From NCBI GenBank assembly GCA_046349655.1, contig JAXMBY010000051.1, forward strand, positions 1-48,797: a DNA stretch of 48,797 nucleotides, written 5' to 3'. The stretch comes from Planctomycetota bacterium. Lineage in GTDB: Bacteria; Planctomycetota; B15-G4; JAXMBY01. Shown here in pieces: positions 1-48,797 of the stretch. Every line of letters starts with the position of its first letter. The first letter of the stretch is position 1. Made by a program: the position numbers and the translations under genes. The notes under the pieces are model-generated. The model saw only the letters and a program-made list of their open reading frames with translations. It did no database searches and was not told the DNA's origin.

Positions 1-1869
1 CATGACAACGCGGTCGGCTCGGTCATCCACGTCCTCAGGAACCGCAGCGACGGCAGCTTCGATCAGGCTGGTCAACTGACGATCGGCACCGCAGCGATCA
101 CCGATCTCGAGCTCGCCGATCTCGACGGCGACGGAGGCCTCGACCTGGCGCTCCATCTCCTGACCGAGTCTTTCGTGCGCGTGCTGAAGAACCAGGGCGA
201 CGGCAGCTTCGTCGCCGCGGGCACGTATGCGAGCGGCGGCGCGACCGACAGGCTCGCAACGGGAGATGTGGATGGCGATGGCGACCAGGATGTCGTTGCC
301 ATCAACTATTTCTTCAACCCACCCGAAAGCGAACTCGCGGTGCTGCTGAACGACGGTCAGGGTGCATTTGCCGCACCGAAGACCTACGCCGTGGGTGGCG
401 CGGTCCGCGATCTAGTCCTGAGCGATGTGGACCGCGACAGCGACCTGGACGCCGCGATCGCGGTAACCGACCTCGGTCGCATGAGCATCATGAAGAACCT
501 GGGTGGAGGCGTCTTCGGCGGCAAGGTGGACTATGCGATCGGCATGTCTCCATTTGTGGTGACCGCAGCCGACCTGGACGCCGACGGCGACGATGATCTC
601 GCCAGCGTTGGGGTCGGCACCGATCTCACCGACCTGGTCGTGCTGCGCAATCAGGGCACCGGCTCGTTTGCGATCGAGGGGTATCCCGTCGGGCAGAGTG
701 GCGAGGTACCGAACGCCATCATCGCTCGGGACATCGATCGCGAGCATGGCGTCGATCTGCTCGTGGTGACCGATACCGGCGCCCATCTCCAGCGCAACCA
801 GGGCGACGGCATCTTCGTGCGGCTGACCTATTTCGGTCCAGACACCCGCTTGCAAGCCGGCAAAGCGGCCGATCTCGATCGCGACGGTGACCAGGACGTC
901 ATCGCGTCGCCATACAACGATGACTCCCTGCTGGTTCTGCACAACGACGGCCATGGCACTTTCACCAAAGTGCAAGAGCAGACGGTGAACGGCACGGACT
1001 TGCGGCTCGCGCTCGCGGATCTCAATCGCGACGGCGACGTCGATTGCGTGGCCAAGGTGCGGACGACGCGCGAAGTGGCGGTGCTCCTCAACCGGGGCGA
1101 CGGCACGCTCGATGACCCCGCGAGCTATGTCACTGGCAGAGGACTCGCCGACATCGCCCTCGGCGACCTCGATGGCGATGGCGATGTGGACGTGGTGACC
1201 GCCCATTCGGAGTCGACGCCTCCGACGCTGAAGGCGGTGGGCGTGCTGCACAACCTCGGCGATGGGACCTTGGCGGGCGAATCGCTCGTCTGGTCCGCCA
1301 ACTCCGGAGTGATCCGTGTGGTGCTGGGTGACCTCGACCTGGACGGTGACCTCGACATCATCGCCAGCCAGGACGGGGCCTTCGCGTGGCTCAGGAACGA
1401 CGGACAGGGCAACTTCCCTTCCGTGGCGTTGATACCCACGCTGCGATACTTGAGTGCTTTGACGATCGCCGACGTGGACCGCGATCCGTACCCGGATGTC
1501 ATCGCGGTCGGCGCCGACACCAACCCGGGAAACTGGGCGACCGTTCACCTCAACCATGGGGACGAAACGTTCGGCCGCAGCGATTACCCTGCGAAGCTGC
1601 CGTCGGATGTGACGGTCGCTGACGTCGACAACGATCTGAATCTGGATCTCATCGTCTCGGGTCCCGACGAAGTCTCCGTCTTCTTCAATGCGGGTGACGG
1701 GACCTTCGGCCTCGAGCATCTCTTCGGCGCCCTGGAGTATTGCCGCTCGACGATGACGGGCGATTTCGACGGAGACGGGCTGATGGATGCTGCCGCCGTT
1801 GGGGGCAGCAACGTGGTTGGTTACGCGAAGGGGCTATGGCTCCTGTGGCGGCGGGAGGACGTGCGATGA
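1..1869 (+). CDS. FG-GAP/VCBS-type beta-propeller repeat protein, 5'-partial (reading frame open from window start)
   Basis: Frame 1 is open from nt 1 to the TGA at 1867-1869. At least 9 Asp-rich Ca-binding-like loops repeat roughly every 55-60 aa (DVDGDGDQDVVAINY, DLDADGDDDLASVG, DLDRDGDQDVIAS, DLNRDGDVDCVAK, DLDGDGDVDVVTAH, DLDLDGDLDIIAS, DVDNDLNLDLIVSG, DFDGDGLMDAAAVG), the hallmark of FG-GAP/integrin-alpha repeats. Confidence 0.8.
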   Translation, partial: HDNAVGSVIHVLRNRSDGSFDQAGQLTIGTAAITDLELADLDGDGGLDLALHLLTESFVRVLKNQGDGSFVAAGTYASGGATDRLATGDVDGDGDQDVVAINYFFNPPESELAVLLNDGQGAFAAPKTYAVGGAVRDLVLSDVDRDSDLDAAIAVTDLGRMSIMKNLGGGVFGGKVDYAIGMSPFVVTAADLDADGDDDLASVGVGTDLTDLVVLRNQGTGSFAIEGYPVGQSGEVPNAIIARDIDREHGVDLLVVTDTGAHLQRNQGDGIFVRLTYFGPDTRLQAGKAADLDRDGDQDVIASPYNDDSLLVLHNDGHGTFTKVQEQTVNGTDLRLALADLNRDGDVDCVAKVRTTREVAVLLNRGDGTLDDPASYVTGRGLADIALGDLDGDGDVDVVTAHSESTPPTLKAVGVLHNLGDGTLAGESLVWSANSGVIRVVLGDLDLDGDLDIIASQDGAFAWLRNDGQGNFPSVALIPTLRYLSALTIADVDRDPYPDVIAVGADTNPGNWATVHLNHGDETFGRSDYPAKLPSDVTVADVDNDLNLDLIVSGPDEVSVFFNAGDGTFGLEHLFGALEYCRSTMTGDFDGDGLMDAAAVGGSNVVGYAKGLWLLWRREDVR

Positions 1870-3990
1870 GGGATCGTCATCTCACCTGGGGAAAGCGCAT
1901 GCCAATTTCCACCTCGCATCAGAGAGGTCACGTCTTACTTCCCGTTCTCGCCATGGCGGCAGCCGTGATCCTGCTCGTGTGCTCCCCACGGATCGCCTTG
2001 GCGCAGTCGAAGCGCCTGCCGGCACCGTGGGTCGAGACCGACCGCGCGGTCACGCAGAGCGACGTGTTCCTGATTCGCGGGCACGCCCCCGGCGCCGCGC
2101 GGGTCGAGATCGCTGGATCCGCGCACACGGAGCAGGTCGCCGTCCGGGACGGTCAGTTCGAGTCGGAGGTGCCGCTGCGACGGAACCGGACCAATCGGTT
2201 CTCTCTCACCAGCGTGAACCAGCGCGGCGTGCGCAGCGCGGCTCGCGTCATCTCGATCACCCAGGATCGCGAGCCGCCTGACCTGATCATCGATTACCCG
2301 CAACGCGACTGCGCCATCACCAGCGACGCCGTGGATGTGGTCGGTCGCGTGCGCGATGCGGGTGGCGGCGAGCCGCCGACCGTCGAGGTGAATGGCGTGA
2401 AGGCAGTGGTGCACATGCACCGCGAGGGCCTTGGCACGTTCTGCGCTTCGGCCGTTCCCGTTCGAGCTCGCACGAATGGCCCAGCGGGCCTGACGATCAC
2501 CGGCCACGACGCCCTCGGAAATGTCGTCCATCAACTGAGCAGGCTGCACGTGCAGGCGATGCGCTCCTGGATCGAGGTGGTGGGCGGCAGCGGCCAGACG
2601 GCCACGGTGATGGAGCCGCTCAGCAATCCGATCCGCGTGCGCGTGTGGAAGAGCCCTGGTGTGCCATTTGCCAACAAGCTCGTGACATTCACGGTCACGC
2701 GCAGTGATGGACGCGTGGCGGCTGACTCGTCGACTGCCCCGGGCGCGATCACGCTGCAGGTGTTCACGGACACGAGTGGCATCGCTACGGCGTACTGGAC
2801 GCTGGGAGGCGCAGCGGGCGCGGGCAATAATGTGGTGGTAGCGACCTCGGAAGGCATGGGCGGACAGGCGGTGGTCGTGGCCTCGGCAACTCCGGGCGCG
2901 ATCCAGAAGATCGGCGTGAGCGCCGGAGATGCGCAGCGCGTGCAGACCGATGCACCGGCGGCGGAGCCCCTTGTCGCGTGGGTGAACGACGGATGCAATG
3001 GCATCGCGGGGGTACCGGTCACCTTCCGCGTGACCGCTGGCTCGGGAACCGTCGATGGTGGCAACGAAGTGACCATCCCCACCGACGATTCGGGACACGC
3101 GTCGGCCACCTTCGTCACGGGTCCGGAGCCCGGAAACCAGCTCGTGGAGGCGAACTACGAAGGCAACGCGGGTCTCCCGGCAACGTTCGTCGTCCATGCC
3201 GTGGCAGCAACCGGGCCCGCCACGCGCTTCGAGGGCGTGGTGGTGGACCACGCCAACCAGCCGATCCGGAACGTGGGGTGCACGCTCGTCGTCGGCGCAT
3301 GGCAGAGCTCCGTGATGACCGACATCGACGGCCACTTCTTGATCGACGACATTGCCGGCTCGGGTCTGGGCAAGCTCTCGATCCAGGGCAGCAGCGGTGA
3401 CTTCGTGGGTGGTCCTGACGGTGCACCGGTTCCTCCCGGGACCTTCCCCGACGCCTCGTTCGAACCCATCGTCGTCGCGAATGCGACCAACACGCTCCCC
3501 TCGCCGGTGATCCTGCCACGCCTCGATCCGGCGAATCGACGCGATTACGACACCACCCAGGACGTGGTGCTCGAGTGCGCCGGGGTGGAAGGCCTCATGC
3601 TGGTCGTGAAGGCGGGCACCACGGTGACACTGCCGGATGGCACGGAGGCGAGCCCCGAGCGACCGGTCACGCTCTCGGTCGATCAGGTGCACTTCGACCA
3701 GCTGCGCGTCCCGGTCGGCGATGGCGCCGGGCCGGCCCTGGCGTGGACCGTCGAGCCAGAGGGAACCACGTTCGAGCCGCCGATGGTCCTGCAGCAGCCG
3801 AACCTGCTCGGCCTGCCTCCAGGCGCCTGGGTGAACCTCTTGCAGCTCGATCCTGAGCTCGGTCGCTTTACCGCCGTGGGGATGATGCGAGTGAGCACCG
3901 ATGGCTTGGTCATCGAGAGCGAGGACCCGACCGTCAACCTGTTTGGCGGAGGGCAAGAGGAGTCCGTGAGCACGCGCGTCATCTGTCCAC
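1866..3990 (+). CDS. Intact N-terminal portion of the secreted Big/CarboxypepD_reg-domain protein (before the first frameshift)
   Basis: ~700 aa continuous ORF after the signal peptide. Beta-rich repeats of the TFRVTAGSGTVDGGNEVTIPTDDSGHASATFVTGPEPG type (bacterial Ig-like) and FEGVVVDHANQPIRNVGCTLVVG...TDIDGHFLID (carboxypeptidase regulatory-like). The residues after ~3990 in this frame become Arg-rich nonsense. Confidence 0.7.
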
Positions 3991-4828
3991 CCTATGGGCC
4001 CCGGCAGGCGTCTCAGCAATGTCGGAGTGAACCTGCTCGTCGACACCGATTTCGACGGCTACCTGACGTTGGTCGACCAGGTGCTCGAGGATTTTCCGCC
4101 CGGCGCCATCGTCGCATTCAACGACGACGACGATGACGGCGACGGGGTCATGGATGCCTCGAGTCGGAGGGGGTGCCAGGTGAAGACGACCTCATCGCGA
4201 TGAGCGTCAGCATCTCCCCTGACAATCCTTCGAACGAGTCATGGCGGCTCGTGTTTCCAGACAAGGTGCGGGTCTGGCTAGATGAAGAGCGTGTCGGCGA
4301 GATCCTGAGCGGGACGCAGTATGCGCTCCCTGCCCGGACCTGCTCTTCATCGAAGGTGTGGCGACCAGTGCCACGCCCGGCGATTGCCTCATCGAATTGC
4401 ACCTCGTCGGGAGTGGTGGTACCGTGAAGGCGTTCGATACCGTTCGCGTGACCGTGTGCAGCATCGACTTCATCGAGGATCCCCTCGCCGTCTACGGCTA
4501 CGATGACTTCTTCGCGCCGGGGGCCACCACATCGAACCGCCACCTGCGAACGACTTCATCTCGCTGCGCAGCGGGTCCGCGGGTCACACGTACTCGACGA
4601 CCTGCCTCGTCGACGTGCTGCCGGCAGGCATCGAGCCGTGGCTGCACTTCCTGGTGCCGGAGTGTGTCACGGTGACGCCGGAGATCCTCACGCCTGACCA
4701 CATCCTGATATTGACGAGCCCACCGGACGGCACCTGTTACGTCTCCACGATCGAGTGCCGCCTTGGGTCCGTCTACGGGCGCCGGTTGAGGCACCTCGAG
4801 TGTCAGTTGTACCCGGAGGCTCGTCCCG

Positions 4829-5593
4829 ATGGTCACGTTCTTCCGGGTCCACGACAGCCAGTCGGGAAAGGACACCACCGTACCCCCTGCCGCCAACGCG
4901 GACGGGGAGGAGATCCACGCGTTCCTGAATGCCACGTGGAAGCAGGTGGTGCTGAAGAACGGTGCGGTCGATGCGTATCCGGACGTGGATCTCCCCTACG
5001 ACGAGAACGACAACGGCCTCCTCGACTACTACGCCACGGGTGAGAACCCCGAGTTCGAAGCCCTGCAGACTCTTGCAGGCGAGAATCGCGCCGTCCTCGT
5101 CCGAGAGTTCGCGATGCGCTACCGTCTCGCAGCCGACGGCTTGGCCGGTCAGAACTTCGTCGAGCTGGAGCCATCGGCCATGAACGAGTTCATGCAGCCG
5201 GGGCAGCACATCGCCTTGGCTGGCGGAGGCGTCGCCGACGAGTATACGGTCGTCGCTCAGCCAGGTGATGACAACAAGCTCTATCTCGCACCGCCGCTGC
5301 TCTACGATTACGACAAGACGCTGTTCCTCGTGGGATGGGTGAGCATCGACGGCCTCTCGACGGATCCGATCATCATGGGGAACTTCGACACCAAAGAGCG
5401 CTTGCTCCACGTATTGACCCATGAGCTCTGTCACTGGCCGTCCGTGGCCGGGCTCGCCGACGTCTCGGATGAAAACGAGGACAACCTCATGTCGAGGGCC
5501 GTTGGGACGAAGCTGCGCGCTCGCGAGATCAAGCTCAGGTATGAGAGCGATGCCAGGGAATCACAATGGTTGACGACCGACCTCCATCGATGA
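4829..5593 (+). CDS. C-terminal fragment of the frameshifted gene; putative zincin-like metallopeptidase module (HExxH)
   Basis: ORF in frame 2 ending at TGA 5591-5593. It contains VLTHELCHW (HExxH) followed by an acidic stretch DENEDN that could provide the third zinc ligand (gluzincin-like). The assignment is weak. Confidence 0.45.
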   Translation: MVTFFRVHDSQSGKDTTVPPAANADGEEIHAFLNATWKQVVLKNGAVDAYPDVDLPYDENDNGLLDYYATGENPEFEALQTLAGENRAVLVREFAMRYRLAADGLAGQNFVELEPSAMNEFMQPGQHIALAGGGVADEYTVVAQPGDDNKLYLAPPLLYDYDKTLFLVGWVSIDGLSTDPIIMGNFDTKERLLHVLTHELCHWPSVAGLADVSDENEDNLMSRAVGTKLRAREIKLRYESDARESQWLTTDLHR

Positions 5594-5626
5594 GCACTAG
5601 CGCCTGCTAGCGCGACGAGGCCTCTC

Positions 5627-6568
5627 ATGGGCGCATACGGACTGCTGCTGGTGTTGTGCTGGTTTACTTCCTCGTTCTTACCTCCGTCGCAGCGTGATGC
5701 GGCCGCATTCCTGCACGCGCACGGCGATGAGCTGGTCGCGTGGAGCGAGACCAGCCACTTCGGTCTCGCGAAGAGCGTTCCGAGCAAGCTCGCGCGATTG
5801 CGGAATGCCGACTCCGACGGGTTGCTCGAGACGCTCATCGTTCTGAGCGAGGTGGATCGACACTTCGACGCAGCGGCGGGCCCCGGCTCCTGGATCGCGA
5901 GTCCCCTGGTTCTCGAAGGTCTCGTGCATGCGCTATGCGACCCGTCGGCGACCGTGACCAACTATGCCATGGAGCAGCTCTGGGAACGAGGCAGGCCGAC
6001 CGCGCTCCAACCCTTCGCCAAAGAGCTCTGCGAGGCTTGGCCTCGGTTGCAGGACGAGCGCATCCTGTGCATGCTCGGCGCCTTGCAGGGCGAGCGCGCC
6101 ATGTCCTACCTTGCGCAGGTCGGGGACTTGCCGCGAGCCGTTCGCGCGCGGCGTGATCCGAAGCAAGCTCAGGCCCTCCTGGACGAGTTCGCGCACGAGC
6201 AAGAGGGCTCGAAGAAGGCGAAGCTCGCGGCCGAGCTCGGCTACGTCGGCTCGTCGGACGCGGTGCGCGCCCTGGTGAGCGCATTGCGTTCTCCGGTCGT
6301 GCTCGTGGCCGGCCTCGAAACCACCTCGCTGCGCTATCACGTCTTACGCGCCCTGCGGCGCGCCTTTCCCGATGAGCCGCTCTTTGGAGACGAGCTCGAA
6401 CGCGTCGTGATGCGTACCAAGAACGTCGCGTCGCCGATTCGCGCCGAAGCGCAAAGCGACCATTACTTCGAGCGCGTGGAGACCTGGTGCCAAGAGCGCT
6501 TTCCTGGTCGCTTGTGGTCAGAGCCCAGGCCGGAATTCCTTCTCGTGAACGTCAAGGTCGTCCACTGA
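5627..6568 (+). CDS. Hypothetical protein with HEAT/PBS-lyase-like alpha-helical repeats
   Basis: 313-aa ORF. Repeated helical units with the Gly-x-x-x-Ala-x-x-Ala-L pattern (ILCMLGALQGERAMSYL, AAELGYVGSSDAVRALVSAL, LRYHVLRALRRAF) resemble HEAT-like repeats. N-terminal hydrophobic stretch. Confidence 0.55.
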   Translation: MGAYGLLLVLCWFTSSFLPPSQRDAAAFLHAHGDELVAWSETSHFGLAKSVPSKLARLRNADSDGLLETLIVLSEVDRHFDAAAGPGSWIASPLVLEGLVHALCDPSATVTNYAMEQLWERGRPTALQPFAKELCEAWPRLQDERILCMLGALQGERAMSYLAQVGDLPRAVRARRDPKQAQALLDEFAHEQEGSKKAKLAAELGYVGSSDAVRALVSALRSPVVLVAGLETTSLRYHVLRALRRAFPDEPLFGDELERVVMRTKNVASPIRAEAQSDHYFERVETWCQERFPGRLWSEPRPEFLLVNVKVVH

Positions 6569-6845
6569 CCCAGACTGTTCGTCATGTCATCCCGAGATAG
6601 CGAGCGTACTCGACGGCAGCGGTTCGCGAGTGACTCGCGAAGCTGGTGACGAGGAGTTGCCGAGGGTCGAACTCCCTCATGGCCAGGCTAGTTCCGCTGG
6701 CCCCGACACTTCCCTTCCCCCATCGGTGCAACGTGGGACGGGATCTCCTGATCGACGGGAGGGGAGGCGCGCGCGACCGGATTCGCTCGGGCGCCGCATC
6801 TGGTAGACTGACGGGGCCACGTTTCACCAACAAGCGGAGTGGCCC

Positions 6846-8747
6846 ATGCTCGAACCCGTGCGAGCCATTGTCCGGCCGCGCGTACGGTCGCCCCTGAGCG
6901 ACGAAGCCCTCCCGCTCGACGACGAGATCATCTCGCTCCTCGAGCGCGGGACGACGGGAATCGTCTGGCTGGTCGGCGGCCCCGGGTCGGGAAAGACAAC
7001 GGCCCTTTCGCACCTCGCGGCTGTGCTGCCGCCTTCCGGGAACGTGATGCTCTGCGACACCGAGGCGTTGCGGCCCCCGGAACCGGACAAGCTGTTCATC
7101 GGTTGCGGCGACGAGAAGGTCATTCCCCGGAATGCACTCGTCTACCGACTGGTCCCGTGGGGAGAAGATGAGATCATCGAGTACCTGCTGGGTGCGCATC
7201 GCGACCGCTGCCACTCGGTCATGCGCCGATGCGCGGAGAACAGACAACTCCTGCGCGGGAATCCCGAGCTGTGGCGGCACGTGCTCGACATCCTCGCGGC
7301 TGATGGGAGCATTGCGACGGTCAGAGAAGGACTGCGGCGGTTGATAGAAACGCAGTTTCCCTCAGGACCCGACCGGCGTCCCGTTGCGAATGCCTTGTTG
7401 ACAGTCCTTGCAGGTGCTGCCGAACTGAGGGCCAGGTACGGATACGGATTCGATCCCGGATGGCAAACCACACCGTGGCATCGACTGTTGTCGCTGGAGC
7501 CGATCCCCTCGCTGCTGGCAGCCGAGCGACTCGCCGAGCTCCTGCGGGCGGAAGAGCCTTGTCCCTTCCTTGGGCATCGCCTTCCTCGCGATCTCGTTCA
7601 GGAAACGGCCGCGCTGATCGGCGACGACTTGCAGGCACTCGAGCGCCTGAAGAGCGTGCTGGCGGCAAGCGACCAGCCGCCCCAGCCGATGGCCGCCAGT
7701 CTGCTTCATGCGGCGCGCGTGGGCTGGCGTCCGAGCCCAAAGACATTCCCGGCTTCGTGGCCGTTCCGTCGCCAGAGGATCGTCGTGCCCCGGCTCACCG
7801 GAGCCTTTCTGGATGGCGCCGCATGGCCGGGCGTCTCGCTCTCCGGGCTGGACCTGAGACAGGCTGATCTGAATGCCGCTGACCTGTCGGAGGCAAATCT
7901 CGATGACAGCGACGCAACCTCTGCGAATCTGTCCTGTGCGAAGCTCGCGGGAGCGAGCCTGCTGCGGTGGCGCGCTCCTCACGCCTGCCTCGGCCGAGCC
8001 GACCTCTCCTATGTTCGTGCGACGCAAGCGGAGTTCCAGTGGGTCGACGCGCGAGAGGCCTGCTTCGAAGGAGCGCTCCTGACCGGCGCTGCATTTCATG
8101 GTGCGCAGCTCAACGCCGCCAGGTTCGTTCGGGCGAACATGGACACTGCCGATCTCCTCGGGGCGCAGATCAACGGAGCCGACTTCTCTTACGCCGAGCT
8201 TCGTGGCGCTCGACTGACAGGGCTGGTCTTGCGAGTCGCCGACTTTCGTCAATGCAGTTTCCGGCAGGCGGTGCTGCAGAAGTGTGACCTGGAAGGCATG
8301 AATCTACCGGGCGCTGATTTCGGCGAAGCAAACCTGAGAGGCGCCTTGCTCACGGGCACGTCGATGCCGGGAGCCAATTTTTACAAGGCGATCCTCGTCA
8401 AAGCCGGGCTGGCCGACGTCGACTGGGAGAACGCCGATCTCCGGCTCGCCGATCTGCGTGGCGTGTCGTTCCACATGGGCTCGAGTCGCAGCGGCCTGGT
8501 CGCCAGCTCGATTGCATCGCTCGGGACCCGGACCGGATTCTACACCGACGAATACAACGAACAGGACTTCCGAGCGCCGGAGGAAATCCGCAAAGCCAAC
8601 CTGCGCGGCGCCGACCTGCGAGGCGCACAGGTCGAGGGCGCCGACTTCTACCTCGTCGACCTGCGGGATGCCCGTTACCACCCGCACCAGGAACGGCACT
8701 TCCGAAGCTGCGGAGCCATTCTGGAATCGCGCGTGCGCGGAGATTGA
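6846..8747 (+). CDS. P-loop NTPase (STAND/NACHT-like N-terminal domain) fused to a C-terminal pentapeptide-repeat domain
   Basis: Walker A GGPGSGKTT at aa ~45. From aa ~330 onward there are ~300 aa of tandem A(D/N)LxxA pentapeptide repeats (LSGLDLRQADLNAADLSEANLDDSDATSANLSCAKLAGASL...NLRGADLRGAQVEGADFYLVDLRDA). Confidence 0.75.
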   Translation: MLEPVRAIVRPRVRSPLSDEALPLDDEIISLLERGTTGIVWLVGGPGSGKTTALSHLAAVLPPSGNVMLCDTEALRPPEPDKLFIGCGDEKVIPRNALVYRLVPWGEDEIIEYLLGAHRDRCHSVMRRCAENRQLLRGNPELWRHVLDILAADGSIATVREGLRRLIETQFPSGPDRRPVANALLTVLAGAAELRARYGYGFDPGWQTTPWHRLLSLEPIPSLLAAERLAELLRAEEPCPFLGHRLPRDLVQETAALIGDDLQALERLKSVLAASDQPPQPMAASLLHAARVGWRPSPKTFPASWPFRRQRIVVPRLTGAFLDGAAWPGVSLSGLDLRQADLNAADLSEANLDDSDATSANLSCAKLAGASLLRWRAPHACLGRADLSYVRATQAEFQWVDAREACFEGALLTGAAFHGAQLNAARFVRANMDTADLLGAQINGADFSYAELRGARLTGLVLRVADFRQCSFRQAVLQKCDLEGMNLPGADFGEANLRGALLTGTSMPGANFYKAILVKAGLADVDWENADLRLADLRGVSFHMGSSRSGLVASSIASLGTRTGFYTDEYNEQDFRAPEEIRKANLRGADLRGAQVEGADFYLVDLRDARYHPHQERHFRSCGAILESRVRGD

Positions 8748-8850
8748 CGGTGGGAGGAGCCGCGCAGGCAGCGGGAATGAGAGCGCGGTCGACCGGGCGA
8801 CGCGCGACGCGGGCGCCCGCACTTGAACGCGGTCGCTCGTGGCGCACGCC

Positions 8851-10080
8851 TCACAGATCGACCCGCGCATCGAACAACAGCGACGCATCGTTGCGCGACA
8901 TCGTGAGCAGCAGCGTCGAGAACGTGCGCGCGACGGTGCCCTGGAAACGTTGTGCGCCGTTCACGTTGATGGTGACCGGCTTGCTCAAGTCGACCACTGG
9001 CGCGCCGAGCAGGATCGACAGCCCCTTCAAGTCCTTGGGGTCGTTGAGCACGGCGACGTCGATCACGTTCCCCTCCTTGGCCTCGACCTTCAAGATGGCG
9101 CCGCGACGCGGCTTGTGCCAGTACAGCCAGTAGAAGTGCTTCTTCCAGTCGAGCACCGGCTGCCACAGGATGGTCTTGGGTCGCGCGTTGCGCTCGTGCT
9201 TGGCGAGCCACTGCAGCGAGGGCATGTAGCCCTCCTGGGGCGCACCATGACCGCGCCCATTCACCTCCTCGTACTGGAAGTCGAAGCCGCCGGGGTGCGC
9301 GGCCTTCCATCGCAACAGCTCCTGATTCGCGAACACGTTGGTGGCTGGTGGCACCTGCGGGTCATCGAGGCTCTGGTAGATGTGCAGCGGCAGGTTGCAG
9401 AGGCTTGGAATGACACCATCGACGATGCCCACGACCGACTGATCGGTGGGTGACTTGAACAGCGGACTCGGCGCTCCTGCGTAGGGTGCAGCGCCGGCAA
9501 ACACGTCGGCATGATGCGCACCGAGCGTCCACGAACCATAGCCGCCCATGCTGTGCCCGGTGATGTAGATGTGATTGGGATCCACGCGGCCGGTGTGCTT
9601 GGCGGCCTCGATCAGCTGCATCACGAACTCCTCGGTGCCCGAATCGGTCCAGCCGTGCTCGGTCTTCTCCAGCACCTCGGGGAACAGCCAGAACCAGCCA
9701 CCGCCGCCCATCGCGCCGGCAGCGCTCTCGGCGTCGCCCGATCCCGCGCCGCCGCCATGCAGGCCGATGAACAACACTTTTCCCGGCTTGCCATCGACGA
9801 TGTACTTGCCGCGTCGAGCGCTCTCGTCCAGCAGGTAGTTGATGTACTGCGAGTACTTGAGCCTGCTGCCCGCGGCGTTCACGATCTTGAGGATCTCGGC
9901 GCGCAGCCTGTCGAGCTCCTTGTCCTTGAGCGGCTGGAGCTCGTCGTCGAACCGCGAGCGCATGCGCGCTTGCTCGGCCTCGTCTGCGGCAAGGTAGCTC
10001 TTGATGGTGTCCTCGAGCGCCTTGCCCTTCGGCGGGGCGGCATCGCCCGCCAGCGTGAGCATCAGAGCTGCTGCCAACAT
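8851..10080 (-). CDS. Secreted alpha/beta-hydrolase-fold esterase (phospholipase/carboxylesterase or PHB-depolymerase-like) with a C-terminal extension
   Basis: Signal-peptide-like N-terminus MLAAALMLTLAGDAAPP. LFIGLHGGGAG oxyanion region. GHSMGG nucleophile elbow (GxSxG). ~120-aa extra C-terminal domain. Confidence 0.7.
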   Translation of the reverse strand: MLAAALMLTLAGDAAPPKGKALEDTIKSYLAADEAEQARMRSRFDDELQPLKDKELDRLRAEILKIVNAAGSRLKYSQYINYLLDESARRGKYIVDGKPGKVLFIGLHGGGAGSGDAESAAGAMGGGGWFWLFPEVLEKTEHGWTDSGTEEFVMQLIEAAKHTGRVDPNHIYITGHSMGGYGSWTLGAHHADVFAGAAPYAGAPSPLFKSPTDQSVVGIVDGVIPSLCNLPLHIYQSLDDPQVPPATNVFANQELLRWKAAHPGGFDFQYEEVNGRGHGAPQEGYMPSLQWLAKHERNARPKTILWQPVLDWKKHFYWLYWHKPRRGAILKVEAKEGNVIDVAVLNDPKDLKGLSILLGAPVVDLSKPVTINVNGAQRFQGTVARTFSTLLLTMSRNDASLLFDARVDL

Positions 10081-10382
10081 GTGATTCCTCGCTCGGGTTG
10101 CCGGGACTGCTGCTGGTGACGGCCAAGCCAGGCCAGCACGTTCAGGGTCTTGGTGATGAGCTGTGACGGACGCGCGCCGATGTCGTGGGACGCGCCCTTG
10201 ACCCGTACCATCAACGTGTCGACGCGGCGAAGAGCGCAGGATTGGTGAGGAAGCTCTGGTGGAGCGGCCTCGTCGAGGAGATCGATCCGATGCGCGCCGG
10301 TGATGGCGGCCGCCGCCCAGGTGCTCTTCCCGACGCCGCGGGGACCGAACGGAAGAAAGCTCCGAGCCGGGGCACGGATCAT
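10062..10382 (-). pseudogene. Truncated remnant of an AAA+ ATPase (AAA_14/DUF4143-type 'ATP-binding protein')
   Basis: MIRAPARSFLPFGPRGVGKSTW...RIDLLDEA matches the N-terminal ~60 aa of this family (P-loop GPRxVGKST, then YIDLLDE). Only ~100 aa remain where full-length members are ~380-400 aa. Its 3' end overlaps the hydrolase start. Confidence 0.35.
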
Positions 10383-10517
10383 CCGCTTGTAGATCGGCTG
10401 CTCACCACGCCGTCACTTTATCATGCAAGATGACGGCGTGGTATGCAGTGTTTCGAAGTGGCGCCCCTCGTCGACTTCCACCAGCGTCGGCTCCCAAGGA
10501 GTGCCGCCCACGACGGG

Positions 10518-12539
10518 TTACTGGACGCGCAGCGGCGCGGCGAACGGCTTGATCCCCAGCGCCTCGTGCACTTCGCTCGGGTAGTAGGCCACGTCGCCCT
10601 TGACGACCAGCACCACCTTGCGGATGTCCGAGATGTCCTTCGTCGGATCGCCGTCGGTGAGGATGAGATCGGCGCGCTTGCCCTGCATGACGACGCCGCG
10701 ATCGTCGGCGACGCGCGCGTACTTCGCGCCGTTGTACGTCGCGATCTGCAACACCTGCGCCGGCGTGAGCCCCGCCTCGACATAGAGCTCGAGCTCGCGC
10801 TGCAGCGTGAACCCGGCGATGTCATCCGTGCCGGCCACCAGCGGGATGCCGGCACGGTACATTCGGCCGACGAACTCGATCATCTTCGCGTACGACTTCT
10901 CGTAGCGCGCCGCCGTCGCGTCGTCGGCAATCTTCATCTGCCCCTGCAGGAACGCGCGGCTCACGTCCGGCGGCATGTGGTCTGCCACTGCCGCGAACTC
11001 CTGCGACAGCACGCCGTCGCGCTGGTAGATGAAACTGAACGTGGACAGCGTTGGATCGATCACGGTCTTGCGCTGCTGCAGGAGAGCGATGAAATCCTGC
11101 GCGGGCTTGCTGTCGAAATCGAGGTCGGCGACCTTCTCGGCTGGTAGATAGAAGCGCTCGAGCGTGCGCGTGTCGGTCTTGTCGGTCACCAGGAAGTTGA
11201 GCAGCACCTGGTTGATGTGCTGGACCTCGTCGTAGCCGCCGCGCACCGCCTCCTCGGCGCGCATGAACGCCGGGATGTGGCCGCTGACGCGCAGGCCGCG
11301 GGCATGCGCGTACGCCGCGGTGTCGGATACGATGTCCTTTGGGAAGGAGTTGTAGATCTTGATCTGCGGCCAGCCGTGATCGGCGTACCAATCGACGGCG
11401 CGCTTCGCCTCGTCGAGATTCCTGATGATGATGCCGCTGCGCGACGCATTCGGGCTCTCGCCTTCGATGAAGCCCACCGGCACGATGCGCGACGACAGCA
11501 GCGTGCCCGCCTGCTCCTGCGCCATGATCTGCAGCAGCGTCTCGTTGTCGTTGCCCATGTCGCGGATGGTGGTGACGCCAGCGGCGATGTGGAGGCCGCC
11601 CTGCCAGAAGTCCGTGTGCGCGTGCATGTCGAAGAGACCGGGCAGCAGCACGCGGCCCGCGGCGTCGACGACATGATCGGCCTTGCGCTGCTCCTCGCGC
11701 TCCGCGCTGATCGCGGCGATGCGGCCGTTCATGAGGAGCACGTCGCACGGGCTTCCCACGGTCGCGTGTTCGCTGTCGAAGATGCGCGCACTGCGGATGA
11801 GCGTGACGCCGTCGAGCTTGTGAGACAGGCGCCGGTTGAGATCCACGAGCATTTCCTTCTCGGCGGCTTTCTGCTGCTCCTCGAGCGCGGCGTGGTGCTT
11901 CTCCCAGCCTTCTTCAATCAACGTGAATGCGCCGGGGAAGATGAGGGCGAACAGCCGCGGCGCTGCGCCCGTAGTAGCCCACGCGGTGGTCGGCGTGAAG
12001 CCAATGCCGGTGAGCGCGATGAGCTGCACCTGGCGCTTCTCGGCGCCGTTCACGAGCTCGGTCTCGAGCAACTGCCGCGCGCTCAGCGTGCCGCTCGGAA
12101 GCATCGGGATTCTGCCGTCGGCGCGCTTCGCAAGCGACTGGAATGCGACGTTGAACGTTGCCGGCGTGCCGCCCAGCGAGTTGTAGAGCGCCGGGCCCTC
12201 GACCTTCTGTTCGCCCTTGTCGGACGTCGATTTCCAGCGCACCTGCGAGCCGCTGCGCGTGAACGTCTCGTCGACCGGGGCGCCGTAGGTGGACATGCCG
12301 CCCACGTGATAGCTCGTGAACGTGCGGTCCGCATCGAGCGTGAACTCTTCCTTGAGCTCGGGACCGCGGCCGTTGTCCTTGACGATGTAATCGACGCGCG
12401 ACTGCGCGCCGTCGGTGGTGACCCACATGTGGCCCGCCTTGTCCTTGCCGCCGTTGACCAGTGCGGTGTAGCGAGTGGTTTGGGCCGTGACCGCGGCGCC
12501 GGTGATGAGCACCGCGACGCAGGCGAGGAAGACTCTCAT
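10518..12539 (-). CDS. Amidohydrolase-family metal-dependent hydrolase with a ~240-aa N-terminal beta-rich extension; secreted
   Basis: Signal peptide MRVFLACVAVLITGAAVTAQT. Amidohydrolase motifs PGLFDMHAHTDF (HxH), GHIPAFM, HINQ, VAGTDD. 673-aa ORF. Confidence 0.75.
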   Translation of the reverse strand: MRVFLACVAVLITGAAVTAQTTRYTALVNGGKDKAGHMWVTTDGAQSRVDYIVKDNGRGPELKEEFTLDADRTFTSYHVGGMSTYGAPVDETFTRSGSQVRWKSTSDKGEQKVEGPALYNSLGGTPATFNVAFQSLAKRADGRIPMLPSGTLSARQLLETELVNGAEKRQVQLIALTGIGFTPTTAWATTGAAPRLFALIFPGAFTLIEEGWEKHHAALEEQQKAAEKEMLVDLNRRLSHKLDGVTLIRSARIFDSEHATVGSPCDVLLMNGRIAAISAEREEQRKADHVVDAAGRVLLPGLFDMHAHTDFWQGGLHIAAGVTTIRDMGNDNETLLQIMAQEQAGTLLSSRIVPVGFIEGESPNASRSGIIIRNLDEAKRAVDWYADHGWPQIKIYNSFPKDIVSDTAAYAHARGLRVSGHIPAFMRAEEAVRGGYDEVQHINQVLLNFLVTDKTDTRTLERFYLPAEKVADLDFDSKPAQDFIALLQQRKTVIDPTLSTFSFIYQRDGVLSQEFAAVADHMPPDVSRAFLQGQMKIADDATAARYEKSYAKMIEFVGRMYRAGIPLVAGTDDIAGFTLQRELELYVEAGLTPAQVLQIATYNGAKYARVADDRGVVMQGKRADLILTDGDPTKDISDIRKVVLVVKGDVAYYPSEVHEALGIKPFAAPLRVQ

Positions 12540-12911
12540 TCAAGCTCCGTGACGCATGTTGGGATGGAACCGATGGCACGGAAGCATATCCGCGCTTCGC
12601 TCGCGTGCGCGAGAATTCTGGCGCGTCAGGCGTTCGCCGCCTCGAGCACCAGCAGACGTCGATGAGCGGCCGGTCCGCGGCGAAGCGCACGGTGCAGACA
12701 CGCCGTCTATCGCCGGGCCGTCGCCGGCGGGACCAGGGCGAATTCGGCACGCGGCTGCGCCCGGACGAAGGCCCGCACCGCCGATTCCAGGCGACGGGCG
12801 CGGCCGCGGCGCGCCTCCGCTCGCAGCGCTCCCTTTTTTGGCTGTCAGGAAGCCACGGCTCGGCGGTTTCCATCACCATGAGCGATGTGTGAACCGACGC
12901 AGGAGGTGGCC

Positions 12912-13131
12912 CATGAAGATCGACGCGCTGAAGAAGCTCTTGACGCTGCCGAAGAAGACGCTGGAGCGCTGCACGCGCTCGCATCCCGAAGCCGCGGTCG
13001 TCTGGGACGGGCTGATCGTCAAGGAGTTCATGGAAGCACGCGGGATCGAGAGCGTCACCACCGGTGTGCGCGAGTTCTACGCGTTCAAGCGCCGCGAGAT
13101 CGCCAAGCTCGGCTTGCGCAAGGCGTCGTGA
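12912..13131 (+). CDS. Small hypothetical protein (73 aa)
   Basis: ATG preceded by GGAGGTGG (RBS-like) 5 nt upstream. Sequence MKIDALKKLLTLPKKTLERCTRSHPEAAVVWDGLIVKEFMEARGIESV... has plausible protein-like composition. No family recognised. Confidence 0.4.
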
Positions 13132-13796
13132 GGAGGCGGACGGCTCCACGCACGTGGTCTTCACGCCGCTCGTCTTGCTCGAGCGACTGGCCGCACTGAT
13201 CGCACGAGCTCCTCTGATCAGCAAGACCTACCAGGACTCTGCGAAACCAATTGAAGTTGCGCCGCACCGGTAACTCGGTGCCTTGCCCCCCAAGAACGAC
13301 CTCTGCGAACCCACAGGACGCTATCCCCGCCAATCATCCCGGTCCGGAGCCAACGCACGAAGGGGCGCCGACGCTTGACCACCCCGCCGGAATCGCGCTA
13401 CCCCAGTCCATGCCAGGCCCACAAGCCCCGACTTCGCGGAGCGCGTCGCAAGCCGTATCCGATCTCGCCGAAGTCCATGGCGTGACGACGAAGCGCCTGA
13501 ACGAGCAGGAAACGCGATCGCGAGCATGGCGCGGTCATGCTCGCGAGCGTGTTGAACTTGCCAGTTGCCCGACCCGCGAGCAATCTGGTCGTGCGCTCCT
13601 TCAGCCGATGGCGCCGAGAGATCGCTGCGATCATCCACCGGCTCATGGAGCCAGCCCCCGAGCCACCACGCGAGCCGATCGATTTCCGGCGCCCGGCCGG
13701 GCGAGTAGCCGCCATGCGTGGCGCGCTCTGTCGTGAGCGCATGCGGTCATCTTTGACCGGAGGGAGAAGCCGCGCCGACGACCGTCCTCATCACGG

Positions 13797-14600
13797 GTGC
13801 CGGGCATCGGGCGGGCCACAGCCGAGCTCATGGCCCAACGCGGCTGGCAGGTCGCGGCCACCGCACGCGATCCCACCGCGATGCACGGCTGGGCCACGGC
13901 GCCAAACGTGGCCGTGCTGCCGCTCGACGTCACGCAAGAGGCGAGCATCGCGAGGGCGGTGTCGAGCGTGTTCGATCGGTTCGGCCGCATCGACGTGCTC
14001 GTCAACAATGCCGGCTTCGGCGTGTTCGGTCCACTGGAAGGCGCGACGCAGGAGCAAATCGAGCTGCAGTTTCGCACCAATGTGCTGGGCGCCATTGCCA
14101 TGATCCGGCAGGTGATGCCGATCATGCGGCGCCAACACAGCGGGACGATCGTCAATGTGTCGTCGATCGGCGGCCGCAGCGCGGCGCCGTTCGCGGCACT
14201 GTATCACGCGAGCAAATTCGCGCTCGAGGGACTGTCCGAGTCGTTCCGCTATGAGGCGTCATTGCACGGAGTGCGCGTGAAGCTGGTGGAGCCTGCGCAC
14301 TTCAAGACGGGGTTCATCAGCCGGTCCCTCGTGAGCACGACCCACGCCGAGTACGAAGCGCCGTTTCGCAACTACATGGAATGGGTGCACGAGGAGGATC
14401 GCAAGGCACCAGGACCTGAGCCCGTCGCTCGAGCGATCCTGCACGCGGCGGAAGATCGCTCGGCGCGGCTGCGATATCCCGTGCGAGGCGCCCTGATCCT
14501 GGCGCTCACCAGTTTGCTGCCAGACGCGATGTGGCGCTCGTTGCTCGGCGCCGGCATGACACGACGGCCGAAGCACGCGGTGCGCAATGAAGCCAGCTGA
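13797..14600 (+). CDS. Short-chain dehydrogenase/reductase (SDR), N-terminus disrupted by a frameshift inside the Gly-rich NAD(P)-binding motif
   Basis: SDR hallmarks: VNNAGFG, NVSSIGG, YHASKFALEGL (YxxxK). The expected TGASSGIGRATA motif is split: TTVLITGAG is encoded in frame 2 from 13778, and IGRATAELMAQ continues in frame 0 from GTG 13797. No start codon in frame 2 after the stop at 13751. Confidence 0.7.
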   Translation: MPGIGRATAELMAQRGWQVAATARDPTAMHGWATAPNVAVLPLDVTQEASIARAVSSVFDRFGRIDVLVNNAGFGVFGPLEGATQEQIELQFRTNVLGAIAMIRQVMPIMRRQHSGTIVNVSSIGGRSAAPFAALYHASKFALEGLSESFRYEASLHGVRVKLVEPAHFKTGFISRSLVSTTHAEYEAPFRNYMEWVHEEDRKAPGPEPVARAILHAAEDRSARLRYPVRGALILALTSLLPDAMWRSLLGAGMTRRPKHAVRNEAS

Positions 14601-14964
14601 TGTCGACCTGTTCCTGGCCGGGTTGCCGGCAGACTTGCGAGAGCGCGTGCTGGCGCTGCGCACCGTCATTCGCCGCACCGTTCCCGCTGCGGAAGAGTCG
14701 CTCGTGTGGGGCAGCATCTCGTATCATCGCCCCGCGATCGGCGGCCGCGTGAAGGGCGCCGTGTGCCAGATCGTGGTCAAGCGCGGCGCGGTGCGGATGG
14801 ACTTCATCCACGGCATCCGCCTGCCAGATCCCGCACAGTTGCTCGCAGGAGACGGGGTGTCGAAGCGGTACGTGCGAATCGGCAGCGTCGCCGACGTCAG
14901 GCGGCCCGAGATTGCCGCGCTCATACGGGCGGCGGCGGCGCTCGACCCGGCAGAGTGGGAGTGA
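14587..14964 (+). CDS. DUF1801 (YdhG-like) domain protein
   Basis: 125 aa. ATG 14587 overlaps the SDR stop by 14 nt, so the two are probably co-transcribed. Pattern PADLRERVLALRTVIRRTVPAAEESLVWGSISY...IRIGSVADVRRPEIAALIRAAAAL is typical of DUF1801. Confidence 0.6.
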   Translation: MKPADVDLFLAGLPADLRERVLALRTVIRRTVPAAEESLVWGSISYHRPAIGGRVKGAVCQIVVKRGAVRMDFIHGIRLPDPAQLLAGDGVSKRYVRIGSVADVRRPEIAALIRAAAALDPAEWE

Positions 14965-15025
14965 GCACGGTGCGCTTCCCGACCCTCTTGATACCGGGGC
15001 TGTTGCGAGCTTCCCGTGGCGCGAA

Positions 15026-17536
15026 CTAATCGCCGATGACCAGCTCCAGACCTGGCGTGAAAGAGATGCCCTTCGAGGCTCCTGGGTCGACCTCCAGAGC
15101 TTGGAGGTACAGGACGAGCTCACACGAGCAGGGAGTCGAGCCCGAGAGTGCAACCCCTGCTCCGGGAAGCGACAGGATGAGCACAGTCGATGGACGCACG
15201 AGCAGGTGACCGTCGAGGTTGGTGGGATAATCCACGGCCTCCACGCCAATGAGCAGCGCGGCGAGGGTGGACGAGCCCAGCGAGTTGCCGAGCGTGAGGG
15301 TGATCGGAGCGCATTGCACCGGATTGCCGGCGCTCACGAGCGAGGGCACGCCGTTCGTGCCTGGCCACCCGGATCCGTAGTTCTGCCAGAACGCCGTGGA
15401 GCACGGGACCACTTTGGCCAGAAAGGCATCCTGGACGCCGTTGAACGATGTGTCGTAGGCGGCGGGTGTGGTGACAAAGTCCGCCGACATGGTCTTGCCC
15501 GCGACGATCATCTCGCCCGCTGCATCGCCCGCGACCGCGGTTGCCCACTCGTCGCCCGACCCACCGAGAAACGTCGAATACGTGAGACGGGTGAGATCCG
15601 CGCTCAGTCGTGCTGCGAAGCCATCCCCGACGCCATTGAAAGAGGTGCCATAGGCTCCCGTCGAGGTTGGAAAGCCCGGCGAATACGTGTTCCCCACGAC
15701 GAGAATCGCACCCGTTCCGTCGATCGCGATACCGCGGGCGCAATCCGACCAGGCCCCGCCAAGATAGGTCCCGGCGAGGACGCTGCTGCCGTCGGCACTG
15801 AGCTTCAGCACGAATGCGTCATCGGCGCCGTTGTATGACCGATCGTATGCTCCAGGCGTGGTAGGGAATCCCGACGCGTCCGTCTGGCCCGTGACCACGG
15901 CGGCGCCCGATGCGTCAACGGTGATGGCATGGGAGCTCGAGCAACAGGGGCCAGTGAAGGTCGAGTAGCCAAGGCTCGTGCCATCGGGACTCAGCTTGCT
16001 GATGAACATCTCGTAGTTACCGTTGCCGATCGTGTCATACGCTCCGGGCGTCGTGGGAAAGCCGGCGCCATAGGTCGTGCCGGTCACGAACGCCGCGCCC
16101 GTCGCATCCGCGGCGATGGCGTTGGCCCAATCGTCCCTCGTCCCGCCGAGGAGAGTTCCAAACGCAAGCGTCCTGCCATCGGCACTGAGCTTGGCCACAA
16201 ACGCGTCCTGCCCGCCATTCCAGCTCGTATCGTACGCCCCCGCCGATGTCGGAAAATCGGCGGAGTCCGTGAGCCCCGTGACGAGCGCCGCTCCCGCGGC
16301 GTCCAGGGCGATCCCGCGCGTGAACTCATCGCCGGAGCCGCCGAGAAACGTGGCGAACTGGAGCGCGGAACCGTCCGCGCTCACGCTCGCGAGGAACGCG
16401 TCGGCTCCTCCGCCAAGCGTCGTCTCGTACGCGCCAGGGGTGGCCGGGAAGTCCGCGGAGTTCGTCCAGCCCGTGACCAGCGCGGCACCCGTTGCGTCGA
16501 TCGCGATGCCGGTTGCAGCGTCGTCGGCGAGGCCACCCAGAAACGTCGAGTAGAGCAAGATCGTGCCATCCGCGCTCACCTTGGTCACGAACACATCGCC
16601 GAAATAGCCACCGGTGCCGTTGAAGCTCGTGTCGTACGCTCCGGGCGTGGTTGGGAAGTCGGCAGATTCTGTGTCGCCGGTGACCAGCAGGGCGCCGGTG
16701 GGATCGACGGCAACGGCGGTCGCCACGTCGTCGCCCGTGCCGCCGAGGAACGTCGAGAAGACGAGGCCTGGATCGACGACCAAGGCCAGGTCGTCGCGCC
16801 GGTCCACGACCTCGAAGCCAAAGCGGCTCTCATCAAGCAACCGGAACGAGCAGTCGACTGGCAGGTGCTCGCCCGCCGGTCCGATCTGGTATGTGTGCGG
16901 CCGTTGCTGCTCGAGGCGGCCGGCAGGCGTCTCGATGAGCAGGGCACCGCGCTCGTCGACACAGAGCGCCTCCGAGCCCTCGCAGCGGACGACGATCTGG
17001 TCGAGTTCGGCGCCAGGCCCCAGGATCAGGTCGTACTCGAGCCGGGCCTCGTGCTCTCTCACCATGACGTCCACACCCGCGTAGAGGCCGCGATACCGGA
17101 GGGTCGAGTAGCCGGGAACGTTCGTGCGCCACCTGGACGTGTCCTTGCCGAGGAAGTAATGGTACCGACCGGGGACGGGATCGATGCCGTCCACGACGAC
17201 GTTGCGAGAGGCTCCCTCGAATGTCAGGAAGACGCTCGCTCCGGCGATGGCCTCAGGAGGCGTGGAAGGCTCCTCGGGCTTCGATCGCACGGCCGTCTTC
17301 CCCTCGCGTCGCGTGCGCTCGAGGACGAAGGCGTCGTCGGTGAAGAATGCGGTCCATCCGCTGCGACGCGCATAGAAGCGGACGCGCTCGTCCACCTGGC
17401 CTCGGTTCTCGATGAAAGAGATCGGCAGGTTGTCCAGCGCGTTTGCCGCGGCCTTGGGCCGGAGGTGTGCCTGGTGGGCGGTCGTCGGCACGCAAAACGC
17501 GAACAGCACGGCGCCCATGATCGCGAACGCGTACAT
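15026..17536 (-). CDS. Secreted SBBP-type beta-propeller repeat protein
   Basis: Signal peptide MYAFAIMGAVLFAFCVPTTA. ~10 tandem ~50-aa repeats of the form (Y)STFLGGsGdDxAtgIAvDaaGaAlVTGxTxSaDFPTTpGAYDTSfNGgxDAFvaKls. Confidence 0.8.
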   Translation of the reverse strand: MYAFAIMGAVLFAFCVPTTAHQAHLRPKAAANALDNLPISFIENRGQVDERVRFYARRSGWTAFFTDDAFVLERTRREGKTAVRSKPEEPSTPPEAIAGASVFLTFEGASRNVVVDGIDPVPGRYHYFLGKDTSRWRTNVPGYSTLRYRGLYAGVDVMVREHEARLEYDLILGPGAELDQIVVRCEGSEALCVDERGALLIETPAGRLEQQRPHTYQIGPAGEHLPVDCSFRLLDESRFGFEVVDRRDDLALVVDPGLVFSTFLGGTGDDVATAVAVDPTGALLVTGDTESADFPTTPGAYDTSFNGTGGYFGDVFVTKVSADGTILLYSTFLGGLADDAATGIAIDATGAALVTGWTNSADFPATPGAYETTLGGGADAFLASVSADGSALQFATFLGGSGDEFTRGIALDAAGAALVTGLTDSADFPTSAGAYDTSWNGGQDAFVAKLSADGRTLAFGTLLGGTRDDWANAIAADATGAAFVTGTTYGAGFPTTPGAYDTIGNGNYEMFISKLSPDGTSLGYSTFTGPCCSSSHAITVDASGAAVVTGQTDASGFPTTPGAYDRSYNGADDAFVLKLSADGSSVLAGTYLGGAWSDCARGIAIDGTGAILVVGNTYSPGFPTSTGAYGTSFNGVGDGFAARLSADLTRLTYSTFLGGSGDEWATAVAGDAAGEMIVAGKTMSADFVTTPAAYDTSFNGVQDAFLAKVVPCSTAFWQNYGSGWPGTNGVPSLVSAGNPVQCAPITLTLGNSLGSSTLAALLIGVEAVDYPTNLDGHLLVRPSTVLILSLPGAGVALSGSTPCSCELVLYLQALEVDPGASKGISFTPGLELVIGD

Positions 17537-17918
17537 GGCGAGCCTCCGACGGAGAGATGACGGAGAGAGCGTGGGTAGTACACGACCGAGGCTTGCTTTT
17601 CATCTTGGGTCGGCGGCAAGATCGTGTCAAGCGAGGAGCGCTCACGCAGCAGCCTCTGGGGCTTGCTCGATGCGCTGCTACAGCAAGAGCACCGCCATGA
17701 TGCTCGTCGCGTCCGTGATCTCGCCCGACGCGACCATTGCCAGCGCGTGCTTCCAAGGCACGCGTCGCACCGCGAGCACCTCCGTGGGTCGCCGCCGTCG
17801 GTGTGAAATGATCGACGAGGAATCGAAAGGCGCACTCGGAGCCACGCTCATCTGGCTCGATCCCGAGCTTCCCCGCACGGGACTGCGGCGCCAGCTCTTG
17901 CGCGAGACCGCTGCTTGT

Positions 17919-18905
17919 TCAGCCCATGTGCCGCTGCGGATCGCAGGGCGCCTTCGCTGACACCGATTGCAGCCGCGCCGCGGCGGCGGACGAGGCGAGC
18001 AGCGAGGTGACGATCGAGCCACCGAGCAAGACGGCGATGACCGCGAGCGAGACGCCGATCGGCACTTGATAGAGCTCCGACACCAGCATCTTGGCACCGA
18101 CGAACACCAGGATGAGCGCCAGCCCGAGCTTGAGATGGGCGAACCGGTCCACGACCCCCGCAAGCAGGAAGTAGAGCGATCGCAGGCCGAGAATTGCGAA
18201 GATGTTCGACGTGAACACGATGAACGAATCGGAGGTGACGGCGAACACTGCGGGAATCGAGTCGATGGCGAACACCACGTCGGTCACCTCGACCGTCAGC
18301 AGCGCGAGCAGGAGCGGCGTGGCGAAGCGCCGCCCCGCTACCTTCGCCAGGAACGCCGACCCGTGCAACGCGTCGGTGGTGGGAATCAGCCTGCGCAGCA
18401 GACGCACCACCGGATTGCGCTCGGGATGCGGTTCGCGCTTGCGCTCGAGCATCAGCCGGATGCCGGTGAGCGCCAGAACGCCGCCGAACACGTAGATCGC
18501 CCAGTGAAAGGAGCGCAGGAACGCACCCCCCATGAGGATGAAGGCAGCGCGCGAGCCGAGCGCGCCGAGGATACCCCAGAACAGCACCCGGTGCTGATGG
18601 GCCGCAGGGATCCGGAAGTAGCCGAAGATGATCACGAACACGAAGATGTTGTCGACCGACAGGGCCTTCTCGATCAGGTAGCCAGCGCCAAACTCGAGCG
18701 CGCGCTCGGTGCCGTGCCAGTGCCAGACGCCCAGGTTGAAGATCAGCGCGAGCATGACCCAGACCGCGCTCCAGGCGCCGGCTTCGCTCAAGGTGACCGC
18801 GTGCGCGCGGCGATGGAACACGCCGAGATCCAGCGCCAGCATGCACAAGACGAACAGCAGAAAGCCGATCCAGAGCGTCGGCGAGCCAATCGTCGCGGGT
18901 GGCAT
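17919..18905 (-). CDS. TerC-family integral membrane protein
   Basis: Multi-TM protein with the conserved LSVDNIFVFVIIF motif and a second internal repeat (EVTDVVFAIDSIPAV). RBS AGGAAGGA 5 nt upstream of the ATG. Confidence 0.85.
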   Translation of the reverse strand: MPPATIGSPTLWIGFLLFVLCMLALDLGVFHRRAHAVTLSEAGAWSAVWVMLALIFNLGVWHWHGTERALEFGAGYLIEKALSVDNIFVFVIIFGYFRIPAAHQHRVLFWGILGALGSRAAFILMGGAFLRSFHWAIYVFGGVLALTGIRLMLERKREPHPERNPVVRLLRRLIPTTDALHGSAFLAKVAGRRFATPLLLALLTVEVTDVVFAIDSIPAVFAVTSDSFIVFTSNIFAILGLRSLYFLLAGVVDRFAHLKLGLALILVFVGAKMLVSELYQVPIGVSLAVIAVLLGGSIVTSLLASSAAAARLQSVSAKAPCDPQRHMG

Positions 18906-18978
18906 GACGTCCTTCCTGGTCCTCGGCAGACTCGATTCCTACTTTCCCGGGAGGCGCGGTCGTTGCCTCGGGTCGAGC

Positions 18979-19308
18979 TCAGGTCCACTCGCCGGACAGG
19001 CTCGAGCCCCGGAATCGGTCGAGCTTGCGGCTCACGAGCCGGCTCGCGCGGTCGACCGCGACGTCGATCGCGGCGCGCCACCGGGCGTCAGCTTGCGTCA
19101 CGACGATGTCAGCCAGATGGTCGCCAAGGACACGGATCTGGCACTGCTTGTCGATGCCGCCCTTGGGGCCGTTCACGTCGTGCAGGGTGACCGTGACCGC
19201 CGACACGCGGTTGCCCAATCGGGTGAATGCGAACTGCACGCTGCGCTCGGCATGCGCGTGGATCTCCTCGGTCACCTCACCGCGTCTCACTCGCACGTCG
19301 ACTCGCAT
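18979..19308 (-). CDS. HPF/RaiA-family ribosome-associated (hibernation/sigma-54 modulation) protein, short form
   Basis: 109 aa. MRVDVRVRRGEVTEEIHAHAERSVQFAFTRL...VTVTLHDVNGPKGG...IRV fits the fold pattern of HPF/YfiA. Upstream of terC on the same strand. Confidence 0.6.
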   Translation of the reverse strand: MRVDVRVRRGEVTEEIHAHAERSVQFAFTRLGNRVSAVTVTLHDVNGPKGGIDKQCQIRVLGDHLADIVVTQADARWRAAIDVAVDRASRLVSRKLDRFRGSSLSGEWT

Positions 19309-19448
19309 GGCGGCACTCCTCGGTCCGGGCCAGGCATGAATACACGGTCATGACACGACGAGTGCACTTATACGCGCGTGGTAACCAATCGACAATGTCG
19401 AAGTTTCGTTGCAATGGTTCGAGAAAATAAAACTATGATGACGGCGCC
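19309..19448. promoter_or_regulatory. AT-rich divergent promoter/operator region between the hpf-terC gene and the NhaR-like LysR gene
   Basis: 140-bp intergenic segment. It is strikingly AT-rich for this window (cgagaaaataaaactatgatgacgg; ttatacgcgcgtggtaaccaatcgacaatgtcgaagtttcgttgcaatgg). LysR-type regulators typically bind T-N11-A sites in such divergent regions. Confidence 0.5.
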
Positions 19449-20368
19449 ATGGAGTGGCTGAACTACCATCACCTGCTGTACTTCTGGGTGACCGCGAAGG
19501 AAGGCGGCATCGCTCGTGCCGGCGAACATCTCGAGCTCTCGCTGCCCACCATCAGTGCCCAGATCCATGCCCTCGAGCGCGCGCTGGGCGAGAAGCTGTT
19601 CGAGAAACGCGGGCGACGCCTTGTGCTGACCGAGATGGGACGCATCGTGTTCCGCTACGCCGACGAGATCTTCCAGCTCGGGCGCGAGCTGCTCGACACC
19701 GTGAAGGGACGGCCGACCGGCCAACCGGTGCGGCTCGTCGTCGGCATCGCCGACGTGATCCCCAAGCTGGTCGCGCGGCGGTTGCTCGAGCCCGCCCGCC
19801 ACCTGCCCGAGGCCGTGCACCTGGTGTGCCGCGAAGACCGGCCCGAGCGCTTGTTTGCCGAGCTGTCGTTGCACTCGCTCGACGTCGTGATCACCGATGC
19901 GCCGGTGCCGCCGGGCAGCTCGGTGCGCGCATTCAATCACCTGCTGGGCGAGTGCGGCATCGGCTTCTTCGGCACGCGCGCGCTCAAGCGCGTGTTCGGC
20001 CGGCGCTTCCCGGAATCACTCGACCAGGCGCCGGTGCTCCTGCCGACCGCCAACACCGCGCTGCGGCGCAGCCTCGAGCGTGGTTCGAAGCGCACGCAGT
20101 GCGGCCGCGCGTGGTGGCCGAGTTCGAGGACAGTGCGCTGCTCAAGGTGTTCGGCCAGGAAGGCGGTGGATTGTTTCCGGCGCCGCTGGTGATCAAGCGC
20201 GAGCTGAGACAGCAGTGCGGCGTGGTGCTCGTGGGCGTTGCGGCTCACGTGAGCGAGCGGTTCTACGCCGTGTCGGTGGAGCGCCGCCTGAAGCACCCGG
20301 CCGTGGTGGCGATCTGCACTGCGGCGCGTGTCGAGCTGTTCGCCACCGCTCACGAGGTGAAGCGCTGA
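19449..20368 (+). CDS. nhaR: LysR-family transcriptional regulator, NhaR-like, carrying a 1-nt frameshift
   Basis: N-terminus MEWLNYHHLLYFWVTAKEGGIARAGEHLELSLPTISAQI is near-identical in pattern to NhaR. Frame 0 becomes nonsense after ...ALRRSLE (~20078), while frame 2 continues WFEAHAVRPRVVAEFEDSALLKVFGQ to the stop at 20366-20368. This is consistent with one missing base in 'gagcg-tgg'. Confidence 0.75.
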
Positions 20369-20757
20369 GCCAGCATCTTCGAGGGCTCTCGTCTTCTGCC
20401 TCGGTGCGGCGCGGAGTGTCGTCGAGCGGGGCAGCGCCTGTTCTTGCCCGCGAGCGCTTGACGCCGCCGGCAAGAACGGTGTGGCGATCCTGTTCCCGGC
20501 AGGCGATGCGCCGGCGCGCGGTGCGTGGCGTGCGCGTGGTCCACCCCGCACGAGGACGGGCGGCGAGCAGCCCCGTGGCAACCGGGCATGCTGCCGCGAC
20601 GGTGCCACCGAGCACAGCGCCACGGTCGAGAACTGGTAGGAGCTCCTGGACTCGCGGTTCGACGCGAGCGAGGGCAAGGCGCTGAACGACGACAATCCTC
20701 GAGGTGCTCGGGCGGCGCCCGCTTACCAATCACCCGCAGCACGTTTATACTGCCGCA

Positions 20758-22347
20758 ATGATCCAGCTCGCCATCCGTGTCCTGCTCACCGTCGCGGCGG
20801 GCTCGCCGCCATCGCTCGAGTTCACCGACCTCTCACTGGTGGGCGGCACCACCACGCTCGAGGTCACCGGCACGCCGCACGCGCTCGGCGCGGTGCTCCT
20901 GTCGGGCGCGTTGCTGCAGCCGCCGGTGGGGGAGCTGGGCATCGCACCGCCCTACGTGATCCTGCCGCTCGGTCAACTGCCGCCGAGCGGCGAGATCGTT
21001 CTCGAGCTGCGGGTGCCGCACGACGAGCTGCTGATCGGCATCCCGTACTACGGCCAGGCCTGGGTGGACGCCGAGCTCTCGCCGGTCGCGCGCAAACGCA
21101 TCGGTCCGGTCACGCTCGCGCACCCCGACCCGAAGCCCAACTCGAAGTTCGGCTGGTCGGTGCTCGGCGCCGATCTCGACCACGATGGCTACGACGATCT
21201 CGTGGTGGGTGCGGCGCGCATGGAGGTGTCCGGCATCGTCGACCGCGGCCAGGTATTCTATTCCCACGGACCTGACGCAAGCACCTTCAAGACGCTCGAT
21301 GCGCCCGGGTTGAGCTCGTCGGCGTGGTACGGGGCGGCGCTCGCCAGGGGCGATCTCAACGGCGATGGCCTGGACGATCTCGCCGTCGGTGCGATCCTCG
21401 CCGAAGTGAACTCGCTCACCGAGGCGGGCATGGTGTTCGCCTTCCTGAGCCCCAACCTCGATGCGGTGCCGCTCACCGAGGCGGTGCCCGAGCAGGGCGC
21501 GCATCTCGGCGCGCCGCTCGAGATCGCCGACTTCGATCAGGACGGCTTCAACGATCTGATCGCAGCAGCGCCACGCGGCACGGTCAGCGGGCTCAGCACC
21601 GCGGGGCGCGTGCAGATTTTCTTCGGCCCGACGCTGGCGCAGCAGCAGACGCTGACCGAGCCGGTGCCGGGCACGCTGTCGACGTTCGGCTCGTGCACCT
21701 CGGTGGGAGACATCGATCGCGACGGGGCGACCGACCTCCTGGTCGGCGCGATCACCGCGACCTCGGCGGGCCAGCCGTTTGCCGGCCAGGCCTACCTGTT
21801 CTATGGACCGAGCGCCGCGCGCGTGGTCACCATTGCCGACCCGACGCCCCACACCGACGATCGCTTCGGGCGCGCCAGCACGATCGCCGACTTCAACGGC
21901 GATGGCTTCGACGACATCGCAATCTCCGCGTACCGGGCCAGCGAGGGTCTGCGCGAAGCCGGCGAGGCGTGGGTGTACATGGGACCGGCGCGATTCCCGA
22001 TCTTCCACCTGGTCGAGCCGATCCCGGAGCTGGTCGGCGAGTTCGGCGTCGAGATCGCGAGCGGCAGCCTCGACGGCAATGCGCGCCGCGAGCTCGCCAT
22101 CGGCACCGAGTTCGCGAGCTTGCCCGGCGGCTACTTCAAGTCGGGTGCTCTGCTGCTCTACCGCGACGGCGACTTCGAGCATCCGCAGCGCTTGAGCGAG
22201 CACGAGCCGCAGGGTGGCGCCGTGTTCGGCTTCAGCATCGCGTTCTTGAACTTGTACGGCGCGGGTCGGCAATCGATCGCGGCCGGCGCGATCCACTACG
22301 ACGAGAGCGGCATGTTCAACGTCGGTCGCGTGACACTGTTCCCGTGA
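20758..22347 (+). CDS. Secreted FG-GAP repeat (integrin-alpha-like beta-propeller) protein
   Basis: Probable start MIQLAIRVLLTVAAGS (signal peptide); an alternative start is at 20704. Repeats: FGWSVLGADLDHDGYDDLVVGA, YGAALARGDLNGDGLDDLAVGA, LGAPLEIADFDQDGFNDLIAAA, FGSCTSVGDIDRDGATDLLVGA, FGRASTIADFNGDGFDDIAISA. Confidence 0.8.
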   Translation: MIQLAIRVLLTVAAGSPPSLEFTDLSLVGGTTTLEVTGTPHALGAVLLSGALLQPPVGELGIAPPYVILPLGQLPPSGEIVLELRVPHDELLIGIPYYGQAWVDAELSPVARKRIGPVTLAHPDPKPNSKFGWSVLGADLDHDGYDDLVVGAARMEVSGIVDRGQVFYSHGPDASTFKTLDAPGLSSSAWYGAALARGDLNGDGLDDLAVGAILAEVNSLTEAGMVFAFLSPNLDAVPLTEAVPEQGAHLGAPLEIADFDQDGFNDLIAAAPRGTVSGLSTAGRVQIFFGPTLAQQQTLTEPVPGTLSTFGSCTSVGDIDRDGATDLLVGAITATSAGQPFAGQAYLFYGPSAARVVTIADPTPHTDDRFGRASTIADFNGDGFDDIAISAYRASEGLREAGEAWVYMGPARFPIFHLVEPIPELVGEFGVEIASGSLDGNARRELAIGTEFASLPGGYFKSGALLLYRDGDFEHPQRLSEHEPQGGAVFGFSIAFLNLYGAGRQSIAAGAIHYDESGMFNVGRVTLFP

Positions 22348-22351
22348 CGGC

Positions 22352-23998
22352 GTGCCGCGCGTGAACGCAAGCAAGCTTCGCGAAACGATCCTGGTCGTCA
22401 TCTTGCTGGCGCTCGGCGTCATGGTACGCATCGCCGCCGTCGAGGAGTGGAGCTACGACCTCAAGCCGCTGCCCGATGCGATGGAGTATTCGCTGGTCGC
22501 GAATCAGCTCGCATCGCTCAGCGCCCCGGTGCTCACCATCGATGGGCACCCCTACCCGAGCCGTTATCCGCTGGGCACGCCGCTCATGCTCACGCCGTTC
22601 GCGCTGCTCTTTGGCGGCAGACTGCCGTGGCTGTTCGTCGGCGTGCTCTTGTATGCGACGCTGGTGCTGCTGCTCACGTACCTGTTCGCGCGGCAGATCC
22701 TGACCCCGGCCGGCGCCGCCATCGCGCTCGCCATCACCGCCCTGTCACCCGAGCACACGCGGTTCAGCGTGCTCGTGATGAGCGAGATCCCCTCGGGCCT
22801 GCTGCTGCTCGCGATCGCGTTCTCGTGGATGCGCATGGGACGCGAACGGCTGCATCCCGTGGGCACCTTGCTAATCGGTGTGGTCGCTGGGTTCGCGACC
22901 ATCGTCCGCTACCCCAACGGCCTGGTGCTGATCTGCCTGCTGGTCGATGTCGTGCGCCGCATCAAGACAAGCGAGGCCGGCGCGACGCGCGGTCTCGTGC
23001 TGCTGCTGCTGGGGAGCGCGCTGCCAGTTGCCGGCCAGCTGTTCGCGAACCAGCTCCTCTTCGGTTCCGCGCTGGAGAACGGCTACCGCTACTGGGAACC
23101 CAATGACTACGCGACCGGACGAGCGATCCTCTTGCGCCATGCCCTGGTTCCCGATCAGTCGGTGTGGCAGAACGGCGGCTTCTCCTACTACGGGAAAGCG
23201 CTGCTCGGCCTCCACCCGGCGCTGTATCGACCCGAGGTGTTCGCGCTCGCGTTGCTGGGCACCGCGGTCGTGTGGCGCTCACGCCATCAGCGTCGGCAAC
23301 TCATCCTGCTCGCGCTGCTGCCGATCGTCACGTTCGCGTTCTACTGCTGCTACTTCTTTCAAGCCTACCGGATGCTGGTACCGGTGCTGCCGTTCCTGGC
23401 AGTCCTGGCCGCGGTGCCCATCGACCGCCTGACGTCATGGCGGCCCGGTCGGCTAGTTGGCATCGGCATGCCGATCGTCGTGGTCGCGGCCCTGTCGCTG
23501 CGCATGGCCTCGCCGCTGCGCGAGGTACTGAGGAAGGCCTCGGACGAGCGGCCGTACGCGAGCCTGCCGGCATTCGAGTCGCTGCGCGGACAGCTCGACC
23601 GCGATGCGGTGATCGTGTGGGACCTGCCGCTCGCGCTCGGCTCGCGCTTGCTGCCCGGATTCGAGCTGATGCCGCTCACCGCCGATGGCGTCGATCGGCA
23701 TCTCGCCTGGATCATCCAGCATGATCTCGCGCCAATCGATGGCTGGCGCGGCCGTCCGGTGCCGCTCTACCTCGATCGCACCATCTTGCATCCGCCGTCC
23801 TACGAGCGGCTTCAGCACCTCAGCCAGCAGGGCAGGCGCATCCTGTTCATCCACGCCCACCGCGGTGCCGCCACCGAGATGAAGGACGTGATCGCGCGCT
23901 ACTTCACGGCCAAGCGCTACGTGCACGAAGGAACGGAGTTCTTCGCGAACGGCTTGTGGGTGCTCGAGCTGGTGCCGCGCAGCGGGCGAGGTTCGTGA
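22352..23998 (+). CDS. Polytopic membrane GT-C-type glycosyltransferase, GT39/PMT_2/ArnT-like
   Basis: Starts 5 nt after the FG-GAP gene stop (operon). ~11 predicted TM segments. A first periplasmic loop with DAMEY (Asp/Glu motif) follows TM1, as in PMT/ArnT-type enzymes. 548 aa. Confidence 0.55.
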   Translation: MPRVNASKLRETILVVILLALGVMVRIAAVEEWSYDLKPLPDAMEYSLVANQLASLSAPVLTIDGHPYPSRYPLGTPLMLTPFALLFGGRLPWLFVGVLLYATLVLLLTYLFARQILTPAGAAIALAITALSPEHTRFSVLVMSEIPSGLLLLAIAFSWMRMGRERLHPVGTLLIGVVAGFATIVRYPNGLVLICLLVDVVRRIKTSEAGATRGLVLLLLGSALPVAGQLFANQLLFGSALENGYRYWEPNDYATGRAILLRHALVPDQSVWQNGGFSYYGKALLGLHPALYRPEVFALALLGTAVVWRSRHQRRQLILLALLPIVTFAFYCCYFFQAYRMLVPVLPFLAVLAAVPIDRLTSWRPGRLVGIGMPIVVVAALSLRMASPLREVLRKASDERPYASLPAFESLRGQLDRDAVIVWDLPLALGSRLLPGFELMPLTADGVDRHLAWIIQHDLAPIDGWRGRPVPLYLDRTILHPPSYERLQHLSQQGRRILFIHAHRGAATEMKDVIARYFTAKRYVHEGTEFFANGLWVLELVPRSGRGS

Positions 23999-24019
23999 TG
24001 GCAGGCAACGTCCATGCCG

Positions 24020-26413
24020 TCAACGCCGTTCTGGCCTCGACCAGCAAACGACCATGACGATCGCGGCAACCGCCGACAACACGGCACCGATCCGAAAACT
24101 CATCGGCTCATAGTCGAAGCGCACGTGATGACGGCCCGCGGGCACGGCGATCCCCATCAAGGCATGATCGGTGCTCACGATGCGCGTGTCGGTCGCATCG
24201 ATGCGCGCGCGCCATCCGGGCAGCTGCGTCTCCGACAGCACCAGAAACCCCGGGGCATCGAGCGTGACGTCGACATCGACTTGGCTCGCACGTGGCCGCT
24301 CGACGCGGCACTCGCCGTGCCCGAGCTCGGCACCGAAGTGGATGTCTTGTTCCACGACCGCGGTGAGCGGATCGAACCGCGCGTCGGTGAGCGTGCTCAG
24401 GCGCTGCGCCGAGTCGCGGATGGAGATCACTCGGCGGGCCAGAAACGCCCGCGGCAGTGCCCGCGCTCGAGCATAGACGCCCACCGCTTCCTCGGGTTGG
24501 CCATAGACCAGCGTCAGGCCGTCCACGTCAGGCAGCTTCTCGGTGGTCAACACGTGGCTGACGCCGAGCGCATCGAGAATCGGACGCGTCACGACATCGA
24601 TGCTCGCGAAACCATTCGCCACTCGGGGATCGTCGGGATCGAGAGTGGCGGGATCGAGCGCCCGGAGCAGCTCGCCGACGCGCCTCACCACCATTGACGC
24701 CGTGCCGTCGACCGAGGACAGCGAGAACATCTGCGCGATGGTGGCCGGCAGGTGGAACGGACCACCGAGGCGGCACAGTCGCGAGCTCTGCGCACTGGTC
24801 TCGCGCTGCAGGAACTCGATCGTCGAGGTGCTCTGGTATTGTCCGGCGAGCGGCTGGAAGGGATTGCTGGCTCGCAGCAGGCTGCCCAGGTCGAGGATCG
24901 TGAACGCCAGCAGCACCGGGGCCACCCAGGACCGCATGGCCCGATGGCGCAGCAGCAGGCTCAGTGTGCCGAGCACGAGCGCAGCGAGCAGCAAGTGCAG
25001 CACGTCGGCGGCCAGGGCCGTGCGCAATCGATCCGCGCCGGTGTCGAACGCGTGCGGCAGAAGGAACCAGCACGCGAGCGCCACCACGGCGTAGATCATG
25101 GCGGTGATCGCGAGCAGCCGGTTCTGCGCCGGCGACGGGTTGTCGAAGAGCGCATCGAGGCCGGCGGCTGCGAGATACGCGAGCCCCGCGCTGGCGAGCC
25201 ACAGGATGCGCTTGGGGCTGCCGGCCGTGAAGCCGGGCAGCAGCCGAGCCAGGTCCGAGAAACCCGGCACCGCCATGGCAGCGAGCCACGCGAAGATCAC
25301 CAGGCTGCCGAAGAAGCGCGCATGGCGACGGCGGTTTGCGCCCAGCAGCGCGAACGGCAGCACCAGGAGGCCCACGTACACCGTGTTCTCGGCGAAGTTG
25401 TTCTGGATGTCGAGCTTGCCCTCGGCCGTGTGCTTCAGCCAGTGCTCCTCGGTGGGCAACGGCTCGATCTTGGCAGCCGCACGTCCGGCGAGGTCGATCT
25501 CCACCACCGGATTCTGGAACAGATGCGGAACCAGCAGGCCGCACAACAGCTCGGGCTCGATCGCCTTCTCGCCGAGGCGCTGTCGTGCCAGCCCGCTGCT
25601 GCGCATGGAGTTCTGCAGCAGCTCGGTGGCGGGCATCAGGTGCACGCTCGACAGCGCGCCGCCAAGCATGAGCCCGCACGCAAAGCACGAGGCCGCGCGC
25701 CACGACCACGCGCGCGGTTGCGCAGTGACCGCATGGAACACCGCGTACGCGCTCGCCGCTGCGAGCTCCAGCAATGCGAGCTGGGGAAAGCCGGCCAGCA
25801 AGCACAGGCCGGCGACCAGCGCGAGAGTGCCCATCGAGCGGAGCGAAGGTCGTTCCACGACGCGCTCGGCCGCGAGCAGCAGCCAAGGAAAGTACGCCGC
25901 CGTGTAGATGAAATGCGGGACATGCACGTGCACGCCGATGAAGCCGCAGCACATCGCCGCGATTGCGCCGAACGTCGCCGCCAAGGCGCCGTGGCCGCGA
26001 CGTGACAAGAACAGCAGCGTGCCCGTGCCGAGCAGTACGAGATGCAGCGCGATCGACACCGCGAAGCCGCGAACCTCGCCGAACCACAGCATGATCGGCA
26101 GCGTGATGTAGATCAACGGATAGGCGAGATTCGCGAGCAGCGGCTGGCCCAGATACACGTGCGGATTCCAGAGCGGCAGCTCGCCGCGACGCAACTGTGC
26201 GAGCATCACCGAGGTCTCTGGAATGATCCAGCCGTTGATGTCGGACGTGACGAAGTTCATCGGCCGAGGCTGTGAATCGCGCGGCGCGTGCACGATCCAG
26301 GGCGAGAGGAATCGGTTGTCGAGACTCAACAGCGACGCGTCGAGGAACAGCGGCTCGAACAGCATCGCACCGACCACCACCACGATCGCGATCACGGATC
26401 GGCAGGTCTTCAC
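24020..26413 (-). CDS. YfhO-family polytopic membrane protein (GT-C-like glycosyltransferase)
   Basis: 797 aa, many TM helices at the N-terminus and a large C-terminal periplasmic domain. Overall architecture and motifs (WNPHVYLGQPLLANLAYPL, NTVYVGLLVLPFALLG) are typical of YfhO. Confidence 0.65.
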   Translation of the reverse strand: MKTCRSVIAIVVVVGAMLFEPLFLDASLLSLDNRFLSPWIVHAPRDSQPRPMNFVTSDINGWIIPETSVMLAQLRRGELPLWNPHVYLGQPLLANLAYPLIYITLPIMLWFGEVRGFAVSIALHLVLLGTGTLLFLSRRGHGALAATFGAIAAMCCGFIGVHVHVPHFIYTAAYFPWLLLAAERVVERPSLRSMGTLALVAGLCLLAGFPQLALLELAAASAYAVFHAVTAQPRAWSWRAASCFACGLMLGGALSSVHLMPATELLQNSMRSSGLARQRLGEKAIEPELLCGLLVPHLFQNPVVEIDLAGRAAAKIEPLPTEEHWLKHTAEGKLDIQNNFAENTVYVGLLVLPFALLGANRRRHARFFGSLVIFAWLAAMAVPGFSDLARLLPGFTAGSPKRILWLASAGLAYLAAAGLDALFDNPSPAQNRLLAITAMIYAVVALACWFLLPHAFDTGADRLRTALAADVLHLLLAALVLGTLSLLLRHRAMRSWVAPVLLAFTILDLGSLLRASNPFQPLAGQYQSTSTIEFLQRETSAQSSRLCRLGGPFHLPATIAQMFSLSSVDGTASMVVRRVGELLRALDPATLDPDDPRVANGFASIDVVTRPILDALGVSHVLTTEKLPDVDGLTLVYGQPEEAVGVYARARALPRAFLARRVISIRDSAQRLSTLTDARFDPLTAVVEQDIHFGAELGHGECRVERPRASQVDVDVTLDAPGFLVLSETQLPGWRARIDATDTRIVSTDHALMGIAVPAGRHHVRFDYEPMSFRIGAVLSAVAAIVMVVCWSRPERR

Positions 26414-26684
26414 GTCGGCAGACCATACCCGAGCAGTCTTCTCGGGTGTAGAAAAAGTGGCCGGGTTCCGTTTCCCGCACGGTGATGACCAGTCGCGACC
26501 GATCGTCTCACCCCGATTGGCTCGTTGCCACGCGCTACGGAGAGTGCCCGGTGTTCATGATCGGACGCCTCGACCTGATCAAGAACAAGCGCGGTCGGTC
26601 GCCCGCAGGACTTGCTGGATGCCGAGGCCCTGGAGCGGAATGAACCAATGCGCGACGAGAACGATCGGAGCAGGCGAGGCCCGC

Positions 26685-27775
26685 TCACTCCGCCGCCCGC
26701 GTGACCTTCCACGCGCCTCTCGGTGCCAGCGTCTTCACATCGAGCGCGCGCAGGTAGTAGGTCGCCGGCGCCAGCGATTCCCAGGTGAGCGACGAGAACT
26801 GAAAGCGCGCATCGCGGCCCAGATGACCGGCCGCGAGCACGAAGAACGGCTCCAGCGCGAGCTCGAGGACATACGGAAGCGGCTCGCCCTCGAGCTCGAG
26901 CGTGACCGGCTGCGGGGTTCGGCCAAGATCGACGAATGGCGTCACCGGCGTGGGCTCGTGCAGCTCGTGCGCCGATGCAACCAGCTCTTGCAACGCGCGA
27001 TCGATCGGTGCGAACCACGGGTGATGGCGGTGCAGATAGCGGGCTCTCGAGATGCGGCACTTCGCCATGGCCTCGTTCCACACGGTGCCGACGCTGCGAT
27101 GCGCGAAGTGCACGGCCTCGGCTTCTGGCACCAACAGCGATCGTCCGATCGCACGCATATAGACGAGTCGGCATCCTCGTAGTAGGCGGAAACGGCCTCG
27201 TCGAATCCGCCCACTTGCATGAGGAGATCGCGGCGCGCGGCCAGGAACGCGCCGGTGAGCGCCCGCTGTTCACGCGGCTCTTTCGCGGTCCAGCAGGCGA
27301 GCGTGCCCACCGCGCAGGCCTGGCCGTCGGCGGTATCCAGGGTGTAGTCGAAGGCTGCGCGCAGCCGAGCAGCAGATGGATCTCCGGGATCAAAGCGGCG
27401 CCGGCTCGGCGTGCGCGGCTCGGCGAGCCGGCCTCCCAGGTGCATCGAGGTAGGCCGACGTAATACTCGAGCTCCGGCACGCATACGGCAGCTCGACGTT
27501 GAGGAAGAACACGTGCGGCCAGCGACCTGGAGCAGGCCGAGGTTGCAACTCGCCGTATAGCGGTATTGCGCAGCAGAGCAGAACACCTGCGGCCAGGTCC
27601 TCGAGCTCGCCGAGATGGACGACGATCCAGGCGGCGACGCGTTGTCCACCACCACCAGCTCGCCGCGCCAGCTCGCGTGCGAGGCGAGGTCTTGATCGCG
27701 CAGCGATTCGAACAACAGGTCGAGATACTGGCCGGGTGAAGTTGGCGACGATGAAGGACAGGTCGGCTTGCTCAT
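26685..27775 (-). pseudogene. GT2-family glycosyltransferase, multiply frameshifted
   Basis: GT2 signatures are scattered over at least 3 frames: YLDLLFESLRDQD...GELVVVDNASP (27775-27600), AAFDYTLDTADGQ...FLARRDLLMQVGGFDEAVSAYYEDADS (27420-27170), VPEAEAVHFAHRS (ORF 26685-27158). Confidence 0.55.
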
Positions 27776-27830
27776 GGTTGGTCGTAGGCATCATCGGCAG
27801 TCTTCCCGGCGGTCGAACGTCGCAGGGTCA

Positions 27831-28589
27831 TCAGAAGAAGTCGATGTCGCCCATGGTCTGATACCAGTGCTCGTTCAACCACCGGCGATTGGCCCACTTC
27901 ACATAGGAACGAAAGGCTTGCTGGTACGGGGTGAACTGCACGAAGAAGCCATGCTCTGTACAGGACGCAAGAACTCGGCATGGGCTGCGGAAACCACGCG
28001 ACGATGGCGCGCTTGCCGCGGCGTGAGGTCTCGGCTCGCGCCTGCGGATCAGCAGCCATCGGCGTCGTCGCGGTCACGCGCGGGCACCAGGCACTCGAGA
28101 ATGGAGACGATGGAATCGTCCCGGCCGCCTCGCGAGCACCGCCTTCGATGCCGAACAGCTCGCCTCCTGTCATCGCTCACCTCCAGCAGCCAAGTGTTCG
28201 ACGTCGGGGTGATCGGCATAGCGCCAGTTGAGGTACGCGGCGTCGCGGATCGTGGCGTGGTGATGGTTGCCTTCGCACGCTCCCACAGCGCATCGACCGC
28301 GGCGCCGAAGCGCGGCACGCGCCTCGCGCTCACACCGCGAGCCGCACCCACCAGCGGGATGCTCGCCTCGCGCACCAGGAAACTGACGTCGCGCAGCACC
28401 TCGAACGAGAAACCGAACGCCGACCCGCAGCAACGGCAGTTCCGGGAAAACCGAGCAGCGCGTTCGTGCGGCCGCGGGCCGATCAGGTACAGCTCGGCCA
28501 TGCGCACGATCAGGCCGGTTCTCTGCAATCCCCGCCGGTGCTCGGGTCGATGGCGACATCGGACTGAACGCTCTGGCGGCACCGCTCAC
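27831..28589 (-). pseudogene. GNAT/FemAB-like (Acetyltransf_6-type) acyltransferase, fragmented
   Basis: Fragments HHATIRDAAYLNWRYADHP (ORF 28170-28589), MAELYLIGPRP...SFEVLRDVSFLVREASIPLVGAA (ORF 28049-28582), and a C-terminal HGFFVQFTPYQQAFRSYVKWANRRWLNEHWYQTMGDIDFF ending at TGA 27831 (found by my own six-frame reading; it is not in the ORF track because the frame is short). Confidence 0.4.
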
Positions 28590-28861
28590 CGTTCAAGACG
28601 CAGGCGCTGGGAATCCCGGCGTACTGTGCGACGCAGCGCCCATCGCGCCGCATGGCAGGGATCACCTCGGTGGCACGCAGCGGATTGTCGCGAAACTTCG
28701 GTGCCAGTGGTGCCGGGTCCGCGGTCGGGCCTTTGCGAACACTCGATTGTGCAGGTCGAGCACCGCCTCGGCATCCGCCTCGGCAAAGGGCCTCACCGTC
28801 AGCCGCTGGTCAGGCACCGGTTCGCTCGGCGCGACACAGCGCCGTGATCTCGTAGGCCAGG

Positions 28862-29494
28862 TCACCGTTCTCGGGCAGTCTTGAGCAGGAGGCATTGGCT
28901 GATCAGCTCGCGAATCTCGGCCGCCAGCTGCGGCCGCAGGTCGGCAAACTCATCGCACCAGAGGTTGCGCTGTCGCTCGACCTGGAAATCCACGATCAGG
29001 TCGAGCGTCGGCAGGACGTGCGCCACGGCAACTTCCTGATGCCGTGCCCGAAAGCACGCCCGAGCGCGGCGGCCATCACGCTGCCGCGGCGATGAAACGG
29101 AGCCACGCGCCAGGGCGGCTCGGGGATCGTGACGACATCGCTGATGACGATCACGCCATCGGGGCGCAACAGCTTCACGCAGTGCTCGAACAACGAGTTC
29201 CAGGCGCGGCGTAGCGCGCAGCACCTCGATGAACACCAGCCCGTCGAACAGGTCGTGCTCAACACCAGCACGCCTGCTCCGCGAGGCTCACGGAACGGAA
29301 AGGCGCGGCTCGAAGCGCACGTCGCCAGCTGCGCCGGCTGAAGCTCGCGGCCCCGCGCGAATTGCCGCCAGATCGCACGGATCGATGCCGACGGCCTGGT
29401 GTCCCAGCGCCGCCAGCAATGCCGTCGTGCCGCCGAGGCCGCAGCCGACGTCGAGCACGCGGCCACCGCCAGTGAGGAACGACGCGTTCAGCAA
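28862..29494 (-). pseudogene. Class I SAM-dependent methyltransferase, >=3 frameshifts
   Basis: Motif I RVLDVGCGLGGTTALLAALGHQAVGIDP (ORF 29288-29494). Post-motif II HDLFDGLVFIEVL in a second frame (~29236). RVL-KLLRPDGVIVISDVVTIPEPPW in a third frame (ORF 28996-29466). C-terminal tail ...DEFADLRPQLAAEIRELISQ ends at 28862. Confidence 0.5.
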
Positions 29495-29796
29495 CGCCAG
29501 GCGATGTTGCGCCGCACCCAGCGAATCCGATGGGCTGGCGAAGTAGCCGAAATGGTGATGAACCGATTCGGCCAGCAGCGCGAACAGATGCAGCGGCTGC
29601 GGCGGCTGGCAGAGCAGCAGGTCGCGGCGCCCGCCGCTCGCCGATGGCAGCCCGCGGTGCCGCGACCGGCGGCGTTCCCAAGCTGGTCTGCGAGCCTCGC
29701 GCGATCAAGAGGACCTCTCCTGGTCAGCCACGATCTCCTCCTCCCGACGCACCTGCCGAGCGATCGAACGAACCCTAAAGGAGGCCGTCGATGGCG

Positions 29797-31149
29797 TCAA
29801 GGGTGCTGGGGATCAATCTCCGCCGTGGTCTCGAGCACTGCCATCAACAGCAGCGCCGCCCACGGCACCAGGTGCAGGACGAGGCGTGGGCCGGCCGACT
29901 CGAGATGCCATGAAAGGCTGTAGGGTGTGAGAACGAAGATGACGGTGTAGAGCCCCAGATGCGAGAGCAGCAGAACCGCGTAGACCAGCAGCGGCTTGGA
30001 TTTCCGCCGCGAGGCGAAGACCAGCAGCGCGGTCGCCGCGAGCACGATCCACAGCGAGCCCCACATCGGCGTGCGCTCGTCGTCGACTTGCAGCTGAGTC
30101 CGCATGAATGCCGCCAGGATCCGTGGCACTCGGCCGCGGTTGGCGATCAGATCGATCGCTCGCACGCCGCGGAACAGCGGGTCGTCGATGCCATGCGACG
30201 TGCGCAGGAAGAGCCACGCGAGCGCGGGCCCGAGCGCGGTCAGCGCGAACACCGCCCACTGGGTGAATCGAACGCGCCGCGCCAAGCACAGCACGGCGAT
30301 CGCGGCACCGGTGATCAGCGCCAAGGCAAGGCCTTCGTTCTTGGTGAGCGCGCCAAACCCGAGCAGCAGACCCGCAGCGATGGCAGGCCTCACGCTCGCG
30401 CTCGCCAGCGCCTCGCGACCGAGGATGGCGAAGCCGAGCACGAACGCGGCGAGCGGCAGATCGGCGAACCCGCTCTCGCCGGCACTCCTCAGCGCCGGCG
30501 TCAAGGTGACGACCAGGAGCGCGATCGCTGCTGGGCGTGGCGGCAAGCGCCGCCTGGCCTCATCGAGCAGCAGTCCCACGAACGCGAGCAAGAACAGTGC
30601 GAACATCGGCTTCACGATCCGGCTGCGCAGCGAGGGCGCGGCGAAAAACAGCAACGCCTCGTTCAGCGCGATCAGCGGCGGGTATTCGATGTGCTCGGGC
30701 GCGGCCAGCGACTTCAGCCGCTCGGGTGCCAGGCTGCGCTCCACTTCGAAGACGCGCGCATTGGTGGCGTAGATCGTGATCGGGTCGGACGCATCGAGGG
30801 GCTCCGCGAGGCCGTGCAGGAGGACGGCGCCGAACAGCAGCAGCGGGAGCGTCTCGATGACTGTCGGTCCGTGCGGCACTGGCGGCAACCAGCGCTTCTC
30901 GAGCCACCACCTCGCCAGCCACCAGAGCGCAACCGGCAAGAGAACCATCGGCAGGCCAAACGCGATGCCGAGGAAGTGCGCCGCCATCATGATGACGGCC
31001 ACCGTGCCGGTCCCGAGCAGCCACCGCCAGCCGAGGAACGCAACCCAGGACCGTGCGCTGACCCCGACCAGCGAAGCGAGCAGATCGCCCGCGGCGAGGA
31101 TCAGCACGTAGGCCAGTGAGGCCTTGGCGGCATCGAGGATCATGGCCAT
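29797..31149 (-). CDS. Polytopic membrane protein, GT-C/O-antigen-polymerase-like (family uncertain)
   Basis: 450 aa, ~12 hydrophobic helices, periplasmic loops with conserved Asp/Glu (PLDASDPITIY). Positioned downstream of a secreted hypothetical and upstream of the decayed methyltransferase/acyltransferase/GT2 block on the same strand. Confidence 0.5.
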   Translation of the reverse strand: MAMILDAAKASLAYVLILAAGDLLASLVGVSARSWVAFLGWRWLLGTGTVAVIMMAAHFLGIAFGLPMVLLPVALWWLARWWLEKRWLPPVPHGPTVIETLPLLLFGAVLLHGLAEPLDASDPITIYATNARVFEVERSLAPERLKSLAAPEHIEYPPLIALNEALLFFAAPSLRSRIVKPMFALFLLAFVGLLLDEARRRLPPRPAAIALLVVTLTPALRSAGESGFADLPLAAFVLGFAILGREALASASVRPAIAAGLLLGFGALTKNEGLALALITGAAIAVLCLARRVRFTQWAVFALTALGPALAWLFLRTSHGIDDPLFRGVRAIDLIANRGRVPRILAAFMRTQLQVDDERTPMWGSLWIVLAATALLVFASRRKSKPLLVYAVLLLSHLGLYTVIFVLTPYSLSWHLESAGPRLVLHLVPWAALLLMAVLETTAEIDPQHP

Positions 31150-31168
31150 CAGCGCGCCCCCACCCGGT

Positions 31169-31699
31169 TCAGTGCCGCCGTCGATAGAGGACCACCTCGG
31201 GCGAGCCTCGCATCACCTCCTCGAGGGGGTAGGTCGAAAGGTCGAAGACGCCGCCATAGACCAGCACGTAGTCACAGCGTTGCATGGCCGCCTGCAGCCG
31301 CTCCGGCGTGAACCGGCGGCCGCCTTCCTCCAGCCCTTCGAACCGCATGCGAGCCATCTCGCGATCGCCCTCGTCGAGGCTTGGCGCCGACAGGATGCTG
31401 GGTTCGAACTTCTGCAGCACGAGCACGCGACTGGGAAGGAGATAGAAGTCAAAGGCGACGTTGGGGATGATGTCGGTGAGCACCAGGACGCGGGCCGGTT
31501 GCTCGACGTGCTGGGCAACCTCGCGCAGCCGCCGGTACGCTTGTGCGTGGGCTCGGTCGTAGACGGTCGGAAAGGAATCTTCACCAAAGCTCGCCAGCGT
31601 GCGCGGCAGTCGCGCCAGAGCTCGGATCTCGGCGCGCGCGGCGAGAAAAGCCTGCACCAGCATCGCCGCCATGACCAGCGACATCACCAATCGCTTCAT
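31169..31699 (-). CDS. Hypothetical secreted protein (176 aa)
   Basis: Signal peptide MKRLVMSLVMAAMLVQAFLAARA. 19-nt gap to the downstream membrane-protein gene (operon). No family recognised. Confidence 0.5.
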   Translation of the reverse strand: MKRLVMSLVMAAMLVQAFLAARAEIRALARLPRTLASFGEDSFPTVYDRAHAQAYRRLREVAQHVEQPARVLVLTDIIPNVAFDFYLLPSRVLVLQKFEPSILSAPSLDEGDREMARMRFEGLEEGGRRFTPERLQAAMQRCDYVLVYGGVFDLSTYPLEEVMRGSPEVVLYRRRH

Positions 31700-31743
31700 C
31701 GCCAGCCGACCTTTGCCGACTGCCGGCAGCTGATGCTGAAAGC

Positions 31744-32985
31744 ATGGAATCGGTCGTGACCGACTTTGCCATCCGGACGCAGAACCTGAACAAGAAGTAC
31801 CGGCTCTACGCTTCGGCGGCGGATCGCCTGCGCGAGCTCGCCGCGCGTGGACGACGCAAGCTGCACCGGGAAGTGTGGGCGTTGCGTGACATCAACCTGC
31901 AGGTCGAGAAAGGGTCGTCGCTCGGCGTGGTGGGCAGCAACGGCGCGGGCAAATCGACCTTGCTCAAGATCCTGGCCGGCACCACCCAGCAGACCGCGGG
32001 CACTTTCGAGGTGCGCGGCACGGTCGCGAGCCTGATCGAGCTGGGCACCGGCTTCCACGCCGGATTCACCGGCCGCCAGAACATCTATCTCAGCGCCGCC
32101 ATCATCGGCTTGCGACGCCAGGAGATCAAGAGCAAGCTCGGCGAGATCATCGACTTCAGCGAGCTCGGGCCGTTCATCGATGCACCGGTGCGCACCTACT
32201 CTTCGGGCATGGTGATGCGGCTTGGATTCTCGGTCGCCACCGCCGTCGACCCGGACGTCCTGATGATCGACGAGATCCTGGCGGTGGGTGATCTGCACTT
32301 CCAGAAGAAATGCATCGACCGGATCTTCGAGCTCAAGAGCCGCGGCAAGTCGATCCTGCTCTGCTCGCATTCGCTCTACGACGTGCGGCAGGTGTGCGAG
32401 ACCGCGGTGTGGTTGCGAGACGGCATGCTGCAGCGGTTCGGCGACGCCGCCCTGGTGACGCACGCCTACGCGGAATACGAGCGCTCGAGGTTTCGAGGTG
32501 GGCGCCCGGCCAGCGCAGTCGCCGACGCGCAGCGACACCAGGACCGCGCCGACAGCACCCCGCGCATCGGTCGGGTCAGGATCGTCAATCAACGCAGTGA
32601 GTCGATCTCGGTCGCTCATCTGGGCGACGACATCGCGTTCGAGATGGACTACACGGTGCCGCCTGACTGCAAGCCCCTCACGCTGGGGCTCGGCTTCTTC
32701 CGCGCTGACGGCATTCCGATCGCCACCATGGGCACCCACCTGATGGGCGTGGCGGTGCCGATCGCGCCTGGCGAGTACACGGCGCGCGTGATGCTGCCGC
32801 ACATCCGGCTCATGCATGGCGAGTTCCACGTCCAGGGCTATCTGGTCGACGACAAGGCGATGCACTTCTACGACCATGCCATGGTGAGCCAGCCGCTGGT
32901 CATCGAGCAAACCACCAAGGAGGTGGGCATGTTCCTCATGGATCATCAGTGGTCCATCACCAAGTGCGCAGCTGTTCGAGGATGA
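31744..32985 (+). CDS. ABC transporter ATP-binding protein, polysaccharide/O-antigen export type (Wzt/TagH-like) with a C-terminal substrate-binding beta domain
   Basis: Walker A GSNGAGKST, signature YSSGMVMRLGFSVA, Walker B VLMIDEILAVGD, H-loop LCSHS. A ~160-aa C-terminal extension is typical of Wzt carbohydrate-binding domains. Confidence 0.8.
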   Translation: MESVVTDFAIRTQNLNKKYRLYASAADRLRELAARGRRKLHREVWALRDINLQVEKGSSLGVVGSNGAGKSTLLKILAGTTQQTAGTFEVRGTVASLIELGTGFHAGFTGRQNIYLSAAIIGLRRQEIKSKLGEIIDFSELGPFIDAPVRTYSSGMVMRLGFSVATAVDPDVLMIDEILAVGDLHFQKKCIDRIFELKSRGKSILLCSHSLYDVRQVCETAVWLRDGMLQRFGDAALVTHAYAEYERSRFRGGRPASAVADAQRHQDRADSTPRIGRVRIVNQRSESISVAHLGDDIAFEMDYTVPPDCKPLTLGLGFFRADGIPIATMGTHLMGVAVPIAPGEYTARVMLPHIRLMHGEFHVQGYLVDDKAMHFYDHAMVSQPLVIEQTTKEVGMFLMDHQWSITKCAAVRG

Positions 32986-34126
32986 ACGGCAGGATGCGAT
33001 CGGCAATGACGTCGTTGCCGCGTGCGGTGTGATGGCAGTCGTCATAGAACAGCGGCTCGCTGCTCGTCTGGTAGGCCTGGCGTAGAGTGGGCAGAAGATC
33101 CAGCAGCAGCAACCCGTGCTCGGCACAGATGCGCCGCAGCTGTCGCTGCGGATAGTCTTCCACGAACTGCGCCTCCACCTGGACCCGCACCGGAAAGCAC
33201 ACCACGAGCGGGGTGAAGTGATGCAGGATCGACAGCCGCTTGAGCTCGCCGAACATCGGCTGCAGTCGGCGCCACGGATCATCCACCCACACGTGGCCCC
33301 AGCTGTAGAAATGCTTGAGCACGAAGCCGTAGAACGCATTGCGATCGACCAGCGGATCGCCGCTTGCCTGCGGGTACATCTTGCGTGCCTTCGCGAACCA
33401 CCGCGCCGCGTCCTCCTTGCACAGCTCGCGGTCCTGGTCGGTGCGCCCGCGCACCATCGACAGCGCCCGATAGACGTACTGACACAGCCAGCTGCGCCGC
33501 AACCAGCGCGGCACCGCGAGGATCCTCACGCCCGGGGAGTCGGCGACGTCGTTCAGGAAGAACCCGACCACCACCACGTCGGGCTCGAGGGCGATGCCGC
33601 TCTCGACCAGGATCGAGAGCTCGGTGGCGAGCGAGATGCCGGAGACGCCGGCATTGATGGTCTCGAGCGGCTGCGCGCGTTGCTCGGAGCGCGACTCGAC
33701 CAGGCGCACGAAGCACTGCTCGTCCGGCAGGTATTCCGCCATGGTGATCGAGTCGCCGAGGAACAGCACGCGCGGGCGCGTCTTCTTGCCGATCTCGCGA
33801 TTCCGGAAGCCGAGCGAGTTGGTGATCACCTGGGTGGTGAGCCCGCTCGTGCTGCTGTTCTCGATCGTCACCCGGCTGCTGGCGCGCAGCCGTCTCCCGT
33901 TCGGCGTGGGCACGAACAGGCCGATCTCGAGCGGCGTGCGCTGCGCGCTTCCCACCAGCGGCGAGCGGTTCTCTTCGGCCAGGCGCTCGGTGGTTCCCGA
34001 CAGCATCGTGATCTCGACGATGGGTGGCGGCCGGCAGCAGCAGCGCGCGGCGATCTCGAGCAGCACGATCGTCAGCAGGCTCGACGAGAACAGCAACCCC
34101 AGCCTGCCAGCGAGGCGCTTCGCCAT
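32957..34126 (-). CDS. SGNH/GDSL-family hydrolase with an N-terminal membrane anchor
   Basis: Block I VLFLGDSITMAEY (GDS), block III VVVVGFFLNDV, block V DDCHHTARG (DxxH). Probable start MAKRLAGRLGLLFSSSLLTIVLL at 34126, or MTARS at 34150. The longer ORF extending to 34363 has an implausible N-terminus. Confidence 0.65.
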   Translation of the reverse strand: MAKRLAGRLGLLFSSSLLTIVLLEIAARCCCRPPPIVEITMLSGTTERLAEENRSPLVGSAQRTPLEIGLFVPTPNGRRLRASSRVTIENSSTSGLTTQVITNSLGFRNREIGKKTRPRVLFLGDSITMAEYLPDEQCFVRLVESRSEQRAQPLETINAGVSGISLATELSILVESGIALEPDVVVVGFFLNDVADSPGVRILAVPRWLRRSWLCQYVYRALSMVRGRTDQDRELCKEDAARWFAKARKMYPQASGDPLVDRNAFYGFVLKHFYSWGHVWVDDPWRRLQPMFGELKRLSILHHFTPLVVCFPVRVQVEAQFVEDYPQRQLRRICAEHGLLLLDLLPTLRQAYQTSSEPLFYDDCHHTARGNDVIADRILPFILEQLRTW

Positions 34127-34355
34127 GATCCGGAACGACCGTGCTGTCATCGAAGCGAGGCCAGTGCAATAGCTTGGTTTGCGGCGTCCGGAGCGCATCA
34201 TCGTGCCACCACTGCCGAGCGTCAAGCACGCCCGCCGGCAGCCCTCTTGCCAGAAGCGGCCGTCTCGGTTATCTGATCGGTTGGACCGCTGCCGTACCGC
34301 CATCACAGTCCACGGCCATTCCATCGCGACGATGCAACCGGGAGAGGTGGTTGCC

Positions 34356-35957
34356 ATGGGCATGAAGCTGGTTGATGGTCCGCGCGCCCGCGTGGTGCTG
34401 TACTATCCCAAGCTGTGGGAACCACAGTGGCCTATGTGGGCGCCGCTCGACATGTATGCCATCGCCACGTCGCTCCTGCATCGCGGCTACGAGGTGACGC
34501 TGATCGACGAGCGCGTCCATCCCGATCCGATCGAGTGGCTGATGAAGGAGTTGCCGGGCGCGCTGATGGTCGGCCTGTCGGGCAAGTTCGGTGATCAGTG
34601 CCGCTACATGCGGGACCGCGCCCGGCTGATCAAGAGCGTGCGGCCCGATCTCCCGATCATGGCCGGTGGCTGGTTCCCGTCGCTGTTCCCGGAGGCCACG
34701 CTCGAATCACCCGACATCGACATCGTGGCGATCGGACCCGGCGACTTCAGCGCGCCCGAGGTGGCCGATCGACTGCTCGCCCATCGCAGCCTCGATGGCG
34801 TGCAGGGCGTCTGGGCGCGAGAACGCGGCACGCTGATCAAGAATCCGATCGGACATCTGCCGCGGCTCGACGACACGCACCCGATCGACTGGGAGCTGAT
34901 GGGCATTCGACACTACGTGCACCCCAACGGCTGGGTCAACTACTTCACCAGCCGCGGCTGCCCGGGCGGCTGCACGTTCTGCTCCATCTTCTGCCTCGAC
35001 CCGCACCGCTGGACCGCGCTCTCGGCGGAGCGCGTGGTGGACGAGATGGAGATCTTGGTGCATCGCATCGGCGCGCACGCTCTCAAGATCATGGACACCG
35101 ACTACTGCGCCGACGTGCGGCGCGTCGAGCGCATCTCGCAGCTGATCCTGCAGCGCGGCCTCGAGGTGCGCTACGAGGTGCTCGGCCGCCACTACAACCT
35201 GTGCCGCATGAACGACGAGCAGATCCGTCTGCTGCGCCGGTCCGGCTGCACCGAGATCGAGATGGGTGTCGAGTCGGGCTCGCAGCGGCTCGCCGATCTG
35301 ATCGACAAGCAGCTGCGCGTCGACCTAGTGCTCGGCACCGCGCGCCGCTTCGTGCAGAACGGGATCCGGCTCAAGGTCAACTTCATGTTCGGCATGCCCA
35401 CCGAGACGCGCGCGGACCTGGCGCAGAGCTTCCGCTTGATGATCGCTCTCAACGACGAGCTCGGCGAAGGCATCCGCCTCCAGCTGTTCCGCTTCACGCC
35501 CCTGCCCGACGCCCCGCTCAACAAGCAGGTCTGGTCGATGAAGGCGCGCGGCCACGACGGCCGCACCCCGCGCACCTTCGACGAGCTGCTCGCCCTGCCG
35601 ATCAACGAGGAGCCCGCGCACATGTTCTGGGTGTCGAAGCAGCACGAGCGCGACGTCAAGCGCACGTTCTACTACTACGCGCCGCTGGTGTTCTACAACG
35701 GCGCGCTCCAGACCGGTCGCGACCGCCCGCTGTGGACCATGGTGCTGAAGGTGCTGCAGCGCATCGCGCGCTGGCGAGTGTCGAACGGCCACTATCAGTT
35801 CCCGCTCGACATGTGGCTCAACGATTGGTTCGGCAAGCCCATGCCGCGCGCCGATGACGACGGCATCGGTCCCCCGGAGGACGTGCTGCCGGCGCCGGCT
35901 CCGATCTTCATGGGTGACTCGGTCGACACCAAGGCGCCGCTCGAGCCGGTGGTGTGA
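34356..35957 (+). CDS. B12-binding domain radical SAM protein (class B rSAM) with a C-terminal extension
   Basis: RBS GGAGAGGTGG 8 nt before ATG 34356. N-terminal cobalamin-binding Rossmann-like domain (VVLYYPKL...VTLIDERV...IMAGGWFPS). Radical SAM cluster motif CPGGCTFC (CxxxCxxC). ~120-aa C-terminal tail. Confidence 0.8.
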   Translation: MGMKLVDGPRARVVLYYPKLWEPQWPMWAPLDMYAIATSLLHRGYEVTLIDERVHPDPIEWLMKELPGALMVGLSGKFGDQCRYMRDRARLIKSVRPDLPIMAGGWFPSLFPEATLESPDIDIVAIGPGDFSAPEVADRLLAHRSLDGVQGVWARERGTLIKNPIGHLPRLDDTHPIDWELMGIRHYVHPNGWVNYFTSRGCPGGCTFCSIFCLDPHRWTALSAERVVDEMEILVHRIGAHALKIMDTDYCADVRRVERISQLILQRGLEVRYEVLGRHYNLCRMNDEQIRLLRRSGCTEIEMGVESGSQRLADLIDKQLRVDLVLGTARRFVQNGIRLKVNFMFGMPTETRADLAQSFRLMIALNDELGEGIRLQLFRFTPLPDAPLNKQVWSMKARGHDGRTPRTFDELLALPINEEPAHMFWVSKQHERDVKRTFYYYAPLVFYNGALQTGRDRPLWTMVLKVLQRIARWRVSNGHYQFPLDMWLNDWFGKPMPRADDDGIGPPEDVLPAPAPIFMGDSVDTKAPLEPVV

Positions 35958-36901
35958 CCCCACCGCAATTCAAGCCACGGTTGCTGCCAAACGAGGACGC
36001 ACTCATCCCAAACACGAGCCGCAGACGAGGACACGCTCGACAGATCATGTTGGTTGCATGCCTGATGGTCCTCGCGGCGGCGCTTTGTTTCGTGCAGCAG
36101 ACGCGCGACACGGTCGCATTGCGTTTGAGCCTGCGAGCTGGCGACGTCTTTCGCTACCGTTGCATCTTCGAGTTCACGTCCCCTTGGCTCGCCGAGACGA
36201 CCTCCCGAGAGCGCCTGCGAGGGGAGCTCGACGTGTGCCTGCACGTCATGGCGACGAGCGCGACCGGACCGTCCGAGATCGATGCCGAGGTGCGGCGCGT
36301 TCGCCCGGTCACCGACGGCATGACCATGGTCGCATCGACGCCGGTCGACACTCCGGCGAACGGCCCGGAACCGGAGGTCATGCGTGTGCGCGTCACCATT
36401 GACGAGGACGGCGGCATCATGTCGCTCGACGGTGTGCCAGCGGGCGAGATGCTCCGGCGCATCATGGTATCCGTTAACGGTGTGACCCAGCCGCCACAGC
36501 TGCAGCCGCGTGATGCGCTCCCGTTCTCGTTGATGCAGGTCTTCTGCCGACTGCCAACCGGTCCCATTGCCGTCGGTGAACCCTGGCCCGCTAGCGATGT
36601 CCCCGATGCAGGTTCATTGTTTCGGAGCAAGGTCGACCGCTGGGTGAGCTCGATCGACGACGATGCGGTTGTCGTGCGGGTCGACGGCGAGACGGCAATG
36701 AATCCTACACAGATCGACGCGGCGGTGACGATGGAGTCGAAGGGTTCGCTCGGCGGCACCGAGCGCATCTCGCGGCGCGACGGGTTACTCATCGAACGCT
36801 CACTCGTCATCAAATACGTGGTGCGCGCCAAGGCCGACGACGGGGCATCGAGGACCATGGGGAAACAAACCATTACCGTGGTACGCGTCACGACACCCTG
36901 A
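35954..36901 (+). CDS. Hypothetical membrane-anchored protein (315 aa), translationally coupled to the upstream rSAM gene
   Basis: GTG 35954 overlaps the rSAM stop (GTGTGA). A single N-terminal TM segment MLVACLMVLAAALCF is followed by a beta-rich soluble domain. No family recognised. Confidence 0.5.
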   Translation: MTPPQFKPRLLPNEDALIPNTSRRRGHARQIMLVACLMVLAAALCFVQQTRDTVALRLSLRAGDVFRYRCIFEFTSPWLAETTSRERLRGELDVCLHVMATSATGPSEIDAEVRRVRPVTDGMTMVASTPVDTPANGPEPEVMRVRVTIDEDGGIMSLDGVPAGEMLRRIMVSVNGVTQPPQLQPRDALPFSLMQVFCRLPTGPIAVGEPWPASDVPDAGSLFRSKVDRWVSSIDDDAVVVRVDGETAMNPTQIDAAVTMESKGSLGGTERISRRDGLLIERSLVIKYVVRAKADDGASRTMGKQTITVVRVTTP

Positions 36902-37133
36902 TCAGGACGAGCACGGCGCGTTGTGGGAAGGTCTAATGGGTCGCGGCTCAGCGTGGCCGCGATGCACCACCTTATCACCGACCGGCCGCGGCCGCGCCGA
37001 TCGAGGAACTCAGCCAGCAACTCGCCGAGCTCGGCGTGCTCCCGCTCGTTCGGTTCCTCGTCACTCATACACCACGCAATCCATCACAGCGCTTCATTCA
37101 TGACTGCCGCCACGGTCGCTCGAGGACCGGTTC

Positions 37134-39080
37134 TTATCGCGATGCCGACACCATCGCCAGTGGCTCCGCCAGGCCGCAGTCGATCAGCCCACGGGCAAGC
37201 CGCACGCCCTGTTCGCCGAGGCGATCGGGCAGCGCGCCGGCGGCGAGCGCCTCGATGAGGCGTGCTTCCTCGTCGGTCACCCGACAAGAGCGCGAGGCGC
37301 CCACCGCGGGATGCGAGAAGATCAGGTAGATGGCCGGCTCCGGCGGCACGGCGAGATACTGATCGACGTTGCGCGCCTCGAGCAGCGGCTCGGGATCGAA
37401 CGGGAAGGCCACCAATGCGAGCGGCACCGTGAACTGCAACGCCGCGAGCGGCACCGACGGCGACCGGGGCGGCGGTTGCTCGACGTCCCACGGGGGATCG
37501 ATCAGGCCTTGCGATCGGAACCGGATGCCGGCGATGTCGAGTCCCTCGAAGTGATGCCAGCCTTCGCCGACCAGCGCCATGCGGGCCAGCATGTACCGCG
37601 CGAGCGTGGCGAGGCGCGCAGCGATCTCGCGCGGCGCGGGCGCAATCGCCAGGGTCGCGACGAACGTCTCGAAGCATTCGAGGATCCGCTCGATCACCTC
37701 CTTGCCGGCTCTCAGCTGGTGGTAGAGATCCGCGTCGGATTGCAGGCCGCGCGCCGCGACGAATTGCATCCATGCCCTGGTCAGGTTGCCCACCGGCTGT
37801 CCGCTCAAGCGCCGCAGCCGATCGAGGATCCCCTGCCAGCGCTCGATCCAGTGCACCATGCGATGCCCCAGCGCCACGTCATCGCGCGACATCGTGGGCG
37901 ACGAGATCAAGCGGTTGCGATGGGCCTGGTCGTAGACCAGCTCGAGACGAGCAGCATCGGTCATCAACTCGGAGTTCGGCAGCACGTGCAGGTGCGAGCA
38001 CACGATCGCGCCAGGCGACCGATCGAAGGTCCAGTTCACGGTCCTGGTGAAGCCGTCGAGATCGTCCCTGGGCAATCCCATGATGATCTCGAGCGCCAGG
38101 CACGGCTCGCCTGACGGCGTGATCGGGTCGAGCAGGCGCTCGACCTCGGGCGGATTCCACACGCGATGGATCGCTTCCATCGCCGCCGGATTGGTGGTCT
38201 GGATGCCGACACCGACGTACGCGCGGCCGATCCTGGACAGGAGCTCGACGGTGCGCGCGTCCATGAGGCGCGGGTACAGCTCGAGCCAGATCCACGGCTT
38301 GAACTTGACCTCGAGCAGGTACTCGAGGATCTGATGGGCGCGCGGCCGGTTCAGGTTGAAGATCGCGTCGACGAAGAACACGGTCTTGATCTCGGCGCGG
38401 TTCAGCTGATCGATCTCCGCCTTGACGCGCTCGAACGAGAAGTAGCGCGCGCGGTTGCGATCCCAGCCGCAGAACGAGCAATCGAAGGGGCAGCCGCGCA
38501 GCGTCTCGACGTAGCAGCCGCCCACCGGGCGCAGCTGGCCGCCAACGTACGGCGAGGGAATCGTGTCCAGCTCGGCAATGAGCGCGCGCGCCGGCGTTTG
38601 CTGCACGTGACCGTTCTCGCGGAACGCGACGCCGCGCAGCGTCTGGTCGGGTCGCTGGCCGTCGAGCTCGCGCTCCAGGTACTCGACGAAGGTGGATTCC
38701 CCTTCACCGAGCACGATCAGATCGATCGCGGGGTTCTCGAGCAGGAGCCTGGATGCCATGGCGGTCGCATCCGGGCCGCCGAGCACGATGCGGACATCGG
38801 GACGGCGCGCCTTCAGCTCGCGGCTGACCAGAAGCGCGAGCGCGGTGTTCCAGACGTAGCAGCCCATGCCCACGATGTCGGGGCGCGCCTGCACGATGCC
38901 GTCGACGATGGGGCCCGCATGATCGCGCTCGGCATCCCACACCAGGTGCTCGACGGATGCACGGCTCGACAGGCGCGGCGCATTCTCGACCGCTGCGTGC
39001 AGATAGCCCAGGCCCAACAGCGCGCGGTCGAAGCCGCCGAAGCGGTCGCGGGTGCCCAGCGAGACGAGGACCACCCTCAT
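37134..39080 (-). CDS. Second B12-binding domain radical SAM protein with a ~200-aa C-terminal extension
   Basis: ATG at 39080 (MRVVLVSL) with AGGGA 7 nt upstream; the track ORF extends to 39125. B12-binding domain (VVLVSLGTRDRF...IVLGGPDAT). CxxxCxxC as RGCPFDCSFCG. Long helical C-terminal tail. Confidence 0.8.
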   Translation of the reverse strand: MRVVLVSLGTRDRFGGFDRALLGLGYLHAAVENAPRLSSRASVEHLVWDAERDHAGPIVDGIVQARPDIVGMGCYVWNTALALLVSRELKARRPDVRIVLGGPDATAMASRLLLENPAIDLIVLGEGESTFVEYLERELDGQRPDQTLRGVAFRENGHVQQTPARALIAELDTIPSPYVGGQLRPVGGCYVETLRGCPFDCSFCGWDRNRARYFSFERVKAEIDQLNRAEIKTVFFVDAIFNLNRPRAHQILEYLLEVKFKPWIWLELYPRLMDARTVELLSRIGRAYVGVGIQTTNPAAMEAIHRVWNPPEVERLLDPITPSGEPCLALEIIMGLPRDDLDGFTRTVNWTFDRSPGAIVCSHLHVLPNSELMTDAARLELVYDQAHRNRLISSPTMSRDDVALGHRMVHWIERWQGILDRLRRLSGQPVGNLTRAWMQFVAARGLQSDADLYHQLRAGKEVIERILECFETFVATLAIAPAPREIAARLATLARYMLARMALVGEGWHHFEGLDIAGIRFRSQGLIDPPWDVEQPPPRSPSVPLAALQFTVPLALVAFPFDPEPLLEARNVDQYLAVPPEPAIYLIFSHPAVGASRSCRVTDEEARLIEALAAGALPDRLGEQGVRLARGLIDCGLAEPLAMVSASR

Positions 39081-39408
39081 GGCGTTGTCCCTGGTGAGCG
39101 GTGCCGGAGGTGCAAGTGAGGTCAACGGTAGGGGCTCTCGCGGTTGCCGTCAAGCGGTGTCCTGGCGCGGCCTCTGCGGGACGGGCGCGGCGCGTTCGAC
39201 GGGACACGCACTCGCCGCGCGCCGGACGTGCCCCGACCGGCTGCGGCGCGCTCGATTTTCCCGGTAATCGGGTGGTGCACCTCCGGATGAGAGGAGAGCT
39301 CCCGATCTGCTCGGCGCGGCAGCGCAGATGCACTGCGCGGCTGCGCCCGAGGGCGGCGAGGGCACGCCGCCGAGAGCATTTCCCCCTCTAACAACGGAGT
39401 GATCGCCC

Positions 39409-40956
39409 ATGAGGACCGAGACTTTCTTCCGCGCCGCAAAGGCAAGCTGTAACGTGGCCGTCGCGGCGTTGGCGCTATGCGCGTCGCTCGCGGCTGCCGG
39501 TCAATGTCCGGAGCTGCAGAAGCTCGAGCTTGCGGGTGGGACGTACTACGACGACTTCGGCTTCAGCGTGTCCGTGGACGGGCTCGTCGCCGTGGTTGGC
39601 GCGCACCTCGACGACACTGCCGCGGGGACCGATGCTGGCTCGGCGCAGGTGTTCCGCTACGATGCCGGCAGCGGCCAGTGGCTGGCGGAGCAGCAGCTGT
39701 TCGCGAGCGACGGCGCCGCTGGCGACGCGTTCGGCGTGTCGGTCGCCGTGAGCGGCAACGTGATCGCCGTGGGTGCGTATCTCGACGACACCGCAACCGG
39801 CGCCGACACCGGCTCGGTGTACGTGTTCCGCCATGACGGCAGCGCGTGGATCGAGGAGCAGAAGATCACGTCGGGCGGCGCCAGCGGCGATGCGTTCGGC
39901 CGCTCGGTCGCGCTGAGCGGCGACTACCTCGTGGTCGGCGCGTACCTCGACGACACCACGGGCGGCACCGATTCAGGCGCGGCGTACTTCTACAAGTACC
40001 GCGGCTCGGTGCTGAAGTGGTCGTTCGATGGCTCGAAGGATGGCGCGGCTGCGGGCGACGGCTTCGGTTACGCGGTCGCGATCGACGGCAGTGTCGCTGT
40101 GGTGGGCGCCCATGACCACGACACGGCCGCAGGCGCCAACGCCGGCCAAGCCTATGTCTATCGCAACGTCGCCAATCAGTGGAACGGCGATGGCGTGCTG
40201 ACCGCGAGCGACGGCGCTGCCAACGACCAGTTCGGCGTCGCCGTGAGCGTGAGCGGCGACGTGATCGCCGTCGGCGCCTTCGCTCAAGACAACGCCGCCG
40301 GCAACGATGCCGGCGCTGCCTACGTGTTCCGGCACGCGTCCAACCAGTGGACCGAGGAGGCACAGCTGTTCGCCGCCGACGGCAGCGCTTCGGATCGCTT
40401 CGGCCGCGCGGTTGCCGTGGATGGGGACGTGATCGTCGTGGGCGCGGACGCGAACGACGCGCCGGGCACCGACACTGGCGCCGCCTATCTGTTCCGCTAC
40501 ATCGGCCCTGGCTGCAGCTGGGTGCAAGATCATCAGCTCGGCGACCGCAACGCCGGCGCGTACGACCTGCTCGGCACGAGCGTGGCGGTGAGCGGGGGCT
40601 TCGCTCTGGCCGGCGCCTATCTCGACGACACCGGCGGCGGCTACGATGCCGGCTCGGTGTGCGTGTTCGGCGCGGCCGAGATCGTGCTCGACGTGCAACC
40701 GACCACGGTGGGCGCCGGTCAGACCGTCACCTTCACGACCGGCTATGGCGACAGCAACGAGCCGTTCATGATGGCGGTGGTGGTGCCGTTCAAGTACTTC
40801 CTGCTCAGCTATGGCGCCGACTGCCGCTCGGTGCTGCCGGTCACGGTGCCGCCGGGCATTCCGCCGGGCACGACGCTCACGTTCCAGGCATTCGAGCTGA
40901 TCGAGTGCGCGAACCGCGCTGCCTCGTCCAACCAGGTGAGCGTGACGTTCCAGTGA
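39409..40956 (+). CDS. Secreted FG-GAP_2-type beta-propeller repeat protein
   Basis: Signal peptide MRTETFFRAAKASCNVAVAALALCASLAAA. ~8 repeats DxFGxSVAvSGxvxvVGAxlDDTxxGxDxGSxYVFR spaced ~50 aa apart. Confidence 0.8.
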   Translation: MRTETFFRAAKASCNVAVAALALCASLAAAGQCPELQKLELAGGTYYDDFGFSVSVDGLVAVVGAHLDDTAAGTDAGSAQVFRYDAGSGQWLAEQQLFASDGAAGDAFGVSVAVSGNVIAVGAYLDDTATGADTGSVYVFRHDGSAWIEEQKITSGGASGDAFGRSVALSGDYLVVGAYLDDTTGGTDSGAAYFYKYRGSVLKWSFDGSKDGAAAGDGFGYAVAIDGSVAVVGAHDHDTAAGANAGQAYVYRNVANQWNGDGVLTASDGAANDQFGVAVSVSGDVIAVGAFAQDNAAGNDAGAAYVFRHASNQWTEEAQLFAADGSASDRFGRAVAVDGDVIVVGADANDAPGTDTGAAYLFRYIGPGCSWVQDHQLGDRNAGAYDLLGTSVAVSGGFALAGAYLDDTGGGYDAGSVCVFGAAEIVLDVQPTTVGAGQTVTFTTGYGDSNEPFMMAVVVPFKYFLLSYGADCRSVLPVTVPPGIPPGTTLTFQAFELIECANRAASSNQVSVTFQ

Positions 40957-41089
40957 TGACGACCCGCGTCGCGCGGCATTTTGCGCGGCGCCGCAGCGCC
41001 ACCTCGCCGGCCACTGCGACCGGGCGCGGTGGCGCTGTGTGCATTTTCATTGAACCTCGCCCTCGCCGCGTGCGACTTCTACGCCGCCC

Positions 41090-41648
41090 ATGGACCAGAA
41101 ACAGCGGCGCATCCGAGACGCGTGGATCACGCTGCGCTGCCAGCTCGGCGAGGCCGATGCGTTCGCCGAGCTGGTGCGTGAGCTGGAGCGACCGCTCTCC
41201 TACTACGTGGCGCGCCTGGTGGGCGACGAGCACGCGCTCGACGTGATGCAGGAGCTCTGGCTGCGCGCGTTTCGCGGCGTGCGCAAGCTCACCGATCCGA
41301 GCGCGCTGCGGCCGTGGCTGTATCGCCTGGCGCACGGGCTCGCGATCGACCGGCTGCGGCGCGAGACTGTGCGCGAGCGGATCGAGGGCACAGGCCTCGC
41401 GGACGATGTCGCGGCCGTCGCCGAGCCCGACCTGAGCAGTGAGGATGCACAGCTCGTGCACGCGGCTCGGTGCGATCGACCTGAAGCACCGCGAGGTGCT
41501 GGTGCTGCACTTCCTCGAGGATCTGTCGCTCGAGGAAGTGGCCGCGATCGTGGGCTGCCCGATCGGCACGGTGAAGTCGCGCCTGTTCCATGCCAAGCGT
41601 GCATTGCAGGCTGTGCTGCGGAGAACGCACCATGACCAGTCCCGGTGA
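41090..41648 (+). CDS. ECF (sigma-70 family) RNA polymerase sigma factor, frameshifted between regions 2 and 4
   Basis: Region 2 DVMQELWLRAFRGVRKLTDPSALRPWLYRLAHGLAIDRLRR lies in the frame of ORF 41090-41635. Region 4 LKHREVLVLHFLEDLSLEEVAAIVGCPIGTVKSRLFHAKRAL lies in ORF 41439-41648, a different frame. The junction is near 41465 (...EDAQLVHAA|GAIDLKHRE). Confidence 0.75.
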
Positions 41649-42027
41649 TCCCATGCGCGAGCAGCTGCTCGCGCACAGCGATGCGGCGGCAAGCGATCTG
41701 GAGCGGCATCGCCGCACCATCGATGCCGAGCTCGAGCACCACCAGCGCGGGCTGCGGCGCGAGCAGCTGTTCTTGCGCTTCCTGTGGCCAGCGCTGGTGC
41801 TGATGGCGACGGTGTTCCTGGTGATCGCTGCGCGCCACGCGGCCGTGCCGCTCGGCACGTTCTTCGGTATCCAGGCGTGCTTCTGGGTGCTGTTCGGCGC
41901 GATCGAGCTGATCAAGCACTTCGTCAACCGCGCGCGCGTCGAGATCTTGCGCGATGTTCGCCGCGTGCAGCTCGATGTCGCCGAGCTCAGGGCCGAGCTC
42001 GCCCAGCGCAACAAGGAGACGTCATGA
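41632..42027 (+). CDS. Small 2-TM membrane protein, putative anti-sigma factor
   Basis: ATG 41632 overlaps the sigma gene end by 17 nt. Cytoplasmic N-terminal ~45 aa, then two hydrophobic helices (FLWPALVLMATVFLVIAA; FFGIQACFWVLFGAIELI). Position and size are typical of ECF anti-sigma factors, but no zinc-finger motif is present. Confidence 0.45.
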   Translation: MTSPGDPMREQLLAHSDAAASDLERHRRTIDAELEHHQRGLRREQLFLRFLWPALVLMATVFLVIAARHAAVPLGTFFGIQACFWVLFGAIELIKHFVNRARVEILRDVRRVQLDVAELRAELAQRNKETS

Positions 42028-43154
42028 TCCTGGCACTGACCGTTGGCCTGCTCATCGCCCGCGGCGAGCAGGCGGCAGAGATGGCCGCCGCGCAGCGCAC
42101 GCTGTTCGCGAAGCTGCACGTGGCCGAGGCCTGGGAGTACACGCGCGGCGATCCGACGGTGTCGATCGGCGTGATCGACAACGGCTTCGACTACTATCAT
42201 CCCAGCCTCAAGGGCCGGCTCGAACCGGGCTACTACTATCCGGGCGGCTATCACTCGGACTTCTACGAGAACATCGCCCACGGCACGCTGGTGGCGGGCA
42301 TCATCGTCGCCAACGGCGACGATGGCGTGAGCGGGCTGGCGCCCGATTGCCGCATCATCACGGCCTCGCAGGGGACCATCGACCACTATCTGGTCAAGCT
42401 GCAGAAGCGCACCGATCCCAAGCTGCTGCAGAGCGAGATGGCAGCGCACCCGGACGAGCTGAAGCGATTCGGCGAAGCGTGGTCACGCTATCAGGTCGAG
42501 GGTGCCGCCCACGCGATCGACTATCTGGTCGATCGCGGCGTGCGCGTGATCAACTTCAGCGGCGGCCTGTGGCGCAGCCAGTGTCCGTCGGCGGCAGCGT
42601 GGCAGAAGCTCGAGGATGCGGTGCGTCGCGCGGCCGAGCACGACGTGATCGTGGTGCTGTCGGCGGGCAACAACGCGAAGGAGTCCACGGACTATCCCGG
42701 CAGCCATGCGAACGTGATCGTCGCCGGTGGCATCACGCTGGACGACAAGCGCTGGGACCAGAGCATTCCGTACAACGGCACCATCATCAAGGTCGGGTCG
42801 AACTACGGCGCGCGGCTGTCGGTGATGGCGCCGATCGAGAACATCGTCTCGTGCGAGCCGCACGAGCGCGGCTGCTACCAGACCGACGACGGACCGATGG
42901 GCGCGACCCGCGTCGAGTTCCACGGCAACCACAGCATCCTGCCCAATGGCGGCACGTCGTCGGCCGCGCCGATCGTCGCCGCGCTGGTGGCGCTGGTGCG
43001 CAGCGCCCGGCCCGACCTCGACGCGGCTGCGGTGATCGACATCATCGAGCGGGGCTGCGATGACCTCGGTGCTAGCGGGCGCGACCCCGACACCGGCTTC
43101 GGCCGCGTCAACTTCGGCAAGACGCTCGCGCTCGCCGTCGACGACGAGCGCTGA
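42024..43154 (+). CDS. S8-family (subtilisin-like) serine peptidase
   Basis: ATG 42024 overlaps the upstream stop (ATGA). Catalytic triad motifs: Asp in SIGVIDNGFD, His in HGTLVAGII, Ser in NGGTSSAAPIVAA. N-terminal signal-anchor-like segment MILALTVGLLIA. Confidence 0.8.
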   Translation: MILALTVGLLIARGEQAAEMAAAQRTLFAKLHVAEAWEYTRGDPTVSIGVIDNGFDYYHPSLKGRLEPGYYYPGGYHSDFYENIAHGTLVAGIIVANGDDGVSGLAPDCRIITASQGTIDHYLVKLQKRTDPKLLQSEMAAHPDELKRFGEAWSRYQVEGAAHAIDYLVDRGVRVINFSGGLWRSQCPSAAAWQKLEDAVRRAAEHDVIVVLSAGNNAKESTDYPGSHANVIVAGGITLDDKRWDQSIPYNGTIIKVGSNYGARLSVMAPIENIVSCEPHERGCYQTDDGPMGATRVEFHGNHSILPNGGTSSAAPIVAALVALVRSARPDLDAAAVIDIIERGCDDLGASGRDPDTGFGRVNFGKTLALAVDDER

Positions 43155-43163
43155 GCGGCGCCG

Positions 43164-44307
43164 TCAATCGCCGTCCGACGCACCGCGCCGGGCGCGGATC
43201 GCGCGGCGCTGCTCGAGCGTGGGCGGCTCGGGGACGAGCTTCGCGCTCTTCATCACGCGGAACAGCGCCGCCGCAGCGAGCTGGCAGCCTTCCGCCTTCA
43301 GGTGGCAATTGTCGATGAACACCTGCGGCTTGTGATCGAGCTCCTTGACGAGGTCGCACAGCACCACGTGCTTGTCGCTCGCGACGCTGCGGATCATTGC
43401 CTGATACGGCGTGTCGCCGAACTGCTGCTCGAGCTGCGCCTGCAGATCGTGATCCACCTGCGCCTTCAGCGGCTGCACGATCAGCACCGGCTGCGCGCCG
43501 CGCGCGCGCACCAGGTCGACGATCTCGCCGAGCTGCGCGGCGAACTGCTCGGGGCTCGCGCGTGGCAGCGCGCTGGTAGCGGCCGCGGCGTCCGCGCGCG
43601 CGAACGCCGGGCTGCCGTCGTTGCCCCAGCGCAAGAGCACGGCGGCCAGCGAGCGCAGCAGCGCGCTCTTCAGCAGGCTGGACAGGAGCGGCGGATTGAG
43701 CCGGGCATGCACGTCGGCGTCCGATGCGCCGGTCCACGGCGACGCATCGTTGATGCCGAACGAGATCGTGACCACGTCCGGCTCGAGCGACAGCCCGAGC
43801 TGCTTCAGGAACTGGATGCCCTGATACGACGTGTAGCCCGGGCAGCCGCCGTTGACCACCTCGAAGACGCCGTCCTCGTACACGCTGTTCAGCATCTGCT
43901 CGAGCCGTGCCGGGTACGTGTCGCCGCTCGGCACGCCCGAGCCATAGGTGCACGAGTCGCCGAGCGCGAGCACGCGGAAATGATCCGCGGGCTTGGGGCG
44001 CGACACCTCGGGGCTGCGCAGGCCGAGCGAGTTGGTGCGCGTGTCGAGCCACAGCGGCTTGAGCCACGGCCGGCCATGCAGGTTGGGTTTGAAGCGCCAG
44101 AACAGATCGGCGTCGCCGTCGATGATCTGATCGACCTCGCCGAGCGTGAGGCCGCCGATGGCGATGAACACGTCACGCCCGCGGGGGAAGCGCGGATCGG
44201 GCACGCGGGCGAAGCGGGCGATGCCTTCGCCGAGCGCGAGCAGCGCGATCGTGATCGCGAGCGCGAACGCGATCTTGCGACCGGCGCCGATGTCGGAACG
44301 GTTCACG
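43164..44307 (-). CDS. SGNH/GDSL-family lipase/esterase with an N-terminal membrane anchor
   Basis: GTG start at 44307 (VNRSDIGAGRKIAFALAITIALLAL) with AGAGGA upstream. The longer ORF extending to 44468 has an Arg/Pro-rich, implausible N-terminus. Blocks VLALGDSCTYG, GGCPGYTS, ISFGINDA, DNCHL. Confidence 0.7.
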
Positions 44308-44516
44308 GTGGGCGATCCTCTGGGTGACGGTGCAGCGCCAGCGCGCGGCGACCGCGGGTGCCCCAGTATACCCTGCGCTCGCGGGCGCCGGCGCGGCGCT
44401 CGTCCATGGTTGCCCTTCTGCCGCGAATCGCGACACGCGCGTGGCGAACCTGAGACTGCGTCGTGCAAGGCAGCGGCGCGAGCGAGCGAGGCGTTGCTCG
44501 CTCGCGCGCGCCCGGC

Positions 44517-46103
44517 TCAGGTCTTCGGCGGGCGCGGCGCCTCCGGCTCGCCCTCCACCCGTGCCGTCACCGGCGGCGACTCACCGACGAGCTTGCCGAA
44601 GTAGTCCGGCATCTGGATGCCGCCGATGTCGCGCATGATGTTGAGCATCGGCGGCAACGAGCGCGACAGACCTTGCAGGAAGCCGGCCGCGCCGCCGCTG
44701 CCATTCTGGTGCCCGTTGCCGCCGTCCCACACGATCACCTTGTCGAACTTGATGTTGGCGATCGCCTTGGCCGCGGTCTCGGACAGCTGTTCCAGGTGCT
44801 CGAGCATCAGCATCTGGAATGCCTGCTGCGCGCCGCCGCAGCTGTCGACGATCTGCCGCAAGCCCGCGCCCTTCTTCGCCAGGATCTCGTACTCGCCGCG
44901 CGCTTGCGCTTCGAGCTTGGCGAAGATCGCCGCGGCCTCGCCCTCGGCCTCGATGCGGCGCCGCTGCGCCTGCGCCTCGGCGTCGACGATGAGCTTGGCC
45001 TTCTGCGCGCGGGCGACGGCTTCGAGCTCGGCGCGCTTCTCCGCTTCGATCTTGCCGGCGAGCGCCTCGGCGGCCTTGGCCTCGGCCACGTACTGCGCTT
45101 GCCGCACCGCCGCCTCGGCCTCGCGATGGCGCGTCTCGCTGAGCTGATACGCTTCCGCCTCCTTCACGCGCAGCCCGGCATTGGCGGCGGCGACCTCGGC
45201 CTTGGACTTGTTCTCGCCCGCGACCGCCTTGGCGTTGGCGTCGGCCACGGCGATGCGCATCTGCCGCTCCGACTCCTTCACCAGCGCTTCCTGCTCGAAC
45301 GCCGCGGTCTGCTGTCCCACCGCCCGTTCCTTGTCGAGCGTGGCGACGCGCACCGCCTGGTCGCGCTCGGCTTCCTTGGTGCCGATCTCGCGGAACTTGC
45401 TCGCGCCCGCGACCGAGATCGCCTGCTCCTTGCTGGCCTCGGCGACGCCGATCGCGCCGCGCTTCACCTCCTCGGCCACGTCCACCTCGGCTTGCTTGAT
45501 TGCCGCCGATGCCGCCTTGCGGCCGATCGCCTCGATGTAACCCGAGTCGTCGGTGATGTCGGTGATGTTGACGTTGATGAGCACGAGGCCGATCTTCTCG
45601 AGCTCCGGCTCGAGCGATTTCTGGATCGCTTCCAGGAACTTCTCGCGATCGCGGTTGATGTCCTCGATGCCCATCGAGGCGATCACCTGGCGCAGCTGGC
45701 CGAAGATGATGTCCTCGGCTTGCTTCATGATGTCGCCGGTCTTGAGCCCGAGCAGGCGCACCGCCGCGTTCTGCATGGTGCTCGCATCGGTGCCGATGGC
45801 GACCGTGAACACGCTCGGCACGTTGACGCGGATGTTCTCGAGCGACAGTGCGCCCTTGAGCGGGATCTCGATCTGGATCGGATCGAGCGAGAGGAAATCG
45901 TAGTCCTGGATCAGCGGCCACACGAATGCGCCGCCGCCGTGCAGGCAGCGCGCGGTCTGGCCTTCTCTCACCCTGCCGTAGATCACCAGGATCTTGTTGC
46001 TCGGGCAGCGCTTGTAGCGCTTGACCAGGAGCATGAGCAGCCCGAACAGGATCATCACCGCGGCGACGATCATCGCCAGGAAATAGGGATTTGGCGCTGG
46101 CAT
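44517..46103 (-). CDS. Flotillin-family (SPFH/band-7) membrane protein
   Basis: ATG 46103 preceded by GAAGGAG. N-terminal TM FLAMIVAAVMILFGLLMLLV, SPFH domain, then a long Ala/Glu/Lys-rich coiled-coil (EAEAYQLSETRHREAEAAVRQAQYVAEAKAAEALAGKIEAEKRAELEA). Confidence 0.85.
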   Translation of the reverse strand: MPAPNPYFLAMIVAAVMILFGLLMLLVKRYKRCPSNKILVIYGRVREGQTARCLHGGGAFVWPLIQDYDFLSLDPIQIEIPLKGALSLENIRVNVPSVFTVAIGTDASTMQNAAVRLLGLKTGDIMKQAEDIIFGQLRQVIASMGIEDINRDREKFLEAIQKSLEPELEKIGLVLINVNITDITDDSGYIEAIGRKAASAAIKQAEVDVAEEVKRGAIGVAEASKEQAISVAGASKFREIGTKEAERDQAVRVATLDKERAVGQQTAAFEQEALVKESERQMRIAVADANAKAVAGENKSKAEVAAANAGLRVKEAEAYQLSETRHREAEAAVRQAQYVAEAKAAEALAGKIEAEKRAELEAVARAQKAKLIVDAEAQAQRRRIEAEGEAAAIFAKLEAQARGEYEILAKKGAGLRQIVDSCGGAQQAFQMLMLEHLEQLSETAAKAIANIKFDKVIVWDGGNGHQNGSGGAAGFLQGLSRSLPPMLNIMRDIGGIQMPDYFGKLVGESPPVTARVEGEPEAPRPPKT

Positions 46104-46108
46104 GAGCT

Positions 46109-46705
46109 TCACTCCTTCGCAATCGCGACCACTTCGACGGTGTCCGGCCCGCTGGCCGCGATCACCTTCACCTCGGCACCGGTCGGGATCTCCGTCCCGT
46201 GCGTCACTGCCTTGCACTCGACCTTGCGTCCCTGGAAGGCGACGATGACCTTGCCATTGCCCGCGGCGTGCGCGGGGACGCGCAGGTACACGCGCGCGGG
46301 CTGGCCGACGGCATTCTTGAGGTTGAGGTTGCCGCGCGACTGCAGCTGCGCGAGGCCGGCCATCAGGTAAGCCACCCCGACCAGCGCGATCGCGCCTGCC
46401 GCCACCGCCAGCACGAGCGCCGTGCCGCGGTCGAGCTCGGCCGAGCTGGCCGCGAGGCCACCGAGCCCGAAGAAGGTGAGGAACGCGACCACGGTCTTGA
46501 ACGTGAGCAGCTTGATGAACAGATCGCCGTGGCCATCGCCGGCGTGGTCATGACCACTCGACGCATCGTGCACGTCGCCATCGTGGAAGTGTGCGTCGGT
46601 ATGGTCGCCGGCGCCGCCCACGAGCAGCAGGATCGTCTGGATGCAGAGGACCGTGCCGCCGATCGCCGCGCACGCGACATAGACGTTGATCAGGGACAGG
46701 TTCAT
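46109..46705 (-). CDS. NfeD-like membrane protein (flotillin partner) with a His/Asp-rich loop
   Basis: 6-nt gap to the flotillin start. N-terminal TM, an H/D-rich segment DHTDAHFHDGDVHDASSGHDHAGDGHGD, 2 further TMs, and a C-terminal OB-fold-like beta domain (VYLRVPAHAAGNGKVIVAFQGRKVECKAV). Confidence 0.7.
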   Translation of the reverse strand: MNLSLINVYVACAAIGGTVLCIQTILLLVGGAGDHTDAHFHDGDVHDASSGHDHAGDGHGDLFIKLLTFKTVVAFLTFFGLGGLAASSAELDRGTALVLAVAAGAIALVGVAYLMAGLAQLQSRGNLNLKNAVGQPARVYLRVPAHAAGNGKVIVAFQGRKVECKAVTHGTEIPTGAEVKVIAASGPDTVEVVAIAKE

Positions 46706-46934
46706 GGTTACCCCCGAAGGATGCTACCGGGCGAGGGCCAGACTGCCCACCACGAGCACGCTCGCGCCGGCCTTGCCTACCACCGGCCACGACGTTTTGT
46801 TCACCGCGGCGGTGCCAGGATCTTCGCCGCCGCCAGAAGGCCCGGCTGCCGCCGCCGCCGGGCGCCCGAGTGATGGCCCGGTGATGGGCTGAACGGCTGC
46901 GACCCGCCCTCGACCCCGCGGCCCCTGGCCCGAG

Positions 46935-46969
46935 CGACCCGCGGCGATTCTCGCCACCACCGCGGGTCG
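46935..46969 (-). terminator. GC-rich hairpin (10-bp perfect stem, 15-nt loop) with no U-tract; candidate terminator downstream of the 47106 gene
   Basis: cgacccgcgg (46935-46944) pairs perfectly with ccgcgggtcg (46960-46969). Lies ~140 nt downstream of the minus-strand stop at 47106, in a 400-bp non-coding gap. Confidence 0.3.
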
Positions 46970-47105
46970 TTCAAGCACCTGCTGCCCGCCCCATGCGCCG
47001 CGCGATCTCGCCGTTCCGCCGACCGGCGTCGACCCGCACGAGGTCGCGGTGCACGAGCAGCTCGCCTGCGTCGCGAACACGGCGACCAGGAGCCCGGCAA
47101 CACGA

Positions 47106-47623
47106 TCACAGCGCCGGGCGAAGCTCCTGCCAGATGCGGCGCGCGCCGGTGCTCAGCAGCTCGAGGTGCTGGTCGACCTGGGCGAGCCAGAGGGCGCCGT
47201 TCAACACCCTTTGCGCCTGCACCAGCCCGATGATGTCGCTGCGATCCTGGGGCCCGCCCGCCTCGAGCTTGAGCAGCAGCAACGCGAGCGGCGTGGCGAC
47301 CGGGCAGCCAAGCGCCGGCGACGGCACCGCACCGTGCACGGCAAAGGCCATCGCTCCACCGCGCCCAACGATCACATCGTGATCGCAATCACCGGCGAAA
47401 CGAACCAGCCCGGCGAGTGGGTCGTCGGCATCGCCGCGGCGTATCTCGGGAGTGCGGAACCCGCTCCAGAATCGGGGATCGAGCACGACGTCATCCATCG
47501 TCAGCAGATCGACATCCGCGGTGAAGCGCGCCCAGCCGTGCGCGGCAAGTGCCGACGCGCCGATGAGGCAATATCGCACGCCGCGCTGTCGCAGGTGCTC
47601 GAGCAGCTGCCGATCAATCACGT
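47106..47623 (-). CDS. Nucleotidyltransferase-fold protein (MNT/AbiEii-like motif)
   Basis: Candidate GTG start at 47623 (VIDRQLLEHLRQRGVRYCLIGASALAAHGWARFTADVDLL) gives a G-[AS]-x11-D-x-D NTase signature near the N-terminus. The same frame upstream of the GTG is Cys/Arg-rich nonsense. Confidence 0.5.
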
Positions 47624-47835
47624 CGAATCCCGAGCATGTCGTCGAGCATGCGGCACGGCCGCCGGCCAGTTTGCATGATCTTCTCCCGCAGCCGGCGCGC
47701 ATCGGCGATGGTCGAGCCCGCTGGCATCTGCGCCAGCAGCAGCTTGAGACCGAGCTGCTCGCGCAGCATGGTCTCGAACTGGCGCAGGGCACGAACGACC
47801 TCGAAATGTGGATCGCGGCGGCGCATGGAGGTCAT
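47614..47835 (-). CDS. Small ORF (73 aa) overlapping the start of the NTase gene by ~8 nt. Either a separate upstream partner gene or the frameshifted N-terminus of the same gene
   Basis: MTSMRRRDPHFEVVRALRQFETMLREQLGLKLLLAQ... ends at a TGA embedded in GTGATTGA, where GTG is the candidate NTase start. Confidence 0.35.
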   Translation of the reverse strand: MTSMRRRDPHFEVVRALRQFETMLREQLGLKLLLAQMPAGSTIADARRLREKIMQTGRRPCRMLDDMLGIRRD

Positions 47836-47970
47836 CGTAGCCCTCGCCGCCGCGCGGTAAAGAATCGGTTCCCGAGACGTCTGCCCTATGGGCGATCTTC
47901 ACCGCTCGTTGCGGCGCTGGCGGACGATCGAGTGCGCGACCGACCTCAGCGCCGCGACCGCCGCGAGCGC

Positions 47971-47999
47971 GGGGAGCGCCGTCTCTGCCGGCGCTCCCC
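47971..47999 (-). terminator. GC-rich hairpin (10-bp perfect stem, 9-nt loop) 24 nt downstream of the protease gene stop; candidate terminator
   Basis: ggggagcgcc (47971-47980) / ggcgctcccc (47990-47999). No U-tract, which is common in high-GC genomes. Confidence 0.35.
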
Positions 48000-48022
48000 G
48001 AATCGGTCGAGGCCGAGGCGGC

Positions 48023-48797
48023 TCAGCAGCCGCAGCAGATGGTCGAGTCGAGGCCCTCGGTGGCCGACAGGCCAGACTGGGCGCCCGAGTCGAGGAACAG
48101 ATACTGCGAGAAGAACCGGATGCCGTCGTAGGCGGCGTTGTTGGGGATAGTGCCCTGGATCTCGATGTAGCCGCTGCCCGGCAGCGGCGGGCCGATGGTG
48201 GTGATCGGGATGAGCAGGTGCGGGCCGATGATGTCGACCAGGATCACGGTCGACCCGTAGAAGATCGTCGCCTGCGCGAAGCCGATCGCGAGGAAGCCGC
48301 TCAGGCCGGACTCGGTGTTCTCGCCGCGGATGGTGAAGTCCGAGCTGCCGAGCTTGGGCTGGTTCCTGAAGGTGATGTGCGGGATGAGGCCGTAGCTGCC
48401 GGACGTGCCGGTGCCGTAGTTGACGGGATCCACGCAGTCATTGGGCTTGGGGCACAGCTCGTCGCGCGCCGCCACGAAGTCGGAGTTGTCGACGCGCGTG
48501 CCGAAGTCCGGGCACCCGTCCTGGCAGTGCGTGACCACGGCAACGATCGTGTTGTTCGAGGTCCTGATGAGGCCCGATCCCGAGTTGCCGAAGGTGATGT
48601 CGACGGTGAACGTGTAGTAGGTGCTGAAGCGCGTGTTGATCGAGCCGCCGCCCGAGTTCTGCTGCACCTGCGAGCGGGTGCACTCATCGTCGATGCCAAA
48701 GCCCCACACGTTGGCCGAGTCGCCGGCGTTGGCGGGGGTGGTGGCAATCTCACGATAGGCGCCGTAGCGCTGATAGATGCTCTGGCCGAGGTTGTTG
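48023..48797 (-). CDS. Trypsin-like (S1/Trypsin_2-type) serine protease domain protein with a ~150-aa C-terminal beta domain; 5'-partial (N-terminus beyond window end)
   Basis: Frame open to the window end. Catalytic-Ser region TFGNSGSGLIRTSNNTIVAVVTHC resembles GDSGGP/GNSGSP of S1 peptidases. The C-terminus ends ...GLDSTICCGC followed by TGA. Confidence 0.5.
   Translation of the reverse strand, partial: NNLGQSIYQRYGAYREIATTPANAGDSANVWGFGIDDECTRSQVQQNSGGGSINTRFSTYYTFTVDITFGNSGSGLIRTSNNTIVAVVTHCQDGCPDFGTRVDNSDFVAARDELCPKPNDCVDPVNYGTGTSGSYGLIPHITFRNQPKLGSSDFTIRGENTESGLSGFLAIGFAQATIFYGSTVILVDIIGPHLLIPITTIGPPLPGSGYIEIQGTIPNNAAYDGIRFFSQYLFLDSGAQSGLSATEGLDSTICCGC

What the first reader, a model, noticed from the sequence alone, without database searches (positions are those of the whole stretch)
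32957..39125. Cassette of two B12-binding radical SAM enzymes flanking a membrane-anchored hypothetical, next to an SGNH hydrolase and the ABC ATPase: candidate undescribed modification system
Two class-B radical SAM proteins, each with a cobalamin-binding domain, a CxxxCxxC motif and a long C-terminal tail, sit tail-to-tail around a 315-aa single-TM protein that is translationally coupled (GTGTGA overlap) to the first rSAM. Class-B rSAMs perform chemically difficult methylations and C-C formations on unactivated carbons in lipids, glycans and peptides. Here they are embedded among GT-C glycosyltransferases, an SGNH esterase/acyltransferase and a polysaccharide-type ABC ATPase. I see no precursor-peptide-sized ORF with a leader, so a RiPP pathway is less likely than C-methylation or cross-linking of a glycan or lipid anchor. 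The convergent arrangement with two paralogous rSAMs is distinctive.
Basis: partly seen in the sequence, partly recalled or inferred. Interest (0 to 1): 0.7.

Follow-up and report, generated by a model that had tools for sequence, protein, structure and literature searches.

The report
Two unrelated B12 radical-SAM genes, glycan locus
The two cobalamin-type radical SAM genes are real but are not a conserved three-gene cassette: one belongs to a recurring, uncharacterised Planctomycetota sugar-tailoring gene set whose partner genes are broken in this contig, and the other is a solitary CysS/TokK-like methylase next to an orphan gene.

Summary
The genes exist as described. There are two class-B (B12-binding) radical SAM ORFs with CxxxCxxC motifs, convergent around a 284-315-aa ORF with one N-terminal hydrophobic segment, next to an SGNH hydrolase, a Wzt-type ABC ATPase and GT-C enzymes. 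The contig is a Planctomycetota MAG.

The "cassette" is not a conserved unit:
- The two rSAMs share only 27% identity over about 240 core residues.
- The middle ORF has no homologue among 5.8 billion proteins.
- The relatives of rSAM2 (44% identity or less) lie in unrelated contexts.

rSAM1 belongs to a Planctomycetota-only orthologue group of about 30 proteins. In other genomes it sits with a soluble GT2, a class-I methyltransferase whose nearest solved relatives include a glucose O-methyltransferase, and a GNAT. An SGNH hydrolase, an OlsC/LpxO-like or PhyH oxygenase, YfhO or a different second B12-rSAM are sometimes present too. The same MT-GNAT-GT2 trio lies 5 kb away in this window, but frameshifts and stop codons disrupt it.

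More distant rSAM1 relatives sit in classic polysaccharide loci. A glycan-tailoring role for rSAM1 is therefore plausible, and a RiPP role is unlikely.

The rSAM2 model matches CysS/TokK over nearly its whole length.

Verdict: ordinary uncharacterised enzymes, with a modestly interesting conserved module.

The parts
34356..35957 (+). rSAM1: class-B (B12-binding) radical SAM protein, 531-533 aa, soluble. It belongs to a Planctomycetota-only orthologue group.
   Evidence: Pfam B12-binding and Radical_SAM. No NCBIfam model reaches its cut-off; the best are ApyD, BzaD and the ladderane-type model at 94-97 bits. About 30 orthologues share 50-62% identity, then identity drops to 38% or less. C200, C204, C207 and C211 are invariant. 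No TM segment.
35954..36901 (+). ORFan of 315 aa from GTG 35954, or 284 aa from ATG 36047. It has an N-terminal hydrophobic segment (signal peptide or signal anchor) followed by a predicted beta-rich region.
   Evidence: It finds only itself among 5.8 billion proteins. The DUF6263 hit is 20.5 bits, below the gathering score of 26.7. Hydropathy. The single-sequence AF2 model has pLDDT 38.7 and is not usable. GC by codon position is 0.65/0.50/0.78. No similarity to any ORF of the related loci.
37134..39125 (-). rSAM2: class-B radical SAM protein of 648 aa from ATG 39080, or 663 aa from TTG 39125. Its architecture resembles CysS/TokK.
   Evidence: Pfam. The best NCBIfam is KedN5 at 134 bits, against a cut-off of 700. 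PDB sequence hits are CysS 9n1b at 2.5e-28 and TokK 7kdx at 3e-25. The AF2 model has pLDDT 87.9. Foldseek gives CysS TMq 0.66 and TokK 0.58 over 540-700 alignment columns. Full-length relatives are P0151 (44%), P0152 (34%) and P0153 (33%).
32957..34126 (-). Membrane-anchored SGNH/GDSL hydrolase, divergently transcribed from rSAM1. Homologues recur at some rSAM1 orthologue loci.
   Evidence: Lipase_GDSL_2 at 33.3 bits against a gathering score of 32.9. N-terminal hydrophobic segment. tblastn hits in L002, L011 and L026 at 27-31% identity.
31744..32985 (+). Wzt/TagH-type polysaccharide ABC-exporter ATPase with a Wzt_C domain. No adjacent Wzm permease was identified, and the gene is absent from rSAM1 orthologue loci.
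29797..31149 (-). Polytopic GT-C-like membrane protein. The PMT_2 and GT87 hits are below the gathering scores.
28874..29668 (-). Disrupted class-I methyltransferase, homologous to the MT that accompanies rSAM1 orthologues.
   Evidence: tblastn gives 30-37% identity to the MTs of L004, L008, L011, L005 and L002, with frame changes and an in-frame stop.
27834..28811 (-). Disrupted GNAT-like (Acetyltransf_9) gene, homologous to the ~320-aa protein of the module.
   Evidence: It aligns end to end with the orthologues but has 4 in-frame stops and at least 2 frame changes. The family hits Acetyltransf_9 in 6 of 6 members.
26697..27694 (-). Disrupted soluble GT2 glycosyltransferase, homologous to the GT2 of the module.
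   Evidence: Two tblastn segments lie in different frames and join near 27160. The site is not a homopolymer.
24020..26413 (-). Intact YfhO-family GT-C glycosyltransferase. YfhO also lies next to rSAM1 orthologues in L001 and L008.
   Evidence: Pfam YfhO at 65.8 bits. 37% identity to the YfhO genes of L001 and L008.

Best explanation
The region is three independent pieces, not one cassette.

(1) rSAM1 is the radical enzyme of a Planctomycetota-specific cytoplasmic tailoring module. The module consists of rSAM1, a soluble GT2, a class-I methyltransferase related to sugar O-methyltransferases, and a GNAT acyltransferase. Variable additions are an anchored SGNH hydrolase, an OlsC/LpxO-like or PhyH oxygenase, YfhO, or a further B12-rSAM.

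Inferred mechanism: the GT2 installs a sugar on a glycan or glycoconjugate precursor. rSAM1 then uses 5'-deoxyadenosyl radical and cobalamin chemistry on an unactivated carbon of that sugar or of its aglycone. C-methylation is the most likely reaction; a non-methylating rearrangement is possible. The MT and the GNAT add O-methyl and N-acyl groups. The product is handed to envelope machinery (YfhO/GT-C, SGNH).

In this contig the MT, GNAT and GT2 genes are disrupted, so the module may be inactive here.

(2) rSAM2 is a separate CysS/TokK-like class-B enzyme, most likely a C-methyltransferase, with its own transcription unit. Its substrate is not indicated by its neighbours.

(3) The middle ORF is a lineage-specific exported or anchored protein with no demonstrable link to either enzyme.

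Shown: domain content, orthology, synteny, gene disruption and fold similarity. Inferred: substrate class, reaction type and direction of flow.
For: - rSAM1 has an orthologue clade followed by a sharp identity drop. All named or titled records are Planctomycetota or Phycisphaerales.
- Neighbour clustering and tblastn place GT2 at 9 loci, MT at 8, GNAT at 7, an oxygenase at 4, SGNH at 4 (including the window) and YfhO at 3.
- The module proteins lack TM segments, apart from one borderline hydrophobic stretch in the L002 GT2.
- The nearest solved relatives of the MT profile are 3bus, the D-glucose O-methyltransferase 6uv6 and MitM. The nearest for the GT2 profile are polysaccharide synthases. 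The GNAT family hits Acetyltransf_9 in 6 of 6 members.
- Distant rSAM1 relatives lie in loci with Wzy_C, Polysacc_synt, GT4 and GT9 genes and several B12-rSAM/MT pairs.
- The window's own trio is mapped and disrupted.
- rSAM2 differs from rSAM1, has a CysS/TokK-like fold, and its relatives sit in unrelated contexts.
- The middle gene is an ORFan.
Against: - No member of the rSAM1 family or of its module has been characterised, and no literature was found.
- The GT2 is soluble and unlike GtrB/CsbB, so the link to YfhO is not the classical three-component scheme.
- The hydroxylase is OlsC/LpxO-like. rSAM2 relatives sit next to inositol-phosphate/CDP-alcohol or patatin genes. Both observations would fit a lipid substrate.
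- The MT and GT2 similarities (RebM/MitM-type, MftF-type) fit a small-molecule glycoside equally well.
- Gene disruption could be a local assembly fault rather than biology.
- Synteny counts rest on only about 12 loci, several of them short.
Confidence: 0.55

Rival explanations
1. One reading: rSAM1, the TM protein and rSAM2 form one co-functional cassette. With the SGNH hydrolase and the ABC ATPase, it C-methylates or cross-links a glycan or a lipid anchor.
For: - Physical adjacency, and a possible 4-nt start/stop overlap between rSAM1 and the ORF.
- A glycan-type neighbourhood.
- A second, non-orthologous B12-rSAM also lies near rSAM1 orthologues in L002 and L010, and further radical SAM-like genes lie near it in L025 and L027. 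Clustering of several radical SAM genes is therefore a recurrent theme.
Against: - The arrangement is conserved in no other locus.
- rSAM2 is convergently transcribed as its own unit.
- The ORF start is ambiguous, and the GenBank protein length (284 aa) corresponds to a start 93 nt downstream.
- The ABC ATPase is absent from orthologue loci and no adjacent permease was identified.
Confidence: 0.1
2. A lipid-modifying role. One or both rSAMs would methylate or otherwise alter a membrane lipid or a lipid head group, as HpnP/HpnR/HpnJ and the archaeal lipid rSAMs do.
For: - An OlsC/LpxO-like hydroxylase is in the module at L001, L005 and L011.
- The rSAM2 relative P0152 lies between inositol-1-phosphate synthase and a CDP-alcohol phosphatidyltransferase, and P0123 lies next to a patatin gene.
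- HpnI (GT2) plus HpnJ (B12-rSAM) is a precedent for sugar-on-lipid radical chemistry (my own knowledge, not tested here).
Against: - Scores for HpnJ, HpnR and the ladderane-type model are 52-94 bits, against cut-offs of 360-650.
- No hopanoid, isoprenoid or fatty-acid genes were identified among the window ORFs scanned.
- The lipid hints come from relatives at 33-34% identity, each seen at a single locus or a pair of near-identical loci.
Confidence: 0.15
3. A small-molecule natural-product pathway. The GT2, MT, GNAT and rSAM1 would tailor a secreted glycoside, and rSAM2 would act like CysS/TokK on a pantetheine- or carrier-bound intermediate.
For: - rSAM2 resembles CysS/TokK in fold and sequence, and KedN5 is its best NCBIfam hit.
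- The MT is nearest to 3bus, 6uv6 and MitM, and the GT2 is nearest to MftF.
Against: - No carrier protein, NRPS, PKS or other scaffold genes were seen in the window or in the neighbour tables of the rSAM1 orthologue loci.
- YfhO, SGNH and MBOAT neighbours, and the polysaccharide loci of distant relatives, point to envelope glycans.
Confidence: 0.15
4. A RiPP maturation system, in which the rSAMs methylate a ribosomal precursor peptide.
For: Weak sub-threshold similarity to ApyD and to rSAM_ocin_1 (61-97 bits).
Against: - The scores are far below the cut-offs of 282 and 750.
- No plausible small ORF lies in the gaps, and all candidates have non-coding GC patterns.
- No small ORF outside the known genes is conserved within ±4 kb across 8 loci.
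- No leader peptidase or RiPP recognition element partner was seen near rSAM1.
Confidence: 0.03

Closest known systems
CysS and TokK/ThnK (KedN5-type cobalamin-dependent radical SAM C-methyltransferases of natural-product pathways)
   Same: rSAM2 has the same three-part architecture: an N-terminal B12 Rossmann domain, a radical SAM barrel and a roughly 250-aa, largely helical C-terminal region. These are its best sequence and fold matches: CysS at 2.5e-28 with TMq 0.66, and TokK at 3e-25 with TMq 0.58. KedN5 is its best NCBIfam hit.
   Different: Identity in the fold alignments is 18-21%. The KedN5 score is 134 bits against a cut-off of 700. There is no carrier protein or antibiotic cluster around it. 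Its own relatives are in unrelated, non-BGC contexts in Planctomycetota-like contigs.
HpnI/HpnJ (GT2 plus B12-radical SAM acting on a lipid-linked sugar in hopanoid cyclitol ether synthesis)
   Same: A GT2 is paired with a class-B rSAM, so the sugar added by the GT2 is a plausible radical substrate. rSAM1 sits next to a GT2 at 9 loci.
   Different: rSAM1 scores 75 bits on the HpnJ model against a cut-off of 578. No hopanoid genes were identified in the window. The partners here are an MT and a GNAT, not the HpnK deacetylase. The analogy comes from my own knowledge and is a lead only.
B12-rSAM/class-I MT pairs in Wzx/Wzy-type polysaccharide loci (uncharacterised; seen here in L037 and L038)
   Same: They are the nearest non-orthologous relatives of rSAM1 (28-29% identity over about 90% of its length) and likewise sit beside class-I MTs and glycosyltransferases.
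   Different: Those loci carry Wzy_C, Polysacc_synt, GT4, GT9 and SPASM rSAM genes and several rSAM copies. The rSAM1 module has a single soluble GT2, a GNAT and no flippase or polymerase.
CsbB/GtrB-YfhO three-component extracytoplasmic glycosylation
   Same: YfhO lies next to the GT2 and rSAM1 in L001, and near rSAM1 in L008 and the window.
   Different: The GT2 proteins checked have no C-terminal membrane helices of the kind GtrB/CsbB have. YfhO is present at only 3 loci.

Membership tests
Class-B (cobalamin-binding) radical SAM enzymes | N-terminal B12-binding Rossmann domain (PF02310) | tested here: met
   rSAM1 scores 50.2 bits and rSAM2 54.0 bits, against a gathering score of 32.1.
Class-B (cobalamin-binding) radical SAM enzymes | Radical SAM core with a CxxxCxxC cluster motif | tested here: met
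   PF04055 scores 68 and 48 bits. The motifs are CPGGCTFC, invariant in 25 orthologues, and CPFDCSFC, invariant in alignment A3.
Class-B (cobalamin-binding) radical SAM enzymes | Actual binding of cobalamin and a [4Fe-4S] cluster; methyl transfer | not testable with these tools
   This needs purified protein.
   HpnR scores 52 and 58 bits (cut-off 650), HpnJ 75 and 74 (cut-off 578), BchE 80 and 73 (cut-off 481). HpnP is not among the listed hits.
KedN5/TokK/CysS-type C-methyltransferases (rSAM2) | Score at or above the NCBIfam NF033712 cut-off | tested here: not met
   134 bits against a cut-off of 700.
KedN5/TokK/CysS-type C-methyltransferases (rSAM2) | Full-length fold, including the C-terminal domain | tested here: met
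   Foldseek gives CysS 9n1d/9n1b at E about 1e-30 with TMq 0.66 over 542-638 columns, and TokK with TMq 0.58. The model has pLDDT 87.9.
KedN5/TokK/CysS-type C-methyltransferases (rSAM2) | Location in a pathway with a carrier-protein- or pantetheine-bound substrate | tested here: not met
   No ACP, NRPS or PKS gene was seen in the window or near the relatives.
RiPP radical SAM C-methyltransferases (TIGR03975, ApyD) | Model cut-off reached and an adjacent precursor peptide | tested here: not met
   The scores are 61-97 bits against cut-offs of 282 and 750. No conserved small ORF was found.
Planctomycetota rSAM1 orthologue group (defined here, alignment A1) | At least 50% identity over the full length, with all invariant residues | tested here: met
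   50-62% identity to P0002-P0030. The full-length members cover at least 96% of the query. The invariant columns are listed.
Planctomycetota rSAM1 orthologue group (defined here, alignment A1) | Intact GT2, MT and GNAT partner genes nearby | tested here: not met
   All three are present at 26697-29668 (-) but interrupted by frame changes and stop codons.
Wzm/Wzt polysaccharide ABC exporter | Wzt ATPase with a Wzt_C domain plus an adjacent ABC-2 permease | tested here: inconclusive
   The ATPase and Wzt_C domain are present, at 63.5 and 32.2 bits. No adjacent permease was identified, and the neighbouring 176-aa ORF has a single hydrophobic segment.
DUF6263 (middle ORF) | Pfam gathering score | tested here: not met
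   20.5 bits against a gathering score of 26.7.

The most novel reading that the evidence does not exclude
The rSAM1 family would be the first cobalamin-dependent radical SAM enzyme dedicated to tailoring a cell-envelope glycoconjugate. It would act on the sugar installed by its partner GT2, by C-methylation or by an HpnJ-like carbocycle-forming rearrangement, and produce a Planctomycetota-specific modified sugar. This contig would capture the module in the process of decay, while rSAM1 has been retained beside a newly arisen exported ORFan.
Probability: 0.25. Interest if true: 0.55.

Novelty: new member of a known kind. Interest (0 to 1): 0.3.

Why it matters
Class-B radical SAM enzymes carry out chemistry on unactivated carbons, and very few have assigned substrates. 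Here a compact, phylum-restricted module is delimited: rSAM1, a soluble GT2, a sugar-O-MT-like methyltransferase and a GNAT. Intact examples exist, for instance in the 8.07-Mb MAG chromosome OZ245006.1 and in contigs CAZIUL010000043.1 and NYUD01000022.1. These give enzymologists a tractable target for finding a new sugar modification in Planctomycetota envelopes.

The window itself is a poor representative, because the partner genes are broken and the proposed three-gene cassette is not a conserved entity. The practical value is mainly in redirecting attention from that triad to the real module.

Tried and rejected
- **Synteny of rSAM-TM-rSAM.** I searched with all three proteins. The ORFan has no homologue, and rSAM2 relatives never lie beside rSAM1 orthologues. 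Rejected.
- **RiPP precursor.** I listed all ORFs of 20 aa or more in 32.9-39.5 kb and translated those in the gaps. All have non-coding GC patterns. A cross-locus small-ORF comparison found only shadow frames of real genes.
- **Riboswitches and other RNAs.** No Rfam match reached its gathering score.
- **Promoter and terminator scan.** The counts do not exceed shuffled expectation.
- **Repeats.** Nothing beyond chance, apart from the shared radical SAM motif.
- **ORFan structure.** The single-sequence AF2 model has pLDDT 38.7 and is unusable, so no fold search was attempted on it.
- **GNAT family against PDB by sequence.** No hit.
- **NCBIfam for the module proteins.** Nothing reaches a cut-off.
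- **ORFan as a decayed module gene.** blastx against all ORFs of the related loci found nothing.
- **Literature.** Six full-text searches combined B12/cobalamin radical SAM with Planctomycetes, YfhO, O-antigen, exopolysaccharide or polysaccharide. They returned only a lipid rSAM review that is not relevant to this family.
- **Phylogeny with characterised class-B sequences.** NCBIfam and PDB scores were used as a proxy.
Full report
**What is in the sequence.** The window is a 48.8-kb, 67% GC contig of a Planctomycetota MAG. rSAM1 matches an NCBI protein from a 48,797-bp contig at 100% identity. Between 32.9 and 39.1 kb the genes are:
- an N-terminally anchored SGNH hydrolase, 32957-34126 (-);
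- rSAM1, 34356/34362-35957 (+);
- an ORF from 35954 (GTG) or 36047 (ATG) to 36901 (+);
- rSAM2, 37134-39080/39125 (-).

Both rSAMs carry PF02310 (B12-binding) and PF04055 (Radical_SAM) above the gathering scores, plus a CxxxCxxC motif. Upstream lie a Wzt/TagH-type ABC ATPase with a Wzt_C domain, a 176-aa ORF, a GT-C-like membrane protein, YfhO and a PMT_2-like protein.

**What is not correct in the observation.** The two rSAMs are not close paralogues. BLASTP aligns only about 240 core residues at 27% identity, and the two proteins lean towards different class-B families:
- rSAM1 has no preferred NCBIfam. ApyD, BzaD, the ladderane-type model, BchE and HpnJ all score 75-97 bits, far below their cut-offs.
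- rSAM2 clearly prefers KedN5 (134 bits) and, in the PDB, CysS and TokK.

The GTGTGA overlap exists. However, the GenBank protein is 284 aa, which corresponds to a start at ATG 36047, and a TTG at 35981 is also in frame. Translational coupling is therefore possible but unproven. Neither tail matches a Pfam family.

**The middle ORF.** It finds only itself among 5.8 billion proteins. It has one hydrophobic segment near the N-terminus and a sub-threshold DUF6263 hit. Its GC3 is lower than its neighbours', at 0.78 against 0.87-0.91. It shows no similarity to any ORF at related loci. A single-sequence AlphaFold model was too poor to use. It is best described as a lineage-specific exported or anchored protein of unknown role.

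**rSAM1 belongs to a conserved module.** A protein search gives about 30 proteins at 50-62% identity, the full-length ones covering at least 96% of the query. Identity then drops sharply to 38% or less. Every named source is Planctomycetota or Phycisphaerales.

Contexts came from contig look-ups and from genome and metagenome scans. They were compared by all-against-all BLAST and tblastn. The recurrent neighbours are:

| Neighbour | Loci where found | Supporting evidence |
|---|---|---|
| Soluble GT2, about 370-405 aa | 9, including a 36%-identity relative | |
| Class-I methyltransferase | 8 | |
| ~320-aa GNAT | 7 | Acetyltransf_9 in 6 of 6 members |
| OlsC/LpxO-like Asp/Arg hydroxylase or PhyH | 4 | |
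| SGNH homologous to the window's | 4, including the window | |
| YfhO | 3, including the window | |

Some loci also carry a second B12-rSAM of yet another clade (L002, L010; further radical SAM-like genes in L025 and L027). The core proteins have no membrane segments, apart from one borderline hydrophobic stretch in the L002 GT2.

The MT profile is nearest to 3bus, to the D-glucose O-methyltransferase 6uv6 and to MitM. The GT2 profile is nearest to polysaccharide synthases and other GT2s.

More distant relatives of rSAM1 (28-29% identity) sit in textbook polysaccharide loci. These contain Wzy_C, Polysacc_synt, GT4, GT9 and Asn-synthase genes, and two to four B12-rSAM genes alternating with class-I MTs.

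**The partner genes are broken in this window.** tblastn with the intact orthologues maps the same trio on the minus strand about 5 kb from rSAM1: MT at 29668-28874, GNAT at 28811-27834 and GT2 at 27694-26697. Each is interrupted:
- the GNAT has four in-frame stops and at least two frame changes;
- the MT has two frame changes and one stop;
- the GT2 changes frame near 27160, at a site that is not a homopolymer.

All flanking genes, including the 797-aa YfhO, are intact. This looks like local gene decay, but an assembly fault cannot be excluded without the reads.

**rSAM2.** The word-indexed search found almost nothing. An exhaustive HMMER search then found a small set of full-length relatives: P0151 at 44%, P0152 at 34% and P0153 at 33% identity. 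Thousands of core-only hits follow. Their contexts differ:
- P0151 lies between an MscS channel and a Polyketide_cyc2 protein;
- P0152 lies between inositol-1-phosphate synthase and a CDP-alcohol phosphatidyltransferase;
- P0153 lies next to a 5'-3' exonuclease;
- P0122 lies beside an MT and a GT4;
- P0123 lies beside a patatin gene.

None has an rSAM1 orthologue or an ORFan homologue. An AlphaFold model built from 21 sequences is confident (pLDDT 87.9, pTM 0.87). Its best matches are CysS (TMq 0.66) and TokK (TMq 0.58), over alignments that span almost the whole protein. The "long tail" therefore appears largely to correspond to the C-terminal domain of that methylase type. No carrier protein or antibiotic pathway surrounds it.

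**No RiPP.** ORFs in the three intergenic gaps have non-coding GC patterns. No small ORF outside the known genes is conserved within ±4 kb across eight loci. No Rfam family matches.

**Interpretation.** The data support a glycan or glycoconjugate-tailoring role for rSAM1, as part of a cytoplasmic module of GT2, MT, GNAT and rSAM. Its product probably ends up in the envelope, given the anchored SGNH hydrolase, YfhO, and the MBOAT and sulfotransferase-like genes at some loci. The reaction type is inferred only from what class-B enzymes are known to do: C-methylation is most likely, and a rearrangement is possible. Lipid and small-molecule alternatives remain open.

The rSAM-TM-rSAM triad is a juxtaposition specific to this contig.

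**Novelty and score.** Both enzymes are new, uncharacterised members of a very large and well-known superfamily, and nothing in their architecture is unprecedented. The delimited Planctomycetota module is a useful lead but not a surprise, and in this window it is apparently defective. Interest is 0.3.

Noticed in passing
window 26697-29668 (-): Three consecutive genes are broken by at least 5 frame changes and at least 5 in-frame stops. They are the class-I MT, the GNAT-like gene and the soluble GT2, which are the conserved partners of rSAM1 orthologues. All flanking genes are intact. This is either local pseudogenisation or an assembly fault.
   Followed up: yes
window 31744-32985 (+): The Wzt-type ABC ATPase with a Wzt_C domain has no adjacent Wzm/ABC-2 permease that I could identify. 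Its divergent neighbour is a 176-aa ORF with one hydrophobic segment and no family hit.
   Followed up: partly
window 20704-23998 (+): An FG-GAP repeat protein is followed 5 nt later by a PMT_2-like GT-C membrane protein. This could be a pair for O-glycosylation of a secreted protein. Other FG-GAP proteins lie at 175-1869 and 39409-40956, and upstream of the rSAM1 orthologue in L001 (6051-8774).
   Followed up: no
L037 8001-13335 and L038 5009-17034: Distant rSAM1 relatives sit in Wzy/Wzx-type polysaccharide loci. These loci contain two to four B12-rSAM genes alternating with class-I methyltransferases, plus SPASM radical SAM genes. This looks like an uncharacterised but recurrent pattern of radical glycan tailoring.
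   Followed up: partly
L020 1086-6142; L016 7286-10338: The rSAM2 relative P0152 lies between inositol-1-phosphate synthase and a CDP-alcohol phosphatidyltransferase. P0123 lies directly after a patatin-like phospholipase. This is a weak hint of a lipid head-group connection for that family.
   Followed up: no
L002 14963-16303 (-) and L010 1315-2661 (-): A third clade of B12-rSAM ('rSAMb') accompanies rSAM1 orthologues at these two loci. The L002 copy is 446 aa, the two copies share 47% identity, and the best NCBIfam hit is rSAM_ocin_1 at 135 bits against a cut-off of 282. It is not orthologous to the window's rSAM2.
   Followed up: partly
L002 9007-9918 and L026 762-1553: A 303-aa protein, 72% identical between the two loci, lies beside the module. 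It has a sub-threshold Sulfotransfer_3 hit (24.6 bits, gathering score 27). L002 also has an MBOAT and a second MT nearby.
   Followed up: partly
window 41090-43154 (+) and 43164-44468 (-): An ECF sigma factor, a 150-aa possible anti-sigma factor and an S8 subtilase are followed by a second SGNH hydrolase. That hydrolase is distantly related to the one beside rSAM1 (34% identity over 100 aa).
   Followed up: no
window 44517-46705 (-): An SPFH/Band-7 protein with a downstream weak NfeD-like ORF. This resembles the usual membrane-scaffold pair and is unrelated to the finding.
   Followed up: no
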